A DNA stretch of 64,000 bases, taken from contig CAVWEH010000004.1 in the NCBI GenBank assembly GCA_963753975.1, positions 224,001 to 288,000 on the forward strand, read 5' to 3'. A program made the position numbers and the translations under genes. Below, piece after piece: positions 1 to 64,000 of the stretch; the first letter of the stretch is position 1, and each line of letters opens with the position of its first letter. The DNA comes from an uncultured delta proteobacterium. GTDB taxonomy: Bacteria; Desulfobacterota; Syntrophia; Syntrophales; Smithellaceae. Under the pieces are notes generated by a model that was not told the origin of the DNA, made no database searches, and saw only the letters and a program-made list of their open reading frames with translations.

Positions 1-208
1 GGTTAATGACGCCAATGAAGAACTCAAAAGGCGCGATCTGGAACTTTCTCAGAAGCTGTTTCCGGAAATAGTGAAAATCGTACGCGCTATCGCGGAAAAA
101 GAGAATTATACTTTGGTTATAGACATAGCCAGCACGCCGGTACCTTATTATGCTAAAGAAAATGATTTTAGCAAGAAGGTTATCGAAGAGTATAATAAAT
201 CAAAATAG
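1..208 (+). CDS. OmpH/Skp-family periplasmic chaperone, C-terminal part (truncated by window edge)
   Basis: Frame 2 reads VNDANEELKRRDLELSQKLFPEIVKIVRAIAEKENYTLVID...DFSKKVIEEYNKSK*, the typical Skp C-terminus; TAG at 206-208. Confidence 0.75.
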   Translation, partial: VNDANEELKRRDLELSQKLFPEIVKIVRAIAEKENYTLVIDIASTPVPYYAKENDFSKKVIEEYNKSK

Positions 209-396
209 CAGGGTAAATATAATTGTTTGCAGACCACTGATAAGAATACCGCTTCAAAAATAAATCAATGGGCTAAAAAAACAGGATTTAGCAAACTGGC
301 GTATTTAAGACCTGCGGACTGCATTGAATCCTTTACACGGTTCACGCTAAAAACCGGCATGGGGAACTTTTAAATTTAATGTAGTAACACATTAAT

Positions 397-2133
397 ATGC
401 TTAAAATTCGCGCAAAAGAAAAAACAAAAAAACTTATCTTTTATCTTCAGAATTCTGAAACTGCTTTCTTATTGCTCTTCTCCATCGTGGTGGGATTAGG
501 CACAGGTTTCGGCGCCGTAGCCTTCCGTTGGCTTATAAACAGCATAAAAAGCATTTTTTTTGAGAATGGCCGCACTCTTTTGCATTTTATGGGGAGCTAT
601 TATGTGATAATTATTCCCGCCGCAGGCGGTTTAATGGTTGGGCTGTTAATTTATTATTTTGCAAAAGAAGCGAAGGGCCACGGTGTTCCTGAAGTTATGC
701 TCGCTGTAGCCAAAATGGGAGGCAGGATAAGGCCAAGAGTAGTTCTTGTCAAAGCATTGGCTTCCGCAGTATGTATCGGTTCGGGAGGGTCTGCAGGCAG
801 GGAGGGGCCGATTGTCCAAATTGGTTCTGCTTTTGGCTCGACGATAGGACAATTATTCAATCTCAGCGAAGAGAAAAAAAAGATTATGATTGCCTGCGGA
901 GCCGCCGGTGGAATTGCCGCAACTTTCAACGCTCCCATGGCAGGCATGTTTTTTGCCCTTGAAGTTATCCTGATGGCATACGGACCGAAACATATATCTT
1001 CCGTGGTTTTATCGGCGGTAACTGCAACCGTAGTTTCGAGACATTTCCTAGGAAATTATCCTGCTTTCGCCATCCCGGCTTATGAAATGTCCAGTATAGG
1101 GGAAATGCCGCTATATTTTGTCTTCGGGTTTATAGCCGCTATTGCAGCCCTTGTATTCATTAAAGTGCTGTATAAAACCGAGGATGCGTTTGATCTGATT
1201 AAAATACCCGAATATATAAAGCCTGTTTTAGGAGGGCTGATTATTGGTTCTATAGGCCTTTTCTTCCCGCAGATATTCGGAGTGGGGTATGAATCCATAG
1301 AAAAAGCGCTTCATGTAAAAATCATAGCACAGACAGCGGTTATTCTTGTGTTTTTAAAGATTATAGCCACTTCCATAACTCTTGGGTCTGGAGGTTCCGG
1401 CGGGGTTTTTGCGCCTTCACTGTTCATAGGAGCCATGCTTGGGAGTGCCTACGGCCTCTTAACGCAGTTTTTTCTGCCGGGTATTGCGATCCACCCGGGC
1501 GCCTGTGCCCTGGTCGGAATGGGTGCGGTCTTTGCCGGCGCAGCCCAGGCGCCTCTTTCAGCCATAATGATTTTATTTGAGATGACAAATGATTATAGAA
1601 TCATACTCCCTTTGATGATTACCTGCATTATTTCAACGGTAGTGGTCAGGCGGCTAAGCAGGGATTCTATATATACTCTGAAATTGCGAAGAAGAGGGAT
1701 AGACATCCAGAGATCCAAAGGGCAGGATTTAATGGAGACAATAAGGATTTCTGATGCCATGCGGACCGATGTGGTCACAGTCAATGAAACGGATACCACG
1801 AGAAGTGCCGGACTGAAGATAAAGACAACCCACCACAGGGGTTTCCCGGTCATTGATTCCGAGGGCAATCTGGTGGGAATAGTTACCCGCCAGGATATAA
1901 ACAAGGCAATGGCTGAGGGAAAACCAGAAAATCCGGTGAGGGAAATTATGACCAGAGATGTAATTGTATGTTATCCGGAGGAAGTATTAAAATCCGCCCT
2001 GGAAAAACTAGGGGAAAAAGATATCGGACGGCTCCCTATAGTCGAACGGGAAAACTGCAGGCATTTAATAGGACTGATAGATAGAAAAAGTATTATTTCT
2101 TCCTACAATAAAGCTTTAGCAAGGAAGCCCTAA
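397..2133 (+). CDS. ClC-family chloride channel/H+ antiporter with C-terminal CBS pair
   Basis: GHGVPEV, GGSAGREGP and GGSGGVFAPSLFIG signature motifs, many TM helices, two CBS domains. Confidence 0.95.
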   Translation: MLKIRAKEKTKKLIFYLQNSETAFLLLFSIVVGLGTGFGAVAFRWLINSIKSIFFENGRTLLHFMGSYYVIIIPAAGGLMVGLLIYYFAKEAKGHGVPEVMLAVAKMGGRIRPRVVLVKALASAVCIGSGGSAGREGPIVQIGSAFGSTIGQLFNLSEEKKKIMIACGAAGGIAATFNAPMAGMFFALEVILMAYGPKHISSVVLSAVTATVVSRHFLGNYPAFAIPAYEMSSIGEMPLYFVFGFIAAIAALVFIKVLYKTEDAFDLIKIPEYIKPVLGGLIIGSIGLFFPQIFGVGYESIEKALHVKIIAQTAVILVFLKIIATSITLGSGGSGGVFAPSLFIGAMLGSAYGLLTQFFLPGIAIHPGACALVGMGAVFAGAAQAPLSAIMILFEMTNDYRIILPLMITCIISTVVVRRLSRDSIYTLKLRRRGIDIQRSKGQDLMETIRISDAMRTDVVTVNETDTTRSAGLKIKTTHHRGFPVIDSEGNLVGIVTRQDINKAMAEGKPENPVREIMTRDVIVCYPEEVLKSALEKLGEKDIGRLPIVERENCRHLIGLIDRKSIISSYNKALARKP

Positions 2134-2712
2134 ATTTAGTCGAATGCCTTAAAGCGGGGTAAAAGCTTTAGATAGATTTCGTAAATATCCCCGTCATCTG
2201 CTCTAACTTCGGAAAGGTGATATTCAAGAACTGCAAAAAGAGGAGAAGTATAGACTCAGATGGAAAAAATATCGGGAACTTTTTAGGAATTGGCTTAACA
2301 TACAAGTCCTTTACATATGCCTGAGTACGTCATGCTTTTAACATGCTCTTTTAGGCAGATTATTCTTTACTAACATTAATTTATTTTATAAAAAACCCTA
2401 CCAGTAACATTATGTTTTAAAATGTGGACTAATTAATTGAGTGTTATAGACAACAAATTAAGTAAGCTGTAAGCACGCTCCATTGTTTCCAAATTCTTTC
2501 ACGTAAAACGACCTCAGGTTAGCTCTTAAAATTTCATTTTAGGTGTTTAGGCGGCAATCTAGGACTTTAGAAATCTTGATCCGAATAATCTGAAAAGGGA
2601 TTTGTAGATTGAGAGGTAAGGTGTTAAGGTAAAAAAATGAGGAGAATGAGAAAATATTAAAAAGGTCAACTATTTTTGGTAAAATAAAAACATAATTATT
2701 TAATTAAATCCC

Positions 2713-3012
2713 ATGAAATACATAAAAATATTTCTTTGCGTTATATTTGTAATAATAGTTTTGTATTTCTGTATATCTTATATTCCCTCACTTTTTAAAA
2801 CTAAACAAGGGACTAATTGCAGCACAGATGTATTTCCATTAGCTAAAGGAAAGGATATATTATGCAATTGTGGAAATGGATACTCTTTATGGTGCAGAGG
2901 TGGGGATCTTCACTGCGTGAAAGATGGTAATCAGGTATTTGGAAGATACTGTGAAGCAGCAGGCATTTTATTCCCCGAAAGTAACTGGGAAAATCCGAAT
3001 TGTTGCAAATAA
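2713..3012 (+). CDS. Small cysteine-rich exported or membrane-anchored hypothetical protein
   Basis: 99-aa ORF with a hydrophobic N-terminus followed by 8 Cys; lies in AT-rich DNA. Confidence 0.55.
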   Translation: MKYIKIFLCVIFVIIVLYFCISYIPSLFKTKQGTNCSTDVFPLAKGKDILCNCGNGYSLWCRGGDLHCVKDGNQVFGRYCEAAGILFPESNWENPNCCK

Positions 3013-3453
3013 TATTTTTATGAGAATGATTCACGCTCGTTAGCTAATCCTCATCATTTCTGACATTCCGGTGATTGATTTTTTTTCCTTGATCGCCTTT
3101 TTTGTTTTGAGCAATTTGGTCCGACTGAACCATATGTTGTTCGGGTTTACGCATCCGCAATTCCGTGCCCATGGCATAGGGCATCTTTGAAGATTTGAAG
3201 TGGTAATCCTCAATTCAATAGCAAACAGAAAATCATTGATAAGTAGGTGTAATCGATTCGAGGAAGCCAATGAAACCCCATGCACGTGTGACCTCGCACT
3301 GCCTTCAGAATTTTCCATAATAAACAGCGGTGGAATTTATACCCTTTCGCTTGGAAGCTGCCGCCTATACGGTGTCACTTCCAAGTACGGTAAAAAATTA
3401 TTCTTATTGCGCGCCCTTTGATTGCGCACACGGTCAAAGGATAACGAGGCGGC

Positions 3454-3738
3454 AGTGAAACTCGAATTTCAGGAACGCAGTGAACTGGAATTCGTTAGCT
3501 GAACTGTCCCGCATCAGCGGCGGCACGGACGAAGCTCCCCGGCATGCGCCGGGCAGGCATCCGGCGTATTACTAACGTGTGACCTTCAGGTTATACGTTG
3601 AAAAAGCTGACGACGACGCCAACAAAGTTAGCCAAAGACCGGGGGCGCGTCCCGCAGGGGAGCGCATAGCAAATTTAAAATTTACCTCACCGGTAATTAC
3701 CGCCTGCAAGACGGTAACTTACAAGCTAATTGGTATCA
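3454..3738. repeat. MITE/REP-like intergenic element (related to 6064-6192 and 53321-53386)
   Basis: Shares TACGTTGA..GACRACGACGCCAACAAAG.TAGC with 6131-6169; contains GTGACCTTCAGGTTAT (3579-3594); ends AATTGGTA+TCA on the stop codon of the adjacent gene. Confidence 0.6.
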
Positions 3739-4503
3739 TTTAGGCGGCATACGCAAAGCACCGTCCAGCCTGATACAGCAGCCGTTGAGCATTGTATTTT
3801 CGATGATATGAATAGCCAGCTTGGCATATTCAATTGGTTTCCCCAGCCGCCGCGGAAAAGGAACGGTCTTGGCCAAATCTTCCTTAACCGCTGCCGGCAG
3901 GCCAGCCATCATCGGCGTATCGAAAAGCCCCGGAGCAATCGCGGCCACCCTTATTCCGTAATCGGCGCATTCGCGGGCAATAGGCAGGGTCATTCCCGCT
4001 ATGCCTGCTTTAGAGCCGCTATATGCGGCCTGTCCTATCTGTCCGTCAAACGCGGCAACCGAAGCCGTATTAACGATAACACCCTTTTCACCTTCTTCAT
4101 TAGGTGTGTTATTGATCATTTGTTCCACCGCCAGCCTGAGAACATTGAGCGTTCCCACAAGATTTATTTGCACTACTTTATTGAAAGCCTCCAGTGGCAA
4201 AGGCCCTTTCTTGCTCATAATCTTTCCCGGATTGGCCACTCCCGCGCAATTGACGGCAACATTTATTTTCCCGAAAGTTTCTATCGTCTTACCAATTGCC
4301 TGCCGGATTTCGGCTTCGTTGGTTACGTCGGCTTTTATAAATATCGCACTTTCCCCCAAGCCCGCCGCAAGCTTCCCGCCTCTTACCGAATCAATATCGA
4401 CTATGGCCGCCCTGGCTCCATTTTTAATCAATTCGATGACCGTGGCTTCCCCTAACCCCGATACTCCGCCTGTTACTAACCCGACCACTTCTTTGATATT
4501 CAT
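3736..4503 (-). CDS. SDR-family 3-hydroxyacyl-CoA dehydrogenase (HSD10/type II-like)
   Basis: TGGVSGLG, NCAG, ASVAAFDGQIGQAAYSGSK; AGGAGG RBS before the ATG at 4503. Confidence 0.92.
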   Translation of the reverse strand: MNIKEVVGLVTGGVSGLGEATVIELIKNGARAAIVDIDSVRGGKLAAGLGESAIFIKADVTNEAEIRQAIGKTIETFGKINVAVNCAGVANPGKIMSKKGPLPLEAFNKVVQINLVGTLNVLRLAVEQMINNTPNEEGEKGVIVNTASVAAFDGQIGQAAYSGSKAGIAGMTLPIARECADYGIRVAAIAPGLFDTPMMAGLPAAVKEDLAKTVPFPRRLGKPIEYAKLAIHIIENTMLNGCCIRLDGALRMPPK

Positions 4504-4598
4504 CATCTCCTCCTTTTTCCATCGAAATATATCAACCACCAATTTTTGTCTGTTTGACTATGCGGCGGGTATAATGCTCCTGCAACTATGAATGGGAG

Positions 4599-5978
4599 TT
4601 ATACCTGGTTTTTTAAAACATTAGTGAAAGGTCTGATCATTTCCACTTTCATTCTTTTCATGAACTCGCGGCGGAAAAACGGAATCTTTGTAAGCAGAAC
4701 TATACTGCTGTTAATTAGCCGCCATTTGTAATTCTTTTGGGGAAAATTGTAAAATCCATGTTTTTTGTAATATTTATGGTCAGCCTGGAAAACTACGCGC
4801 AGTTTGCTCCAAACGGCATCCCGAAATAGCTTTGTGCCCGCAACCTGATAAAATGTTCTTGGTTTTATGTAAGCAAGTTTACTGTACATAACCGCGTTGG
4901 AAGCTACGATTTGCAGAGCGGTATTTATTGCCGCCGAGCTATCCATATCATCACTGACAAATCCAACAAGATTGGAGTCCTGCATCCCGACATAAGCTTC
5001 CAAAATTTCCCGCAGATTATAAATTTGACTAAATGGCCCCGAAATCACAAATCCGATTTGCTTCTCCCGTAGAGCTGGTATGTGACCATTGAAGAAGCTG
5101 CGGTCAAAAAAGCATTTCCATAATGACGAAAGATAGCGGTCGTGAATGGAGCCGGCAAAAAATAAAATATCCGCCGTTTTTATTTTCCGGTTGAAAAAAT
5201 CAATGAATCCATCCTTGCCTTCGTAAACGCAGACATTATCTATGCCGCACTGCATACATCCCAGACAACCGCCTTTGATATCGACAGCTTTAAGTTGCAC
5301 TAATTCAGCGGCTGGAGAAAAAGTTTTTTGTAAATTCTCCAGCATCTTACGGAGATTAGGACTTTTGCTCAGATCATCAACAACAATTAACACCTTTTTG
5401 CCGCTCACCTCCACAGGCATCAGCTTGGCCGGTTCATATGCAGTTTCCTGTGCCGTGAGCGGTTTATAATTTTTTGTCGACGGACCGCCGTTTTTAATCG
5501 CTTTGATAAATAACTCGCCGAAAGTCGCGAGCCTCTGCCTTTCCCTGGATTTATGCAAATCATTCATTTCCGCCGAGTAGGAACCGAAAAACTTCATTTC
5601 CAAATCATCGCTGATGGCGTTGATATAATTGTGGGCGGTATGGTCAAAAAAGTTGATCGACGTGGAAAGGCTTGCCGCCGGCTTTCCGCGGAAAACCGAA
5701 GTTTCTTTTCTTTCGAAAATCAGTTCGATAAATCTTTTGTACTGTGAACAAACAAGAAAAAAATAGAGAGGAAATGCCCAGAGGATGGCATCGGCGGCGG
5801 ATACCTCTGCGATAATTTCCTGAAAATCATTTTTCTCTTTTTCCAGTTTCTTAATTTTCAGAGCTATATCGAAAATCCTGAATTCGATGTCTGGAAATTT
5901 TTGCTGCAGAAAATGAACATATTGCAGGGTAACGCTGATTTGTCCTTTGGGTGAACCATTTAATACCGCGATCTTCAT
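4599..5978 (-). CDS. Tandem flavodoxin-fold NAD(P)H-dependent FMN reductase / iron-sulfur flavoprotein
   Basis: N-terminal LNGSPK; the second domain carries CLGCMQCGIDNVC (ISF-type Fe-S motif) and FFDR. Confidence 0.8.
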   Translation of the reverse strand: MKIAVLNGSPKGQISVTLQYVHFLQQKFPDIEFRIFDIALKIKKLEKEKNDFQEIIAEVSAADAILWAFPLYFFLVCSQYKRFIELIFERKETSVFRGKPAASLSTSINFFDHTAHNYINAISDDLEMKFFGSYSAEMNDLHKSRERQRLATFGELFIKAIKNGGPSTKNYKPLTAQETAYEPAKLMPVEVSGKKVLIVVDDLSKSPNLRKMLENLQKTFSPAAELVQLKAVDIKGGCLGCMQCGIDNVCVYEGKDGFIDFFNRKIKTADILFFAGSIHDRYLSSLWKCFFDRSFFNGHIPALREKQIGFVISGPFSQIYNLREILEAYVGMQDSNLVGFVSDDMDSSAAINTALQIVASNAVMYSKLAYIKPRTFYQVAGTKLFRDAVWSKLRVVFQADHKYYKKHGFYNFPQKNYKWRLINSSIVLLTKIPFFRREFMKRMKVEMIRPFTNVLKNQV

Positions 5979-6063
5979 AATAAAATCCTTTATTGAGCAA
6001 AATCAAAACTACAGAAATTCTTATCATAAGAAAAAAAACATGACAAGAAGATATCCAGAGGAC

Positions 6064-6192
6064 TAATACCAATTCTAAATCAAAGATGATATCGAGGCGG
6101 CTAGGAGGAGGCGACGAGACGTATTGTACATACGTTGAGGAAACCGACAACGACGCCAACAAAGATAGCGCTTTGATTTAGAATTGGAATCA
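6064..6192. mobile_element. MITE-like element with 17-bp perfect terminal inverted repeats
   Basis: CCAATTCTAAATCAAAG (6069-6085) and CTTTGATTTAGAATTGG (6171-6187) are exact reverse complements; non-coding interior; abuts the PPTase stop codon. Confidence 0.7.
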
Positions 6193-6816
6193 GGATAAAA
6201 AGGCATAAGCAACGAATTGACCATCGTGGCTTAAGCTGATGTCCATATCTGTTTTTTTGCCGTCAATATAAACATGCGGCGGTTGAAGCTCACTTTTATC
6301 TTGTTCTCTGTTGATTTTGATGTCACTGAAATTTAGACGGAAAAAATCGGCGAGATGTAGGGCAAGACATTTTCGTAAAAACAAAGAAGGATCTGCTTTC
6401 CCGTCATTTCCTTCCTCAGGTAAAATTTCGACGTTGCAGATTAAATTATCTAATGCGGCAAGACAATCAGAGCCCACACAATGAACGTAACGGAAATCGG
6501 AAAAAAGGCGAACATAAACCGCTTCCGCGTCCGGAATCTTAACCTCACCGTCTAAACACGCCGATTCGGATTGCTGGAGATTTACCGTCCACCGGCACGG
6601 CAAAAAAGCAGCATCAGCACACTTTTTTTTTATGATCTTATAGGCTGTTTCTTTACAAGACCAAAAGGACCACAGCGCCTTATCGGAATTTTCCGCGTTT
6701 CGTACAAAATCAATTTCAGCAGCGGTGAGGATTTTCTTTAGAAAGCGCGAATCCCTGCTTTTCCCTGCGTTCACCGGCTCTTTCAAATCCACGATATCGT
6801 TCCCTACGTAGGGCAA
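6190..6816 (-). CDS. 4'-phosphopantetheinyl transferase
   Basis: VGNDIVD, WSCKETAYK and ISLSHDG motifs; TTG start. Confidence 0.9.
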   Translation of the reverse strand: MPYVGNDIVDLKEPVNAGKSRDSRFLKKILTAAEIDFVRNAENSDKALWSFWSCKETAYKIIKKKCADAAFLPCRWTVNLQQSESACLDGEVKIPDAEAVYVRLFSDFRYVHCVGSDCLAALDNLICNVEILPEEGNDGKADPSLFLRKCLALHLADFFRLNFSDIKINREQDKSELQPPHVYIDGKKTDMDISLSHDGQFVAYAFLS

Positions 6817-7540
6817 AATACTTCTCCTCCATTTGTGCCAGACGGTTAATTATTTGCGTAGCATATTCTCGTTGTATTCGCAGTCCGCTTCCCTCGATAC
6901 GTTCCGGCGAAAACACTTCCATCTGCACCGAAAATTTATCTCCCCAGGCGGGAATAGCGCTATAATTATCCTGCTTATTCCCCCGCAGATAAATACACAT
7001 CACTTTGCAATCCTTCACATCTTTGATAAAACGCCCCACACCGTAAGAAAAACCTTCTTTATTAATTCTCCCGGTGCGGGAACGCCCACCTTCAGGAAAA
7101 ATCATAATACTATGACCATTACGCAACAGGTAAACACACCTATCCATGGTCTTTTTTATCTTTTCCCTGGATCCGCCGCGATCGATGGGAATGCATTTGG
7201 CCAGATAGCACAATACCGCCAGAAAAATATTGCCTTGAAAATTACTTCTTTCCGGTAAATTCCAGGGCAGCTTCTTGTAACCGGTTATATGCTGGCCTAA
7301 GCTGAAAGTGGCGTAGCCTAAAACAAAAGAGTCGATCATCGTCAAATGATTGGCGCAAATAATCCAGGATCCCTTGTGCCGGGCAAATTCACTCGCGCAC
7401 TGCCGACGAATTTCTTTCAAATCCATCACTCGATAAAATAAAATTTTAGCAATAAAGAAATATAAAGGCGCGATGATCAGTACCGCAATTCTGCCTAAAA
7501 AATTCTGTACCTGAATAAATATTTCGGATTTTTTATCCAT
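6716..7540 (-). CDS. Lysophospholipid acyltransferase (PlsC-like)
   Basis: ANHLTMID (HxxxxD), PIDRG and FPEGGRS motifs; the ATG at 7540 follows the ACP stop. Confidence 0.88.
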   Translation of the reverse strand: MDKKSEIFIQVQNFLGRIAVLIIAPLYFFIAKILFYRVMDLKEIRRQCASEFARHKGSWIICANHLTMIDSFVLGYATFSLGQHITGYKKLPWNLPERSNFQGNIFLAVLCYLAKCIPIDRGGSREKIKKTMDRCVYLLRNGHSIMIFPEGGRSRTGRINKEGFSYGVGRFIKDVKDCKVMCIYLRGNKQDNYSAIPAWGDKFSVQMEVFSPERIEGSGLRIQREYATQIINRLAQMEEKYFALRRERYRGFERAGERREKQGFALSKENPHRC

Positions 7541-7544
7541 TTTT

Positions 7545-7793
7545 TTACCCGAGTTTTTGTTTGATAATTCTGACAGCATCGCCGATGGTGCGAATCTTAT
7601 CCGCCTCATCGTCATCAACGCTGATACCGTAAACATCCTCACACTTGATGATCACATCCACCAGACGGGCGGAATTTACTTTCAAATCATTTAAGATGTG
7701 CGTGTCCATTGTCGCCTTTTCTAAAAGAGTCTGGTCTTTGGTATAGACTTTTAAAATATTCTTCATCTCTTCAAAAATTTTTTTCTCATCCAT
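7545..7793 (-). CDS. Acyl carrier protein (atypical NSARL attachment motif)
   Basis: 82-aa acidic protein, DLKVNSARLVDV...EDVYGISVDDDEADKIRTIGDAV. Confidence 0.9.
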   Translation of the reverse strand: MDEKKIFEEMKNILKVYTKDQTLLEKATMDTHILNDLKVNSARLVDVIIKCEDVYGISVDDDEADKIRTIGDAVRIIKQKLG

Positions 7794-7816
7794 AAAACTA
7801 TTCTCCTTATTAAAAA

Positions 7817-9097
7817 TTAATTTTTATCCCACTTTTTAAATATGATACAGCTGTTAACATCGCCAAAACCAAAACCGGCTTTGGCAACAATTCGTAATCG
7901 CGGAAATTCCAAGCATTTTTGCGGAATCTTCGGAGCATATGCCGCAATTTCCGGGTGTACGTCTTCACAATTAATAGAAGGATGTAGGAAACCTTTATAT
8001 ATTTGCAAAACAGAAGCCACGCATTCTATGGCGCCGGCAGCACCCAAACAATGACCAATCAAAGATTTTGTCGCTTGAATGTACGGAAAATTATCAGGAG
8101 TCCTCTCCAATGCTTCCGCCCAGCTTTTCACTTCATGAGGATCGGCATAAGTTGCCGTCAGATGGCCGTTAACGACATCAACTTCAGCCGGATTAATACC
8201 GGCATCGGCCACTGCACCGCGAATACACCTCTTCACCCCTTCAGGATTAGGTGCAGTCATCGAACCTCCCATCCGCTGGCCGCCGCAATTAACATAGCCG
8301 CCGATTATTTCCGCGTAAATTCTGGCGCCCCTGGCCATAGCCGTTTCCAATTCTTCCAAAACCAGCATGGCACCGCCGGAACCGGGAACGAAGCCGCAAG
8401 CAGTAGCGCTCATCGGGCGGGAGCCGGCTTGCGGATTATCATTAAATTTACGGCAAAGTACACGCATGGCATCAAAGCCTCCCCAGATGAAAGGCGTGGC
8501 ACCTTCGGAACCGCCGGCTATCATGCGTTTGGCTAATCCCATCCTTATTCTCCAGAGAGCATCGATTACAGCCTCATTACCGGTGCTGCACGCTGAAGAA
8601 TTCGACGTCACTTTATTGCCGGCGCCGATCAAACCGGAAATACGGGCGCTGGTGCCGCTACCCATTACCTGTTCTACAATACGGCTACCCAATCGTCGAA
8701 CCCTTCCCTCGTTAATCATAGGAACGACACTATTGGCAATCGTATCCATGCCGCCGATTCCTGAACCGGCAATAACTCCTGTGTCCCAATCTATCGTATC
8801 GTCATCGCTATCCGGAATATTAAATCCCGCATCCCTCCAGGCATCCACCGCCGAGACCGAAGCGAAGCCGATATTATCATTAAAGGATAAGAGTTTTTCA
8901 CGGTCGAAATAACTCTTGCGGATAACGTCAAAATTTTCCGGCACGCCCGCAATCTGACACCCAAATTTTAATTCCGCGAGAAGTGGAATAAAACGAATGC
9001 CGGAAACACCATCTCTGAGCGCCTGTTCAAAATCATCCAATCCATGCGCGTTGGGCGCCGCTACACCCATTCCCGTTATGACTACCCTTTTTCTCAT
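7817..9097 (-). CDS. fabF: Beta-ketoacyl-ACP synthase (FabF/FabB family)
   Basis: RVVITGMG, SSACSTG (Cys), NGHLTAT and KSLIGHCLGAAG (His-His), GFGFG; ATGA overlap with fabZ. Confidence 0.9.
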   Translation of the reverse strand: MRKRVVITGMGVAAPNAHGLDDFEQALRDGVSGIRFIPLLAELKFGCQIAGVPENFDVIRKSYFDREKLLSFNDNIGFASVSAVDAWRDAGFNIPDSDDDTIDWDTGVIAGSGIGGMDTIANSVVPMINEGRVRRLGSRIVEQVMGSGTSARISGLIGAGNKVTSNSSACSTGNEAVIDALWRIRMGLAKRMIAGGSEGATPFIWGGFDAMRVLCRKFNDNPQAGSRPMSATACGFVPGSGGAMLVLEELETAMARGARIYAEIIGGYVNCGGQRMGGSMTAPNPEGVKRCIRGAVADAGINPAEVDVVNGHLTATYADPHEVKSWAEALERTPDNFPYIQATKSLIGHCLGAAGAIECVASVLQIYKGFLHPSINCEDVHPEIAAYAPKIPQKCLEFPRLRIVAKAGFGFGDVNSCIIFKKWDKN

Positions 9098-9564
9098 TTC
9101 TCCACCATCACTCCGGTTAGCGTTCCGAGGCAAACTATTTCGCCGTTTTCTCTTTCCAAAGTCGTATCCACTTTAAGAATTCCCTTACGAAAATAATTTT
9201 TTTTGCCCTTCACGATCACCCTTTCGCCCGGCATTACCATTCCGTTAAACTCAACGCCATCAACCGAAGAAAACAAGCTAAGCGGCATATCCATTGCTGC
9301 AGGCCGCATTTTTTTCTGACACGCAAGAAGGTAAATTCCAAAAGCAGTAGCTCCAATTTGCGCCATCGTTTCAATTAGAATCACGCCCGGCGTAATAGGC
9401 CTACCCGGAAAATGACCGCGATAAAAAAATTCATCTTCACGAAAGCGATAAGCACCGGTTATTTCTGCCTCATCAAGACTGATAATTTCATCAATGAAGC
9501 GAAAAGGCTCCTGTTGCGGCACAAGCGCTAAGACTTCCTTGATGACGCCGGCGTCAACCACCAT
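9094..9564 (-). CDS. fabZ: 3-hydroxyacyl-ACP dehydratase (FabZ/FabA hot-dog fold)
   Basis: PQQEPFRFID and FYRGHFPGRPITPGVILIETMAQ motifs. Confidence 0.9.
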   Translation of the reverse strand: MVVDAGVIKEVLALVPQQEPFRFIDEIISLDEAEITGAYRFREDEFFYRGHFPGRPITPGVILIETMAQIGATAFGIYLLACQKKMRPAAMDMPLSLFSSVDGVEFNGMVMPGERVIVKGKKNYFRKGILKVDTTLERENGEIVCLGTLTGVMVEK

Positions 9565-10285
9565 AAAGCCCCCCATTAACATGAATGACCGTTCCTGTAA
9601 TATAATTGGCCCTTGTTGCTAAAAACGCCACCACATCAGCTATTTCCTCGGCCTTGCCCAACCTGGCCAATGGAATGCTGGACATGATCCTCTCCTTGAC
9701 ATGATCGGGAAGTTCCTTTGTCATGGTCGTGTCTATAAAGCCCGGAGCAACGGAATTGACCAGGATATTTCTTCCCCATAACTCCTTCGCCAGCGACTTC
9801 GTAAAGGCATCCAGGGCCGCCTTCTCCATGGTGTAGGGAATCTGTCCTGAATTACCCGTATGCCCAACAACGCTGGAGATATTGATAATTCGCCCCGTAT
9901 TCTGCCGGAGCATAAACTGCCGGAGGATTTTCTTGGTCAGATACCAGGCACCCCGTACAAGTTCACGCTGGCGGTCGAATTCTTCGATTTTCATCGAGTT
10001 GATATCATTGTTGACCGAAATGCCTGCGCTGTTGACAAGGACATCCACACGACCTGCCACTTCCTTGATCTGGCTTACCATCCTGTCTATCTGATCCGGG
10101 TCCGTCAGATCAGCTTCCACCAGGAAGCCTTCCTTGATCTCGGCAAGAACCGCTTTCGACGGTTCTTCCATAACGGGTATGTAGTTGATGCCCACACGGA
10201 AACCTTCGGACGCCAGGGCGCGGGTACAAGCCGCCCCTATGCCCGTTCCTCCACCTGTAACAATTGCCACCGGTTTCTCCATCAT
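9554..10285 (-). CDS. fabG: 3-oxoacyl-ACP reductase (SDR)
   Basis: TGGGTGIG, NISSVVG, GQIPYTMEK (YxxxK), VAPGFIDT. Confidence 0.88.
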   Translation of the reverse strand: MMEKPVAIVTGGGTGIGAACTRALASEGFRVGINYIPVMEEPSKAVLAEIKEGFLVEADLTDPDQIDRMVSQIKEVAGRVDVLVNSAGISVNNDINSMKIEEFDRQRELVRGAWYLTKKILRQFMLRQNTGRIINISSVVGHTGNSGQIPYTMEKAALDAFTKSLAKELWGRNILVNSVAPGFIDTTMTKELPDHVKERIMSSIPLARLGKAEEIADVVAFLATRANYITGTVIHVNGGLYGG

Positions 10286-11274
10286 TTGCCCTCCTCCACT
10301 TTCAACACCATGTGCGTCCAGGATAGCCCGGCGCCTACTATAGCCATGGCAATGCGATCGCCGGCTTTAATTTCATCCCAATGCATACTTAAGGTAGCGG
10401 GCGCGCTGCAACAGCCTGTATTGCCGAACTGATCAACATTATACCAATGGTGCTCAGGATTTATTCCTCTTCTCTCGCTGACACCTTTAAGCATTAATAA
10501 GTTAGCTTGATGACCTATAAATATAAAGCGTTTAGCCTCTGCCGCGAAGGCCTCCTGCAAAATTTTTACGGATTCCGTCGTCTGCCGAATGGCAAAACCC
10601 TGCACAGCATTACCCTCCTGGTGAAAATTCCAATTCCACGTGATTCCTACTTTTTCCCACGCGGAAGGACGGGAATCAAAAATACAATTCATAAAAGCGG
10701 CACGCGAAGGAATTTTCGTAGAAACTATCGCGGCAGCACTGCCATCCCCGAAAAGAACCGCTACACTACGGTCAGTATAGTCGACAGCTTTCGTCAGCGT
10801 TTCCGAGTCCACCAGCAATATATAAGGCGGAAGGCTATCCGGTTGCATTCGGGATAGAAAATTGATTTGCATCCCAAAAGTAGAGCAGGCTGAATTCATA
10901 TCGAGAGAAGGCACTTCAATGCCCAGTTCTGTAGCAATTGCTGAAGCTTCAGCCGGCGAGATGTTATCCGGCGATGAAGACCCGGCAATAACCATTCCGA
11001 TATCTTCAGGCTTTAGTGAAGCTCTTTTAAGCGCGAGTCTCGCGGCTTCCGCTCCCATTTGCGCATTTTTATAAAGTCTGGCTTCAAAGGCTGCGCGCGG
11101 GTCCCTGTTTTTAGTTTTTTTAATATAGTCCAGAGGTAATACTGTCCGGCGATTTTCGATACCCACACGCTCCAAAATCCATTCGTTATTTGTGCCGATA
11201 TCCAAATCTTCCAAAAATTTGTTCGTAATAATATTTTCCGGATTAAAATGTCCCATGGAGTGAAGATAAAGCAT
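10282..11274 (-). CDS. fabH: 3-oxoacyl-ACP synthase III family
   Basis: NSACS, LFGDG, GHQAN and FGNTG (Cys-His-Asn triad), VGAGLSW. Confidence 0.9.
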   Translation of the reverse strand: MLYLHSMGHFNPENIITNKFLEDLDIGTNNEWILERVGIENRRTVLPLDYIKKTKNRDPRAAFEARLYKNAQMGAEAARLALKRASLKPEDIGMVIAGSSSPDNISPAEASAIATELGIEVPSLDMNSACSTFGMQINFLSRMQPDSLPPYILLVDSETLTKAVDYTDRSVAVLFGDGSAAAIVSTKIPSRAAFMNCIFDSRPSAWEKVGITWNWNFHQEGNAVQGFAIRQTTESVKILQEAFAAEAKRFIFIGHQANLLMLKGVSERRGINPEHHWYNVDQFGNTGCCSAPATLSMHWDEIKAGDRIAMAIVGAGLSWTHMVLKVEEGK

Positions 11275-11276
11275 TT

Positions 11277-12476
11277 CTAAACAATCTCCCGTCCGATAAT
11301 CATATTTTGCACTTCGCGCACACCCTCGTAAATATCAATGATATGCGCGTCGCGTGCGAGCTTGGAAATTTCGTACTCGGCGGTAAAACCATAACCGCCA
11401 TGTAAATGAAGCCCTTCCGCTGTACAAAAGAGGGCGGCTTCTGCGGCTGCGTTTTTGGCTAAAGAAGCATAAATACCGGCGTCCGCGGCTTTTTCCTTAA
11501 TTTTACAGACCGCCTTCAAAAGAGCGAGTTCCGCCAGTTCCACTTTTTTCCACATGGTTGTGATCATGTCTCTGGCCACGGGAAGATCGCAAATTCTCTG
11601 ACCAAATTGCTTGCGTTCCCTCGTATAATCCAAAGTAACCGCCAAGGCCCTTTTGGCCAATCCTAAACCGATCGCGGCCACCATGGGCCGGGCGTAATCC
11701 AAAACATCGATAATATATTTAAAACCGAAACGCCGGTCTCCGATAATCTGCTGCGGCTGGATAATTACATCTTCAAAAGTGACACTGGCCGTGTTGGAAA
11801 GACGTTGTCCTAATTTATCTTCCGGCTTGCCGATAATTATTTTACCGCCTGTCGGCAGCGTAATTTCCCTTGTTGCCTGCCCGATATCGGGAATTTCTTT
11901 TGCCGTTACAGGCTCTACCGGAATAACAACACAGGCCATAAAATTGCTCGTCGATTTTCCTACTTTGCAGATAACGGTATATTGGGAAGCATAGGAAGCA
12001 TTGGTTATAAAGCACTTGGAACCGTTCAAAACATAGGAGCCGTCATCCTTTTTGACGATAAAGCTCGTCATCATCGAATTATCCGAACCCGCGTTAGGTT
12101 CCGTTAAACAAAAAGAAGCCAAAAGAGGCTTTTCTACAAAAGGTTTAAGAAATAATTCTTTTTGCTCATCTGTGCCATGCTGGCCGATTACAACATTAGC
12201 CAAATCATTACACATCGCGGAAGTGGAGATGCCTGTGTCGCCGTAAGAGAGCTCTTCGATAATCAGAGCCGATGAAATAACGTCAACCTCAAATCCCTTG
12301 ATGGCTTCCGGGATGCACAAATTAATGATCCCCATTTCCCAGGCTTTGTTAATAATCGCCCAGGGGAATTTATGAGCCTTTTCCATCTCCAAAATGTAAG
12401 GTGTTATTCCATTTTTTACCAATTTCCTCACAGTATCTAAATACGCGAGTTGATTCTCATTAAGACTAAAATCCAT
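11277..12476 (-). CDS. Acyl-CoA/acyl-ACP dehydrogenase family protein
   Basis: FCLTEPNAGSD, LNGSKCFITNA, RKQFG, LHGGYG, IYEG. Confidence 0.92.
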   Translation of the reverse strand: MDFSLNENQLAYLDTVRKLVKNGITPYILEMEKAHKFPWAIINKAWEMGIINLCIPEAIKGFEVDVISSALIIEELSYGDTGISTSAMCNDLANVVIGQHGTDEQKELFLKPFVEKPLLASFCLTEPNAGSDNSMMTSFIVKKDDGSYVLNGSKCFITNASYASQYTVICKVGKSTSNFMACVVIPVEPVTAKEIPDIGQATREITLPTGGKIIIGKPEDKLGQRLSNTASVTFEDVIIQPQQIIGDRRFGFKYIIDVLDYARPMVAAIGLGLAKRALAVTLDYTRERKQFGQRICDLPVARDMITTMWKKVELAELALLKAVCKIKEKAADAGIYASLAKNAAAEAALFCTAEGLHLHGGYGFTAEYEISKLARDAHIIDIYEGVREVQNMIIGREIV

Positions 12477-12573
12477 AAACCAAACCTTTCATTTCGCTTT
12501 CTAGATATAAATTTACAGGACAATGCCTTTGAGGCAGTCTTTTTTCAAAAAAAGAACCTTAATTATTGCCCCT

Positions 12574-14025
12574 TCATGCAGCAACTTTTTTTCCGGGGAA
12601 TTTTTCAACTCCCGCACTTGCCGGCGAATTGATTCCATATTTCGTCTGCAGAAATTTTTCCATAGTTGCGGGATATAAGATATATGCAAGCACGTCTTCA
12701 TCGCTACGGGCAAGGCCGCCAATGCGTTTTTTTGCCGCTTCGATTTCCGGTTCCAGATAATCAGCAGGTCTTCCGGAAACCGGCTCCTGTCCATGCTTGT
12801 AATTCTTTAGTATCTTTTTGGTCAATTCCGGATCAATGGACACCGGAGTTTTTCCGTATAGTCCCAAAACCAGATCTTTAAGCTGGTTAGATACCCGAAC
12901 ATAACGGCCAAAAAGTACATTTAACACGGCTTGTGCTCCGATAATTTGCGATACTGGAGTAACCAAGGGTGGATAACCCATGTCTTTGCGCGTTTGAACT
13001 ACTTCTATGTAAATTTCTCCCAATCGGTCAAGGGCGTTCATTTCTTTTAGTTGGCCGGTTAAATTGGAAATCATTCCGCCGGGAATTTGATGGGCAAGAA
13101 CTCCGTTATCGATAATCGAGAGTTTATGATTCGCCAGATGATGATTATATTTCGGAGCAATATTTTCCAGGTGTTCACCCAGCACCAGCAGTTTGTGTAA
13201 ATCCATTCCGGTCGCACGCTCAGTTCCCTGAAGGGCCGCAACCAGCGGCTCAATGGCCGGCATCGATGTTCTCAGCGCAAAAGGCGCGAGACATGTATCG
13301 ACAACATCAACTCCGGCTTCTATTGCTTTTAAATATGTCATGGAGGCCATGCCGCTGGTGTAATGGGTATGCAAATGCAGGGGCACATTGATTTCTTTTT
13401 TTAAAGCGAAAATCAGATCATAGGCGTCAAAAGGGGAAAGCAGCCCTGCCATATCTTTAATGCAGACAGCGTCCGCGCCCATTTTCTCCAGTTCTTTAGC
13501 TTTCGCCACGTAATAATCAAGGTTATAAACTTCACCACCCAGACGAACATCCGTCAATGAATAACAAACAGCTCCATGAAACTGTTTACCGTTGGTTTTG
13601 ATTCTTTCCGCGCAAGTCTCCATGTTGCGGAAATCATTTAAAGCGTCAAAACAACGGAAAATATCTATGCCGATTTCACAGGCTTTATCAACAAAAGCGC
13701 GGACAACATCATCGGCGTAATGACGGTAACCGACAAGATTTTGTCCGCGTATAAGCATGGCAAAGGGGGTTTTGGTGATATACTTTTTTAAAATCCTTGG
13801 TCTCATCCAGGGGTCCTCGCCCAAGAACCTATGCATTGTATCAAAGGTGGCGCCGCCCCATACTTCCATCGCATGAAAACCGCAATGGTCCATTTCTTCG
13901 GCTATGGGAAGCATATCTTCCGTTTTCATTCGCGTGGCATATATGGATTGATGGCCATCGCGAAAGGTATTATCCTGAATTTTTAGGGGATTCGTGGGAA
14001 CCTTTTTAAAACTGTTCAAAGTCAT
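12574..14025 (-). CDS. Carboxyltransferase of the pyruvate carboxylase subunit B / oxaloacetate decarboxylase alpha / transcarboxylase 5S family, lacking a biotinyl domain
   Basis: DNTFRDGHQS, EVWGGATFD, CIKDMAG, LHTH, HQIPGGM, GYPPLVTP; no EAMKM biotin motif. Confidence 0.92.
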   Translation of the reverse strand: MTLNSFKKVPTNPLKIQDNTFRDGHQSIYATRMKTEDMLPIAEEMDHCGFHAMEVWGGATFDTMHRFLGEDPWMRPRILKKYITKTPFAMLIRGQNLVGYRHYADDVVRAFVDKACEIGIDIFRCFDALNDFRNMETCAERIKTNGKQFHGAVCYSLTDVRLGGEVYNLDYYVAKAKELEKMGADAVCIKDMAGLLSPFDAYDLIFALKKEINVPLHLHTHYTSGMASMTYLKAIEAGVDVVDTCLAPFALRTSMPAIEPLVAALQGTERATGMDLHKLLVLGEHLENIAPKYNHHLANHKLSIIDNGVLAHQIPGGMISNLTGQLKEMNALDRLGEIYIEVVQTRKDMGYPPLVTPVSQIIGAQAVLNVLFGRYVRVSNQLKDLVLGLYGKTPVSIDPELTKKILKNYKHGQEPVSGRPADYLEPEIEAAKKRIGGLARSDEDVLAYILYPATMEKFLQTKYGINSPASAGVEKFPGKKVAA

Positions 14026-14073
14026 TCCTCCCTGTCAACGTTAGCGGGCATCTTCATATAAGCTGCACGCTTT

Positions 14074-15024
14074 TTAGTTTGTCGGGTTAAAATTCTTTTC
14101 AGCTGCTGCGAGCCCGGTAATCGCTTGGCAGGTTACGCCTATTGTTTTGAAAAAATCACGCAGCGGCCGGCCCGGACCAACTTCATAAACTTCCGTGGCC
14201 TTGGCGGCTAAACTTTGCATGTTTTCCCGCCAGCGTACGGTATTACTAATTTGATTCACCAGATTCTCTCTTATTTTTTCAACATCGGCCGAATGAAATC
14301 CGCCGGTAAAATTTGATGTTACTTGAGAGGCATTGTGCGGTTTTATATTCTTGCCGACTTCTTTCAATGTATCGGAAAAAGCATTTTCTATTTTCTTCAT
14401 GAAGCGGCTATGGAACGGAGCACTCACATTCAGATGAACACAGCGAAAAGGTTTTGGAGAAGCCAGCATTTGCTCCAATCTTTTTTCCACTTCTTTTACG
14501 GCGGAAGTTCTGCCGCTTATTACAACCTGATGGGCGGAATTAACATTCGCCATATCTACCGGCATGTCTTCCATTAACTTCTTCAACGTATCAATATCTA
14601 TATCTTCGGAAATAACCGCGGCCATGGCCCCTGCGCCAACCGGTACAGCTTCCTGCATCAATTTTCCGCGGGTTTGAACTATTTTTAGAGTTTCATCCAT
14701 AGGCATCACCCCGGCGGCAACAAGTGCGGTAAATTCTCCTAAAGAATGGCCGCCAAAAAATTTAGGCGTAAAGCCATATCGATGGGCTAATCCCCTCAGC
14801 ATGGCTATTTCCGTTGTTACGATGCAAGGCTGAGTATATTCCGTTAGATTTAATCTTTCATCTTCATCAAAACACAGGGAAGATACATCCCAACCCAGGG
14901 TATCGGAAGCCTCTTCATATGTCTGGCGGCAGACAGAAATTTGTTCATAAAAGTCTTTCCCCATACCCGGCCTCTGCGAACCCTGCCCGGGAAAAACAAC
15001 CGCTATATCTTCAAAATCTTTCAT
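14074..15024 (-). CDS. fabD: Malonyl-CoA:ACP transacylase
   Basis: FPGQGSQ, GHSLGE, VSAPFHS, EVGPG. Confidence 0.95.
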   Translation of the reverse strand: MKDFEDIAVVFPGQGSQRPGMGKDFYEQISVCRQTYEEASDTLGWDVSSLCFDEDERLNLTEYTQPCIVTTEIAMLRGLAHRYGFTPKFFGGHSLGEFTALVAAGVMPMDETLKIVQTRGKLMQEAVPVGAGAMAAVISEDIDIDTLKKLMEDMPVDMANVNSAHQVVISGRTSAVKEVEKRLEQMLASPKPFRCVHLNVSAPFHSRFMKKIENAFSDTLKEVGKNIKPHNASQVTSNFTGGFHSADVEKIRENLVNQISNTVRWRENMQSLAAKATEVYEVGPGRPLRDFFKTIGVTCQAITGLAAAEKNFNPTN

Positions 15025-15107
15025 TTATCAACTTTTCCCCTTTAAAAAGCACTAAGCAAACTTATCTTAAAATACATTTAATGACAAGAATAAGATACTA
15101 AGTAAAC

Positions 15108-15123
15108 AGCACAATTTATGCCA
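15108..15123 (-). promoter_or_regulatory. Putative sigma54 (-24/-12) promoter of the fab-like operon
   Basis: Minus strand reads TGGCATAAATTGTGCT = GG-N10-GC, about 85 nt upstream of the fabD start. Confidence 0.7.
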
Positions 15124-15217
15124 CAGACCAGGAAAATATTATAAAATTGAAGGAATTGGGATTTATTGTGTTTTTGATAAATATCCCGGGGGATAGAAAT
15201 AAAAACGCCATTTAATG

Positions 15218-15254
15218 TGCGTAAAATAGTTCACACTGCGAACAGGACTTCACC
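15218..15254. promoter_or_regulatory. Putative tandem enhancer-binding-protein sites
   Basis: Two adjacent imperfect palindromes, TGCGTAAAATAGTTCACA and TGCGAACAGGACTTCACC, about 95-130 nt upstream of the sigma54 motif. Confidence 0.45.
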
Positions 15255-15497
15255 TGCAAAAATTGATGTTAAATAATTTATCCAACGGCCAAAAAGGAAT
15301 AATTGTTCCATTAAATTATTGTTATCAATGATAATTTAAGATGGAGACGCTCTGAGAGTACCCCAATATTGTTGTAGAATTTGGTCAAAAATATTGATAA
15401 GCATTATTTCAGATCATTGGGTATTTACGGGAACATCACATTTTTCTGTTATTGTTTGTTTTAAAAAAACCGGCGTGATGAAGAAGAGGAGCAAATT

Positions 15498-15908
15498 ATG
15501 AAAATAACACTAATACTGACAGTAGCTCTCTTTCTAATCGGATGCGCGGCACGGTCGCAAAGTCCCGTCCTCTATCCTAATAATCATTTAAAAAACGTCG
15601 GAGGACCTCAAGCGCAAAAAGATATCGAGGAATGTTCACATATGGCCGAATTCTATGTCAAAGCTAATCCGGGAGCCAAGGTAGTAGGGGACACAATCGT
15701 CGGCGGCGCCGGCGGTGCAGTTGTGGGAGGAGCGGTGGTAGCCGTGACCGGAGATCTCGCCAGAGGCGTGTCAATAGGCGCGGCGGCTGGAGCGGCAAGC
15801 GGCCTTGTCCGTGGCATTTACAGAACTTCCAAACCCAGTCCTGTCTACAAAGCATTCGTGAATCACTGCCTTAGAGAAAAAGGTTATGACCCTATAGGAT
15901 GGGAATAA
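15498..15908 (+). CDS. Glycine-zipper lipoprotein
   Basis: Lipobox LIGC, GGAGGAVVGGAV...GAAAGAASG glycine zipper, C-terminal CLREKGY. Confidence 0.8.
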   Translation: MKITLILTVALFLIGCAARSQSPVLYPNNHLKNVGGPQAQKDIEECSHMAEFYVKANPGAKVVGDTIVGGAGGAVVGGAVVAVTGDLARGVSIGAAAGAASGLVRGIYRTSKPSPVYKAFVNHCLREKGYDPIGWE

Positions 15909-15986
15909 AATTTCATTGGTCAATCAGGATACGGATTAATATCGGATTAAACCGACATTGTTAATATCATCTTTACGAAAGCGGAT

Positions 15987-17507
15987 ATGGATACATTTAC
16001 TCTTGCGGCAACCAGCTTTATCATTGCTTTTTCACTCATGCTTACCAGTAAAAAAGATAAGCTGCATGGGTCTTTTGCCGCTCTTTGCACCACTATTTTT
16101 ATTTTGCAAATCGCCGCTTTCCTCCGCCCTATCTTCGCTTCCGAATTTTGGATAAACGTTGAATATATGGGAAGCTTGGTCATCGCGCCTTTTGCTCTTC
16201 GCTTTTTCCGCCATCTGACCCGCAACAGATCTTTTATTTCCCGGGGAATGGTTTTTATTTTCACTTTAATAAGTTTATCGGGTCTTTTTTCCCTCGTTAC
16301 AAAGTTATCTGAATCGCCGCATTTTAAAACCATCATTTTATCTTACACATTCGGCACTCTGGCACTCTGCTATATCGCCCTCTGGCGTCATGTAAGCAAA
16401 CTGCCTCCCAGCACCGAAAAAAAACGCTTGGGGTACCTGGTCGTTGCTTGTCCCCTCGCGGTAATAGTAAGCACTATTGATCTATTCGTTTATTTAGGAT
16501 TCAACTTTCCCCCGATAACCGGTCTGGTTCTATCAGCCTTACTTTATCTGATTTTATTAATCATTGCTTATCCGCAGCTGCATGAATTGCATGATTTTTT
16601 CGCCCGGGCACTCGTAATTTTTATCAGCACGCTTGCCGGCACGATTATATTTTATTTTGTTGCCTTATTTTTCAGCTCCAACATACCTTCTGTTACCAGC
16701 GCGCTTATGGCTTCTTTTTTAATCGTTATTTCCCTTTCACCGATAAAAATGATTTTGAAAAAAAGTTTTAGCTACTTTTATCCCGACAGCAAAGATGTTT
16801 TTACTTCTCTTTATGAATTCGACGAAAAGCTGGAAAGGGAAAAAGCCTTGATGTTAGCGGAAATGGCACCGGTTTTCGCTCATGAAATTCGCAATCCGCT
16901 GGGTTCGATAAAAGGCGCTGCCCAATACTTAAAATCGGAAACACCATCTCCCGAGCAACAAAACCTTCTGGATGTCATTATTGAAGAAGTAAACAGGCTC
17001 AATGCCGTAGTCAATCAATTTCTTGATTACGCCCGGCCCTACAAGCTCGCTCTTAAAGCTCAAAGCATCAGCGTGATTATTCAAAAGGCTATCTCCATCA
17101 TCGCGGTCAATCGGCTGGCGGAAAATATTGCAATTGTCCGGGAGTTGAATCACAACTTACCCGAAGTGGCAGTAGACGAACAACAATTTATGCAGGTCAT
17201 CTTAAATATAGCCTTAAACGCGATCGAATCCATGCCGCAGGGCGGCACTTTAACTTTTCGCACGTCTAACATCGAATCCGGAGCGGAAGGAGCAATAAGC
17301 ATAACAATTCGCGATACCGGAAGCGGAATAAGCAAAGAGGAAATAAAGAATATTTTCAAGCCATTTTTCACAACCAAGAAAAGAGGTGTTGGTCTTGGTC
17401 TGGCTATTTGCCAAAGAATCATTAAAGAGCACGGCGGCATCATCCGCGTAAAATCAATTCCTGCGCAAGGAACTGTATTCTTCATCAAGCTCAATGCAGC
17501 CGGCTGA
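15987..17507 (+). CDS. Membrane-bound sensor histidine kinase
   Basis: Multi-TM N-terminus; FAHEIRNPL H-box, NIALNA, DTGSG, FFTTK, GLGL. Confidence 0.95.
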   Translation: MDTFTLAATSFIIAFSLMLTSKKDKLHGSFAALCTTIFILQIAAFLRPIFASEFWINVEYMGSLVIAPFALRFFRHLTRNRSFISRGMVFIFTLISLSGLFSLVTKLSESPHFKTIILSYTFGTLALCYIALWRHVSKLPPSTEKKRLGYLVVACPLAVIVSTIDLFVYLGFNFPPITGLVLSALLYLILLIIAYPQLHELHDFFARALVIFISTLAGTIIFYFVALFFSSNIPSVTSALMASFLIVISLSPIKMILKKSFSYFYPDSKDVFTSLYEFDEKLEREKALMLAEMAPVFAHEIRNPLGSIKGAAQYLKSETPSPEQQNLLDVIIEEVNRLNAVVNQFLDYARPYKLALKAQSISVIIQKAISIIAVNRLAENIAIVRELNHNLPEVAVDEQQFMQVILNIALNAIESMPQGGTLTFRTSNIESGAEGAISITIRDTGSGISKEEIKNIFKPFFTTKKRGVGLGLAICQRIIKEHGGIIRVKSIPAQGTVFFIKLNAAG

Positions 17508-17561
17508 ATTTTAAATACAATCCAACTTGATTTAAATGCTAAAGCATAATAATTATAAACT

Positions 17562-18935
17562 ATGAATAAAATTTTAATCGTTGACGATGAATTAAATATG
17601 CGGTTGGTGTTGTCCGCCATGCTCAAAAAAGAAGGCTATGAAGTTGCTTCCGCCTCCGATGGGCGCGAAGCTCTGCAAATTTTAAAATCCGGTAAAATAG
17701 CTGCGGTAGTATCCGACTTGAAAATGCCGGACATTGACGGCATGGAACTGCTCAACCGTATTTCTGAAAAGTATCCGGAAGTACCTGTGATTATGATTAC
17801 CGCTCACGGCACTGTCGCCACTGCCGTCGAAGCTCTGAAGAAAGGCGCTTTGGATTACATTACCAAACCGTTTGATATAGATGAGTTAAAAAACGTTATC
17901 TCCAAAGCAATAAAAACACGCACTCTAAAAGAAAATGAATTGTTTTTGCCGCCGGAAGAAATAGAAAGAACGGGAATTATCGGCAAGAGCAAAAGTACTC
18001 TGGAGATATTCGAATCTATAAAGAGGGTGGCTCCGACGACGACGACCATCATGATCACCGGGGAGACCGGCACCGGAAAAGAGTTGGTGGCCGACGCCAT
18101 TCATTACAACTCTCCGCGCAAAAAAAATCCGCTCATCAAAATCAACTGCGCCGCCATTTCTGAAACTCTGATGGAAAGCGAATTATTTGGTTATGAAAAA
18201 GGGGCTTACACCGGCGCCGCCATTACCAAGCCGGGGAAATTCGAATTGGCCCATAAAGGGACTTTATTTCTTGACGAGGTGGGAGAAATTCCGCGCGATA
18301 TGCAGGTAAAACTCTTACGCGTTATTCAGGAGCAGGAATTTGAGCGGGTCGGCGGGCTAAAAACAATAAAAGTGGATGTGCGCATTATTGCCGCCACCAA
18401 TCAAAACCTTCTGCAGCAGGTGCAGGCGGGAAATTTTCGTGAAGATTTGTACTACCGCCTCAATGTTTTTCCTATTGACGTCCCACCCCTCAGGGAAAGA
18501 AAAGAAGACATCCTACCTCTCGTTGATTATTTCGTGGATAAATTTAATAAAAAGCTGGGGCTCTCTGTAGCTGTTGACGGCGAAGTAACGGAAATGCTTT
18601 TGCGTTATGAATGGCCGGGCAATATCCGCGAATTGGAAAACCTCATCGAAAGAATGATGCTTCTGGCAAAGAATAATCTGATTACGTCCCAGGAAGTTCC
18701 CGGCGAATTCAAGGCCGCTTTGGATAAAATAGTGACGGCACCGGCAGATGACAGCAAAAAACCGTTTAAAGACTATATGCGCGATCACGTGGAAAATGTA
18801 GAGAAACAAATGATTATTAAGTGCCTCGAGGAAGCCGGCGGCAATGTCACCAACGCAGCCAAACAACTGGGCCTTAGCCGCAAGGGATTGCAGTTAAAGA
18901 TGATTAAATACAACCTGCGCAAGGAATCAAAGTAA
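17562..18935 (+). CDS. Sigma54-dependent response regulator (NtrC/AtoC family)
   Basis: REC domain (DD, DLKMP), [14 protein letters not shown] loop, [10 protein letters not shown], Fis-type HTH. Confidence 0.96.
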
Positions 18936-18990
18936 AGCATAAGATGTGGCCCTTGGCAGTACGGCCTTTGATACACTTATCAATAGCCTG

Positions 18991-19830
18991 CTAACTTTTT
19001 CGTTCCTGCTCGATGAACTTAGTCGTATTGCGAAAACTGAATATGCCCGGTATAGTGAAATAATCCTTATACTTCTGTTTCAGCTCCGCTTGTTTTTCCG
19101 GCTTTCCGATAGCGTCGCCGATAGAAACAAAGTAATCCTTCATTGCGGCAAGAGCGTCCTGATCCGAAATTTTGCCATGCCCCGGAATTAAGGTTTTTAT
19201 TTTATAGCGGCTGGCGAGCGCATCAAGAACTCTTATCCAGGATGCTACGTTAGCGCCACTCTCGGCATGCAGGGCCGCGTGCATATCAACAAATACCAAA
19301 TCGCCGGTAACGAGGAGTTGGCGTTTTTCACAATAGACAACCACATCGTTCCACGTATGCGCCCTTCCCATATTGCGAATGCGTACAGTCTCCCTCCCCA
19401 TCTTAATTACTCTTTCCTCACCAGGTTTTAAAACCAGATCTGGATACCTGCTGGTTTTTCTGGAATCATTGTCCCACTCTTCCTTGGTGTACGCGCCGGA
19501 AATGATTTTTGCCGCTGGATAAAGCGCGTTCCCACCGGTATGATCGTAATGTGCGTGGGTATTGACAATTGTTATCTGCGCGGCTTTGACTTCATCTCTT
19601 AGTTCTTTTGCCGCCCTTCTCATCTTTGTATCAACAACAAGAGCTTTGGAGCCATCCTCGGAAGTCAAAACAATCGAGTTTCCTCCCCCGCCAAGATATA
19701 CCGTCAATTGCGGATCAAGCTGGATGGTCTCCACCTTTCCGAATTGCTGGTATATTTTCCAGAAATAGAAACCGCCTACAGCAATAATAATTGCTATTAA
19801 CAAACTGACGATAAGCAGAACCTTTTTCAT
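18991..19830 (-). CDS. MBL-fold metallo-hydrolase with N-terminal membrane anchor
   Basis: NTHAHYDHTGGN, AHT, TGDL, IPGHG. Confidence 0.9.
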   Translation of the reverse strand: MKKVLLIVSLLIAIIIAVGGFYFWKIYQQFGKVETIQLDPQLTVYLGGGGNSIVLTSEDGSKALVVDTKMRRAAKELRDEVKAAQITIVNTHAHYDHTGGNALYPAAKIISGAYTKEEWDNDSRKTSRYPDLVLKPGEERVIKMGRETVRIRNMGRAHTWNDVVVYCEKRQLLVTGDLVFVDMHAALHAESGANVASWIRVLDALASRYKIKTLIPGHGKISDQDALAAMKDYFVSIGDAIGKPEKQAELKQKYKDYFTIPGIFSFRNTTKFIEQERKS

Positions 19831-19990
19831 AATACCTCCTTAGAAAGTCAATAACGTGGTTATATAACTCCCCCACAATATTGTTGATTAATTTACTCTT
19901 TTGCTAACTCAGGCGAATACTAAAGATTACATGCCGTTATGTCAAGACAAAACCGCCCGGATAAGAACAGCAAAAGCTTTTCGGGTTAAG

Positions 19991-20355
19991 CGGCGGCCAA
20001 GGCCGCAAATTTCGATCTCGCCTGCCTCCTGCATATGGATAAGCCCTACTTCGAGCAGAAGATATGGCCACACATGTTCTATATGTCCGCCGATGCTCTC
20101 TGGCACTGGAAGATGAATGCGGCTCGCGCCATGGGCAATAGTCTCAAGCCTGTTTACGTTACCGACCTCATCCGGGCATTTAAAGAAATTCCCGATGACC
20201 GTGTAAAAAGTATGGTTGTGTGGGCATTGGGCCGCATCGGCGGAAGCAAAGCCAAAGCCGCACTGAAAAAGTTTCTCCCAGAAAGTGCGGGAGCAGTTAG
20301 GGAAGAAATTCAAGAAGCTATAGAAGCGTCAAAAAATAACATCCTGAACCGTTAA
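19991..20355 (+). pseudogene. 3' remnant of an epoxyqueuosine reductase (QueG)-like gene with HEAT-repeat tail
   Basis: FDLACLLHMDKPYF...WKMNAARAMGNS...VWALGRIGG resembles the QueG C-terminus; an in-frame TAA lies just upstream and no Fe-S domain is present. Confidence 0.6.
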
Positions 20356-20396
20356 ATCTTTCATTAATGCCGGCAATATATCTTGTTTTAATTTTC

Positions 20397-20425
20397 TTGA
20401 CACACGAGTGCCCCCTTCATATACT
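20397..20425 (+). promoter_or_regulatory. Putative sigma70 promoter
   Basis: TTGACA-N17-TATACT upstream of the 3-hydroxyacyl-CoA dehydrogenase gene. Confidence 0.6.
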
Positions 20426-20479
20426 CGGTAGACAAAATGCAGGGTCTTATCAAAAAATATGGAAAGGAGTTTTGAATCT

Positions 20480-21652
20480 ATGAAAGCAGGAGAAATCAAA
20501 ACAATCGCAATCATTGGCGCGGGCGATATGGGTCATGGCATTGCCGAAGTTTGCGCCCTGGCGGGGTTAAAGGTAAATCTTTATGATATCAAACAGGAAT
20601 TTGTGGACAAGGGCAAAGGCAAAATAAAAGAAAGCCTGGGAAAACAGGTTGCCAAACAAAAGATGACGGCGGATGACTCCAATAAGATAATAAATAATAT
20701 CCATGGATTCACGGTCTTAAAAGAGGCGGTGAAAGATATTGATTACGCGATTGAAGCCGCTCCGGAAATACTCGAGCTGAAAGTAAAGATATTCAAAGAA
20801 ATTGACGAAAACGCTCCCAAACACGCTATACTCGCTTCCAATACATCCAATATGAGTATTACTCAAATGGCCGCGGCGACAAAAAGACCCGATAAAGTAC
20901 TGGGAATTCATTTTTTTAATCCGCCGGTCATGATGGCCCTTGTTGAAGTTATCCGCGGCCAGAAAACATCCGCCGAGACTATGAATGTCAGTTATGATTT
21001 TATTTTGAGATTAAAAAACTTCAGAGGCGCTATGGTTCCGGTTCGTGTAGAAAAAGATTCACCAGGATTTATGTTTAACAGAATTAATGCGCCGGTTGGA
21101 TTATATCTGGCCGAAATATATGAAAAAGGGCTTATAAATCCTGAGGCCGTTGATGCCAAAATCAGATCAATCGGCGCTCCGATGGGTCCATATGAAACCA
21201 TGGATTTCGCCGGACTGGACATTTACGCCCATGGTTCGGAATATTTTGCCAAAACATTATCTCCAGAATTTAAACCCAGTAACTGGCTTGTAAAAATGGT
21301 CGCAGCCGGCACGCTGGGCAAAAAGACCGGCAAAGGCATTTTCAACTGGCCCGGTGGCACCAGGCCTACGATAGATATGAGTAAAGCCGATCCCAACTTC
21401 GATCCCATGGATATTGTCTGCCTTCAGGTAAATGAGGGTACCAAACTTCTGCAGGAAGGTGTTACAAATAGTGCTGCCGAGATAGATAAAGCTATGGTCA
21501 ACGGAGGCGGTTCGCCCTTTGGTCCATTTGCTCTGGCCAAAGGAATGGGCTGGGCAAAAGTAGCCGAACGATGTGAGGCTATCTCGAAAAAACTAGGTAT
21601 TAAATGGTTTATGCCCACTGAAACGCTGAGAAAAGGGAATATCCAAATTTAG
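20480..21652 (+). CDS. 3-hydroxyacyl-CoA dehydrogenase (NAD-binding domain plus two C-terminal domains)
   Basis: IIGAGDMGHGIA, EAAPE, ASNTS, HFFNPP, PGFMFNR, PMGP, LGKKTGKG; AAGGAG RBS. Confidence 0.95.
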   Translation: MKAGEIKTIAIIGAGDMGHGIAEVCALAGLKVNLYDIKQEFVDKGKGKIKESLGKQVAKQKMTADDSNKIINNIHGFTVLKEAVKDIDYAIEAAPEILELKVKIFKEIDENAPKHAILASNTSNMSITQMAAATKRPDKVLGIHFFNPPVMMALVEVIRGQKTSAETMNVSYDFILRLKNFRGAMVPVRVEKDSPGFMFNRINAPVGLYLAEIYEKGLINPEAVDAKIRSIGAPMGPYETMDFAGLDIYAHGSEYFAKTLSPEFKPSNWLVKMVAAGTLGKKTGKGIFNWPGGTRPTIDMSKADPNFDPMDIVCLQVNEGTKLLQEGVTNSAAEIDKAMVNGGGSPFGPFALAKGMGWAKVAERCEAISKKLGIKWFMPTETLRKGNIQI

Positions 21653-21678
21653 TCATAGCCATTGGAGAATAAGATAAG

Positions 21679-21716
21679 AAAAGGGAGCTCATTTTTTTAA
21701 ATGAGCTCCCTTTTTT
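21679..21716. terminator. Bidirectional intrinsic terminator
   Basis: AAAAGGGAGCTCATTT-loop-AAATGAGCTCCCTTTTTT between convergent genes. Confidence 0.85.
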
Positions 21717-21780
21717 AAAATTACTCTTCCCCGCAGTAATGAGCCGGGCATCCGATCGATGTCATCCAGAATCGCTGCGC

Positions 21781-22260
21781 TTAATGCGCTGTTGTTCCCA
21801 TATCCTCAATCACCAGGTCATCTTTTATTTCTATACAACCCATGATGCTTTGGGCGGCGGGACAAAATTTCAAATAAGAAGAAAAAGCATCCCGCGCTTC
21901 TGCTACTTTCTCCGGCCGTGTCTTCAAATGATATTTAACGCGGATCTGAGTGATTTTGAGCACATCATTGATATTTTCTATATCCCCTTCCACATCAGCC
22001 CGGTAACGTTCTTCCGAAGTGGCTATTTTCTTTCCGGCCAGCAACGCGGCCAGTGTTCCCATCATTCAGGCGGCAGTCGCTGCCACTATATGATCAAGTG
22101 TAGCGGCATGTTCTTTTTCCGGTTCTACTTTATAAAATTTCTTTATTCCGCCATGTACTCCATAATAAACCGGCTCATTAAATCCCTCAATAATAGTCTT
22201 TCTTGTCGGGCCATTTTCCCGCACGATTTTAATACGCGATGTATGAACAATTTCTCCCAT
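21781..22260 (-). CDS. OsmC-like selenoprotein (UGA at 22066-22068 read as Sec)
   Basis: Two in-frame ORFs are separated only by TGA in DHIVAATAA-U-MMGTL, the position of the first OsmC Cys; second Cys in FCPAAQS; GGAGG RBS; hairpin downstream of UGA. Confidence 0.85.
22034..22053 (-). promoter_or_regulatory. Putative bacterial SECIS hairpin
   Basis: CUGGCCGC-GUU-GC(U)GGCCGG starts 13 nt after UGA; G-first apical loop and a bulged U. Confidence 0.55.
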
Positions 22261-22313
22261 CGGACACCTCCCCTTTCTATAATCCGGATGATTCATCCGG
22301 ATTATAATCAACT

Positions 22314-22430
22314 TTAGTGGAGCCCCTTCCGGCAGGAACCGGAGGCTCCCTAAAACAACGCGACCTCCCGCGGGTCACGGCGCTTTCCTCCCTCGGCTGG
22401 AACCGGGGGGGATTCCAAGTCGCGGGATTA
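22314..22430. repeat. Palindromic intergenic repeat (related copy at 41672-41742)
   Basis: Both copies have AGTGGAGCCCC.TCCGG...CCGGGGG..GATT.CAAGT.GCGGGATTA; the terminal TTA is the stop codon of the neighbouring minus-strand gene. Confidence 0.65.
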
Positions 22431-23024
22431 AAATTGAACACCCTGGGCAATAAATATAGCAATGCCCCGGCGAATAATCATTACGGCAATTGCCGCCAAA
22501 AGCAGGCTGCTGATTTTCGATAGTGTCTTCGAACCTGTTTTACCAAGAATGCGATTGATCAGCGGAGCGGAAAGGAAAATACCACCGGCGATCAAAATAT
22601 TGATAATAATCGCGAGAGATGTAATGACCAAAGTGTGCTCATTAATTAGAAGCATTGACGTGGTCAACACTGCCGGCCCTGTTATCAGCGGCACACCGAT
22701 GGGCACGGCGCCCATGCTATCCAGATCAATAGGATATGGACTTTTATCGGTGGAAATAATTTCCCTGATCGAGATAATGAAAAGGAGCGTTCCGCCGGCG
22801 ATCATAAAATCGGCAACCGTGATACCGAGTAAATTCAGTATTATCGTGCCCAGGGCAATAAACGCTAAAGCAACAATTAACGCCGTAATCATCGATTGAA
22901 AAACAACACGCCTGATTTTGTGCGGCTCAATCCCCTCGGTGAGATTTATAAATAGCGGCAGAACGCCAAAAGCATTTACGGCTACAAAAAGAGGCACAAA
23001 GCACAACCAAAATGATTTCATCAT
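22428..23024 (-). CDS. MarC-family membrane protein
   Basis: FVPLFVAVNAFG, FMIAGG, VPIGVPLITGP; about six TM helices. Confidence 0.92.
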   Translation of the reverse strand: MMKSFWLCFVPLFVAVNAFGVLPLFINLTEGIEPHKIRRVVFQSMITALIVALAFIALGTIILNLLGITVADFMIAGGTLLFIISIREIISTDKSPYPIDLDSMGAVPIGVPLITGPAVLTTSMLLINEHTLVITSLAIIINILIAGGIFLSAPLINRILGKTGSKTLSKISSLLLAAIAVMIIRRGIAIFIAQGVQF

Positions 23025-23189
23025 ATCCAGAACTCCAATAGTTGATCAGTTTTTCTGCATTATACCAAATTGGCGTCAAAATGTTACCGAATAAAAGAGC
23101 TATTGATGGAAATGTTCGCCATATCTATCCGGCTTTATGATAGATATTCTTGTAATCATCCCTGCATTGTTATATAAGTTCCATAATTT

Positions 23190-23924
23190 ATGGAGACGGC
23201 AATGCATTTAAAGAGCGTAACCATTCATCCGGAAAAATATCCGACTCAAGAGTGTTATCCTTTTTATTTGCCGATTTTTCAAAAAGCAAAGCAAATTCTC
23301 TTCGATTCACCGGTTACATTATTTGTGGGCGAAAACGGAACAGGCAAATCTACTTTGCTGGAAGCTATAGCCATCGCCTGCGGCATTCATATCTGGCGCA
23401 ATTCCGAAAGATGCCGCCCTGAATACAATCCCTATGAGGATAAACTTCATCAATACATTTCCCTGCAATGGGAAAATGGCCGTGTTCCCGGATCTTTTTT
23501 CGGCTCAAAGATATTTCAGCACTTCGCTGAATTATTAGATGAGTGGGCGGTAGCCGATCGGGGCCAATTAAATTATTTCGGCGGAAAATCTTTAACCACC
23601 CAATCTCACGGACAATCGCTGATGTCTTTTTTCCGCAGCCGCTATCAGATCAAAGGCCTTTATCTCCTGGACGAGCCCGAAACCGCTCTTTCTCCGAAAA
23701 GCCAAATCGAACTGCTTGCCCTCCTCGATAAAATGAGTGTCGATGGCCACGCTCAGTTTATTGTCGCGACCCATTCGCCAATTTTGCTGGCCTGTCCTTG
23801 TGCAAAAATTTATTCATTTGATCATTCCGATGTTCAGCCAATCCGCTATGAAGAAACCGATCACTACCGCCTTTACAAAAAATTCATGGAGGACAGAAAT
23901 ACATTCCTCAATCATGATAAATGA
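23190..23924 (+). CDS. ABC/AAA-type ATPase (COG3910-like)
   Basis: GENGTGKS, SHGQS, LLDEPETALSP, ATHSPILL. Confidence 0.9.
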   Translation: METAMHLKSVTIHPEKYPTQECYPFYLPIFQKAKQILFDSPVTLFVGENGTGKSTLLEAIAIACGIHIWRNSERCRPEYNPYEDKLHQYISLQWENGRVPGSFFGSKIFQHFAELLDEWAVADRGQLNYFGGKSLTTQSHGQSLMSFFRSRYQIKGLYLLDEPETALSPKSQIELLALLDKMSVDGHAQFIVATHSPILLACPCAKIYSFDHSDVQPIRYEETDHYRLYKKFMEDRNTFLNHDK

Positions 23925-23954
23925 TTAAGAAGATATAATGATCAGCAGCTTCAT

Positions 23955-24659
23955 ATGAATATAATTAAAATAATTAAAGATATTCTGCCCGGAGAAAATG
24001 ATTACCTTGTAGGTTATGCCAATCTTGACAGTCTGCTGCCGGCGAAATATAAATCTTACGGCTATGCAATTGTTTTAGCCCGCAGGCTTGACGACCGGAT
24101 TATTGACAGCATTGCGGAAGGGCCAAACATCGAATATTACAACCATTATCACGAAGTTAATCGGGAGTTAACAAAAGTCGCACACAATATAGCTGAGAAG
24201 ATACAGCTTCAAGGCAGTAAATCATTGGTTATTGAACCGACAATTCATGACCGGGACGTCGATAAATTTTTTTTCAAGACCTTGCGTTTTGACTTTTCCC
24301 ATAAAATGGCGGCGACACGCGCCGGCTTGGGTTGGATCGGTAAAACAGCTCTTTTTATCTCCGGGAAATACGGCCCTCGCATGCGCTTAGTTACGGTGCT
24401 TACCGATTACCCCTTACCCTATTGCACAGAACCAATTAACGAAAGCCACTGCGGCTTATGTGATCTTTGCATCCGGCACTGCCCGGCTCAGGCGGCCAAT
24501 GGCAAACTATGGAATATCCACATTGACCGCAATGAATTCTTCGATCCCTTCGCCTGCCGAAAAAAAGCACGTGAACTTTCTTATCAGAATTTTAGCAAAA
24601 AAATCACTTTATGCGGCAAATGCGTAGCCGTATGCCCGATAGGGAAAATCCAGAGATAA
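23955..24659 (+). CDS. QueG/reductive-dehalogenase-like Fe-S protein
   Basis: FSHKMAATRAGLGWIGK, GPRMRL, CGLCDLCIRHCP, CGKCVAVCP. Confidence 0.88.
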   Translation: MNIIKIIKDILPGENDYLVGYANLDSLLPAKYKSYGYAIVLARRLDDRIIDSIAEGPNIEYYNHYHEVNRELTKVAHNIAEKIQLQGSKSLVIEPTIHDRDVDKFFFKTLRFDFSHKMAATRAGLGWIGKTALFISGKYGPRMRLVTVLTDYPLPYCTEPINESHCGLCDLCIRHCPAQAANGKLWNIHIDRNEFFDPFACRKKARELSYQNFSKKITLCGKCVAVCPIGKIQR

Positions 24660-24702
24660 TAAAGGTTAAGCAGTGACAACACATTATCAATAAAAATAAT
24701 TA

Positions 24703-24745
24703 TTGACATCCATGGCTATTTGGCTATATTACCATCTAGATTACC
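24703..24745 (+). promoter_or_regulatory. Putative ars operon promoter with overlapping ArsR operator
   Basis: TTGACA at 24703 followed by an imperfect palindrome ATTTGG-CTATATTA-CCATCT just upstream of arsR. Confidence 0.5.
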
Positions 24746-24757
24746 AAGAGAAGCAAA

Positions 24758-25090
24758 ATGAAAAAATCAGTAAAAACTCAGCATGAAGCGCGGGCAAAAA
24801 TCATTAAAGCTATGGCGCATCCCAGCAGACTCTTTATTATTGAGGAGATCAACAAAAAAGAACGTTGTGTTAATGAACTCACCGATATGATCGGCGCGGA
24901 TGCTTCAACGGTTTCCAAACACTTGAGTGTTTTGAAAAATGCGGGGCTAGTTGCCGACGAAAAAAGAGGCAACTCGATTTTTTACAGTCTGCGTGTCCCC
25001 TGCATTATGCAGTTTATGGGATGTCTGGAGGATGTTCTTTCTTCCAACGCCAAACAGCACATAGCGATTTTAAAATGCTGTAAAAAATAA
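24758..25090 (+). CDS. arsR: ArsR/SmtB transcriptional repressor
   Basis: KAMAHPSRL, ERCVNEL, STVSKHLSVLKNAGLV; C-terminal CC. Confidence 0.93.
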   Translation: MKKSVKTQHEARAKIIKAMAHPSRLFIIEEINKKERCVNELTDMIGADASTVSKHLSVLKNAGLVADEKRGNSIFYSLRVPCIMQFMGCLEDVLSSNAKQHIAILKCCKK

Positions 25091-25148
25091 TTTTTTCTCA
25101 TCTACTGAACCAATTAGTAATTCAGAAAGTGACAGAGGAGACAAATTA

Positions 25149-25385
25149 ATGAAGATAGAAATATTAGGTACTGGCTGTGCCAAATGTCATAAACTCGACG
25201 AGCTTGTCCGGACAACTGTCCACGAAATGGGTGTGAATGCCGACATCATCAAGGTTGAAGACATCAAAAAGATCATGGCCTACGGCGTAATGACAACTCC
25301 CGCCCTCGTCATTGACGGAGAAATAAAAATTGCCGGTCGAATACCATCGGCAAATGAACTCAAGGGCTTAATCGGGAGAAAATGA
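25149..25385 (+). CDS. Small redox-active disulfide protein (thioredoxin-like, MTH895 type)
   Basis: ILGTGCAKC, YGVMTTPALVIDG. Confidence 0.92.
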   Translation: MKIEILGTGCAKCHKLDELVRTTVHEMGVNADIIKVEDIKKIMAYGVMTTPALVIDGEIKIAGRIPSANELKGLIGRK

Positions 25386-26434
25386 TGAACAACTGCTGTA
25401 CAGACAAAGAGGGGAACTCTTCTAAATTCAAAAGCTATATCCTCATTGTGCTTTTGCTGGCCGGAATTATTTTTTATTTCTATCTGGAAGACATCGTCAA
25501 TTTCCTGGTCTATTCCTTAATGCATTTGGAGCATGGGTCTCATTTGACGGAGTCGATAAGGTTTTTCCTCTATGATACTCCGAAAGTACTCATGCTTCTT
25601 ATATCCATTGTATTTATCGTGGGGATCATTCGTTCCTATTTTTCACCGGAAAAGACCAGAAAAGCGCTGGAGGGAAAGCCGCTGTTTATCGGTAATATCA
25701 TGGCCAGTACTCTGGGTATCGTAACGCCCTTTTGCAGCTGTTCGGCAATTCCCCTTTTCATCGGATTTGTGGAAAGCGGCATTCCGCTCGGTGTCACCTT
25801 CTCTTTTCTGATTGCCGCGCCGATGATTAATGAAGTTGCGCTGGTTTTACTCTTTGGCCTTTTCGGCTGGAAGACGGCTCTGCTTTATGTATCCACCGGT
25901 TTGCTCATCGCCATAACATCCGGCTGGGTAATAGGCAGACTGAAATTGGAACGGTTCGTGGAAGAATGGGTATATGAAATAAAGTCCGGCGATCTCCGGA
26001 TGGAAGAAGGTAATATCACTTTTAGGGATAGGATCCAGGCGGGTTATACGGCAGTCCATGATATTGTTTCCAAGGTCTGGATTTACATTGTGGCGGGAAT
26101 TGCCGTCGGTGCCGCTGTGCACGGCTACGTACCGGAAAATTTCATGGCATCGATCATGGGCAAAACAGTGTGGTGGTCGGTTCCTTTGGCTGTGGCAATC
26201 GGTGTTCCTCTTTATTCCAATGCGGCGGGCATCATCCCTATTCTTCAGGCTCTCCTGGAAAAGGGCGCAGCGCTGGGCACGGCACTGGCCTTTATGATGT
26301 CGGTAATCGGTCTTTCGCTTCCGGAAATGATCATCCTGAAAAAAGTAATCAAGCTACCGCTGATCGTTATTTTTATCAGTGTCGTCGCCACCGGTATTAT
26401 GATTGTAGGATTCCTCTTCAATTTGGTCTATTAA
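25382..26434 (+). CDS. ArsP/DUF318 permease
   Basis: TPFCSCSAIP, APMINEV, GVPLYSNAAG, LSLPEM. Confidence 0.92.
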   Translation: MMNNCCTDKEGNSSKFKSYILIVLLLAGIIFYFYLEDIVNFLVYSLMHLEHGSHLTESIRFFLYDTPKVLMLLISIVFIVGIIRSYFSPEKTRKALEGKPLFIGNIMASTLGIVTPFCSCSAIPLFIGFVESGIPLGVTFSFLIAAPMINEVALVLLFGLFGWKTALLYVSTGLLIAITSGWVIGRLKLERFVEEWVYEIKSGDLRMEEGNITFRDRIQAGYTAVHDIVSKVWIYIVAGIAVGAAVHGYVPENFMASIMGKTVWWSVPLAVAIGVPLYSNAAGIIPILQALLEKGAALGTALAFMMSVIGLSLPEMIILKKVIKLPLIVIFISVVATGIMIVGFLFNLVY

Positions 26435-26506
26435 AATAATCATTGAAAAAGGAATTAAGTATTATGTCGGAGGATCTTTGAAGTTGACAATGAGGTTATT
26501 TTCCTT

Positions 26507-27262
26507 ATGTCTTTAGAAATCTACTTGATCAGCGCAGTATCCGTATTTTTCTTTTCGGGACTTCTCGCCATGGCCGGGCTGGGCGCTGCCTTTATTTTTG
26601 TGCCTCTTTTCTACTATCTGGGGGTCCCTCTGGCTGAGGCAGTACCGGCGGCACTTTTGCTCAACGTTGTGAGCCTCATGTTTGCGACAGTAAATTATTA
26701 TCGCGGCGGTCTCATCAATTGGCGTATCGGCCTGCCGATCATGATCACGGCAGTCTTGCTCGCTCCCCTGGGCGCTCGCACAACGCCCTTTGTGGACAAA
26801 CGTCTTTTTCTTGGCATGTTTTCAGCGTTCCTGGTTTTCGCCGGCTTCATGATGCTCTTCTACAAGCCGGCACCACGGACGAAGGAATTGAGTCGTACCG
26901 GCGAATCCGGCGCCGGTGCTGCCGTTGGATGCGTGGCCGGATTTCTCGGGGGGCTCTTGGGTGTGGGCGGCGGTAATTTCATTGTGCCCGTTCTGAACTG
27001 GCTGGGCATTGATGCCAAGATTGCCGCCGGAACCACAGCGATGGTAGTTGTCTTCGCCTCTTTATCAGGGTTCCTCGGCCACGTCACCCTGGGAGGCCTG
27101 AGCCCTGTATTTCTCGGAGTCATGGCCGTCATGAGCGCTCTGGGCTCCATTGTAGGTTCACAAATGATGAAGACAAGGATTTCCAGTTCCCAACTGAAGA
27201 GAATCATCGGCGTGCTGTTGTGGTTGATCGCCGCCAAGATGATCTTTGACTTGATCAAGTAA
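26507..27262 (+). CDS. TauE/SafE (TSUP) family exporter
   Basis: MAGLGAA..VP and GLLGVGGG..IVP repeats; about eight TM helices. Confidence 0.9.
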   Translation: MSLEIYLISAVSVFFFSGLLAMAGLGAAFIFVPLFYYLGVPLAEAVPAALLLNVVSLMFATVNYYRGGLINWRIGLPIMITAVLLAPLGARTTPFVDKRLFLGMFSAFLVFAGFMMLFYKPAPRTKELSRTGESGAGAAVGCVAGFLGGLLGVGGGNFIVPVLNWLGIDAKIAAGTTAMVVVFASLSGFLGHVTLGGLSPVFLGVMAVMSALGSIVGSQMMKTRISSSQLKRIIGVLLWLIAAKMIFDLIK

Positions 27263-27384
27263 ACAAAAATGGGGGTTCTTACGACGAAGAAATAAGTTCC
27301 GCCGGAATGTGACACAGGTTTTGCGTCGTGTATGGATTTAAATAAAATTATTTTTTGAAGGATAAGAAAGGAGATACATTATGA

Positions 27385-27981
27385 ATGAACGTGAAAGAAC
27401 TCTATGAACTCGGATTGAAGTTCCACGGGCACAAGTGCCCAGCCATGCCCATGGGGATCAGGGCCGGTCTTGCCGCAATGAAGGCCCTCGGCGTAAAACG
27501 GTCACAGGACAAGGAGTTGGTCGTAGAAGCCGAAACGGGCGAAGGTCATGCAGCGGGCTGCTTTGTGGACGGCATCATGGTTGCTACAGGCGCCACCTAC
27601 GGCAAGTCGAATATAAAGAAATTGAATTACAGCAAGATGGCCTTCACTCTCATCGATACGGCCACGGATCGAGCCGTCCGAGTCTCACTTAAGCCGGAGT
27701 TCTTCGAAAAGGCCCTGGCATCGCCCTTTGTGCAGAAGAGGAAAGAGGGCGTGCTGCCCCAGGATATTCCGGCGGAAATCACCAATCCCCAGATCGACAG
27801 GATACTCGCTCTGCCCGATGCCGATTTCCTGAACGTGAGCGAGGTGTTCAGCAGGAAGTTAACCAAAGGCAAAGGTAACTTTGAGACAAAAAGATGCGCG
27901 AAATGCGGCGAGGCTGTCTTTACTGATAAATTGAAAGAGGGAACCGACGGGAAGTTGCTTTGCATCCCCTGCAGCGTGTAG
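27385..27981 (+). CDS. FmdE/FwdE-family protein with C-terminal zinc finger
   Basis: [23 protein letters not shown]...CIPC. Confidence 0.9.
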
Positions 27982-28053
27982 AAACAACAAAACGATTACC
28001 GCACTGAATTACGAGTGGGCTACCATTTTCAGTTAAAAAGTAGATCATTACAC

Positions 28054-28450
28054 ATGAAACGATGTTTAAAACTATTTATTGTATCAGTTGGGTTCTTTGC
28101 CACGTTTACTTTTATCTTACTTTCCGTTGATTTTTGCAATGCCGCTGCTCAAACATCACCCGATGGAGTTAAAGTTACTTTCGTGGAAATAGGCTCAGTC
28201 AACTGCATCCCCTGTAAGGTGATGCAGCCCATTATCAAAGCGGTGGAAGAAGAATATAAGGGGCAAGTTAAAATTGTTTTTCCCGATGTCTGGACGCCAA
28301 AAGGGAAGGAAGACGCCGCGAAATACAATATTTGGGGTAATTCCCGCACAGGTATTCTTGGATAAAGATGGTAAAGAATACTATCGCCATGAAGGATACT
28401 TTCCGAAGGATAATGTTGTCAAGGTAATCAAAATGCAGGGTGTTAAATAA
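28054..28450 (+). pseudogene. Exported thioredoxin-family protein, frameshifted
   Basis: EIGSVNCIPCKVM; removing one G from GGGG at 28334-28337 restores VIPAQVFLDKDGKEYYRHEGYFP...GVK*, ending at 28450. Confidence 0.8.
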
Positions 28451-29050
28451 TGATCGTTGACCTATTTACCTGGCTTTCGCAGGCACTTACTCAATCTCTC
28501 GAAATCGCTATTTTGGCAGCATTCATCTGGGGCGTGCTTTCGGTTATTCTTTCGCCCTGCCATATTGCGTGCATTCCCCTCATAGTCGGTTTCATTGACG
28601 GCCAGGGAAACATTAGTACAAAGCGGGCATTTGGTCTTTCGTTGCTCTTCGGATTGGGTATTTTGATCACAATTGGGATTATCGGGCTCATCACCGGACT
28701 ATTGGGAAGAATGATTGGCGATATCGGCGGTTACGGCAACTACTTTGTGGCTCTTATTTTCTTTGCTGTGGGTCTTAATTTGCTGGGGTTGCTGCCGCTT
28801 CCTTTTATGGAAGGCGGCGCGAATCCTAACTATAAAAGAAAAGGATTTCTGGCTGCTTTTATTCTGGGACTCCCGTTCGGCATTGCCCTGGGACCCTGCA
28901 CCTTTGCCTGCATGGCCAACATGCTCGGAAGTCATGCAACACTACCTTCATTGGAGTGAAAAATCGAAGGGTGCCGTAATGCTGAAAAAGCTATGCGGTG
29001 TGCTGGTTTTTATGGGTGGCATCTATCTGATCGCCTTAAACTGGATTTAA
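28450..29050 (+). pseudogene. CcdA/DsbD-family thiol:disulfide membrane protein with internal deletion and frameshift
   Basis: LSPCHIACIP and LGPCTFA motifs; the C-terminal helix (QHYLHWSEKSKG...GGIYLI) is in another frame and an expected TM segment appears to be missing near 28925. Confidence 0.75.
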
Positions 29051-29069
29051 AAGCATTGCCGGAGAAAAA

Positions 29070-29495
29070 ATGAAAAAAAGAGTTTTGTTTTTATGTACAG
29101 CCAATTCCAGCCGTTCGCAAATGGCGGAAGGTCTTATCAATCATTTTCTGGGGGATAAGATTGCGGCATTTTCTGCCGGGACTGAGGCAACCTATGTCAA
29201 TCCCGCTGCTATCGAGGCGATGAAAGAAATCGATATTGATATTTCCGGGCATCAATCCAAAAATTTAGCGGTATTTGACGGGCAGAACTTTGATTATGTC
29301 ATCACACTTTGCGGCAGTGCCAACGAGACCTGCCCGTTGTATATCGGAGGCACAAAGAAAATCCACATCGGTTTTGACGATCCGGCGAAGGCACAGGGAA
29401 CGGAAGAAGAAATTCTATATGAATTTCGTCGTGTGCGCGATGACCTTAAAGAAAAACTGACTGCTCTTTTTCAGGCAGAGAAAATAATTAATTGA
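29070..29495 (+). CDS. arsC: Thioredoxin-dependent arsenate reductase (LMW-PTP fold)
   Basis: [39 protein letters not shown]. Confidence 0.92.
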
Positions 29496-29505
29496 GGGGG
29501 AATTT

Positions 29506-30561
29506 ATGTCGGAACATGTCGTTGGTAAATTGTCGTTTCTGGATCGATTTTTAACTTTATGGATTTTTATAGCCATCGGTATCGGTATCGCGCTCGGCTA
29601 TTTTCTTCCCGCGGCGGCTAATTTCATTACCGGCCTGCAAGTCGGAACAACTTCGATTCCTATTGCCGTCGGCCTTATTCTCATGATGTATCCGCCCCTG
29701 GCAAGAGTCAAGTATGAAGAGATGGGCAGGGTTTTTCAAAACAAAAAGCTTTTGACTATATCACTTCTGCAAAACTGGGTGATCGGCCCGCTGGTCATGT
29801 TTGTGCTGGCGGTAATTTTTCTGCATAACTATCCCGAATATATGATCGGCGTTATCCTGGTCGGATTGGCGCGCTGCATTGCTATGGTTATCGTCTGGAA
29901 TGAGCTTGCGTGCGGAGACCGGGAACTGGCCGTAGGCCTTGTGGCCTTTAACGCCATCGCGCAGGTTCTTTTTTACGCCTTCTATATTTACGTGTTCATT
30001 ACTCTGTTTCTCAACTGGTTCGGCCTGGGCCAGGGAGTGAATATCAATGTCTCCATGGCCGAATCGGCAAAAACAGTTTTTATCTATCTCGGTATTCCAT
30101 TTCTTGCTGGCTTGATTACCCGTTATTCGATTATCTGGTGGCGCGGCGAAGAATGGTTTAACAATATCTTTATGCCCAAACTCTCGCCATTGACGCTGAT
30201 CGCGTTACTCTTTACCATTGTCGTAATGTTCTCTACACAGGGCAATAAAATTATCGAGTCGCCTTTGGACGTGTTCATTGTCGCCATTCCGCTGACCATC
30301 TATTTCGTTATCATGTGGTTTGTTACTTTTTTTATCATCAGGAAAATAAGCGGCAATTATGCTCAAACCTGCGCCGTTTCTTTTACTGCCGGAAGCAACG
30401 ATTTCGAGTTAGCCATTGCCGTAGCCATTGCCATCTGGGGAATCGGCTCCGGACAGGCTTTCGCCACCGTCATCGGCCCCCTTATCGAAGTACCGGTGCT
30501 GATTATTCTGGTGAACGTGGCATTGAAGTTCAAAAGGAAAATTTTCCCGGCGCACAGCTAA
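29506..30561 (+). CDS. acr3: Acr3 arsenite efflux transporter
   Basis: [50 protein letters not shown]. Confidence 0.96.
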
Positions 30562-30894
30562 TGAAATAAAAAGTAAGCAAAACAAAAAGAGCAAAGAGCG
30601 AATCCCGGCGTATGCCTGGACAGACTGGGCCCTTCGCTTTTCTTCGGGTCTTCTGTGCAGCTGGAAGCGGCGCACTTTGAATTGAAATTCACCGATTAAT
30701 GGATGAATTAAATGTTATCTCCCCGAATTAAACCAAATGAATTTATAGTAATCAATTGACAAAGCATATTTGAATATTAAGTTAACTCAAAATACCTAAT
30801 GTAAAAAAAGTAGTTTAGGTTGGAAACGGCGGTCGTCCCTCATCAATTTAACTTTTTCGCTGGCGAGAAAAACTAATCGATAAAGGAGGACATT

Positions 30895-31803
30895 ATGAAA
30901 AAAGTAATTTTCATCGCATCGTTGATACTGGCTGTGGCATTTACTGTATATCCTATTACGGCCCGGAGCCAGCCTAGAGGCTATGGCTATGGTATGATGG
31001 GTGGATATGATTCCGGCTATGACATGGGACCGGGCATGATGGGTGGCTATGGCTATGGTATGAGACAGGGCATAAGGGGAGGATGGAATATTCCGGCTAA
31101 ACTGCCCGCACCAAAAAACACGGAATGGGTACAAAAACTCAGGGAGGTCTTTACGTTGGAAAAAGAATCTCTGGCCCAATATCAAGCTGATCAGGAAAAA
31201 TTCAACGCTTATATGCCGTACATGGTGGTCATTCCCCAGGAGTATAACCATATAGACTGGATCGAGCAGCTTTTTGCCGCCTATGATCTGCCTGCCGATG
31301 GGAAGGTGCCCCCGGTCGTGGCGAATAAGTCATTGACGGAGGCCTATGAACTCAGCGTAAAATTGGAAAGCGATTTATTACCTCGTTATGAATGGCTCGT
31401 AAAAAAGGCCGAGGATCGGGATACGGCTCAGGTGTTGAATACCATCCTCATTCAGAGCCGCTGGCATCTGGTGATGTTCGATCATGCTTTGAGGATGGGC
31501 GGCTATGGTTATGGCATGATGGGTGGATATGGTATGGGACATGGCATGATGGGCGGTTATTATGGTACTGGCCCCGGCTATGGACGGCAATACCCGTCGT
31601 CAAACGGCAAGGCCATCGGTGCGAAGGAAGCCGAGACCATGATGAAAGATTATTTGAAGTCCACGAGAAACCCGAACCTGAAGCTGGGCAAAATAAAAGA
31701 CGCGGGAAAGGCCTTTGAAGCAGAGATATTGACCAAGGAGAACGACATTGTCGACAGGGTTCTCATTGACAAATACACTGGCGAGATGCGGTCCGCTTAT
31801 TGA
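30895..31803 (+). CDS. Exported protein with Gly/Met/Tyr-rich repeats, a ferritin-like (DUF2202-like) core and a PepSY-like C-terminus
   Basis: Signal peptide; GYGMMGG repeats flank a helical region with E..H motifs; AGGAGG RBS. Confidence 0.65.
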   Translation: MKKVIFIASLILAVAFTVYPITARSQPRGYGYGMMGGYDSGYDMGPGMMGGYGYGMRQGIRGGWNIPAKLPAPKNTEWVQKLREVFTLEKESLAQYQADQEKFNAYMPYMVVIPQEYNHIDWIEQLFAAYDLPADGKVPPVVANKSLTEAYELSVKLESDLLPRYEWLVKKAEDRDTAQVLNTILIQSRWHLVMFDHALRMGGYGYGMMGGYGMGHGMMGGYYGTGPGYGRQYPSSNGKAIGAKEAETMMKDYLKSTRNPNLKLGKIKDAGKAFEAEILTKENDIVDRVLIDKYTGEMRSAY

Positions 31804-31899
31804 AAACCGGCCATTGGGCGGAGATAGTCCCGAAAGCGAAATGGCCGTTAAACTGGATTCATCTCCCCAACTTTTTTTTGCACGGAAAAGGAGTAGACG

Positions 31900-32289
31900 A
31901 TGATACCGTATGGATTTTCCAAGGTACTGGCTATGCCCTTCGAAACAGTGAGGGACATGGTCATAGAGGCATTGAAAAAAGAAGGTTTTGGGATTCTGAC
32001 CCAAATCGATGTCAGAGAGAAGTTCAAGGAGAAGTTAGGAATTGACTTCAAGAAATACGTGATTCTAGGCGCATGCAATCCGCCCTATGCCCATCAAGCT
32101 ATCCTCGCGGAAGAGGATATTGGACTCTTGCTGCCCTGCAATGTAATCTTGTACGAAAAAGACCACGAGACCGCGCTGGCAATCATCAGGCCAAAAGTGG
32201 CGATGCAGATGGTTAAGAATAAGTCGTTGAGCAAGCTCGCGAACGAAGTAGAAAAGAAATTGGAGAAGGTATTTGATTCGATTGTTTAA
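31900..32289 (+). CDS. DUF302 domain protein
   Basis: LKKEGFGILTQID, ILGACNP, IGLLLPCNV. Confidence 0.92.
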   Translation: MIPYGFSKVLAMPFETVRDMVIEALKKEGFGILTQIDVREKFKEKLGIDFKKYVILGACNPPYAHQAILAEEDIGLLLPCNVILYEKDHETALAIIRPKVAMQMVKNKSLSKLANEVEKKLEKVFDSIV

Positions 32290-32304
32290 AGGAGGGAAAG
32301 ATTT

Positions 32305-32628
32305 ATGAAACGATATTTGTTCATATCTTTAGTGTTCATCTGGGCGTTGTTGGTAATGAGTTGTGGCCAATATAACGGCCCTTACGGCCCCATGGGTGGT
32401 GGATGGGGCCACATGATGAACTATGGTTACGGATACGGGGGAATGTTTATGTGGATATTGTTTATTATTGTCATTGGTGTTGTTGCCTATTTTATCGTTC
32501 AAAGCATTGGAGCTAAAACGGCGGGCACGGCGCCGCACGAAACGCCTCTGGACATTTTGAAGAAGCGTTATGCCAAAGGAGAAATCACCAAAGAAGATTA
32601 TGACAAGATGAAGAGTGATTTAAAATAA
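32305..32628 (+). CDS. SHOCT-domain membrane (lipo)protein
   Basis: PLDILKKRYAKGEITKEDY; G/M/Y-rich segment plus a TM helix. Confidence 0.9.
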   Translation: MKRYLFISLVFIWALLVMSCGQYNGPYGPMGGGWGHMMNYGYGYGGMFMWILFIIVIGVVAYFIVQSIGAKTAGTAPHETPLDILKKRYAKGEITKEDYDKMKSDLK

Positions 32629-32713
32629 TAATGCGCACATGAATTATGGGTATATACGCTTCCCGAGCGTGAAACACTCTTTTTGATCTGATCTGACGCA
32701 AGAGGAACGGACA

Positions 32714-33343
32714 ATGAAAGAACGAAGCCCGACAGAAGAGACACGAAATCGCTACAACCGGTTGTCCTCTTATTACGATATTTTGGAATCTTTTATGGAG
32801 GGCTCTTTCGGCTTATGGAGAAAAAGCCTTCTCGCCTTGGCCAAAGGGAAGATTCTTGAGGTCGGAGTGGGGACCGGAAAGAATTTTCCTTACTATCCTC
32901 CGGGAGCGGATGTCACCGGCATCGATCTTGCCGAGAAGATGCTTTCTCTTGCCCGGGCCAGAGCGGCGAAACTCAATCTTCCTTTCCATCTTCTCGAACA
33001 GGACATAGAGAAGCTAGATTTCCCCGACAATACGTTTGATACGGCGGTGGCAACCTTTGTGTTCTGCTCCGTACCGGACCCCGTCAGAGGTTTGCAGGAG
33101 CTGCGGCGTGTGGTCAAACCGACAGGCCGCATTCTTCTGCTCGAGCATGTCCGAATAGACAAGCCCGTCATCGGCTTTATCATGGATCGTTTGAATCCTC
33201 TCATCGTTCATCTGGTGGGCGCGAACATCAACAGAAGGACTATCGAGAATGTCGGGAAAGCCGGCTTGCTCATCGAGAGCCTGGAGCATTTAGGGCCAAT
33301 GAAAATGATCAAGAGAATCATTGCGAAGCCGGATAAGCTTTGA
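32714..33343 (+). CDS. Class I SAM-dependent methyltransferase
   Basis: ILEVGVGTG, FVFCSVPDP, LLLEHV. Confidence 0.92.
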   Translation: MKERSPTEETRNRYNRLSSYYDILESFMEGSFGLWRKSLLALAKGKILEVGVGTGKNFPYYPPGADVTGIDLAEKMLSLARARAAKLNLPFHLLEQDIEKLDFPDNTFDTAVATFVFCSVPDPVRGLQELRRVVKPTGRILLLEHVRIDKPVIGFIMDRLNPLIVHLVGANINRRTIENVGKAGLLIESLEHLGPMKMIKRIIAKPDKL

Positions 33344-33429
33344 TCTTTCTCTGCCGCAACCTTCAGCTTGCGCCGGGCGGCTGATGCCAAAGGCAGAACT
33401 CCTAAAACAAAAAACCGGCCTTCTGAAAT

Positions 33430-34587
33430 TTAGAGACAACTCTCCAGGATCTTTTGCATCATTTCCGGCGTGACATCTTTGTTTTCACCCAGGTTAATCA
33501 TGTCGTGCTCTTTGAGTTTCGTGAGTATCCGGTCAATGCAATCACTTTTTATGCCGTAGTCGCACAGACGGGTAGGCAATCCCATAGCCTCGAAAAATGC
33601 TCGCGTTTTATCTATCGCTTTCTCTATGCGCTCATCTTCCTCGCCGGAATCGATTCCCCATACTCGACTTCCATATTGCAGGAGTTTCTCCCGTTTCTGT
33701 CCGGCGCGGACTTGCAGCATCGCCGGAACCAGACACGCCAGAGTCTGCGCGTGATCCAATCCGTACAAGACCGTCAGTTCATATCCGCTCCGATGCGCCG
33801 CCCAGTCCTGCGGCACGCCCGCGCCCAGGAGGCCGTTGAGACCTAACGTAGCCCCCCACATGAGATTGGCGCGCACATCGTAATTTTCCGGCTCGGCAAG
33901 CGCCCGGGGGCCTTCTTCAATCAGCATTAAAAGCAATCCTTCGGCCAGGCGATCCTGCACTTTTCCGTTGACCGGATAGGTCAGATACTGTTCCAACACA
34001 TGAACAAAGGTATCGACAACGCCGTTGCCGATGAATCTTGCGGGCAGAGTAAAAGTTGTGGCGGGGTCAAGAACGGAAAATTTCGGAAACACAATATCAT
34101 TTAGTATTGCTTGTTTGATCTGCAACTCTTTACGGGAAATTACCGCGCGGTTATTCATTTCCGAACCGCTGGCCGGAAGAGTCACAACCGTGCCGATCGG
34201 CAACGACTGTTTTATGGCACTGCCGGCATCAGCCAGTAAAAGAGCCGGATCACCTTTAAAAGGAATAGCCGCGGCCATAAATTTTGTTCCGTCGATAACC
34301 GAGCCGCCGCCGATAGCCAGAAGAAAATCGATTTTCTTTTTTCGCGCCAGATCCATTCCCTTCATCAATGTTTCGAATTCGGGATTCGGTTCGATACCGC
34401 CGAATTCGGTCAGGTCATAACCATTCAGGACGGCTTTAACCTCATTCAGCAAGCCGTGGCGTTTTGCACTTCCTCCGCCGTAGGTGATCAGCACCTTGGA
34501 TTTTGCGGGAATCTCCCGCACGATAAACTTGATTGCTCCCTTGCCGAAAAAAATCTTTGTCGGATTATGAAATATAAAATCGAGCAT
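33430..34587 (-). CDS. Iron-containing alcohol dehydrogenase (YqhD/BdhA-like)
   Basis: NPTKIFFG, GIEPNP, GGGSVIDGTK, GSEMN, DWAAH, LDHAQTL. Confidence 0.93.
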   Translation of the reverse strand: MLDFIFHNPTKIFFGKGAIKFIVREIPAKSKVLITYGGGSAKRHGLLNEVKAVLNGYDLTEFGGIEPNPEFETLMKGMDLARKKKIDFLLAIGGGSVIDGTKFMAAAIPFKGDPALLLADAGSAIKQSLPIGTVVTLPASGSEMNNRAVISRKELQIKQAILNDIVFPKFSVLDPATTFTLPARFIGNGVVDTFVHVLEQYLTYPVNGKVQDRLAEGLLLMLIEEGPRALAEPENYDVRANLMWGATLGLNGLLGAGVPQDWAAHRSGYELTVLYGLDHAQTLACLVPAMLQVRAGQKREKLLQYGSRVWGIDSGEEDERIEKAIDKTRAFFEAMGLPTRLCDYGIKSDCIDRILTKLKEHDMINLGENKDVTPEMMQKILESCL

Positions 34588-34653
34588 CTTTCCTCTTTTC
34601 CCTCGATGTGAACTGATAATTTAATGGAAATCACCCGGAATTGTCCAAAGATC

Positions 34654-34902
34654 TTAATGTCCGCAGGACGAACAATTCGATGAGGAGCACGAGGAGCAGC
34701 TGGAACTCGCGGAGGACCCGGCGCGGCTGGAACCGCCTGAACCCACCGAGGCATATTTCCCACGTCCGACTTTGGACATCACTTTGCTTACCTTTTTGGA
34801 CTTACATTTCGGGCATGCGGCATTGGGTTTTTCACTCATGCTCATGGTGACAACTTCAAATTGTTTTTTGCACTTAGCGCACTGATATTCGTAAATTGGC
34901 AT
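34654..34902 (-). CDS. FmdB-family zinc-ribbon protein
   Basis: MPIYEYQCAKC...CPKC, C-terminal CSSCSSSNCSSC. Confidence 0.92.
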   Translation of the reverse strand: MPIYEYQCAKCKKQFEVVTMSMSEKPNAACPKCKSKKVSKVMSKVGRGKYASVGSGGSSRAGSSASSSCSSCSSSNCSSCGH

Positions 34903-35086
34903 ATTTTATTTTCCTGATCTTTTTGTTTTAATCTAGAGACTAATGAGGAAAATGTCAATATTCATGTGACAACATATTCTGCAGGGTGGCGGCTTTATTC
35001 GGAGGCGATAAAAATATACCCTTGACAAACAAGATATGAATAAATAATTTTGTTTTAATATCGAATATCGAGAAAGGAGAAAAACT

Positions 35087-35716
35087 ATGTATCGCTTAAA
35101 TCTTTTCGTTTTCGTTGTTTTTTTTACATTAATCGTAGCGGGAATCATGCCGCAGGCGGCTATTGCCGTTTCAGAATCACAATCCTCAATCGAACAGACT
35201 TTTCAGAAAGCGAAAAAGGACTACCTGGATAAAAACTTGAAATCCGCAGCTGAACAGATTCAAAAGGCCTCGGACTACATGAAAGCCGAAGCCGAAAAAG
35301 CTTCCGCGACGGGAAAAGAGGCGCTGACGGCATCGGCTCATGAATTGAACAAATTGTCTGATGATGTAAAGAAAGGAGCGGTAAAATCTGTAAAAGGACT
35401 TGATGATGCTTTCGCCCGCGCCTATCATGCTATGGCAGCCGATGCCCATGCCAAATCAATGAAAGCATGGGCTGAGAAACAGTCCGTAAAAGCCGGCGAT
35501 GCCCTTGATTCGGCCACTAAGGATTTGAAGCACGGCTTGGCCTGGACCGGTCAAAAAATCGAAAAAGGCACGAAAGAAGTCATAAGAAAGTCTGAAGAGC
35601 TAGCGCTGAAATTGAAGAAGAAGAGCTCCGTGGTGGCGGAAGACGTCGGGAAAGGACTCCAAAAAACGGGAGATGAAATCGAGAAATTCGGAAAAAGAGT
35701 TTCACCCAAGGAATAG
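35087..35716 (+). CDS. Exported helical hypothetical protein
   Basis: Signal peptide, Ala/Lys-rich; AAGGAG RBS. Confidence 0.8.
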   Translation: MYRLNLFVFVVFFTLIVAGIMPQAAIAVSESQSSIEQTFQKAKKDYLDKNLKSAAEQIQKASDYMKAEAEKASATGKEALTASAHELNKLSDDVKKGAVKSVKGLDDAFARAYHAMAADAHAKSMKAWAEKQSVKAGDALDSATKDLKHGLAWTGQKIEKGTKEVIRKSEELALKLKKKSSVVAEDVGKGLQKTGDEIEKFGKRVSPKE

Positions 35717-35797
35717 CAAAATTGTTCTAAGCGATAAACCGTAAGTTCACGGCAACTATTGGGATCAAAGTTCCGAAGGCTTCTCGACATGCTCAGT

Positions 35798-35826
35798 ACC
35801 TGGCTTTTGCAATAAAAAGGCCAGGT
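35798..35826. terminator. Hairpin, possible terminator
   Basis: ACCTGGCTTTT-loop-AAAAGGCCAGGT downstream of 35716. Confidence 0.45.
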
Positions 35827-35978
35827 GCAATGGTCATTTATTCCTCCCATTCCACTTACTATTTACCATCATTGCCTTTAGTGACGCATTCTTCCATTAT
35901 TGCTTCCATGGTACTGCAAATTAAGGGGCTTCTCCCGGAGTCATGGGTCGCAGCCTGCAATACCAAAAGGAGGAAGGC

Positions 35979-36365
35979 ATGAAAGAAGATATAAAATGCG
36001 AAGATGTGGACAAAGTGAAACCGTTGGATAGACTTCTTGATGACCAGATTAAGGAGTTTGAAAGTGGAAAAGATAAGCAGTGCGACAAGGACCTGGACAC
36101 GATGATGTGGGAACTTGGCGATTACGAAAACGAAGAGCCGAAGATGGCAGCCACGGAATTCGAGGAAGAAAAGCCGATAGAAGAGCAACTTGTCGAGAAA
36201 AGAATGATCTTGGGCAGTAATGGCAAGCCTCGTTTCGTGGAAGGCGCATCGGAACAAGAAGAAACTGGTGAGGAGGTCACTGTCGCCCACTCAATCGGTT
36301 CAGGGACGAGGCAAAGAGGGGCCAAGGCTTTCCGTGACAACTCTTCGCGCAAAAAGAAGAAATGA
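35979..36365 (+). CDS. Acidic hypothetical protein with basic tail
   Basis: AGGAGG RBS, E/D-rich 128-aa ORF, no family recognised. Confidence 0.55.
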   Translation: MKEDIKCEDVDKVKPLDRLLDDQIKEFESGKDKQCDKDLDTMMWELGDYENEEPKMAATEFEEEKPIEEQLVEKRMILGSNGKPRFVEGASEQEETGEEVTVAHSIGSGTRQRGAKAFRDNSSRKKKK

Positions 36366-36477
36366 TGGTCAGCGCAGGTTCGTCGATTGCAATTGTCAAG
36401 AAAATAATTTGACGCCCAAATGGTCAAAGGCAGACCTGACCCCTTCTGACCCCTTCTCCGTCCGCTTCTCCATCTTT

Positions 36478-36973
36478 TTATTTGCGCGTTTGCGACCGCA
36501 GGTACTGAATAAAGCTCTTATGGGGAGGCGCAACATCCATTTGCCATAACAGCGCTATAAGTTCTCCCCGATGATGCGTTTCTTCCTGGAAGAAGTCGAG
36601 CAATACATCCTCAACTGTCACAAGGAATGTCGAGCCGTCCCTAAGCTTTCTCTCAACTTTTCTCGCCAGTTCTTTCGGCGTGACTTTGCCGAGATACGCG
36701 TTGGCTTTGGATTCCACCTGTTCCAGATAATTCGTGATTTTCGCGATGCTGTCATATTCATTATAGTTGACGCTCGGATAATTGGGATTGCCTTGCAGTA
36801 CATAATTAATAATAGGCATCCACCACAAAGACGATATGCACGTAGATGTCTCTCAGGGACGGGAAACTGGCGCCTCGATCCTTGACAACTTCCTCCCAGG
36901 GGAGCTTGCTTAAGCTTTCCAGATATTTGTGCCTTAAAAATTGACTATACTCCAACAGTTGTAATGTCTTCAT
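36478..36973 (-). pseudogene. DinB/YfiT-family protein, frameshifted
   Basis: SLRDIYVHI and ETHHRGEL motifs lie in different frames; a single extra base near 36810; GGAGG RBS. Confidence 0.8.
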
Positions 36974-37001
36974 CGTTTCCTCCCGTTTGAGCTCTTTCAT
37001 T

Positions 37002-37418
37002 TCACAGTTTGAATTTCTCTTTAAAGTATGTGTCGCGGACTTTTTTTGCCTTCTTTTGGGCCCATGCATCAACACCCATTTTCTTCATCAGGCAAAGATT
37101 GAAGACTTTTGTGTTGTGCGGCCGCATAGATGCTTGATCGGCGTAAGGGTGCAGAAAGTCGCACGGAAAATCGGCGCATTCAAAACAAAAATTTAAACCC
37201 TTCTTTTCAATACATTTATATACGTTGCATGCCTCAACGAGAGAATGTGCCGAACACATACCTTTTTGATTTCTGCAACCGTCGCAAATCGCATCTTCAA
37301 AGGTCAGATTCATGTTTTTGGCGATCCTGCTTCTCAATTCGTCATTGTCTCTCGCTGCATACATCGCGCAGTTGAAACAATCTATCCCGCAAGGCGCGGT
37401 CATTTGCCGATAATCCAT
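37002..37418 (-). CDS. DUF3795 cysteine-rich protein
   Basis: APCGIDCFNC, CDGCR, C..KKGLNFCFECADFPC. Confidence 0.88.
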   Translation of the reverse strand: MDYRQMTAPCGIDCFNCAMYAARDNDELRSRIAKNMNLTFEDAICDGCRNQKGMCSAHSLVEACNVYKCIEKKGLNFCFECADFPCDFLHPYADQASMRPHNTKVFNLCLMKKMGVDAWAQKKAKKVRDTYFKEKFKL

Positions 37419-37504
37419 TGTATTTTCCTTTCGCTTATTTTACTTTATCGTAAAATTGAGATTTCAAGACCTGACCCTAGCCTCCTGTAGAAGTCGTGCG
37501 CAGA

Positions 37505-38035
37505 CTATCTCCGCTTATACAAACCGATAATCTGGCCTTGGGCAAGGATATGTCCCTTCATGGCATTTTCCAAGTCTGCCTTATTCGAATTCGGGCTGAT
37601 GCCGAACATGTTATCCAGGGCATATACCTTAAAGAAGTAGCGGTGGGTGCCGGAAGGCGGACATGGTCCCCCATATGAGTGTTTTCCAAAGTCGTTCATA
37701 CCCTCGATAGCCCCTTGTGGAATTGTATTCTCTTTGATCTCTTTCACATCAGGGGCGATGTTCCAGATCACCCAGTGGACCCAGATCCCCACTGGTGCAT
37801 CAGGGTCATCAACAATCATAGCAATGGATTTTGTCGCCTGGGGGCAATTTTCAATCAGGAGAGGCGGATTAATATCCTCGCCATCACAGGTATACTTGCC
37901 GGTGATATGGCCATTATTCTGAAAAGCCTGACTCGTTATCTTTAACGTATCCATTGCACTCACCTCCTTTGTAAGTGATGCAGAAAAAAGGAAAGCTAAA
38001 ATCATTAATGGTATTATTATTACTTTGCCGCCCAT
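37505..38035 (-). CDS. YbhB/YbcL PEBP-family protein
   Basis: DDPDAP, WVHWV, YGGPCPPSGTHRYFF. Confidence 0.95.
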   Translation of the reverse strand: MGGKVIIIPLMILAFLFSASLTKEVSAMDTLKITSQAFQNNGHITGKYTCDGEDINPPLLIENCPQATKSIAMIVDDPDAPVGIWVHWVIWNIAPDVKEIKENTIPQGAIEGMNDFGKHSYGGPCPPSGTHRYFFKVYALDNMFGISPNSNKADLENAMKGHILAQGQIIGLYKRR

Positions 38036-38103
38036 TTCTCCCTCCTTTTTACATTAGTTATTAGAAAAAACGTGCGACTTTACCGACGCAAGCCTAAACA
38101 TCA

Positions 38104-38655
38104 TTACAGTCCCAAATCTCCGGCTACTCCCTTCATCGCTTCCAAGCCAAGCTCGATAAAGTCATCCAATTCCAAACCGATATCACTGCATTTTGCTATC
38201 TGCGCCCGGTTCGCACCCGCCGCAAAGCGCTCTTCTTTGAACCGCTTGCGAATGGATTTGGCTTCCACGGAGGCGAGCTTTTTATCGGGACGAATTAGCG
38301 CTCCGGCAGTGATGAGCCCGGTCAAAGGATCGGCACAAAAGAGGGCTTTATCCATCAGTGATACGCAGGGCTCTCCGTGCGCTTCGTTGTGGACAAGAAT
38401 GGCATGGCAGACCGTCTCACCCGCACCCAACTGTTTTGCTATTTGGGCCCCGGACTTGCTGTGGACTTTCAAATCGGCATGGGTCAGCTCGACATCGATA
38501 TCGTGAAGCAAACCCACGAGCCCCCACTCATCTTCATTTTCCTTGAACCGCCGGGCAAGCGCGCGCATAATGGCTTCCGTAGCCAGCATATGCTTGATCA
38601 GATTCTCATTCTTCACATTTTCTCGGATGGCTTTGAGCGCCGTTTCCCGATCCAT
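38104..38655 (-). CDS. HDIG/HD-domain metal-dependent phosphohydrolase
   Basis: KHMLA, GLLHDID, ADPLTGLI, FAAGANR. Confidence 0.9.
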   Translation of the reverse strand: MDRETALKAIRENVKNENLIKHMLATEAIMRALARRFKENEDEWGLVGLLHDIDVELTHADLKVHSKSGAQIAKQLGAGETVCHAILVHNEAHGEPCVSLMDKALFCADPLTGLITAGALIRPDKKLASVEAKSIRKRFKEERFAAGANRAQIAKCSDIGLELDDFIELGLEAMKGVAGDLGL

Positions 38656-38807
38656 AAGCTCCTCATTGAATATAACCGCCTCGGAAGGCTCGGCGGATTG
38701 AATTATGAAACACCGTTTGATGAGCGCAAAAAAATTATCAATTTAGCGAGCTAGTATGATTGTATTTTTTTATTCTCTGTGACAGTAAAATGTCAAGAGT
38801 AAAGATT

Positions 38808-39296
38808 TTATTTCGTGATTTTAATTTCTCGCAACCACGCGGATACTTTGTTTTGCGCGGTTTTCACAACGCTACCGCGAATAGCAGCACCATTCAGCAA
38901 GGTCGATTTTGGGCAAAGTTTCGCGATATCCGTAGCGCTTCCTCCCAGAGAGCTTCCTTCGTGCGTGCAAAACGGTGCGATGGTCTTTCCCGAAAAATCG
39001 TATTCCGATAAAAAGGTTTTGACCGGAGCGGGAAACGTGCCCCACCAAACAGGGTAGCCTAGGAAAACCAAATCATACGATTTGATATTCTCAATTTTTG
39101 TTTTCAATGCCGGTTTGTAGCCGGAATCCAGTTCCTGCCTTGCTTGTTCTACAACCGCATCGTATTCATGAGGATACGGCTTTACGGCCTGAATTTCAAA
39201 AATATCGCCACCAACAATTTTGTGAATTTGATTGGCAATTTCGCGAGTGTTGCCACTGTGAGAAAAATAAGCCACCAGAATCATTTTTCCCTCCAT
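38808..39296 (-). CDS. Flavodoxin
   Basis: LVAYFSHSGNT, GYPVWWG, PFCTHEGS; start uncertain (39296 or 39314). Confidence 0.9.
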   Translation of the reverse strand: MEGKMILVAYFSHSGNTREIANQIHKIVGGDIFEIQAVKPYPHEYDAVVEQARQELDSGYKPALKTKIENIKSYDLVFLGYPVWWGTFPAPVKTFLSEYDFSGKTIAPFCTHEGSSLGGSATDIAKLCPKSTLLNGAAIRGSVVKTAQNKVSAWLREIKITK

Positions 39297-39300
39297 CAAT

Positions 39301-39624
39301 TTATTGCTGATCAATTACTTTTTTCAAGTGGTTAAAGGCCGAGGCTGCAGTGGGCCACCCGGCGTAAAATGCAATATGCGTAATCGCCGCTACAAGTTCT
39401 TCCTTCGTGAGGCCGTTTTCCAAAGCCTTTTTAAGATGAAACTCGACTTGCTCAATACGATTCAGCGCAACCAGGCATGTGACAGTAATTAAGCTTTTAT
39501 CGCGCTGCGAGAGTCCGGGACGTTTCCAAATATCACCGAAAAGAAAGTCTTGTGTAAGTTTCGCAAATTCCGGTGCTACAGCCTTTAAGTCATCTATCGC
39601 TTTTTGTTCGTTACTGTTTGCCAT
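39301..39624 (-). CDS. Carboxymuconolactone decarboxylase family protein
   Basis: LFGDIWKRPGLSQRDKSLIT, HIAFYAGWP. Confidence 0.92.
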   Translation of the reverse strand: MANSNEQKAIDDLKAVAPEFAKLTQDFLFGDIWKRPGLSQRDKSLITVTCLVALNRIEQVEFHLKKALENGLTKEELVAAITHIAFYAGWPTAASAFNHLKKVIDQQ

Positions 39625-39688
39625 ATGTATCTCCTTTCTTAGTTGTTAAAGACTGTGATTCCTTTACCACGTCGCTTTGCTCCTGGTG

Positions 39689-39742
39689 TAGTTCGTCCTA
39701 CAAATTTCAGCGCGCTACGCTTCTGAAACTTGGGGCTCACTA
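39689..39742. repeat. Palindromic repeat unit of the 52.9-53.4 kb family
   Basis: TAGTTCG..TACAAATTTCAG.GCGCTACGCTTCTGAAA.TTG..CTCACTA matches 53264-53317. Confidence 0.7.
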
Positions 39743-39862
39743 TCAGAGACCGGTCATTTGCTCCAGCTTTTCGGGGTACCGGGCTCCTTGCACCGTGATC
39801 TTCCAGAAGGCGCTTTCAATGTCACGGAGGTCGTCAGAGGTAAGTTTGACGGCGACTGCTCC
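39743..39862 (-). pseudogene. Aldo/keto reductase C-terminal remnant
   Basis: GAVAVKLTSDDLRDIESAFWKITVQGARYPEKLEQMTGL* is a typical AKR tail; it has no start and abuts the stop of the upstream gene. Confidence 0.75.
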
Positions 39863-41404
39863 TTATTTTTTCGCCGTCGGCGGAAAGCTTTGATAGGATA
39901 CATCCACCGGCGGCATTTTCACGCAATCCTGAATTCGGGGAAGTTTGCCGTAAATGGGGTTCTCCTGCCATCCGTCCATATGCGCGGCACGCCTTGCCGC
40001 CGCCTGAAACTTTTTCCAGTCAGCACTGCCGTAAAGGAACATCTCCTGTGCGGCAATCGAGCCTTCGCCGTGAATGGTGTCCACCTGCCAGTGATTGCCG
40101 GTGATGTCCTTGATCAGCCGCAAAATGCGCAGCCGTTCCTCGGTGGGCACACCGTCTTTGGCCGCCAGATATTTTTCAATGAACGGTTGAATCTCCGGAT
40201 TTTTCCAGTCGCGATAGGCCGGCACGGTAGTGGTCAGTCCGCCGCCGATGTCCTGCATGTGCTGGCACATCGTGTGGAAGTTGCTCGCGTAGGTCCACTT
40301 CGAAGCATTGATCGCCATCCGGTTGGGCATCATTACATCCATGCCGAATTCCGTTTGCGGGTCCAGGCAGGCCTGCTTGGCCAACATCTGCACCGTTTCC
40401 GTGATATAGGCCATCCAGGCCAGCTTTTTGCGCACATGCGGAACATTTTGAACGCCGTTGTATTCGGCAATGAGGCTCGCCGCCCCGGTCATCTTTTCCA
40501 GCATACCCGTCATCTTGCAGGTGCCGAACAAGCGATGGTAGCTCGCAAAGGCGTAAGCCAGAATCTGCGAGAACTGCCATTCTCCGCACATGAAGACTCG
40601 TTCCCAGGGGATGAACACATCGTCAAAGATGATGAGCGATTCCGAAGGTTGAAGATGCTGTGATACCGGATAGTCGAATTCCCCTTCGTCGTCGTAGAGG
40701 CGCGTGTTGGGTTCCGCACCCAGAAGCTTCACGCCCTTTGCGTTAACGGGCACGGCAAAACCCAGAGCATAATCCTTATCGGCTTCACCATGGGTCCGGC
40801 AGGGCAGACACAACAGTTCATTGGCGCAGGGCGAGGCGCTGATATGAACCTTGGCGCCCCGGACGACGATGCCGTCCTTTCGTTTCTCCACGACTCTCAA
40901 ATAAAAATCTTTGTGCTGTTTCTGCTGCGAGGGGTGAAGGCTGCGGTCGCCTTTTACGTCGGTAATCGCCCCGGTGAGGGCCAGGTCGTTCTTCTGGAGA
41001 TAGCGGCGGTAATTTTCGACGCGTTCCATGTAGTGGGTGCCCAGCTTTTTGTCCATCACCTCCGCGGCCACACTGAAAGCGGCCAGAGCGTCCGCGCCCA
41101 TGCAGTGCACCAGCACGCCGCCGCCCGCCCGCATGCCCACCATGTAGCATTCGCGCCTGCGCAGCATATCCTCCGGCGTTTTGGGAGAGGTGAGCAGAAA
41201 ATTGATATCCTCGCCGTCTTTGTCCTTGGTGACGAAAAGATGACGGTAGTCAGGGAGGTTCGGCAAAACGTAATCCATCGCGGCCATTTCCACGATGGTG
41301 CTGACCGTGGGATGCGTCCGGACATCGGCCACTTTTTCACCCAGACACCAGACTTCCCGGCCGTCATTCAAACTTTCCAGATACTGTTCGACTGTTTTAA
41401 TCAT
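39863..41404 (-). CDS. 4-hydroxybutyryl-CoA dehydratase / 4-hydroxyphenylacetate 3-hydroxylase family protein
   Basis: YLESL, AITDVKGDRS, GIVVRGAKVH, FDDVFIPWERVF, YHRLFGTCK, HGEGS. Confidence 0.9.
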   Translation of the reverse strand: MIKTVEQYLESLNDGREVWCLGEKVADVRTHPTVSTIVEMAAMDYVLPNLPDYRHLFVTKDKDGEDINFLLTSPKTPEDMLRRRECYMVGMRAGGGVLVHCMGADALAAFSVAAEVMDKKLGTHYMERVENYRRYLQKNDLALTGAITDVKGDRSLHPSQQKQHKDFYLRVVEKRKDGIVVRGAKVHISASPCANELLCLPCRTHGEADKDYALGFAVPVNAKGVKLLGAEPNTRLYDDEGEFDYPVSQHLQPSESLIIFDDVFIPWERVFMCGEWQFSQILAYAFASYHRLFGTCKMTGMLEKMTGAASLIAEYNGVQNVPHVRKKLAWMAYITETVQMLAKQACLDPQTEFGMDVMMPNRMAINASKWTYASNFHTMCQHMQDIGGGLTTTVPAYRDWKNPEIQPFIEKYLAAKDGVPTEERLRILRLIKDITGNHWQVDTIHGEGSIAAQEMFLYGSADWKKFQAAARRAAHMDGWQENPIYGKLPRIQDCVKMPPVDVSYQSFPPTAKK

Positions 41405-41444
41405 GATATTCTTTCCTTTTTATATTGATTGTATGGTTAGTTAT

Positions 41445-41580
41445 TTTGATTATTCTGCAATTAGTCTAGAAAAAATAGAACCGTCACCTATTAATTTCCT
41501 TGTCTGTTATCTGTTTCGCCTACTAAGTTTCAGTTTTACGTGGCTCATAAAATTGAAGATTACTGGTTGTAAGGTGCTAA
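41445..41580. repeat. Dispersed repeat, copy 1 (others at 43026-43162 and 46773-46820)
   Basis: TTTTGATTATTCTG.AA..AG.CTAGAAAAAATA.AACC.TC in all three copies; copies 1 and 2 continue TCTGTTATCTGTTTCGCCTA. Confidence 0.75.
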
Positions 41581-41671
41581 CATTTAATATACGAACTTCA
41601 CTTTCCCCTTCCCCGATGATTTGAATATCGTAAAAGAAACTATTCTACCCGTTTTCTACAATTGTATTTCC

Positions 41672-41742
41672 CAGTGGAGCCCCCTCCGGTCGCAGATGAC
41701 CTTTAGATTACCAGAGCCGGGGGATTGCAAGTAGCGGGATTA
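41672..41742. repeat. Short copy of the 22314-22430 repeat
   Basis: AGTGGAGCCCCCTCCGG...CCGGGGGATTGCAAGTAGCGGGATTA. Confidence 0.65.
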
Positions 41743-42840
41743 ATAAATAAACGTCTTAACTTCTTTCATAAACGAATATGTTGATATTTTTCCGTCTTTT
41801 GTGCGAATCTTTACGGTGTCACCCTTAAAACTGATTATTTGTCCTTCAAGGACATTCCCGTTCTGTAATTCTATTCCCTTTAGCCCCTCTATTACTTGAT
41901 AATGCTCTTCTGAATCCACTGGGCGATTTGTAACTGAGATATCCTTCTTGGGAACTTTTACTTTATCTTTGCGTAGTCGCGTACTGTTTTTGTCCTTCTT
42001 AAATTGATTTAAAAGGGCAATCACAGAATCAGCATCGCCCTCGTTATAAGTCTTCAGCAGTGAATCTCTCAAACGTCTTGGTTGTTTTTGTATCCACGCC
42101 ACAATTCTTCCTGAATCCCTTAAATTATCAAAGTCCGGATGAGCGCTTCTTATGGTATTAAGACGGTTTTCTTTAGCGATTCTTTCTAAATCTTCATTTG
42201 AGGTTGGACCAGTTGGCTGATCCGGTACCGGAGCTGGTGCAGGTGCCGGTTGAGCGACGGGTGCTTCGACTTCAGGAGTCGCTACCGATACCGGCTCTTT
42301 CATTTTGTTTAGGTTTGCAATTATGAACGGAATGCCGGCGAGTACGATAATAATTAATATATATATAATGACAGCTTTATAACTAGTTTTAGCTTTTGGC
42401 TTATTTTCTTCTATATGAGGTTTGCCAACTGCTCTTTGCTGTGGTGGTCGTCTCGAAGGAGTTTCTGCTTTTACCTTTTTTTCGTCTACGCGAGGTGTGC
42501 TAACTGTACTTTGCTGTGGTGATGGTCTCGAAAGAGTTTCTGCTTTTACCTTTTTTTCTTCCATGTGAAGTGTGCCAACTGCACTTTGCTGTGGTGACGG
42601 TCCCGAAAGGATTTCTGCTTTTACCTTTTTTTCTTCTATGGGAGGTGTGCTGACTACACTTTCCTGTGCTGATGGTCTCGGAGGTGGTTCCTCGGTCATC
42701 TTTGAAACTTCTCGCGGCGGAACTTTTTGTTCTGATATATCTTGTTTGGCAACTTTAACCGGGGGTAAGGTCATAGTGCAGTGCCAGCATTTTATTGCAT
42801 CATCTCGAAGCTCTCCATCACAGAATGGGCATATTTTCAT
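41740..42840 (-). CDS. Membrane-anchored hypothetical protein: zinc ribbon, four 25-aa repeats, TM helix, C-terminal domains
   Basis: CPFC...CWHC; repeats PSPQQS.V.T...EEKKVKAE; hydrophobic IIYILIIIVLAGIPFII. Confidence 0.8.
   Translation of the reverse strand: MKICPFCDGELRDDAIKCWHCTMTLPPVKVAKQDISEQKVPPREVSKMTEEPPPRPSAQESVVSTPPIEEKKVKAEILSGPSPQQSAVGTLHMEEKKVKAETLSRPSPQQSTVSTPRVDEKKVKAETPSRRPPQQRAVGKPHIEENKPKAKTSYKAVIIYILIIIVLAGIPFIIANLNKMKEPVSVATPEVEAPVAQPAPAPAPVPDQPTGPTSNEDLERIAKENRLNTIRSAHPDFDNLRDSGRIVAWIQKQPRRLRDSLLKTYNEGDADSVIALLNQFKKDKNSTRLRKDKVKVPKKDISVTNRPVDSEEHYQVIEGLKGIELQNGNVLEGQIISFKGDTVKIRTKDGKISTYSFMKEVKTFIY
42385..42685 (-). repeat. About four copies of a 75-bp coding tandem repeat
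   Basis: TTTCTGCTTTTACCTTTTTTTC recurs at 75-nt spacing (about 42462, 42537, 42612). Confidence 0.85.
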
Positions 42841-43025
42841 AACTGTTCCTTAAAATTAATAAATTTAGTTTTCCAGATGTGTTGAACATCATTATAGCAC
42901 ATTATTTTTTTTTAAAAAAGGAGGGAAACAGAGAATCATTTATTACGGGTTGAAATATTGTGTTAATTTGAGTGTTGAGTGATGAATTGCCCCCGACCCA
43001 TAAGTTCCTCTGCCCAATGAGATGG

Positions 43026-43162
43026 TTTTGATTATTCTGTAACAAGTCTAGAAAAAATAGAACCATCCCCAATTAATTTCTCTATCTGTTATCTGTTTCG
43101 CCTAGAAGTCTACAACTTTACGACATGAATAAAAATGAGGATTCCTGGTTGAAAGCTGTTAA
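43026..43162. repeat. Dispersed repeat, copy 2
   Basis: Aligns by eye with 41445-41580. Confidence 0.75.
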
Positions 43163-43247
43163 CGACCTAACAATACCACAGCAATAATAATTAGACTTAA
43201 AGTTATCCTTTTCATTTTTCTTACCCTTTTTAAATTGTTTTTAAATG

Positions 43248-43631
43248 TTACCAGCGCGCTTTTTCCAAGATTTCTGAATATCGTTGAAATTCTTCATCCG
43301 TTAAGTAGACGGAGTCCCATCCAAACGGTGGCAGTTGTATTTTACTACCAAGCTTGAGCTTGCTGTAATAGTTCCTGTAATAGTTCCTCGTAGTCTTGAA
43401 TGAAGTAAACTTCTTACAGTCTCTGGAAGCGATCCCATTGGAGATGTTATCTTGAGCTTCTTTTGGGAGAAACGGAATAATGTCGACATCAACCTGAGCG
43501 ACCTGGCACTGCTTCGTGAGGAATTCGACGTCCTGTTTTGTCAGTTTTGTTGGCTCTCCGGCATATACAGTGGACAGTATCACGGTTACCAGCATAAAGG
43601 ATAATAACGCTGCAAAACTCATCTTTTTCAT
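43248..43631 (-). CDS. Exported hypothetical protein
   Basis: Signal peptide ending VYA, two Cys; GGAGG RBS. Confidence 0.75.
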   Translation of the reverse strand: MKKMSFAALLSFMLVTVILSTVYAGEPTKLTKQDVEFLTKQCQVAQVDVDIIPFLPKEAQDNISNGIASRDCKKFTSFKTTRNYYRNYYSKLKLGSKIQLPPFGWDSVYLTDEEFQRYSEILEKARW

Positions 43632-43931
43632 TGTTCATTCCTCCGTTGGATAAATAAATAATAAACACGGCAGCGTTTCCTTGTCAAACGAAAAGGATTA
43701 AATAATTATTTGAAAATCGTGGCAACTTAATAATTCGGCATATTGCTAAACGGAAATGGTTTATGCAGATTCTGCATAAACAGAAAAATTATCTAATTCA
43801 AAAACTGATAATTTCTGTTGATTTCAAAAGAAAGCTACTGTAGCAACGGAACTGCTCGGCCTAACCCTTACAGGAAGAAAAGCTTACCGTTAACGCCTCC
43901 CAATTTCCTAAGAGGCAACTGCCGCTAAATT

Positions 43932-44672
43932 CTAATTTCTTAATTTACCATCATTCTTCTTCAGAAAAATTTCCCACAGGGCTTTGATCGTTTTATAGTC
44001 ATGCCCACCGTCAATGGTATAAACGCGGTCTTGTTGTAAAAGAGGCGCAAGTATTTGCGACCCGTTCTTATAAGTATCGTCGGCACCGTATCCCAAATAA
44101 ACTATTTTGGCAGGACTGTCGGCAATCGTTGTCTTTATCCAGTCCCACAGCATTCTCTGCCAATCTTCTTCGGCGTCGTAAGCCCCCGGGTTCCACTTTC
44201 GGACGCCGCCCGCGGCTTCAATTTCGGAAAGGATCGATTGTGAGCCGAGAAACGGAGCAATCAAGTAAACGCCAGCAATGTCCTGGGGCCGATCCTTGAG
44301 ATAAAGCATAGCTCCCAGTCCCCCCATCGAAACGCCGACCAGCCAGATTTTTTTATAGCCCCTGGCCCGGGCCGGGTCTATCACATCCTCTTTCAGCCGC
44401 ACAATCAAGTTGCGACGTATATAGTAGCCAAGATGAGCATTGGGAGCGACCATATCGAATGGTAAGCCGCGCGCCCAGACGTCGGCCACAAGCCCCTTTT
44501 CTTCGAAACTGCGATGAGATCCTCCTATGCCGCGCAAGAAGACAAACAGACGTTTGTTGGCCGCTGCCTTGTTGGGATTCTCATAGGTAAGCACATCCAT
44601 CGGAGCGGGGACGATCATGGCGCAGCCCGATAAAAAAGCAACAAGCATAACGGCCGCCAAGTATCTCATCAT
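43932..44672 (-). CDS. Alpha/beta-hydrolase lipoprotein
   Basis: Lipobox LSGC, GVSMGG nucleophile, GGH. Confidence 0.85.
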   Translation of the reverse strand: MMRYLAAVMLVAFLSGCAMIVPAPMDVLTYENPNKAAANKRLFVFLRGIGGSHRSFEEKGLVADVWARGLPFDMVAPNAHLGYYIRRNLIVRLKEDVIDPARARGYKKIWLVGVSMGGLGAMLYLKDRPQDIAGVYLIAPFLGSQSILSEIEAAGGVRKWNPGAYDAEEDWQRMLWDWIKTTIADSPAKIVYLGYGADDTYKNGSQILAPLLQQDRVYTIDGGHDYKTIKALWEIFLKKNDGKLRN

Positions 44673-45018
44673 TTGTCTTGAGTATTGAGTGATGAATTGC
44701 CCTCCCCTGCTCCACATTAATGAGACCCAAATTTTAGAAGCGGAGCATGCTGAAATTTGTTGGACGAATTAATGAAACTCAAATGTTACAAACACAGTGC
44801 AGTAACATTTGTTAGTTGAATTATCCCGCCGCAGGCGGAGGAGATCGCAGATATCCGTGGTATCCCAGGAGCATAGTACCCTTAATAACCTGAAGGTCAC
44901 CATGGGGGCATCTACGACGACGTGGGACTTGTACCTTATGTAATTTTCCCGATCCATAAGTCCTCTGCCCGATGACCCACTGCCGCTTTGGTATTTTTGC
45001 AACAAATGAGATCGCGTG

Positions 45019-45955
45019 TCAGTGCGGTTTTCGGCCGTCTTTTTTCATATTCAGCATTTCCTGCATAAGCTCGTCGATGTTCAGCCCCGGGGTATGACCG
45101 TATTCCTGAAGAAGAGCGGCATCGAACATTTCTTCCAGTTTCCGGAGTTGTTCCAGGGCGGTTTCATTCTGGCTGAAGGACTTATCCATCATCTCGACCA
45201 GGTTGTCCCCGGATTTTTTGAGATCGCTTAAATCGATATTCAGCGGCGTATGGGCGAACACCTTTTTCAAAAGATCGTAGCATGCTTTTGCGTTAAAATT
45301 CTGAATATACGGCGGGACTCCTGGCCGTGATGCCGGCCGCCTCGATACCCTCCCTGCCGGCCTGATTCAAAAGCATTGTGGAAAAGCTGCACGGCCCCGC
45401 GTAATTCAGAAACGGAAACGATTTGAATTCACTCTTCAACTCCGGACGGCTCAGCACGGCAAAGACCCGCGTTTCCCGGGTATGGGGCACCTGGTCGTAA
45501 ACGCCGCCCAGAGAATAAATTCTTGGAACCCGGTAGCGTTTGGCAATGCTCAGAATGGCTGACGCGTATTCCGGCCATTTCAGATTCGGTTCGGAACCTG
45601 TAAAAAGAATCAGGTCGTTCCCGGCGCCGCTCTTCCAGAAAAAGAATTCACTGGCGGGTTCGGCAAGCGACCTGATCAGGCCTTCTTCGATGACCGCATG
45701 GGGTCTCATGGTTTGCGCCGGATCAAAGCCCGGGACCTGCCAGATATGAAAACGCTGGGAATCGATGTGGGCGAACTTACGGGCATTAAGTTTGCGGCGC
45801 AGAAAGTCAATGCATCCGGTCGCAACCTCGCCCGCATTCAACCAGCCGCCTAAGCCGATCAGAATGTATGGATTTACAAGGTCGGGCGTATCCTGAAGAA
45901 TGAGACTGTCGTTCATAAGCGCTGCTATTATTGTTTGCCCGCTCTTTGCAGTCAA
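45019..45955 (-). pseudogene. PAC2-family (proteasome assembly chaperone-like) protein, frameshifted
   Basis: GWLNAGEVAT, EPNLKW, VPHTR; removing one base at 45314-45316 joins PPYIQNFNAKACYDLLKK...IDLSDL. Confidence 0.8.
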
Positions 45956-46004
45956 GTATTATTTGTGGTACATATATATGGAAAGGTCATGGAGGAAAAT
46001 GCGT

Positions 46005-46682
46005 ATGAAGATCACTGCTATTATCGGCAGTCCAAGAGGAACAAAAGGTGCTACTGGCAGGCTTATGGAAATCGTGATCGAGGGGGCCAAAAAACAGGGA
46101 GCCTCGACGGAAATTTTTGTCATCAAAGGAGGGGAAGTAAAGCCGTGCAGGGCCTGCGATATCTGTCACAGGGATGGCTTATGCCCGCAGAAGGATTCTT
46201 TTAGAGAGATAAAGGAAAGTATCAATAAGGCCGACGGTCTTATTCTGGCGAGTCCCAACTATATATTTCATGTCAGCGCTCAATTGAAAGCCTTCTTTGA
46301 CCGCTGCGCCAGTGCGCTTCATCTGCAGGAGTTTGAGGGAAAGTATGGCGCGGCAGTGGTCACGTCCGGCGGTGGCGATGAAGCGCCTGTAGCGGACTAC
46401 ATGCAGCATTTTCTCGCCACTGCAGGAGCCGTGCCTGTTGGCGCCGTCTGGGCGACGATGGGGCAGATACAGAATTATAATTTCCCGCAGGATGTAAGAG
46501 AAAAGGCTTTTGCCCTGGGCGAGAGGCTTGTTCATGCATGGAAGGCCAAGGAAAAGAATCCCACCTACGCGGAGGTTACACGGGCGTTCAATGAGCGCAT
46601 GCGTTCTCTGATGCTCTGGCGCAAAGAGGAATGGCCATATGAATACGAATACTGGAAGACGCACCGGGGATTGAAGGCTTGA
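46005..46682 (+). CDS. Iron-sulfur flavoprotein / flavodoxin family
   Basis: IGSPRG, CRACDICHRDGLC, ASPNY, KAFFDR; GGAGG RBS. Confidence 0.92.
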   Translation: MKITAIIGSPRGTKGATGRLMEIVIEGAKKQGASTEIFVIKGGEVKPCRACDICHRDGLCPQKDSFREIKESINKADGLILASPNYIFHVSAQLKAFFDRCASALHLQEFEGKYGAAVVTSGGGDEAPVADYMQHFLATAGAVPVGAVWATMGQIQNYNFPQDVREKAFALGERLVHAWKAKEKNPTYAEVTRAFNERMRSLMLWRKEEWPYEYEYWKTHRGLKA

Positions 46683-46772
46683 TGGCCGAAGACAGCATCA
46701 AACCAACTTGCCAAACCTCAACATCCCTGGCAATAAATGGAAATGTCCCTTTTTTCGAAACAAATGAGATGG

Positions 46773-46820
46773 TTTTGATTATTCTGTAACTAGCCTAGAA
46801 AAAATAAAACCGTCCCTAAT
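46773..46820. repeat. Dispersed repeat, copy 3, abutting the HerA stop
   Basis: TTTTGATTATTCTGTAACTAGCCTAGAAAAAATAAAACCGTCCC. Confidence 0.7.
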
Positions 46821-46824
46821 ATTC

Positions 46825-48669
46825 TTACTTAAAGTTTGCAATATCACCATATACTTCCATAAATAAAGGTGAACCTGTAAAGGACAAAGGAGAAACCGGG
46901 CCAAAAAACATAAATGGGAATTTATTATTGCTGGCCGGGTCTATAAAAGATCGATACAGACTAATAGCAGATCCATTATTTATTAAATCACTAATTCTTC
47001 TTAAAGCTGGTCCAGAAGTCAATCCATAACCAAAACCGAAGATTCTCACCTGCTCCCAAATCTCTCTATCTAAAGATTCAATGGTTTGAGTTATAAACAT
47101 ATACCCGATACCATATTTCCTGGTTGTTCTTACGGAATCAATTATTTCTGTGGTTAGTTGGGCAATTTGGGAATCGGATGATTCTCTCGATATGAACCTG
47201 TGCGCCTCATCCATAACAATAAGACAATTTACCTTCTTGCCTTGCGCATAGAAATCTTCTCCTTTTTCTTTAATTTTGGATTCAATAATTTTGACAAACA
47301 TTGCCTGAAGATTCTCGCTTATTTCTCTTCCACCCTTTTCGCTCAAATCCAAAATGACAAAATTACCCTTCTTGTCCTCATCTGTTACGAGCCTGATAAT
47401 TGAATCTATGGACTCTTTTTTTTGGCCACTAGCTTTTCTATCTGCAAATAAGACCACCACCGGTTTCCAATACTTAACGTAAATTTCTTTCAGTTGAGTT
47501 TCGCTAGAAAGCAAAGACGTGAGATTATCAATAAGCTGATCTTTCCTCGCATTCTGAGTGTAAATCAAATTAATATATTTATTATACTCAATGTCTCTCC
47601 TCCCTCTTGCATTTTCTATTTCTCTTGTTTCTGTAAATTTTTCTAAAACGTCTTTCATGGCCTTGTAACTAAATTCATCGTCCCACATTTTCTTCAAGCT
47701 GAAACCACCCTTGCTAACTTCAGCGCGATTTTGTATGTAAATTGATACTGCTTCCGCAGCGTTATTTTCTCTATCACTCAAAATACTAAAACTCTTTTTA
47801 ATAAATTCACTTTTTTGAAGCAGAGAGCCAAATAAATCGAAAGCATCGGCAGGCAAAAACAAGTCCTCCAGAACTTTGTACTTATTATATTTCATCCCTA
47901 TTTTCTCTATCTCATCCTTGAGTTTTTTGTTTTTGGGAACAACTAGTTCGCTATCAATATAGAACTGTCCCTTGGGATCTAAGACGAGAATATTCATATT
48001 GTTTTTATTTTTTGCATATCCTAATAACATATAAACTGCTGTTACAGATTTGCCAGAACCAGTTTTTCCAAAGACCCCAATATGGTAAGCATCGCCCGCG
48101 CCAAACTCCTTATTTTTTTCGTCCGTTGCATCAAAGTGTTTAAACCAAAAGGGTAAATCAACGTCCGTACCATAAACACGTCCGATATATGTTATATGCA
48201 CTTCATTAGTTTTCATAAGGGCAGTCATAACTTCGTTATTCATTTTTTTCACTTTTTCTCCGGTGGAAGGCGAAGTTCCGAGAATATATCCTTTTGGTTC
48301 AGCCTGTCCTAAATCATAACAAGCTTGGACACTAATAGTAGCTATTCGATTGTCCGCAGCACCGCTTAAATGCGGCAATGTCCCATGTCGTTTTATAACG
48401 CCTTTAAAAGAAGGGTCTTCATGCCATCTATTTTCAGTTCTAATCGAAATTATTTGACCCATCACCAGAACATTGCGGGCATCTTCCTCGATAGCAACAT
48501 ACACCATTTGACCTAATGCCCTATCAGCCTTACTTTCTTCGGTTATATCAATAGTAATATCAATAGTCGTGCTGGGGGAACTAGTTATACCGATAACAGC
48601 TTTTTGCTGCTGAGCTTTGATGACTTCTAGAATATGATCACAAACTGACTTCTCTTGAGTACCACTCAT
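46825..48669 (-). CDS. herA: HerA/FtsK-family ATPase (HAS barrel + DUF87)
   Basis: HIGVFGKTGSGKS Walker A, VLDPKGQF, IVMDEAHRF Walker B, RKYGIG...ITQ arginine-finger motif. Confidence 0.88.
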   Translation of the reverse strand: MSGTQEKSVCDHILEVIKAQQQKAVIGITSSPSTTIDITIDITEESKADRALGQMVYVAIEEDARNVLVMGQIISIRTENRWHEDPSFKGVIKRHGTLPHLSGAADNRIATISVQACYDLGQAEPKGYILGTSPSTGEKVKKMNNEVMTALMKTNEVHITYIGRVYGTDVDLPFWFKHFDATDEKNKEFGAGDAYHIGVFGKTGSGKSVTAVYMLLGYAKNKNNMNILVLDPKGQFYIDSELVVPKNKKLKDEIEKIGMKYNKYKVLEDLFLPADAFDLFGSLLQKSEFIKKSFSILSDRENNAAEAVSIYIQNRAEVSKGGFSLKKMWDDEFSYKAMKDVLEKFTETREIENARGRRDIEYNKYINLIYTQNARKDQLIDNLTSLLSSETQLKEIYVKYWKPVVVLFADRKASGQKKESIDSIIRLVTDEDKKGNFVILDLSEKGGREISENLQAMFVKIIESKIKEKGEDFYAQGKKVNCLIVMDEAHRFISRESSDSQIAQLTTEIIDSVRTTRKYGIGYMFITQTIESLDREIWEQVRIFGFGYGLTSGPALRRISDLINNGSAISLYRSFIDPASNNKFPFMFFGPVSPLSFTGSPLFMEVYGDIANFK

Positions 48670-48687
48670 AATTCCCCCTATCTACAA

Positions 48688-49884
48688 CTATTTGGTTCGA
48701 TAGTTAAAAAGTAAATTAAACTTACCCTTATCAATTTTTAAGTCTGGTGATAATCGTACAGCTTCCTGTATAGCAAACATGCCAGTAGAAATGCCCTTAG
48801 CCATTATATCAACCAAGTACTGAGGATAAGGTTCCCTGATTTGAGGAAAAACAATTTGCTTCTTAATACTTAAAAGATATTTTTCTAGAATGGCTTTATC
48901 TAAAGCTGCTGCTTCCTTTAATTCAATACGATATGCTATACCATCAGCATAAGGCTTATAATAAGTAAAATATAGTTTTGATTTCTTGCCTTTTGTTGTT
49001 AATGGTTCAATGGCTTGCTTAAGAGCCTCATTCAGTTTGATCTTTTCGTCTATCTCTAAATTACAATTTATATGCAAATCGTTCCAAACCTTTTTTCTTT
49101 CTTCCGAACTTTGGCCGACCGAGAAAGGCGTCAAATATTCGTCCTCTTGAAGTTTTAAAGAAAAGAAAGTCCTATCATCTATTGTTATATTATGCTTCTT
49201 TAAGTAAGCATCGATGATATCCCTTGAGGAACTATATTTTACCAAAGCGATAATGTTTGGATCTCCGTTTAAAACCGAGTTAATTATGTCGGGAATATCA
49301 GGGATAATCTTTTTATAAGTTTCCCTTAAGAAATCACGCAAAGCATCAGCATACTCCTTGTCAGCCGTATTCTCATCTTTTGCTGACAGCATACTATTAA
49401 TCTTAAGGATAGGAGTAAAATGAGTACCATCCATGATTCTTATATCGTGCTTTGACGAGGCTAAGACACTTAGCTCCATCAAAAACATTACCCCTTGGGC
49501 GAGTCTAGCATTAGCTTCATTGTGTGATAAAACCGTTTGCCATTGATAATATTGATTTTTGTCTTTCCCCCAATCCTTAGATTCGTCTACCGTCAATCCT
49601 TCTACGCCAACCGCAACGGCTAAGAGTAAATCCGTACCTGTCATTCGCTCTAAAATAAAACTACCATCTACAGCGACAAGCGAAGTCGAAAAATCTGTAC
49701 CTGTTAATTTAATAATCTTGCCTGAGGTCTTAAGCTCAGCCATTCCGTTTTCAAGTGGCTCATCTTGAATATTAAACATCTTATTCATTTTATCCACCGT
49801 TAACGGCACATGCTCAAGAATCTTGGCCAGCAAGTCTTCAGGCAAATGTGCATAATTTCGGTTTCCCTCTTCAAAAGACGTCAT
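48688..49884 (-). CDS. nurA: NurA-family nuclease (RNase H fold)
   Basis: VAVDGS, MEL, IMDGT, LVK and EPYPQYLVD motifs; directly upstream of HerA. Confidence 0.82.
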   Translation of the reverse strand: MTSFEEGNRNYAHLPEDLLAKILEHVPLTVDKMNKMFNIQDEPLENGMAELKTSGKIIKLTGTDFSTSLVAVDGSFILERMTGTDLLLAVAVGVEGLTVDESKDWGKDKNQYYQWQTVLSHNEANARLAQGVMFLMELSVLASSKHDIRIMDGTHFTPILKINSMLSAKDENTADKEYADALRDFLRETYKKIIPDIPDIINSVLNGDPNIIALVKYSSSRDIIDAYLKKHNITIDDRTFFSLKLQEDEYLTPFSVGQSSEERKKVWNDLHINCNLEIDEKIKLNEALKQAIEPLTTKGKKSKLYFTYYKPYADGIAYRIELKEAAALDKAILEKYLLSIKKQIVFPQIREPYPQYLVDIMAKGISTGMFAIQEAVRLSPDLKIDKGKFNLLFNYRTK

Positions 49885-49885
49885 A

Positions 49886-51046
49886 TTATTTTACCGCTCG
49901 CAATTTTTTAGGTTTGTCAATTTTTGAACTAACATCCTCAAAAAAACATAAAGCATTAAAATTTTTATATGTTAAATCCTTCTCACTTTTTGGTATTGCC
50001 CATCTTTGTTTCCAATAGGCTGTTAAGTCATCAATAGTATGATGATACCATTTAGGTCTTGCATTCTTTTTGATTACGTCAGATAAGTTTTTCACAAAAG
50101 GAAAGAGATACACAGCTCTCCTTATACCATGTGTTGAGCCATTTTCGAAGCCTAACAGATTTAAAGCTTGTGATATCAACCGCAACTTCCTAGAAGGACC
50201 ACTACCGTAACCTCTTCGTACATCATATCCTTTTGAATCTAAGAACATTACTAGTTTATCAAATATATCATTTGAAATATGAAACGAGCCGCTTCCATGT
50301 GAATAGCCAATAAATTTTGCAACATATTCTGTGTTATATTTCAGGCGTGTATAAACACTGCTTTTCCCATATGCACCTGTTGTTGTTATGAATAGTAGTC
50401 TGGGTGGCAAATCTCTTTTTTGCAGAACTGTTTGGACATCAGCATATTTTTGTGCATATTTTCGTCTTATTAAATCAGCGCCTACAAGGTAGGCTACTAA
50501 TTTACCGCCCAATATACTATTATATGGCGGTACGGCACCTAGGCGCTGTGCGCTTAAAGACTGATTAACCCAGTAATCTCGAGTATCCGCAGGAATACCT
50601 AAATGTTTGTCTCTGACACTCCAGCTTAAAATTGGACTTTGCAGTCCAATTAATCCAATAATTGATTTGTGATGTTGATCCCATACTATATAACGCATTT
50701 GCCTTCCATAAGCACGTTCATATGGCAAGCTCCACCAAACGAGATTCCACCACCGGAACAAAACTTCCCATTCTGTATCTGGCAATACCTCTATAAGACG
50801 TGGTTTAATTTTTCGTACGTCTATATTGTTACCATCAATCAAGTATTTTTTAGCTATTTTAGTACTTCTTGAAATGAAATCTTTTCGTTTCTCAATACGT
50901 TCTTCTTTTGCCAAATCATGGACCGAGCGCTTTGTATCGTGATCCATAACAGCTAACGAAAATTGATTTTTTTTAACTTCATATCCTTGTTTTTTAAGTA
51001 TCTTTCTAATCTCTTTTTTTAATTTTGCTTGATCAATAGTTTTCAT
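49886..51046 (-). CDS. DUF4338 / Druantia DruA-like protein
   Basis: WSLPY...GRQMRYIVWD...IGLIGL.SP, RD, LGAVPPYNSILGGKLVA, ITTTGAYGKSSVY.RL, GYS.GSG.FH. Confidence 0.8.
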   Translation of the reverse strand: MKTIDQAKLKKEIRKILKKQGYEVKKNQFSLAVMDHDTKRSVHDLAKEERIEKRKDFISRSTKIAKKYLIDGNNIDVRKIKPRLIEVLPDTEWEVLFRWWNLVWWSLPYERAYGRQMRYIVWDQHHKSIIGLIGLQSPILSWSVRDKHLGIPADTRDYWVNQSLSAQRLGAVPPYNSILGGKLVAYLVGADLIRRKYAQKYADVQTVLQKRDLPPRLLFITTTGAYGKSSVYTRLKYNTEYVAKFIGYSHGSGSFHISNDIFDKLVMFLDSKGYDVRRGYGSGPSRKLRLISQALNLLGFENGSTHGIRRAVYLFPFVKNLSDVIKKNARPKWYHHTIDDLTAYWKQRWAIPKSEKDLTYKNFNALCFFEDVSSKIDKPKKLRAVK

Positions 51047-51237
51047 GATTGAAGTGATTTAAGACAATCGTATTATTTACTTATGTAGGATACTAAGGAC
51101 AGCGCCCAATTACTAAATTGGAGCTTTGCGAATATTACGCTTTCTTAAAAAAAGCGCAAGAAAAAACATGTAGTTGAATAAGACAGAGGCGAGGGGCACG
51201 TAGCACGGGACAAGCGCAAATACCCGCGGAAGAAAAT

Positions 51238-51975
51238 TCAGCTGAAGTAAACACCGCCGTCGACATTAATCGTCTGACCGGTCATGTAACCGTTCCCGAC
51301 AAGCATGACGGCGATAGCGGCCACTTCCTCCACCGTGCCCAGCCTGCCTACCGGAATTAGGCTGCCCAGGGAGCGTGCGGACTCGTTAATCATATCCGTG
51401 ATGATCAGCGCCGGAGCGATAGCATTTACGGTGATGCCTTCCTTAATCAGCAATGCGGCGAAGGAATGTGTTAAGCCCAGCATTCCCGCTTTGGAAGCGG
51501 CATAATGCGGCCCAACAATGCCGCCCGTATGTGCCGCCGCCGAAGAAATGTTGATAATTCTGCCCCACTTCTGCGCGCGCATCTGCGGGAGCGCCGCCTG
51601 CGTTACCAGAAAGCAGGATTTAAGATTCACGGCAATGGTCTTATCCCAGAGCGCCTCGTCAATTTCATTCAGAGGGGTGATCGGGGCTATCCCCGCGTTA
51701 TTGACCAGAATGGATATCGCCCCAAGTTGATCTTCCACGGTTTTGATCATTGCGGCAACAGCCTGCGAGTTGCTGACATCGGCTTGCACGGCAAGAGCCC
51801 GCCGGCCTTGTTCCTCAATTATCCGGCAGACCGCCCGGGCTTCTTTTTCCCGCGATACGTAATTAATTGCTATATCGGTTCCCGCTTTGGCGAGTCCTAT
51901 GGCGATAGCTCTGCCGATACCGCGACTTCCGCCGGTTACCAGAGCGATACGTCCTTTTACTTCATCAATCGGCAT
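51238..51975 (-). CDS. SDR-family oxidoreductase (FabG-like)
   Basis: TGGSRGIG, NNAG, YAASK. Confidence 0.93.
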   Translation of the reverse strand: MPIDEVKGRIALVTGGSRGIGRAIAIGLAKAGTDIAINYVSREKEARAVCRIIEEQGRRALAVQADVSNSQAVAAMIKTVEDQLGAISILVNNAGIAPITPLNEIDEALWDKTIAVNLKSCFLVTQAALPQMRAQKWGRIINISSAAAHTGGIVGPHYAASKAGMLGLTHSFAALLIKEGITVNAIAPALIITDMINESARSLGSLIPVGRLGTVEEVAAIAVMLVGNGYMTGQTINVDGGVYFS

Positions 51976-52057
51976 ATATAATTATCCTTCATTGTAATTT
52001 GGGTAATTAGGGGGACATAATACTCAATTTATCTGATTGTCCCCAGAACTCCGACGC

Positions 52058-52465
52058 TTATCTTCTCTTCATCAGTTCAAAAATGGCGCCTCCCGGCCCT
52101 CCGGCATCGAGGTAGGCGAATTTTCCCGGATCATGGATCAGGAGCCTTGCTCCATCTTTCGTCAGTTTGGCCACTTCCGCATCTACATCGTCAACAAAGA
52201 ATCCGAGGTGATGAACGCCTTCTCCCCATTTGTCCAAAAACCTGGATTGGAAAATTCTTCCCTCGACACACTGCACGAGCTCGATCTCCAGGGGCCCCAC
52301 GTAAGCAAAGGCCATGCGGATTTTCCAGGAGCGCCCCTTTATATCCGTGCCGCCGTTTTCTCTGTACGTCCAGGGAGCAATGCCATAGAGTCTCGACCAC
52401 GCCTCGACCGTCTTGTCGATATCGGTTACCGCGTAGCTGATATGATCAATCGATTTCACCTTCAT
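52058..52465 (-). CDS. VOC-family protein (methylmalonyl-CoA epimerase-like)
   Basis: IDHISYAV, EIELVQ, GEGVHHLGF, IFELM. Confidence 0.9.
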   Translation of the reverse strand: MKVKSIDHISYAVTDIDKTVEAWSRLYGIAPWTYRENGGTDIKGRSWKIRMAFAYVGPLEIELVQCVEGRIFQSRFLDKWGEGVHHLGFFVDDVDAEVAKLTKDGARLLIHDPGKFAYLDAGGPGGAIFELMKRR

Positions 52466-52500
52466 TTTTCAACTTTCCTTTTTCGATATTTTTCGTCCAT

Positions 52501-52662
52501 TTAAACGGTTTTCGGCCATAAAGCCCAGATCAATAAGGCGATAAACACTATCGCGCATGCACCTATTACAATTATCGTTTTCAATTTCTTTGACATGCGC
52601 TTCTTTCTTGGTTTTGCTTTTGCTTTTACTTTTGCGTTTGCTCTGACTTTTTTCTTTGCCAT
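52501..52662 (-). CDS. Small Lys-rich single-TM protein (53 aa, absent from the ORF track)
   Basis: MAKKKVRANAKVKAKAKPRKKRMSKKLKTIIVIGACAIVFIALLIWALWPKTV*; AAGGA RBS. Confidence 0.65.
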   Translation of the reverse strand: MAKKKVRANAKVKAKAKPRKKRMSKKLKTIIVIGACAIVFIALLIWALWPKTV

Positions 52663-52713
52663 GTGTTCCATCCTTTCGTTACATCCAATTAAGCGATATT
52701 CGGCTCCGGAACC

Positions 52714-52780
52714 TCAAGCCTCGTGAGCTTCCTTTCCATAAACTCTTTCATACGCCGCGCAGTAAGGGCAGAAGCCATTC
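52714..52780 (-). pseudogene. 3' remnant paralogous to the 58007-58198 gene
   Basis: Reads NGFCPYCAAYERVYGKEAHEA* versus NGLCPYCAAYERVYGKKAHEA*. Confidence 0.75.
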
Positions 52781-52851
52781 CAATGAGAGGGACAGCGGCT
52801 TCTTATAAAATGTTTTTTGGTGAAACTTGATGAATCACGGGCCCAGCCAAA

Positions 52852-53386
52852 GCCCTCCGATAGCGCAGGATCGTTCCCAATCCCGATCTATCGGGATTGG
52901 ATAATTCGACTTACAAATTTCACTACACTGTGCTTGTGAAATTTGAGTCTCATTACAGCTAGTAAATTCCGATGCACCTATAGTGACCTTTAGGTTATTT
53001 GCTTTCGTAATTGGAGTTTCACTATACTACAACTTCCAATAAGTAATGCAAGGAAAATCACGGGTATGAACCACAAAATAAGGTTTTGCCAACCATATTT
53101 CTAAAAGGTGTCATTAATCCCCATACGCTACGCTTCGGGGATAGTTCGGCTAACAAATTTCACTACACTGTGCTTGTGAAATTTGAGTCTCATTACAACT
53201 TTCAGTGCGCTACGCTTGCTTTTATTAAGGTGCTCATTATCCCCATCCACTGCGTTTCGGGGATAGTTCGGCTAACAACTTTCAGTGCGCTATGCTTCTG
53301 AAAGTTGAGCCTCACTACAACTAGCCAATTCCGATTCACCTATAGTGACCTTTAGGTTATCCGTTTTCGTAATTGGAGTTTCACTA
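52852..53386. repeat. Cluster of modular palindromic REP/MITE-like repeats
   Basis: Hairpins CCAATCCCGAT/ATCGGGATTGG, CAAATTTCAC/GTGAAATTTG (x2), ATCCCC/GGGGAT (x2), CAACTTTCAG/CTGAAAGTTG; GTGACCTTTAGGTTAT..AATTGGAGTTTCACTA (x2). Confidence 0.85.
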
Positions 53387-53387
53387 A

Positions 53388-53453
53388 TTTTCGGCAAAAT
53401 AGTGCCGGTCTTTCCCCGAATTAGATAATCGGATATGCCCTCCTGCGTTAGCG
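53388..53453 (-). pseudogene. Duplicated fragment of the sirtuin 3' end
   Basis: TTTTCGGCAAAATAGTGCCGGTCTTTCCC..AT.AGATAATCGGATATGCCCTC matches 54801-54866. Confidence 0.75.
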
Positions 53454-53744
53454 TGACAAACAAGATCAAGTCTCTAGAGCTTTGTGCAAATTCCAGCGGA
53501 AGGTCCTGAACTGGGCGGTTACGGTATGGGCGATCAAACGAATTATTCTTTCATCGCGGGATCTATTGGAGATGACTTCTGTGATGCTGTTCGAAATTTA
53601 GTTTGTGTCGAACAAGGGAATTAAGAAAGGAAAGTAAGAAGGGGGAAATACAATGAACGGCATCATATTATTTTAAATGAAAATCGGGGACGATTTGCAC
53701 CTCCCCCAGTATTTAAAAATGCGGCTGAAACGGCCAACCGGAAA

Positions 53745-54434
53745 TTATTTTAGAGGCAGGTGCGAGTTTAACATTTTCATCGTTTTTTGCCAGGAATCAT
53801 CATCGTAAGGTTTGTTATAAAGTCCGAGGGAATCTGTGTTGAATGCATGTCCGGCTTTTGGATAAATAATCAAATTAAAATCTTTGCCTTTTGTTTTTGC
53901 CGCAGCGGCGATTTGTTTAATATCTTCGACCAGGCAGCAATTGGCGAATACATCATCTTCGCCCTGAAAAACGAGTACGGGAACCTTGAATCGGTCGGAA
54001 TAACTTTTTAAATCGTGAATCCATGTTGTCGCAGGATAGTAGGCAATAACGGCCGATACGGTGTCCGGCATGCCGGATGCCGCGCCGAGCGCTATCCAGC
54101 CGCCCAGGGAATAGCCGATAACGACAACCTTTCGGGAGCTGGAATGGGAAGATTGCAGCGTCTCGCGGATAATTTTTGATAATTGTAATTTGCACGAATC
54201 CAGATCTTTCCAGTCAAGATCATTGGAATCAAACAGCAGCGCGTAATAGCCTGCTTCTCTGAGTCTGTCTGCGAATTGGGTATAAGCAGCCGAACCGTCA
54301 ATGCCGGATAAAAGGATTACGGCCGGTCCCTTGCCTGCTTTCGGCTGGTAATCCATGGGAGCGATGGCGCGGTTGCAGGAAGATAATACTAAAAACTGGG
54401 ACGCCAATAATATTGAGAAAATAATTTTCTTCAT
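53745..54434 (-). CDS. Dienelactone hydrolase-family lipoprotein
   Basis: LSSC lipobox, GYSLGG, AYYP, QGEDD, YPKAGHAF. Confidence 0.88.
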   Translation of the reverse strand: MKKIIFSILLASQFLVLSSCNRAIAPMDYQPKAGKGPAVILLSGIDGSAAYTQFADRLREAGYYALLFDSNDLDWKDLDSCKLQLSKIIRETLQSSHSSSRKVVVIGYSLGGWIALGAASGMPDTVSAVIAYYPATTWIHDLKSYSDRFKVPVLVFQGEDDVFANCCLVEDIKQIAAAAKTKGKDFNLIIYPKAGHAFNTDSLGLYNKPYDDDSWQKTMKMLNSHLPLK

Positions 54435-54484
54435 GCCTTTCTTCCTTTGGTATTGTAAGACTGAACTGATATTTGTAATTGATG

Positions 54485-54754
54485 CAGACTGCGCTTTAAG
54501 CCGCTTTTCATTGATGGTGTAACCGTCCACCAAGTGCTTGCGCAAAACATTGGTTGCCCAAATACGGAATTGTGTTCCCCGAATATATTACGTAAATGTC
54601 GAGAAATAACAGAGTTGTCCTTTTCAAATAGTTTTGCCAATTGATTCAGACTCAACCACACGGTGTCGCGCATCAATTTGACTTCCAGATTGTTTTGATA
54701 AAGAACAATCTGCCCGCCTGAAATATCTTCTATGTGTTTTCCTCTTTGTAGCAC
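54485..54754 (-). pseudogene. RhuM/virulence-protein (Fic-associated) N-terminal remnant with internal deletion
   Basis: DTVWLSLNQLAKLF...VISRHLRNIF, then in another frame RGTQFRIWATNVLRKHLVDGYTINEKRL. Confidence 0.8.
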
Positions 54755-54768
54755 AGTAATAGCCTCGT

Positions 54769-55570
54769 CTAATCGGTTTTCTTCTTAACCTCCGCCACGA
54801 TTTTCGGCAAAATAGTGCCGGTCTTTCCCTGGATCAGATAATCGGATATGCCCTCTTCTGTCAGCGGAGTGCGATCAGCATTGATTTCAACGATAATTGT
54901 TTTTTGTTTAGATTGATACTGTTTGGCCATCCTGGGCAGCATGGCAAAAGGATGAACTACCGCCGACGTCCCGCAAATCAGCATCAGATCACATTTTCCC
55001 ACCTCTGCCTGGCTTTCCTGGGCGACGTCTGCGGGAATGGCCTCATTAAAATGGACGACATCCGACTTCAGAACGCCATTGCATTTTCGGCATAAAGGCG
55101 GCAAGCGATCTTCCGCCAATAACCGATCCAGCTCGAATTCCGTCGGGATCAAACCGGGAATCGCATTCAAAACATCTGAGCAATGAAATATTTCCGTGAT
55201 AATCCAGAACTCTCTTGCTGCCCGCTTTCTGGTGCAGGTTATCAATATTCTGGGTGACTACACATTTCAGAAGTGCCATCTTCTCCAATTCGGCCAGGGC
55301 AAAATGCCCGGGATTAGGGAGGGCATTAATCAAATCTCCCATCCATGATGTGCCGGTCATTCGCTCTATCCAGTATTCTTTGGGGTTTTGTTGAAACTTG
55401 AAATAACTCTGATAGGCCTTTCTTTCGGCAGCGGGATTTTTCGTCCAGATCCCGTTTGGTCCCCGAAAATCAGGGATTCCCGATTCGGTGGACATGCCTG
55501 CTCCGGTCAACCCGACGGCATGTTTGCTTTTGATTAACAGCTCGGCTGCTTTGGAAATTAATTCTTCCAT
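54769..55570 (-). pseudogene. cobB: CobB/Sir2 NAD-dependent protein deacylase, frameshifted
   Basis: TGAGMSTESGIPDFRG, TQNIDNLH, HGN, two CxxC, GTSAVVHP; one extra base at 55145-55147. Confidence 0.85.
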
Positions 55571-55646
55571 ATCAATTTCATGAGTTATTCCGGGGACACC
55601 ATGCCAATTGTCCTCATCATTTGTTATTTCTATTGCTTCTTTCTAA

Positions 55647-56081
55647 TTAATATTTCCCTGCAATATAATTACTCAATTGATTGATGAGAAAATCTTTATT
55701 GGAAATAATTAATTTTACAACGTCGCCAATGGAAATGATACCGACAAAATTATTTTTTTCAAAAACAGGCAAATGCCGTACATGCTTTCCTGTCATCAGA
55801 ACCATCGCTTCTTCCACGCTGGTATCCGGGGTAACGGAAAATAATTTAGAAGACATGACTTCTTTTACTAAGGTTTCTTTAGAGGTTTTCCCCTGGAGGA
55901 TAATTTTTCTCGCATAATCTCTTTCCGAAATGATGCCCACGACTTTATTGCCCTCCATCACCACCAGCGCACCAATCTCCTCCTTGCTCATCTTCTCCAG
56001 GGCTTCATACACCGTTGCCTTAGGAGAGATGGACTGAATCTTACTATCTTTCGCCTTGAGAATATCCCTGACATAAATCAT
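55647..56081 (-). CDS. CBS-domain protein
   Basis: IGALVV, GIISERDYARK, RHLPV, GIISIGDVVK. Confidence 0.93.
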   Translation of the reverse strand: MIYVRDILKAKDSKIQSISPKATVYEALEKMSKEEIGALVVMEGNKVVGIISERDYARKIILQGKTSKETLVKEVMSSKLFSVTPDTSVEEAMVLMTGKHVRHLPVFEKNNFVGIISIGDVVKLIISNKDFLINQLSNYIAGKY

Positions 56082-56243
56082 AGTTGCCTCCTCTTTATCG
56101 TTTATCTATAGTTTAATGTATGTATCGTTCTATTTGGACACTTCTATTACCTACCAGCCCTTATTAAAATCCGCCCCCAATATTTATTTAATCTTTTGCA
56201 GCATTTACCCCATCATTCGATGAACCAGGCTCAGATTCAATGA

Positions 56244-56927
56244 TTAAAAAGTATAACGGAAAGCGGCCATCACTTCATGTGCGGTCAAAGAGCCTGTGTA
56301 GTTTCCAGCAGGAATACCTGTTCCCATAACTCTTAAAGGAACATTAAATCTACCCATATCGATATAACGGTAACCGACTCTCACGCCGAAATTATTTGTA
56401 AACGCGTAATATACGCCCGTCTCAGCCTGCCAGGTAAAATTCGAGTCACTGCTGTCGGTCATTACGACGGTATCATTTGTTTTAACTTTCATCCATGTAT
56501 TGCCGACACCCGCCCCCAGATAGGGCGTTAAGTTTTTAAAATGAAATGGCTCTGCAAAGACAGAAAACATCAGCGAATAAACATCGCTTACTTCAGTCGT
56601 GAAAAAGAATGTCGGTACAGGCGGCTGAAAACTATTCGTCGTGAAATCGAGTTTACCCCTGTAATTGTAAGACACATCCGCCCTCAGGAAGTCGAAAAAC
56701 ACCGCTCCGCAACGCAGACCCGGCACTACTTGCGCAGTTCTATCGTCACCGGTATTTTCATCAGACCCCGCAGTATTGAAACCACCCGACCTTAATTTAA
56801 TAAAAGAGCTGCCTACTTCACCTTCCAGATATAATTTAACATTGTCCGCGGCAAAAATCGGTGAAGAGCAAAAAACAACAATCGCCAAACATAATAACCA
56901 TAGACCGGCAAAACTCAATTTTTTCAT
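56244..56927 (-). CDS. Eight-stranded outer-membrane beta-barrel protein
   Basis: Signal peptide, TPYLGAGVG, GYRYIDMG, terminal RYTF. Confidence 0.88.
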   Translation of the reverse strand: MKKLSFAGLWLLCLAIVVFCSSPIFAADNVKLYLEGEVGSSFIKLRSGGFNTAGSDENTGDDRTAQVVPGLRCGAVFFDFLRADVSYNYRGKLDFTTNSFQPPVPTFFFTTEVSDVYSLMFSVFAEPFHFKNLTPYLGAGVGNTWMKVKTNDTVVMTDSSDSNFTWQAETGVYYAFTNNFGVRVGYRYIDMGRFNVPLRVMGTGIPAGNYTGSLTAHEVMAAFRYTF

Positions 56928-57052
56928 TCTCTTTCCTCCTAACAGCGCTTGTAATATCTGAGTTTCATTAGAATTGGAGTTTCACAAAAACCATGTGCTT
57001 AAATATACCCGCAATTTTCTTTATTGTGAAGCTCTAATTTCGCAAGCGCAGC

Positions 57053-57175
57053 GCATCGGAATTGGCTAGCTGTAATGAGACTCAAATTTCACAAGCACAG
57101 TGTAGTGAAATTTGTAAGTCGAATTATCCAATCCCGATAGATCGGGATTGGAACGATCCTGTGCTATCGGAGGGC
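57053..57175. repeat. Near-identical inverted copy of 52852-52975
   Basis: The reverse complement matches over about 123 nt with only a few differences. Confidence 0.9.
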
Positions 57176-57315
57176 AATCTGCCCGTGGTTTCAATTCTTT
57201 TTTTGTACAGATTATTTCGCTTCGGTTTTCTCCTAAGCAACCAAATAAAAGTTTCGTTTCCGAAACCTTTATGATAAAAAGCGCCGAATCACATAACACT
57301 ATAAAGAGGCAATAA

Positions 57316-57918
57316 ATGAGAAGAGAAAAAATAGCTTTTTTCGTCTTTATATTTATTTTACTTGCTTTTACCAGTAGTGGTCACGCAACTGAACCCTATG
57401 TGAAATTATTCAGGTCGGATTATCAAACGCGTCTCGACCCGGCGAAATACCCCGAATTCAAAAACCGAACAATCAGTTTCTATTCCATCGGAATAGAAGA
57501 TCGAAATCTTAATAACTTCTTTTTTTATAGCTCGGACGATAAAATCGGATATGAGTTATATTATTCTCATTATAAAGCTATGCAGCCGGTTTCGTCTTTT
57601 TTCTGGTATGCTCTGGAAAAAACGTTCGGCACATTGGGACTGGTTGTTACCCCGGATGGACCTATCGAAAATGTGCCGGTGCTTGTCCTGACATTTACCT
57701 TTCTTAACGATCAGGAAGCAAAATTTCGGATAAGGCTTACGAGAAACGAAAAATTGCTTTTGGAAAAGACTATATCTGTCGCCCAAAAATTGCCGCCGAC
57801 AAATGACACCGAGGAATTAGAAAAGAGGGGTTACGCTCTTATAGATCTTATAGCCGGGGCTATTTTGAATGATCCTGATTTCAAAAGAGAATTTTTTTCG
57901 ACTAAAGGGAAAATTTAG
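57316..57918 (+). CDS. Exported hypothetical protein
   Basis: Signal peptide ending GHA; GAGG RBS; 200-aa ORF. Confidence 0.75.
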   Translation: MRREKIAFFVFIFILLAFTSSGHATEPYVKLFRSDYQTRLDPAKYPEFKNRTISFYSIGIEDRNLNNFFFYSSDDKIGYELYYSHYKAMQPVSSFFWYALEKTFGTLGLVVTPDGPIENVPVLVLTFTFLNDQEAKFRIRLTRNEKLLLEKTISVAQKLPPTNDTEELEKRGYALIDLIAGAILNDPDFKREFFSTKGKI

Positions 57919-58006
57919 TCTCCGGGAATTCCGAGAGCACAAGGTGTAAAAGGAAAGATAAGTGCAGGGCGTATGGGGTCGGGATTGAAATATCAGTTTT
58001 CCCCGA

Positions 58007-58198
58007 TCAAGCCTCATGGGCTTTTTTTCCGTAAACTCTTTCATATGCCGCGCAGTATGGACACAGGCCATTCTCGATATTCTTGACAAACCAATAAGCG
58101 ATACCACGCTGTTTCGACCTCGCGTGCGCGCATACCGGACACGTGACGCAGCGTTGAGCCATTTGTTTATCTTTTTTGGTAGCAGAAGTTGTGCTCAT
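58007..58198 (-). CDS. Small cysteine-rich protein
   Basis: CVTCPVC...CPYC; AGGAG RBS, 19 nt downstream of the OYE gene. Confidence 0.75.
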   Translation of the reverse strand: MSTTSATKKDKQMAQRCVTCPVCAHARSKQRGIAYWFVKNIENGLCPYCAAYERVYGKKAHEA

Positions 58199-58217
58199 AT
58201 AATGTCTCCTATTGAAA

Positions 58218-60491
58218 TTATATCACCGTAGCGATCTGATATGCCGCTCTTACCGCTTCCAATATCCTTCCGCAGGCAAACGAATCGCCGATATTATACA
58301 ATTCGGGAGCAATATTAGCCGACAAACACGCATAATACAGTTCGTCGCCCGGACGTGCTCCAGCCGATATGACAACAAGGTCAGCCTTCAGTGTCCGAAC
58401 CTCAAATGATTCCTTAATCTTTTTGGCAAAGGGATTTTCGATATTTTCCGGAAGGAGCGGCGTCCAGGTGTTATACGGATCGGGCACCGTTTTCGATACG
58501 TTTTGTTCGACAAGAACTTCCTTGTCCCTGACTTCCTTCAGCAGTGAACAGTTCAATAATTCCACGCCCATTTTTTCCAGGTAATGAATAAGGAAGCCCC
58601 GATTCGCGGTACAAACCCCTTTCATTATTTCCGGGAGCATTTCGACTATCTTAACGTTCTTCTTTTTTTCATGGACAAGGAAATAAGCGGTTTCACAACC
58701 CACGGAGCCTGCCCCGACAATAACGATATCCCGCGCGCTTTCGGCAACAGAAGGATCGCGAAGCAGGTCAACCGCCAGAACAACATGCGAAGAATCAATA
58801 CCCTTGACGGGAGGGCGCTTTTGGACAGTGCCTGTAGCGCAGATAATCGCGTCGTAATGCCCCGCGCGCAGCGAATCTGGATTTACTTCACGTCCATATT
58901 CGGCCTTGAGGCCGTGTTTTTCGATTGCTGCGGTAAGTATCGTTTTCAAATACGTCCGGTAATTGAGAATATCAAACTTGATTGCCGGACGTGAACCCGG
59001 AATCAGCATGCCGCCGATTTCATCTCTTTTTTCAAAAAGCGTCACCTGATGCCCGCGGCAGGCGGCAATAATCGCGGCGTTTGCTCCGGCGGGGCCGCCG
59101 CCGACAACAGCAATGGATTTAATTTTTTTAGCGGGAAACAATTCGCTTCCGTTATAAATATCTTCATGGCCGGTACGGGGATTCACTGTGCACTGGGGAT
59201 GACCACCATCGACAAATTCATTGATGCACCCTTCCTGATCGCCGATGCAGGGGCAAATCTTGTCAACATTTCCGGCATAGACTTTGTTGGGCCATTGAGG
59301 ATCGGCAAGCAGAGGCCGCGCCAGCATGATCATATCGCATTTTTTATCGCGCAGAGCCTGTTCCGCAAGATCGGGATAACCAAGTTTGCCTACCGCCACA
59401 ACCGGTACGTCCATCCCCGCGTTGGAACGTATTTTGTTTTCCGCAAAATAATCTTTGACGATTTTTGCTATTTCCAAATAGCAGCCGGGGGCCATGAATC
59501 CGGGAGGATGAGGCAGCCACCAGTTGTCATAACAGCCGAGATCGACATCGAACATATCAACGCCCGCCCTAACAAGCGCCGCCATGTAGTTCAGCGTCTG
59601 CTCGGTTGTCCGCTCGTTTTTGAATTTGCGCAAAGATTTAACCGCGGACATTCTTTCTCCGTAAGTATCGTTGAGCGCCAACGAAAGATCAATCCGATAC
59701 ATGATGGGATAAGATTTGCCGACACGGCGACGTATTTCGCCTACCAGCTCGACACCGAATCTCTGCCAATCGGCAAAAGCGCCGAACGAGCGCCGGTTGA
59801 AAGCGGGATTGGTCATCTGCTCCAGAAGATACCCTTCATGCCCGTGCAGATAGACGCCGTCGATCAATGCCGCTTTGGCATCTGCCGAAGCCTGCCCGGC
59901 GTTTTTAATGATCTTCCGTGCCATTCGTCCGGAAAGAGGCCGGCATGGAATCGAAGGCAAATAGAAATTGGGGTTCCATGATGCCGATACGGGAAGCTTG
60001 AATTTTTTCACCAGACATTCCGGAGACCCGACCCGACCCAGCCCGGGGGTAAGCTGAATAAAGAATTTTGCGCCATAACCATGACAGCGCTCGGCAATAT
60101 CCCGCCAACCGGAGAAACGCGTCCGCGATGCATCGATACGCGGGAAGTAGGAAAGGCCGCCCGGTTCCGTAACGGTGGGATCTATGCCCTGGCTGATTGG
60201 TATCAACCCGGAAGTAATAAGTCCGACGCCGCCTTTTGCCCTTTCAGTAAAGTATTGTATCATCTTGGTATTGGGACGGCCTGTTTCTTCCGCCATGTTG
60301 ATATTACCCATCGGCCCCATCACCAGACGATTTTTAATTTTCACGCCGTTGACCTGCAGAGGAGAAAAGAGAGATGTATAAGGGTAAAGTTTGGAGCTTA
60401 TTATACCTTCATCAAGACGCGCCTTATCCTCATACCAGGTGCCTACCTTTTCTACGACTGCTTTCATGCGTTCGTGATATTTATTTGCCAT
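58218..60491 (-). CDS. NADH:flavin oxidoreductase (OYE-family, enoate reductase / 2,4-dienoyl-CoA reductase-like)
   Basis: KNRLVMGPM, ERAKGG, LHGHEGYLL, ARPLLADP, Fe-S linker, VVGGGPAG, IVGAGSVGCE, IGD. Confidence 0.93.
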   Translation of the reverse strand: MANKYHERMKAVVEKVGTWYEDKARLDEGIISSKLYPYTSLFSPLQVNGVKIKNRLVMGPMGNINMAEETGRPNTKMIQYFTERAKGGVGLITSGLIPISQGIDPTVTEPGGLSYFPRIDASRTRFSGWRDIAERCHGYGAKFFIQLTPGLGRVGSPECLVKKFKLPVSASWNPNFYLPSIPCRPLSGRMARKIIKNAGQASADAKAALIDGVYLHGHEGYLLEQMTNPAFNRRSFGAFADWQRFGVELVGEIRRRVGKSYPIMYRIDLSLALNDTYGERMSAVKSLRKFKNERTTEQTLNYMAALVRAGVDMFDVDLGCYDNWWLPHPPGFMAPGCYLEIAKIVKDYFAENKIRSNAGMDVPVVAVGKLGYPDLAEQALRDKKCDMIMLARPLLADPQWPNKVYAGNVDKICPCIGDQEGCINEFVDGGHPQCTVNPRTGHEDIYNGSELFPAKKIKSIAVVGGGPAGANAAIIAACRGHQVTLFEKRDEIGGMLIPGSRPAIKFDILNYRTYLKTILTAAIEKHGLKAEYGREVNPDSLRAGHYDAIICATGTVQKRPPVKGIDSSHVVLAVDLLRDPSVAESARDIVIVGAGSVGCETAYFLVHEKKKNVKIVEMLPEIMKGVCTANRGFLIHYLEKMGVELLNCSLLKEVRDKEVLVEQNVSKTVPDPYNTWTPLLPENIENPFAKKIKESFEVRTLKADLVVISAGARPGDELYYACLSANIAPELYNIGDSFACGRILEAVRAAYQIATVI

Positions 60492-60662
60492 AATTAGCCT
60501 CGCGTAATATTATTAATCTAACCGATGGACTAAGTTTAATTAATGGGGCACAACGCCACCTTTTAAAAAACACATATACTCGCAATTTATTCTTGCTTCA
60601 ATTCTTTTTTAAAAAAGGCTTTGTGCTGGAGATAGAATAACGTATCAGACAGAGAATTGGCA

Positions 60663-61838
60663 TTACACTGCCCGCAGGGCATCGACTATCTTCAGCCGCG
60701 AGGCGCGCAACGCCGGTAACACGCCGCCGGTCAATCCCATGATCAGGGCAAAGAACATCGATTCCAGAAAGATTCCGGGCGTCAGAGTAAATTTAAACGC
60801 CAGTTCGGAAAAAGTTTGAAAATTCACCGTAGAAATAGTGATAAACTGCATAAAGGAGGCAAAAAATAATCCTACACAGCCGCCGATGAAGCCCAACAAT
60901 AAAGATTCGACTAAGAACGCTATCAGGATGTTGCGCCGGCGGAAACCTAAAGCCCGCAAAGTGCCGATTTCCGCCGTGCGATTGGCGACGGCCGAATACA
61001 TGGTAATCATCGCCCCGATGATCGCGCCGATGGAAAAGATAATGGTCAGCGACATTCCCAGGATACGTAGAAACTTGGCCATCATTTCCGATTGATCAAG
61101 ATAGTATCTTGTTTCCCGCTTGGCTTCCAGTGTGAGCCGCGGGTCCGATTCCAGCGAGGTTTTAGCCGCGGAAAAATCATCCGGATTTTGCAACTTGAAA
61201 ATCAGCGACGAATAAACGGAACGCCGGAAAGCCTGCATGACCTGATCCACATCTCCCCAGATTTCGGAACTAAAACCGGTATTGCCCGCATCAAAAATTC
61301 CCACGACGGTCCAGGTGCGCATGCCCCAGTTGAGAGTGCCTTGCAGGCCGACTCCCTGAAATCCTTTCGCGATGCTGTTGCCGACAATCACTTCCGATGA
61401 TCCCATGCGAAACATACGGCCGGCAACTATTTTTACCTGCGGGCGCAGAGGAAGGGATTGAAGCTGTACACCGCGCACGACGACATTGGAATGACCGGAT
61501 GTTTTCTCCGCACCGCGTTTTTGCAGGGCGATGAGCACAACCGATTCCTTGGCTACAAGCCGCAGTCCCTCTGCGTCTATCGCCACCTGCGGCAGCATTT
61601 CCACAATCGAAGCGGCATTGCGTTCGATGCCGCTCATGACTTCGGATGTCGAACCTTTACGCACTACAACGACATTGTCGGGAGAACCGGTTTCGACCAG
61701 TGTCTTTTGCAGGCCTGCCGCCATCATCAGCACCGCGGCAAAAACAAAGACAACCAGCGCCATACCGGAGACGGTTAAAATAGTGGTCAGCCTGCGTTTC
61801 CAGAGGTTGTGGAAACTATAGGATATGGGCACAGCCAT
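60663..61838 (-). CDS. ABC transporter permease (MacB/FtsX family)
   Basis: RTAEIGTLRALGF, ESLLLG, PALRASRL. Confidence 0.93.
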   Translation of the reverse strand: MAVPISYSFHNLWKRRLTTILTVSGMALVVFVFAAVLMMAAGLQKTLVETGSPDNVVVVRKGSTSEVMSGIERNAASIVEMLPQVAIDAEGLRLVAKESVVLIALQKRGAEKTSGHSNVVVRGVQLQSLPLRPQVKIVAGRMFRMGSSEVIVGNSIAKGFQGVGLQGTLNWGMRTWTVVGIFDAGNTGFSSEIWGDVDQVMQAFRRSVYSSLIFKLQNPDDFSAAKTSLESDPRLTLEAKRETRYYLDQSEMMAKFLRILGMSLTIIFSIGAIIGAMITMYSAVANRTAEIGTLRALGFRRRNILIAFLVESLLLGFIGGCVGLFFASFMQFITISTVNFQTFSELAFKFTLTPGIFLESMFFALIMGLTGGVLPALRASRLKIVDALRAV

Positions 61839-62995
61839 CAGCCGATCCTCCTCAGACCGTCCGCGATACGAATGCGGATGGCGTGACGGGTGGGAATTAT
61901 CGCGGCGAGAAAAGCAATCAGTAAGGCCGCCAAAAGATCGTAATAAAGCGTTTTTTCGGAGACGAGAAAGACAGGGAAAAAAGTCGCCAGTGACTGGCCG
62001 AAGACCTTTGCCGCGGGAAAAGTCAGGAGCATTCCGATAAGAGAGCCGGTCAGGGTGATGACCAGGGATTCACCGAAAATCAGGATGGTTATTTCTTTAG
62101 CGCCGAAGCCCAGTGTTTTCATGATCGCGTAATCGCCTGTACGTTCGCGCGTGGTCATGGCCATGGTATTGGCGACAACAGCCATAATAATAAAAATCAC
62201 CACAAAGGAGACCATCTGAATGGCCGTGACGATGGCTTCACTCATGGCGATAAAACCGAGATTGAAAGCCTTTTCCGTTTCCGTCAATGTTTCGGCAAGA
62301 GAATTCTTGAAAACTTTATCGATCGCAACGGCCGTATCGGCGGCAATGTCCGGTCTGGCAACTCCGATCATATAGAAACCGACTTGCCCGGCGCGCCGCG
62401 GAACTGTTTGTTTCATGGTTTCATCGAGATAGGCCCAGTGAAAGAAGAACTGGGTTTCATCTACGGTTTTATCGCGGCCGTGATAAATGCCGCGCAAAAC
62501 AAAATCCCAGTTGCCCGGATAAATGGTTCCTTTCAGGGTTACGGTATCGCCCGGCTTCCAACCATACTTTGCGGCCAGTTTCCGGCCCGCCACGAAACCC
62601 TTCCGGTCGGCAAGAAATGCCCTTTTCTGCAAAGGATCAAGCACAAATTCCGGATAGAGTTCGAAATATGTCCGGGGTTCAACGCAGAAATTCGCGAAGA
62701 AATTTTTCTCGTCAATATAGATGCCGCCAAACCAGTTGCCGTAGGAGACGATCTTCACTCCTTCCACCTGCCGGATTTTTTCCTGATAGGAAATGGGCAG
62801 CGGGAAAATAATGGAAATGGCGTTGCGGGTAACCAGACGCGTGGTTGAGGCGGCCTCCACTCCGGAATACCAGGAATTGATTACCGTCCGCAGAAGACCG
62901 AAAGCCAGAATAGCCACGGCAATGCCCAGGATGGTGAGACCGCTGCGCAGCTTATTGTGAAAAGCGTTCCTAAAGAGGATTTTTAGAAGCATCAT
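61838..62995 (-). CDS. ABC transporter permease (MacB/FtsX family)
   Basis: LRSGLTILGI, NTMAMTTRERT, MKTLGF, GES. Confidence 0.93.
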   Translation of the reverse strand: MMLLKILFRNAFHNKLRSGLTILGIAVAILAFGLLRTVINSWYSGVEAASTTRLVTRNAISIIFPLPISYQEKIRQVEGVKIVSYGNWFGGIYIDEKNFFANFCVEPRTYFELYPEFVLDPLQKRAFLADRKGFVAGRKLAAKYGWKPGDTVTLKGTIYPGNWDFVLRGIYHGRDKTVDETQFFFHWAYLDETMKQTVPRRAGQVGFYMIGVARPDIAADTAVAIDKVFKNSLAETLTETEKAFNLGFIAMSEAIVTAIQMVSFVVIFIIMAVVANTMAMTTRERTGDYAIMKTLGFGAKEITILIFGESLVITLTGSLIGMLLTFPAAKVFGQSLATFFPVFLVSEKTLYYDLLAALLIAFLAAIIPTRHAIRIRIADGLRRIG

Positions 62996-63677
62996 TGTTC
63001 AGATACCCTTTATCCAGATGCCGTAAAACTTTTGCCCGCTCGGCCGCCCGCGGATCATGCGTGACCATAATGATTGTTTTGCCCATATCCGCATTAAGTC
63101 TTTCCATCATCGACAGAATCTCTTCGGCGGAGACACGGTCGAGATCGCCTGTCGGTTCATCGGCAACCAGGATGGTCGGGTCGGTGACGATGGCGCGGGC
63201 GATAGCCACGCGTTGTTGTTCGCCACCGGACATCTCCCCGGGATAATGATCCATCCGATGGTCAAGGCCAACCATGGAAAGCGCCATTTCCGCATGCTGC
63301 AGTCTCTCTCTTTTCGATAAATTGGTCAGATGCAGCGGCAGCTCCACGTTCTCAATTGCTTTGAGAACGGGAATCAGATTGTAGAACTGGAAGATGAAAC
63401 CGACGGAGTTGGCACGCCAGGCCGCAAGCTCCGTCTCCGTTAGAGCCGTAATATCGATATCTCCCACGCGGATCAATCCTTGGTCGACTTTATCGATTCC
63501 AGCGATGAGATTCAACAGAGTGGTTTTGCCGGAGCCGGATGGCCCCATCAACGCCAGAAATTCCCCTTCGGCAATATCGAAAGTGATATCGTACAAAACA
63601 GGCACGACCAAGTTTTGCCGGTGATAGGATTTATAAAGGTTCTTTATTTCGACAATGGTGTTTTTTTGTTCGGTCAT
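62970..63677 (-). CDS. ABC transporter ATP-binding protein (LolD/MacB-like)
   Basis: GPSGSGKT, MSGGEQQR, ADEPTG, VTHD. Confidence 0.96.
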   Translation of the reverse strand: MTEQKNTIVEIKNLYKSYHRQNLVVPVLYDITFDIAEGEFLALMGPSGSGKTTLLNLIAGIDKVDQGLIRVGDIDITALTETELAAWRANSVGFIFQFYNLIPVLKAIENVELPLHLTNLSKRERLQHAEMALSMVGLDHRMDHYPGEMSGGEQQRVAIARAIVTDPTILVADEPTGDLDRVSAEEILSMMERLNADMGKTIIMVTHDPRAAERAKVLRHLDKGYLNNDASKNPL

Positions 63678-63694
63678 GATTTATAGGAAGTTGT

Positions 63695-63871
63695 CGATTG
63701 AGCGCGGGCATCCATATGCTCCGAATCCCCGTCACTGCGTCTCTAAGACTCATTGCGCGACGGCCGGAAACTCGCCTGTGGCTCAAATACTCCAGCCGTT
63801 TTCACGCTCCATGTCGCCAAGAGCCGCAACGTTCCGGGCATAGTCGCTTATTGCATGCCCCGACTCAATCG
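63695..63871. mobile_element. MITE-like element with imperfect terminal inverted repeats
   Basis: CGATTGAGCGCGGGCAT ... ATGCCCCGACTCAATCG; non-coding, inside the exporter operon. Confidence 0.5.
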
Positions 63872-63897
63872 GTGGCGTTCAGGCGATGATGTTCTTA

Positions 63898-64000
63898 TTA
63901 CCTTTCCGCTATTTTTATTTTTGTCCCGTTTTTCATTCCTTTAGGCGGATTGACGACAACGCGGTCGCCGGACTTAAGACCGCTTATTATTTCTATCATA
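63898..64000 (-). CDS. Efflux periplasmic adaptor (MacA-like), C-terminus only
   Basis: IEIISGLKSGDRVVVNPPKGMKNGTKIKIAER*; upstream of the ABC genes. Confidence 0.75.
   Translation of the reverse strand, partial: MIEIISGLKSGDRVVVNPPKGMKNGTKIKIAER

Follow-up and report, generated by a model that had tools for sequence, protein, structure and literature searches.

Genes of the operon

The window analysed here is a stretch of 64,000 nucleotides from a Smithellaceae bacterium of the order Syntrophales. As the first-pass annotation had proposed, it carries ten co-oriented genes between 6190 and 15024, all on the minus strand and each assigned by Pfam or NCBIfam. These are fabD, for malonyl-CoA:ACP transacylase (14074-15024; TIGR00128 269.6 bits, cutoff 260.9); a 483-aa carboxyltransferase of the 5S/OadA/PycB type (12574-14025; PF02436 and PF00682, PYC_OADA and HMGL-like); a 399-aa flavoprotein of the acyl-CoA dehydrogenase (ACAD) fold, our candidate enoyl-ACP reductase (11277-12476; Pfam ACAD N, M and C domains); fabH, KAS III (10282-11274; PRK09352 187.8 bits); fabG, for 3-oxoacyl-ACP reductase (9554-10285; TIGR01830 239.4 bits, adh_short_C2 187.7 bits); fabZ, for 3-hydroxyacyl-ACP dehydratase (9094-9582; PF07977 61.5 bits); a fabF-type KAS II gene (7817-9133; TIGR03150 295.9 bits); a divergent private ACP (7545-7793; PP-binding 21 bits); a PlsC/Aas-type acyltransferase (6716-7642 as the longest ORF; PF01553 56.9 bits); and a private 4'-phosphopantetheinyl transferase, or PPTase (6190-6816; PF01648 40.3 bits). 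By Pfam and NCBIfam the FAS II set is complete as separate genes (FabD, FabH, FabG, FabZ, FabF, ACP), with only FabD passing an equivalog cutoff and the other FAS II genes being family-level matches below theirs. None of the operon's genes is a FabI, FabK, FabL or FabV by the same models.

The genes are as tightly packed as had been claimed: fabH/fabG, fabG/fabZ and fabZ/fabF overlap, and fabH begins at 11274, 2 nt beyond the ACAD stop codon (11277-11279). The acyltransferase probably starts later than its longest ORF suggests, past the ACP stop. The annotation had called for a check of cluster conservation; when 20 loci of other genomes in the order were compared, 19 had this gene order, so the arrangement is not chance. 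The operon is real and is widely conserved in syntrophic anaerobes.

The carboxyltransferase matches PRK09282 with 632.5 bits over model positions 3-442 of 591, and because the coverage stops there we describe it as being without a biotinyl domain. It sits between fabD and the ACAD gene only in two loci of the window's own family (L019, L020), comes after the PPTase in another (L032), and has an ortholog in 19 of 41 genomes of the order. By blastp it is the sole copy in its genome, which also encodes three 12S-type carboxyltransferases elsewhere. It is a family-specific insertion and not a core member of the operon.

Past the PPTase are two more genes on the minus strand, one for a 459-aa protein with an N-terminal FMN-reductase/flavodoxin-like domain (4599-5978; PF03358 78.3 bits) and no PDB relative by sequence, and one for an SDR downstream of it (3736-4542; adh_short 156.6 bits). 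The FMN-reductase-like gene follows the PPTase only in the same two own-family loci. The SDR, specific to the family, is also in both and is found directly beside the ACAD gene in L021. It is uncertain whether either gene is linked to the operon.

Apparent sigma-54 control

A sigma-54 type -24/-12 element (TGGCAT-N5-GTGCT; 15108-15123, minus strand) starts 99 nt upstream of the fabD start. Twelve of 19 loci have a like element in the interval 65-113 nt upstream of fabD, where background predicts 0.39 of 19; this interval was picked after seeing the data and the 19 loci are related. Divergent from the operon are genes on the plus strand for a membrane sensor histidine kinase with a 7TM N-terminus (15987-17507; HisKA_7TM, HisKA, HATPase_c) and a sigma-54-dependent response regulator of the AtoC/NtrC type (17562-18935; Response_reg, Sigma54_activat, HTH_8), and this pair is also upstream of the operon in L025. 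Both marks of a sigma-54 operon, a GG-N10-GC element and a nearby gene for an enhancer-binding protein, are present, and the operon appears to be under a sigma-54 promoter and the sensor pair.

Role in fatty-acid supply

The operon had been taken to make a specialised lipid. As a description of a side cluster this did not hold up, as the operon has the only FabD, FabH and FabZ of the genome. A PF00698 search found no other FabD apart from a remnant of 32 positions with a stop at G000:C1:47469-47564; a TIGR00747 search found no other FabH-type gene apart from one weak partial match; and the only dehydratase beside the operon's FabZ is ApeI-like (C1:156476-156727). FabD is also single in four of five near-complete relatives, and in all five the only strong FabA/FabZ genes are those of the operon. 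The housekeeping fab locus that the annotation wanted searched for is present, but it is reduced to yceD-acpP-fabF, without fabD. Operon-bearing genomes have this short form, whereas families without the operon have yceD-fabD-(fabG)-acpP-fabF. With the sole FabD, FabH and FabZ in the operon and fabD lost from the canonical locus, all fatty-acid synthesis must use operon enzymes, and therefore the operon supplies general fatty-acid synthesis rather than a side product alone.

Other components exist twice, as AcpP, AcpS, FabF and PlsC of the canonical type are all retained in the genome. The operon fabF is 32% identical to the canonical one (C1:47928-49172), and the operon ACP has the motif DLKVNSARLVD where the canonical protein has DLGADSLDLVE. 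Seventeen aligned operon ACPs are 64-81% identical to the window's ACP, while the canonical AcpP is 33% identical to it. The acyltransferase has an acyl-ACP:phospholipid O-acyltransferase domain as its best NCBIfam match, and a separate canonical PlsC is encoded at C1:385980-386360 (124 bits) and a canonical AcpS at C2:455099-455446. The private ACP, PPTase and acyltransferase may route part of the operon's product, and to this extent the idea of a special lipid stands. In most genomes of the order a FabA-like gene directly follows fabH; it is absent from the operon in the window's own family.

The acyl-CoA dehydrogenase

The ACAD scores above the cutoffs of PF02771, PF02770 and PF00441. The two features first pointed out in it are both there: the Glu of IYEG (E384), which is the catalytic residue and is invariant among the 20 orthologs read, and an insertion of about 20-22 aa. 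The insertion (PVEPVTAKEIPDIGQATREITLP in the translation) is seen in the alignment to pig MCAD at residues ~187-210, after the strand equivalent to AFTGFIVE. The AF2 model has a pLDDT of 94.6, and its best Foldseek matches are MCAD and Bcd, with TMq of 0.90-0.91.

A single-copy ortholog, 67-97% identical, is present in 108 of 121 genomes of the order (92 of the 99 high-quality ones) and in none of 242 sampled genomes of the phylum outside the order at E<=1e-90. Among 1.84 billion representatives we found only one full-length cluster of the family, at 73% identity, together with fragments; beyond these, full-length ACADs reach at most 40% identity. In 20 genomes of the order, the ACAD gene adjoins fabH in 19 of 20 loci and is next to fabD in 18, including two with the carboxyltransferase in between; in L021 it is beside fabD, and fabH is not adjacent. 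No etf gene was found in the operon, either in the window or in the 20 loci, which were searched with operon-protein queries only and have no unassigned gap of ETF size. An acd-etfB-etfA set is encoded elsewhere in the genome.

Searches for known enoyl-ACP reductases

The searches took in four classes, FabI, FabL, FabK and FabV. Of the reductases that the annotation wanted looked for in the whole genome, FabI and FabV gave nothing, the FabV search being one without a positive control, and FabK gave five FabK-like NMO ORFs of 147.6-248.7 bits, all below the FabK cutoff of 453.1. None of the genome's 12 SDR ORFs is a FabI or FabL, either as best match or above cutoff. There is no fab context around any of the NMO ORFs. 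At a threshold of E<=1e-40 the best one matches 49 of 61 genomes of the order, with orthologs 64-83% identical, and none of the 3 genomes sampled in each of the operon-bearing families f20, f21 and f24.

Five operon-bearing genomes of the order, including three single-contig genomes of genus g24, lack FabK, having only partial NMO matches of about 30 bits. One of the five (G074) was checked for SDRs, and FabI and FabL are absent from it: its SDRs are three adh_short_C2 proteins only, all FabG-like. FabV had no match in five genomes, again without a positive control for the search.

Sister operons outside the order

Six genomes of the phylum outside the order have an operon-type FabF, 58-64% identical to that of the window. 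The sister operons share with the window's operon a divergent ACP (44-56%), a PlsC-type acyltransferase, a PPTase and FabZ, along with the FabA-like protein, FabH and FabD where present, and the gene order is identical. They differ in having an SDR of about 311 aa instead of the ACAD. This SDR is encoded within five of the six fetched loci (L048, L049, L051, L052, L053), the sixth (L050) spanning the fabG-to-PPTase part only, and two loci, L049 and L053, have it exactly in the slot of the ACAD, with fabD on one side and fabH on the other. Among themselves the five SDRs share 52-72% identity, and they have no ortholog in the window's genome. The enoyl-ACP reductase FabL is their best or second-best NCBIfam model, at 106-121 bits; with the FabL cutoff at 328, that they are enoyl reductases is something we can only infer. 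Four of five sister-operon genomes have a canonical FabZ elsewhere, and the operon is therefore accessory there.

A candidate enoyl-ACP reductase

On balance, we lean towards the ACAD being the enoyl-ACP reductase of the Syntrophales FAS II. It stands exactly where two of the sister operons have what looks like a conventional enoyl reductase, and it therefore probably carries out the final step of fatty-acid synthesis. From the sequence comparisons, we count in support of this its fixed position, its conservation and its tight, restricted family, as well as the FabL-like SDR in the sister operons and the relatives in which the reductases searched for were not found. The indispensable operon and the modelled fold, that of the ETF-dependent MCAD and Bcd, some of which work reductively, would also fit. 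We count against it that the operon has no conserved gene for an electron donor, etf or other, and that canonical AcpP, AcpS, FabF and PlsC are retained; in addition, ACADs normally use CoA esters. The annotation had offered an enoyl-ACP reductase or a desaturase, and the comparative evidence speaks for the former, while the latter is not favoured. If we are right, enoyl-ACP reduction would be a role so far undescribed for the ACAD family, and our literature search found no paper describing an ACAD-bearing FAS II operon.

The proposed pathway would run as follows. FabD would load malonate onto the operon's own ACP, activated by its own PPTase; FabH would prime, FabF elongate, FabG reduce the 3-oxo group and FabZ dehydrate. 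The ACAD would then reduce trans-2-enoyl-ACP to acyl-ACP, replacing the SDR-type reductase of the sister operons. For this it would have to act on ACP thioesters and run reductively, presumably with electrons from reduced ETF or another low-potential donor. The PlsC/Aas-type acyltransferase would move the acyl chain from the ACP to a glycerolipid acceptor. Transcription would start from the sigma-54 promoter upstream of fabD, controlled by the divergent sensor kinase and sigma-54 activator. More speculatively, the Smithellaceae carboxyltransferase may help make malonyl-CoA by transcarboxylation.

Alternative explanations

Enoyl reduction could instead fall to an enzyme encoded in trans, a FabK-like NMO here or an unrecognised reductase in the genomes without one, leaving the ACAD another operon-linked role, for instance the editing or salvage of acyl thioesters. 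Such an enzyme is possible in this genome because it has five NMO ORFs, the best reaching 248.7 bits on the FabK model and having close orthologs in many genomes of the order. However, all five are outside fab context and below cutoff, the ortholog was not found in the sampled f20, f21 and f24 genomes, which have the operon, and five operon-bearing genomes have only the partial, ~30-bit matches to the family. It would also leave unexplained why the ACAD turns up precisely where the sister SDR drops out, and we consider it rather unlikely. The ACAD might also act on a CoA ester, making or trimming the FabH primer, for example by turning an enoyl-CoA into a saturated short acyl-CoA starter. Its translational coupling to fabH would fit, as would its nearest solved relatives, the CoA-dependent MCAD and Bcd, and these organisms have abundant enoyl-CoA intermediates. 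We nevertheless judge this distinctly unlikely: in genomes without FabI, FabK or FabL the missing enoyl-ACP reduction would stay unsupplied, the same slot in the sister operons has a FabL-like SDR and not a primer enzyme, and in L021 the ACAD adjoins fabD and not fabH.

An oxidative role on acyl-ACP seems to us very improbable. Here the ACAD would turn a saturated intermediate into trans-2-enoyl-ACP for unsaturated fatty acids, for which there is a precedent in Helicobacter FabX, described in PMC8626469 as a flavoenzyme that dehydrogenates acyl-ACP for unsaturated fatty-acid synthesis. The FabA-like gene right after fabH in most genomes of the order would also agree with it. But each cycle already yields trans-2-enoyl-ACP through FabZ/FabA, which leaves a FabA-like isomerase with no need of a dehydrogenase, and the window's own family keeps the ACAD in an operon without the FabA-like gene. 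The reductase step would again be left unfilled, and the fold of FabX is that of NMO, not ACAD.

Comparison with known systems

FAS II of the E. coli type has the order yceD-rpmF-plsX-fabH-fabD-fabG-acpP-fabF, with FabI. The window's operon shares the FabD, FabH, FabG, FabZ, FabF and ACP families with canonical FAS II. It differs in having an ACAD and no FabI, FabK, FabL or FabV, and in its private divergent ACP, PPTase and acyltransferase and its apparent sigma-54 control.

Bcd/EtfAB and related ACAD-Etf complexes (PDB 4l1f, 5ol2, 6fah) physiologically reduce enoyl thioesters. The ACAD resembles them in fold (TMq 0.91 to 4l1f), and its best NCBIfam match is the acryloyl-CoA reductase AcrC. 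However, it is only 32-33% identical, has the extra loop of ~22 aa and is in a FAS/ACP context, not a fermentation one. It misses all family cutoffs, and we did not place it with Bcd/AcrC-EtfAB, as there is no adjacent etfB-etfA and AcrC gives 248.6 bits against a cutoff of 640. MbtN, PigA and RedW (PDB 4irn, 6af6) are likewise of the ACAD fold and use carrier-protein thioesters, but oxidatively and on special substrates, where we propose a reductive reaction. The window's ACAD does not belong with these carrier-protein acyl dehydrogenases by score either (MbtN 35.7 bits against a cutoff of 700, PigA 158.9 against 500, RedW 153.1 against 650).

In its consulted part, a 2022 review (PMC9260719) lists the enoyl-ACP reductase classes FabI, FabL, FabL2, FabI2, FabV, FabMG and FabK, and the term 'acyl-CoA dehydrogenase' is absent from that part. 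The reaction we propose for the ACAD is identical to that of the SDR enzymes (FabI, FabL, FabL2, FabI2, FabV, FabMG) and of FabK, a TIM-barrel FMN enzyme, but it would be carried out with an unrelated fold and cofactor, the ACAD fold and FAD.

The operon and its ACAD

The first-pass annotation had described a co-oriented operon of ten genes, and this was borne out: the genes occupy 6190-15024, all on the minus strand, with families assigned by Pfam and NCBIfam. They encode FabD (TIGR00128, 269.6 bits, above the cutoff), a carboxyltransferase (483 aa), an acyl-CoA dehydrogenase-fold flavoprotein (ACAD, 11277-12476, 399 aa), FabH, FabG, FabZ, FabF, an ACP (82 aa), a PlsC/Aas-type acyltransferase and a PPTase. 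Several adjoining genes overlap, and ACAD ends 2 nt ahead of the fabH start. In translation ACAD retains the IYEG catalytic Glu, and alignment to pig MCAD shows about 20 extra residues following a middle-domain beta strand; the 2-nt spacing, the Glu and an insertion of this size had also been noted at first pass and all held. The genome carrying the operon (G000, the window being C4:224001-288000) is 2.43 Mb in 6 contigs and 95.1% complete.

We found a single-copy ACAD ortholog (67-97% identity) in 108 of 121 sampled genomes of the order Syntrophales, and in 92 of the 99 high-quality ones. When 251 genomes of the phylum were sampled, nine had the ortholog, every one from Syntrophales, and at E<=1e-90 it was in none of the 242 from outside the order. 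The closest homologs are named Smithellaceae and Smithella, and all 79 named loci in the species-representative collection are Smithella, Smithellaceae, Syntrophaceae, Syntrophus, Syntrophales, Syntrophobacterales or unclassified "Deltaproteobacteria" or "delta proteobacterium". A search of 1.84 billion 50%-identity representatives gave one full-length relative at 73% identity plus fragments, and the remaining full-length matches were ordinary ACADs of at most 40% identity.

The surroundings of ACAD are conserved as well. In 20 genomes of the order, represented by one locus each, fabH adjoins it in 19 and fabD in 18 (counting two with an intervening carboxyltransferase). In most families of the order a FabA-like gene additionally stands between fabH and fabG; Smithellaceae, the family of our genome, does not have it. 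At 10874-13928 of L036, a locus cut from contig C77 of genome G011, fabH, fabG and fabF are consecutive and no FabZ or FabA-like gene was detected between them.

The AlphaFold model of ACAD has a pLDDT of 94.6, and its weakest part is the inserted loop, which is conserved in length (20-23 aa, with a shorter one in a single genome) but not in sequence. Among solved structures, MCAD and bacterial butyryl-CoA dehydrogenases come closest in fold (32-34% identity, TMq 0.90-0.91). A complex prediction of two ACAD copies with the operon ACP scored 0.01 (mark 0.32) with no controls folded, and it speaks neither for nor against binding.

Role of the operon in fatty-acid synthesis

The operon had been proposed to make a specialised lipid. 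Family searches of its genome found one FabD gene and a 32-position remnant, one FabH-type gene, and one FabZ together with an ApeI-like dehydratase that belongs to an unrelated ketosynthase cluster. Since FabD, FabH and FabZ are only in the operon, all fatty-acid synthesis must use the operon copies, and we set aside an accessory cluster serving a special lipid only. The proposal therefore fails as the sole role, but part of the product may be directed to a particular lipid by the private ACP, PPTase and acyltransferase.

We also checked for a separate housekeeping fab locus, and it is there in reduced form. The canonical locus is cut down to yceD-acpP-fabF, without fabD and with no second FabH or FabZ in the genome; canonical AcpP, AcpS, FabF and PlsC are still present. 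The FabD-like remnant, at G000:C1:47469-47564 (about 17469-17564 of L001, a locus cut from this contig), has yceD on one side and the canonical acpP-fabF on the other, contains an internal TAA and looks like a relic of a lost canonical fabD. Farther along the contig, at G000:C1:146001-158000 (locus L004), is a second lipid-type cluster with PlsY, a thioesterase, two ketosynthases, an ACP, the ApeI-like dehydratase and a polysaccharide deacetylase.

FabD is single in four of five near-complete relatives in the order, and in all five the only strong FabA/FabZ-domain genes are the operon's two. The canonical locus reads yceD-acpP-fabF in three operon-bearing genomes and yceD-fabD-(fabG)-acpP-fabF in three of the four operon-less genomes examined. 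Three operon-less families of the order had no ACAD ortholog (0/3, 0/1 and 0/1 genomes) and no operon-type FabF in the five genomes searched.

Sister operons outside the order

Six genomes from other orders of the phylum carry operon-type FabF (58-64% identity), and their loci show the same operon; none of the six has ACAD (E<=1e-90). In five of these sister loci an SDR of about 311 aa is encoded within the operon, and the sixth, L050, consists of the fabG-to-PPTase part only. The SDR gene is exactly between fabD and fabH in L049 and L053, upstream of fabH in L048, between fabD and fabG in L051 and beside fabZ in L052. The five SDRs share 52-72% identity, and FabL is their best NCBIfam model (four loci) or second best (one), at 106-121 bits and thus below the cutoff of 328. 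Our own genome has no ortholog of this SDR. The arrangement looks like displacement within the operon, with the SDR in the sister operons and ACAD in Syntrophales. A canonical FabZ is found elsewhere in four of five searched sister genomes, so the operon is accessory there.

Known enoyl reductases and the proposed role of ACAD

The first pass had seen no FabI, FabK, FabL or FabV in the operon. We extended the search to the whole genome for the SDR (FabI/FabL), NMO (FabK) and FabV classes, and the answer was mixed. None of the 12 SDR ORFs is FabI/FabL-like. Five NMO ORFs are FabK-like; they score 147.6-248.7 bits, where the cutoff is 453.1, and none is in a fab context. FabV (PF12242, PF12241) gave no match, but the control genomes gave none either and absence is not implied. 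One NMO/FabK-like gene, at G000:C1:34069-35065 (L001 4069-5065), is apparently split into ORFs of 107 and 286 aa and is adjoined by an enoyl-CoA hydratase.

We consider ACAD a candidate enoyl-ACP reductase for this FAS II and, with moderate confidence from sequence comparisons, hold this to be the most likely mechanism. Because of the NMO paralogs, it is possible that a trans-encoded enzyme performs enoyl reduction in our own genome. At E<=1e-40 the best NMO ORF is matched in 49 of 61 genomes of the order, but in none of those sampled from three operon-bearing families (three genomes each). In five genomes of those families, three of them single-contig, the NMO family gave only partial matches of about 30 bits, and in one of the five, G074, the adh_short_C2 SDRs number only three, each of them FabG-like. 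Two other rivals concern ACAD itself, which might serve a CoA-level primer step for FabH or act oxidatively, like FabX. The first pass had named a reductase or a desaturase; we prefer the reductase and keep the oxidative role as a rival.

As a reductase, ACAD would run in the reductive direction, like butyryl-CoA dehydrogenase in fermenters, and would draw its electrons from a low-potential donor such as ETF. The genome encodes an acd-etfB-etfA set, but no electron-donor gene is fixed in the operon. A much bolder version, which we think rather unlikely, is that ACAD is a new enoyl-ACP reductase class with ETF as electron source, that hard-to-dispose electrons of acyl-CoA oxidation are routed straight to lipids or energy is conserved by Bcd-EtfAB-like bifurcation, and that the SDR was replaced order-wide, with ACAD part of the only FAS II.

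Carboxyltransferase and other neighbours

The carboxyltransferase is of the pyruvate/oxaloacetate (5S, OadA, PycB) type. Its model match covers positions 3-442 of 591, and the protein is therefore without a biotinyl domain; we considered a frameshifted one in the short ORF 12513-12794, but the translation shows nothing of that kind. The gene lies between fabD and ACAD only in Smithellaceae and after the PPTase gene in one other family, and its ortholog is in 19 of 41 genomes of the order, among them an operon-less family. This patchy position and distribution rule it out as a core member, and we regard it as an add-on. That it supplies malonyl-CoA by transcarboxylation is a guess. It is the sole gene of its type in the genome, which has three 12S-type carboxyltransferases elsewhere. 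A 12S-type gene at G000:C2:90061-91522 was matched as two fragments, of which one contains an internal TAA, and may be a frameshift or pseudogene.

Two genes trail the operon only in Smithellaceae (3736-5978, minus strand): one for a 459-aa protein with an FMN-reductase-like N-terminus, for which no solved relative was found by sequence, and then an SDR gene. In locus L021 the SDR counterpart directly adjoins ACAD.

The region upstream of fabD contains a GG-N10-GC element of sigma-54 type (TGGCAT-N5-GTGCT) that starts 99 nt before the gene. In 12 of 19 loci fabD has a similar element 65-113 nt upstream, against 0.39 expected from the background rate; the probability is overstated, since the interval was picked with the data in view and the loci are relatives of one another. 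The motif is not above chance across the whole window (27 matches against 30.2 expected), and only the conserved position upstream of fabD gives the element weight. Genes for a 7TM sensor kinase and a sigma-54 activator run divergently from the operon, here and in one distant relative. Beyond this pair are a metallo-beta-lactamase-fold gene (18991-19830) and, a few kb from the operon, a 3-hydroxyacyl-CoA dehydrogenase gene (20459-21652, plus strand).

Elsewhere in the window, the 757-aa product of 58218-60491 (minus strand) joins an OYE-type FMN oxidoreductase to a pyridine-nucleotide disulphide oxidoreductase in one chain, an architecture like that of 2,4-dienoyl-CoA reductase. A 513-aa HpaB-family protein is encoded at 39863-41404 (minus strand); 4-hydroxybutyryl-CoA dehydratase also falls within this family. 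A DruA (Druantia) family gene (49886-51046) adjoins an unassigned 398-aa ORF (48688-49884), with a HerA/DUF87-like ATPase nearby (46825-48669). G+C is low in this stretch (0.367 at 48-50 kb), and 46825-51046 is a possible defence island.

Comparison with known enoyl-ACP reductases

In a 2022 review of enoyl-ACP reductases (PMC9260719), the classes are FabI, FabK, FabV, FabL, FabL2, FabI2 and FabMG, and the term "acyl-CoA dehydrogenase" is absent. Our full-text searches, in which subscription journals are largely uncovered, found no paper on an ACAD-type enoyl-ACP reductase or on this operon. The proposed role of ACAD is directly testable, because a cultured genus has the operon and the SDR sister operon is a natural control. 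If it is true, it would explain fatty-acid synthesis in genomes without FabI, FabK, FabL or FabV, and it would tie lipid synthesis to flavin/ETF electron flow in organisms at the thermodynamic limit. No other step of bacterial fatty-acid synthesis is as varied as enoyl-ACP reduction, which is also an antibiotic target. To our knowledge, the described classes are all SDR or TIM-barrel FMN enzymes, and an ACAD-fold, FAD-dependent reductase would be a mechanistically different class, established in the sole FAS II of an entire order of syntrophic anaerobes.

Follow-up and report, generated by a model that had tools for sequence, protein, structure and literature searches.

Introduction

Type I Druantia is a five-gene defence system whose first and signature gene encodes DruA. 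According to the available text of one preprint, type I Druantia has no methylase domain, and PacBio 'm6A' calls at CAGCTGNC occur only in E. coli carrying this system, the motif being found on the host genome of uninfected cells (10.1101/2024.04.14.589459). Two 2026 preprints, in the parts available, cite this work for a modification of the host genome by type I Druantia. The CAGCTGNC mark itself comes from the one preprint, whose available text does not ascribe it to DruA (10.1101/2024.04.14.589459). Our literature search found nothing on the mechanism of DruB, DruC or DruD, and no role for DruA.

The GNAT fold of DUF4338, the domain of DruA, has already been published (NAR 2024, PMC10853773). 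The available sections of that paper describe DUF4338 as a GNAT domain that certain DndF proteins carry in fusion, where it would serve as a co-effector, possibly with protein targets. In DndFGH-type modules it stands N-terminal to DndF/SspF, before the NTPase/nuclease machine (PMC10853773). The literature search returned no paper joining Druantia with GNAT and none naming a DruA-NurA-HerA cassette. A precedent for a DNA-directed GNAT is Mom of phage Mu. In the available part of its description, Mom transfers glycine from Gly-tRNA, not from acyl-CoA, to N6-adenine in double-stranded DNA, and needs an HTH-like insertion together with R111, S124, D149 and R151 (PMC13219725). Since Mom uses tRNA and not CoA, the donor of a GNAT need not be CoA. 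In the phosphorothioate system TdpABC, tdpC alone produces the mark, as stated in the available text (PMC12914056).

Here we analysed a window of 64,000 nucleotides from an uncultured delta proteobacterium (Smithellaceae), in which a druA gene is followed by nurA-like and herA-like genes. The window DruA belongs to the same family as the DruA of type I Druantia over its full length, and it aligns with the DruA of a true type I Druantia from IMG/VR (L123; DruD, 9.4e-103), with the core motifs kept. Different from type I Druantia, the locus is without DruB, DruC, DruD and DruE, and the partners of DruA are NurA and HerA instead. DruA is here a separate gene, in contrast to the fused domain in DndF/SspF. 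The cassette is like TdpABC in having one candidate modifier gene and a restriction pair, a three-gene logic, but its first gene encodes a GNAT-fold DruA and not a phosphorothioation enzyme. With three genes, it is far simpler than the five-gene Druantia for asking about the role of DruA, and the partner of DruA is a nuclease-motor type with solved archaeal and bacterial structures. A first-pass annotation had suggested that DruA may be a GNAT/Mom-like enzyme that marks self DNA in place of a methyltransferase. The reading that we favour, tentatively and at short of even chances, is that DruA is a catalytically active GNAT which acts on DNA, and that its mark controls HerA-NurA.

The druA-nurA-herA operon

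The three genes of the operon and the features discussed below are given in Table 1. The druA interval is open on the minus strand only when both strands are read. druA leads the operon, its stop lies 1 base from the start of the nurA-like gene, and 18 bases separate nurA from herA. The lengths of DruA, NurA and HerA match those of their relatives. DruA matches PF14236 with 211.6 bits (cut-off 27; E 1.8e-62) over profile positions 7-295 of 297, and its residues 5-372 match the PADLOC DruA1 model with 3.1e-86. It has 1831 homologues at E<=1e-3, and 119 among the matches listed have identities of 55-71% and come from many phyla. DruA is basic, with a pI of 9.97 and 71 Lys and Arg versus 38 Asp and Glu; the pI values of its partners are 5.8 (NurA) and 6.5 (HerA). 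Both its leading position and its basic character agree with the first-pass annotation.

Table 1. Features of the druA-nurA-herA locus in window coordinates.
Feature	Position	Strand	Size or residues	Basis or remark
druA, DruA/DUF4338 protein	49886..51046	minus	386 aa	ORF, Pfam PF14236, PADLOC DruA1
nurA-like nuclease	48688..49884	minus	398 aa	PF09376 4.5e-6
herA-like ATPase	46825..48669	minus	614 aa	DUF87 6.8e-11; PADLOC mad8 5.9e-15 and HerA models
Intergenic leader 5' of druA	51047..51237	minus	191 bases	between SDR gene end and druA start
Low-GC island	46800..51100			coincides with druA-nurA-herA; GC 0.35-0.37 versus ~0.50 in both flanks
Predicted GNAT-fold core of DruA	50039..50821	minus	residues ~76-336	AlphaFold2 model and VIA-align
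LGAVPPYNSILGGKLV	50495..50542	minus	residues 169-184	end of strand 4 and start of helix 3 in the model; GNAT motif A position
TTTGAYGKSSVY	50351..50386	minus	residues 221-232	strand 5 (219-223 in the model) and next loop; GNAT motif B region

The leader is likely the druA promoter region. The promoter scan found no promoter-like site on the druA strand within it and a single site on the opposite strand (51049-51076); the number of sites in the promoter and terminator scan was no higher than in shuffled sequence. The genes flanking the low-GC island are housekeeping genes as judged by Pfam, encoding SDR, PAC2, FMN reductase and hydrolases. An outer-membrane beta-barrel gene is also present in the window and suggests a diderm bacterium, while a bacterial SSU rRNA search of the assembly gave no match. 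Pfam detected no DNA methyltransferase among the 17 ORFs neighbouring druA, as had been said of the surroundings of the nuclease, and PADLOC found no Dru protein besides DruA among the seven ORFs of the locus. Across the 2.43-Mb assembly, which is 95% complete, there is one strong N6_Mtase match, located on a different contig, and no match to an N6_N4 or C5 methylase.

Linkage of DruA with NurA and HerA

A scan seeded with DruA, using one genome per species, yielded 31 loci. NurA adjoins DruA in 24 of them: 21 have the order DruA-NurA-HerA as found by tblastn, and three reach the contig end after NurA. The remaining loci comprise three contigs ending at DruA, three in which an ORC/Cdc6-like ATPase comes next (one with a kinase domain), and one DruA fragment. 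The scan was also seeded with NurA in metagenomes, which gave 80 loci with NurA identities between 30% and 76%. Of these loci, 69 contain DruA, 67 of them recognized by tblastn and two by Pfam. Among the 11 loci without DruA, ten are cut at most 600 bases upstream of NurA, and the other one (L064) has 2.6 kb upstream of NurA without DruA, its contig ending within HerA. The gene order is mostly DruA-NurA-HerA, with NurA-HerA-DruA in L081-L085, a convergent DruA in L108 and L111, and an inserted HTH-plus-M78-peptidase gene in L107 and L110. This NurA-HerA clade has DruA as an obligate partner, and the cassette is horizontally mobile.

Predicted GNAT fold of DruA

The AlphaFold2 model of DruA was built from a 42-sequence alignment and has a pLDDT of 84 and a pTM of 0.83. 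When the model was compared by VIA-align with 48,161 representative PDB chains, GNAT-superfamily chains occupied all 50 top rows, with Z of 8.8-10.0. Models without a clear match define the VIA-align background, in which the best Z is 7-8 and drops to 4-5 at rank 50. The scores of DruA exceed this background through rank 50; hence, we regard the GNAT assignment as real. A second VIA-align look at the Foldseek candidates gave Z up to 10.6. Foldseek returned nothing at E<=1e-3 for the model, and its weak list consists of GNATs throughout, including Mom and the RNA cytidine acetyltransferase NAT10. The DruA profile found nothing meaningful among the sequences of solved structures (best E, 0.97). 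Taken at the level of the model, a GNAT fold is supported for the core of DruA (around residues 76-336), as the first-pass annotation had proposed. A search of the ESM Atlas with DruA pointed, below threshold, to a 'GNAT-phage-like' cluster (score 0.82), which serves as a lead only.

Two segments, LGAVPPYNSILGGKLV and TTTGAYGKSSVY, are among the best-conserved stretches of the family, and their starts are 52 residues apart. In the model, LGAVPPYNSILGGKLV is framed by a strand (163-171) and a helix (175-188), and its G170, P173, P174, Y175, and K182 are conserved throughout the DruA family. In TTTGAYGKSSVY, the conservation of G227, S229, and Y232 reaches at least 90% among 79 diverse family members. 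Twelve DruA members from differing gene contexts, the copy of a lytic phage included, all retain T221 and K182. R115, D123, and R310 are conserved in the family as well. The canonical GNAT motif for binding the pyrophosphate of acyl-CoA, Q/R-x-x-G-x-G/A, is located at the junction of strand 4 and helix 3. The junction of DruA, PPYNSILGGK, is glycine-rich and conserved, and fits that motif inexactly. Two extra helices (259-271 and 284-297) are predicted ahead of the last core strand. The spacing of the two segments had been likened to that of GNAT and Mom proteins; the GNAT part of this likeness stands in the model, where the segments take the positions of motifs A and B, while the Mom part is not accompanied by sequence kinship specific to Mom. 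A conservation pattern like that of an enzyme persists through the 79 diverse members and in different gene contexts. A hypervariable target-recognition region was not seen in the cassette DruAs, whose least conserved stretches average 0.46-0.6 column identity, and this argues against DNA marking.

A GNAT may also act on targets other than DNA. DruA could be an effector or co-effector acylating a protein or an aminoacyl-tRNA, in the manner of TacT and AtaT, and thereby shut down the infected cell or inactivate a phage anti-nuclease. Characterised GNATs mostly act on proteins or small molecules, and the structural matches of DruA include the GNAT tRNA-acetylating toxin 7byy (Z 8.8) and FemA 1lrz (Z 8.9). 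The available sections of the DndF study count the DUF4338 GNAT among the N-terminal co-effector domains and suggest protein targets (PMC10853773), a published reading that speaks against DNA marking by DruA. On the other side, no conserved antitoxin-like partner accompanies DruA, and DruA is a protein of 386 residues, basic throughout, whose fusions are DNA-related and whose operon partners are DNA enzymes. We therefore consider an effector role unlikely.

Comparison of DruA with Mom

In the VIA-align search, Mu Mom (8bv8) tied for first place among the matches of DruA, with Z of 10.0, an rmsd of 4.0 and 171 aligned residues. In the second look it ranks second (Z 10.5, 179 aligned residues), and many ordinary GNATs lie within one Z unit of it. 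As far as the predicted structure of DruA goes, Mom is a tied best match and not a distinct one. The two proteins are alike in the GNAT fold, each has extra helices late in the fold, those of DruA, seen in the model, being a possible counterpart of those in Mom, and the alignment of Mom with DruA is the longest among the listed single-domain GNAT chains (171-179 residues). They differ in size, Mom having 231 residues versus 386 in DruA, and Mom is a phage counter-defence enzyme.

Sequence comparison gave no support to a tie between the two families. In the Pfam search of DruA at E<=10, DruA alone was listed and the Mom model (PF25680), on which Mu Mom itself scores 2.1e-75, did not match. The comparison of DruA alignments with Mu Mom alone by hhalign gave probabilities of 0.6% and 0.2%, and that of 79 DruA sequences with 50 sequences of the Mom family gave 0.19% (E 0.31). 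With every hhalign probability below 1% and no match to PF25680, kinship with Mom by sequence was rejected, and the claim that DruA is specifically Mom-like (hhalign 0.19-0.6%) finds no backing there. Two look-alikes picked by eye, W-[SG]-x-G-R-R and G-R-x-[SG]-x-Y-[NQ], occupy roughly matching places in DruA and Mom; they were set aside as the statistics are unsupportive. The lack of sequence kinship with Mom, together with Mom being one of many tied GNAT matches, weighs against DNA marking.

NurA, HerA, and neighbouring restriction-modification genes

The NurA model (pLDDT 86) has Sulfolobus NurA 2ygk as its best Foldseek match (3.5e-11), with 9x1m and 3tal as further best structural matches. 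The DNA-bound TdpAB structure 8wfd comes at rank 11 through its chain G (5.3e-5); the model is nearer to archaeal NurA than to TdpAB. The window NurA has every residue that is invariant in its clade, and the NurA fold carries conserved acidic residues. The NurA sequence found nothing among the sequences of solved structures. HerA has a P-loop with intact ATPase motifs, namely GKTGSGKS (Walker A, residue 201) and LIVMDE (Walker B-like, residue 483), and its sequence gave one weak match to solved structures (8wiv, 8.9e-4). The HerA-NurA end-resection complex of archaea and bacteria provides the closest structures to the nuclease and has the HerA Walker motifs in common with the window pair. The end-resection genes occur with mre11-rad50, whereas the window pair is located with DruA on a mobile low-GC island and is scattered across phyla.

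We then inspected the genes next to the cassette. A methylase or Type I R-M gene is at most three ORFs away in 7 of the 24 genome loci with NurA (L002, L005, L007, L010-L012, and L020), and a methylase or R-M gene is nearby in 17 of the 50 metagenome loci whose flanking ORFs were scanned. The metagenome scan covered 121 of 140 ORFs; L058, L095, L096, and L097, which are near-duplicates of kept loci, were left out, and so were two ORFs on the upstream side of L057 and some that had been scanned before. The abutting R-M systems are complete and comprise Type I HsdR/M/S, Type ISP/IIG, Type III Mod plus Res, and a PLD-SNF2 helicase with a Type IIG-like methylase. Their genes are usually co-oriented with druA, with overlaps or with gaps of less than about 30 bases. 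In a subclade with NurA identity of about 34%, a Type IIG restriction-methylase of about 1056 residues is encoded directly 3' of herA as the fourth operon gene (L087, L091, L094, L099, L101, L102, L112, and L124; PADLOC 1e-212 for L094 and L101).

No methylase was found in the place of DruA in any NurA-HerA locus examined. A methylase substituting for DruA in relatives was rejected, as DruA is present in 69 of the 80 loci and the R-M genes are its direct neighbours. The mutual exclusion of DruA and methyltransferases that had been put forward as a test therefore fails (R-M genes beside the cassette in 17/50 and 7/24 loci), and with methylases coexisting with DruA and replacing it nowhere, comparison does not sustain the claim that DruA stands in for a methyltransferase. 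The remark that methylases often accompany related NurA-HerA pairs is right in that DruA-bearing relatives often abut R-M genes, but not in the sense intended. Because each neighbouring methylase serves its own restriction enzyme, their presence is no evidence that methylation is read by NurA-HerA. A second self-mark appears superfluous where the cassette abuts complete R-M systems with their own methylases, as it often does, or has the Type IIG enzyme as its fourth gene.

This arrangement fits another role for DruA, that of a sensor or adaptor which would license HerA-NurA upon binding to DNA ends, phage DNA, or a phage protein. The nuclease-motor pair would then need free ends and would spare the circular chromosome without a mark, the GNAT fold serving for binding or for regulatory acylation. 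The cassette is attached co-directionally to R-M operons whose specificities are unrelated (Type I, Type IIG/ISP, Type III, and PLD-SNF2), and this fits a step after DNA cleavage. DruA is also found with no fewer than four further back ends built on NTPases, no variable target-recognition region is seen in it, and the closest solved relatives of its NurA are the archaeal end-resection NurA proteins. If there is no mark, the repeated joining of the cassette to Type I, IIG, and III operons points to a possible bolt-on module that would degrade restricted DNA. Against a sensor or adaptor, the family-wide conservation around the GNAT active-site region suggests catalysis, solitary DruA in a lytic phage and other viral contigs is hard to explain, and the modification in the methylase-less type I Druantia, as far as the preprint text available describes it, is left unexplained (10.1101/2024.04.14.589459). 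We regard a sensor or adaptor as a real possibility, though one that is on the unlikely side.

DruA in other gene contexts

Aside from NurA-HerA, DruA is paired with DruB-E, with an ORC/Cdc6-like kinase ATPase and a CARF-like protein, with SspF/DndF in fusion, and with a Zot-like ATPase. The fusions of DruA involve an IS-type HTH domain and SspF/DndF; in one of the latter (L128), PADLOC recognizes DruA with 1.5e-122 and SspF with 1.6e-16. One family representative is a fusion of DruA, ParB_N, and an N6_N4 methylase. Methylases head different NTPase-based modules, namely R-M, BREX, and DISARM. That DruA heads several NTPase-based modules, as methylases do, speaks for DNA marking.

Viruses carry DruA without NurA or HerA. 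The lytic Pelagibacter phage Mosig encodes a DruA (PF14236, 1.8e-22) beside MazG and 2OG-oxygenase genes, and this DruA retains G114, R115, K182, Y201, T221, G247, and G251. In two further viral contexts, likewise without NurA and HerA, DruA lies between primase and terminase genes (L118, from IMG/VR) or adjoins a dATP/dGTP diphosphohydrolase gene (L117). Among viral proteins, the best structural matches to DruA are from giant viruses (4e-15). A lone modifier would be useful to a virus and a lone nuclease adaptor would not, and for this reason the solitary viral copies favour DNA marking.

The viral neighbours also bear on the possibility that DruA marks the invader. Its target would be the nucleotide pool or phage DNA that is entering the cell or being copied, and the mark would recruit HerA-NurA or stop replication. 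What speaks for a GNAT directed at nucleic acids applies here as it does to self-marking, MazG or dATP/dGTP diphosphohydrolase genes stand beside DruA in two viral contexts, and the R-M methylases alongside the cassette would not be redundant. However, there is no evident way for DruA to tell foreign from self DNA, and in the available text of the Druantia preprint the type I motif is on the host genome without infection (10.1101/2024.04.14.589459). Invader marking appears improbable to us.

A possible mark on resident DNA

We return to the favoured reading, in which the mark is on resident DNA. A DNA-marking role of DruA is plausible. It is favoured because the predicted fold is that of a GNAT with Mom tied first, the conservation is enzyme-like, the context is one of nucleic acids (pI and fusions), and the linkage with NurA-HerA is obligate. 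It is also favoured by the CAGCTGNC motif of type I Druantia, by the precedent of Mom, and by the single modifier of TdpABC, a system whose DNA-bound TdpAB entry 8wfd includes a chain matched by the NurA model. According to this proposal, DruA would be catalytically active and would put a non-methyl group on the bases of resident DNA, using acyl-CoA or an aminoacyl-tRNA as the donor. The simplest mark would be an acyl or aminoacyl adduct at N6-adenine, of the Mom kind. HerA-NurA would act as a ring translocase that feeds the nuclease, and would degrade DNA which has no mark or is not yet marked, the mark thus gating the nuclease. If a non-methyl mark is made, DruA would be the first GNAT-class enzyme of cellular origin to mark self DNA, and the several defence systems with DruA would have a common logic.

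An extension of this proposal, which we hold as doubtful, is that DruA is the host counterpart of Mom. The non-methyl mark would then serve as the signal of self that has long been sought for type I Druantia, and as that of the cassette and of other DruA-headed modules, and viruses would have captured DruA to forge it. Such a counterpart would explain the PacBio 'm6A' motif CAGCTGNC in a system without a methylase.

Association of the DruA-NurA-HerA cassette with restriction-modification operons

The DruA-NurA-HerA cassette recurrently lies co-directional with restriction-modification (R-M) operons of unrelated types, placed at their 3' end, and at the junctions the stop and start codons overlap or almost touch. 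The repeated tight joining to unrelated R-M types suggests that the cassette is a bolt-on module acting together with restriction. In a divergent cassette subclade, the operon has four genes, DruA-NurA-HerA and a Type IIG restriction-methylase of ~1056 aa, which is matched by the PADLOC profile REase_MTase_IIG at 1e-212. The Type IIG gene starts 8 to ~30 bases past herA or overlaps the herA end.

An HTH_3 and Peptidase_M78 protein (ImmA/IrrE-like) repeatedly adjoins the cassette or sits inserted within it. It may be a regulator responding to damage or infection.

Features in the compared loci (L-numbers: genomes, metagenomes, and IMG/VR viral contigs; coordinates within the locus) and in the window
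Feature	Location	Strand	Size
Cassette joined to Type I R-M	L002, L038, L041, L059, L116		
Cassette joined to Type IIG/ISP R-M	L042, L053, L055, L075, L010-L012		
Cassette joined to Type III R-M	L054, L120, L122, L125		
Four-gene operon	L094:3787-11035, L101, L087, L102, L112, L091, L099, L124		
HTH_3 and Peptidase_M78 gene	L024:2224-3381, L031:6149-7396, L046:2517-3764, L107:3757-4965, L110:3841-5016, L108:1-504, L111:2-1384		
DruA with ORC/Cdc6-like ATPase	L025:7977-12826, L027:8001-11516, L028		
DruA with Zot-like ATPase	L114:3-4354		
Phage Mosig DUF4338 gene	L134:5551-6846		432 aa
ORFs in second low-GC stretch	window 41740-42840	minus	366 aa
	window 43248-43631	minus	127 aa
Sir2-family ORF and overlapping ORF	window 54769-55570		174 aa, 158 aa

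DruA with other partners and in viruses

An ORC/Cdc6-like ATPase replaces NurA-HerA as the DruA partner in three loci, and this pair is a further module headed by DruA. In L025, the ATPase includes a kinase domain and is matched by PADLOC CARF_STK_AAA; a CARF-like protein is encoded after it. One short contig from IMG/VR encodes a close relative of DruA (49% identity), followed by an uncharacterized 411-aa ORF and a full-length Zot-like P-loop ATPase, which takes the place of NurA-HerA.

Among viral proteins in BFVD, those structurally closest to DruA come from Klosneuvirus-group giant viruses (A0A3G4ZXG3, A0A5K0UAJ3, and A0A3G4ZRA1; E 4e-15 to 1e-9), and two of the giant-virus matches exceed 1100 aa. 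The cultured, lytic, T4-like Pelagibacter phage Mosig (MT647606) encodes a DUF4338 protein. The gene is surrounded by genes for MazG, a 2OG-Fe(II) oxygenase, and recombination nucleases; neither NurA nor HerA is present.

Other features of the window

The second low-GC stretch (41500-43900, GC 0.37-0.41) holds two ORFs, neither having a Pfam match. Elsewhere, a short Sir2-family ORF spans only profile positions 1-121 of 180 and overlaps a second ORF on the same strand; the pair may represent one deacetylase gene that has been split or frameshifted.
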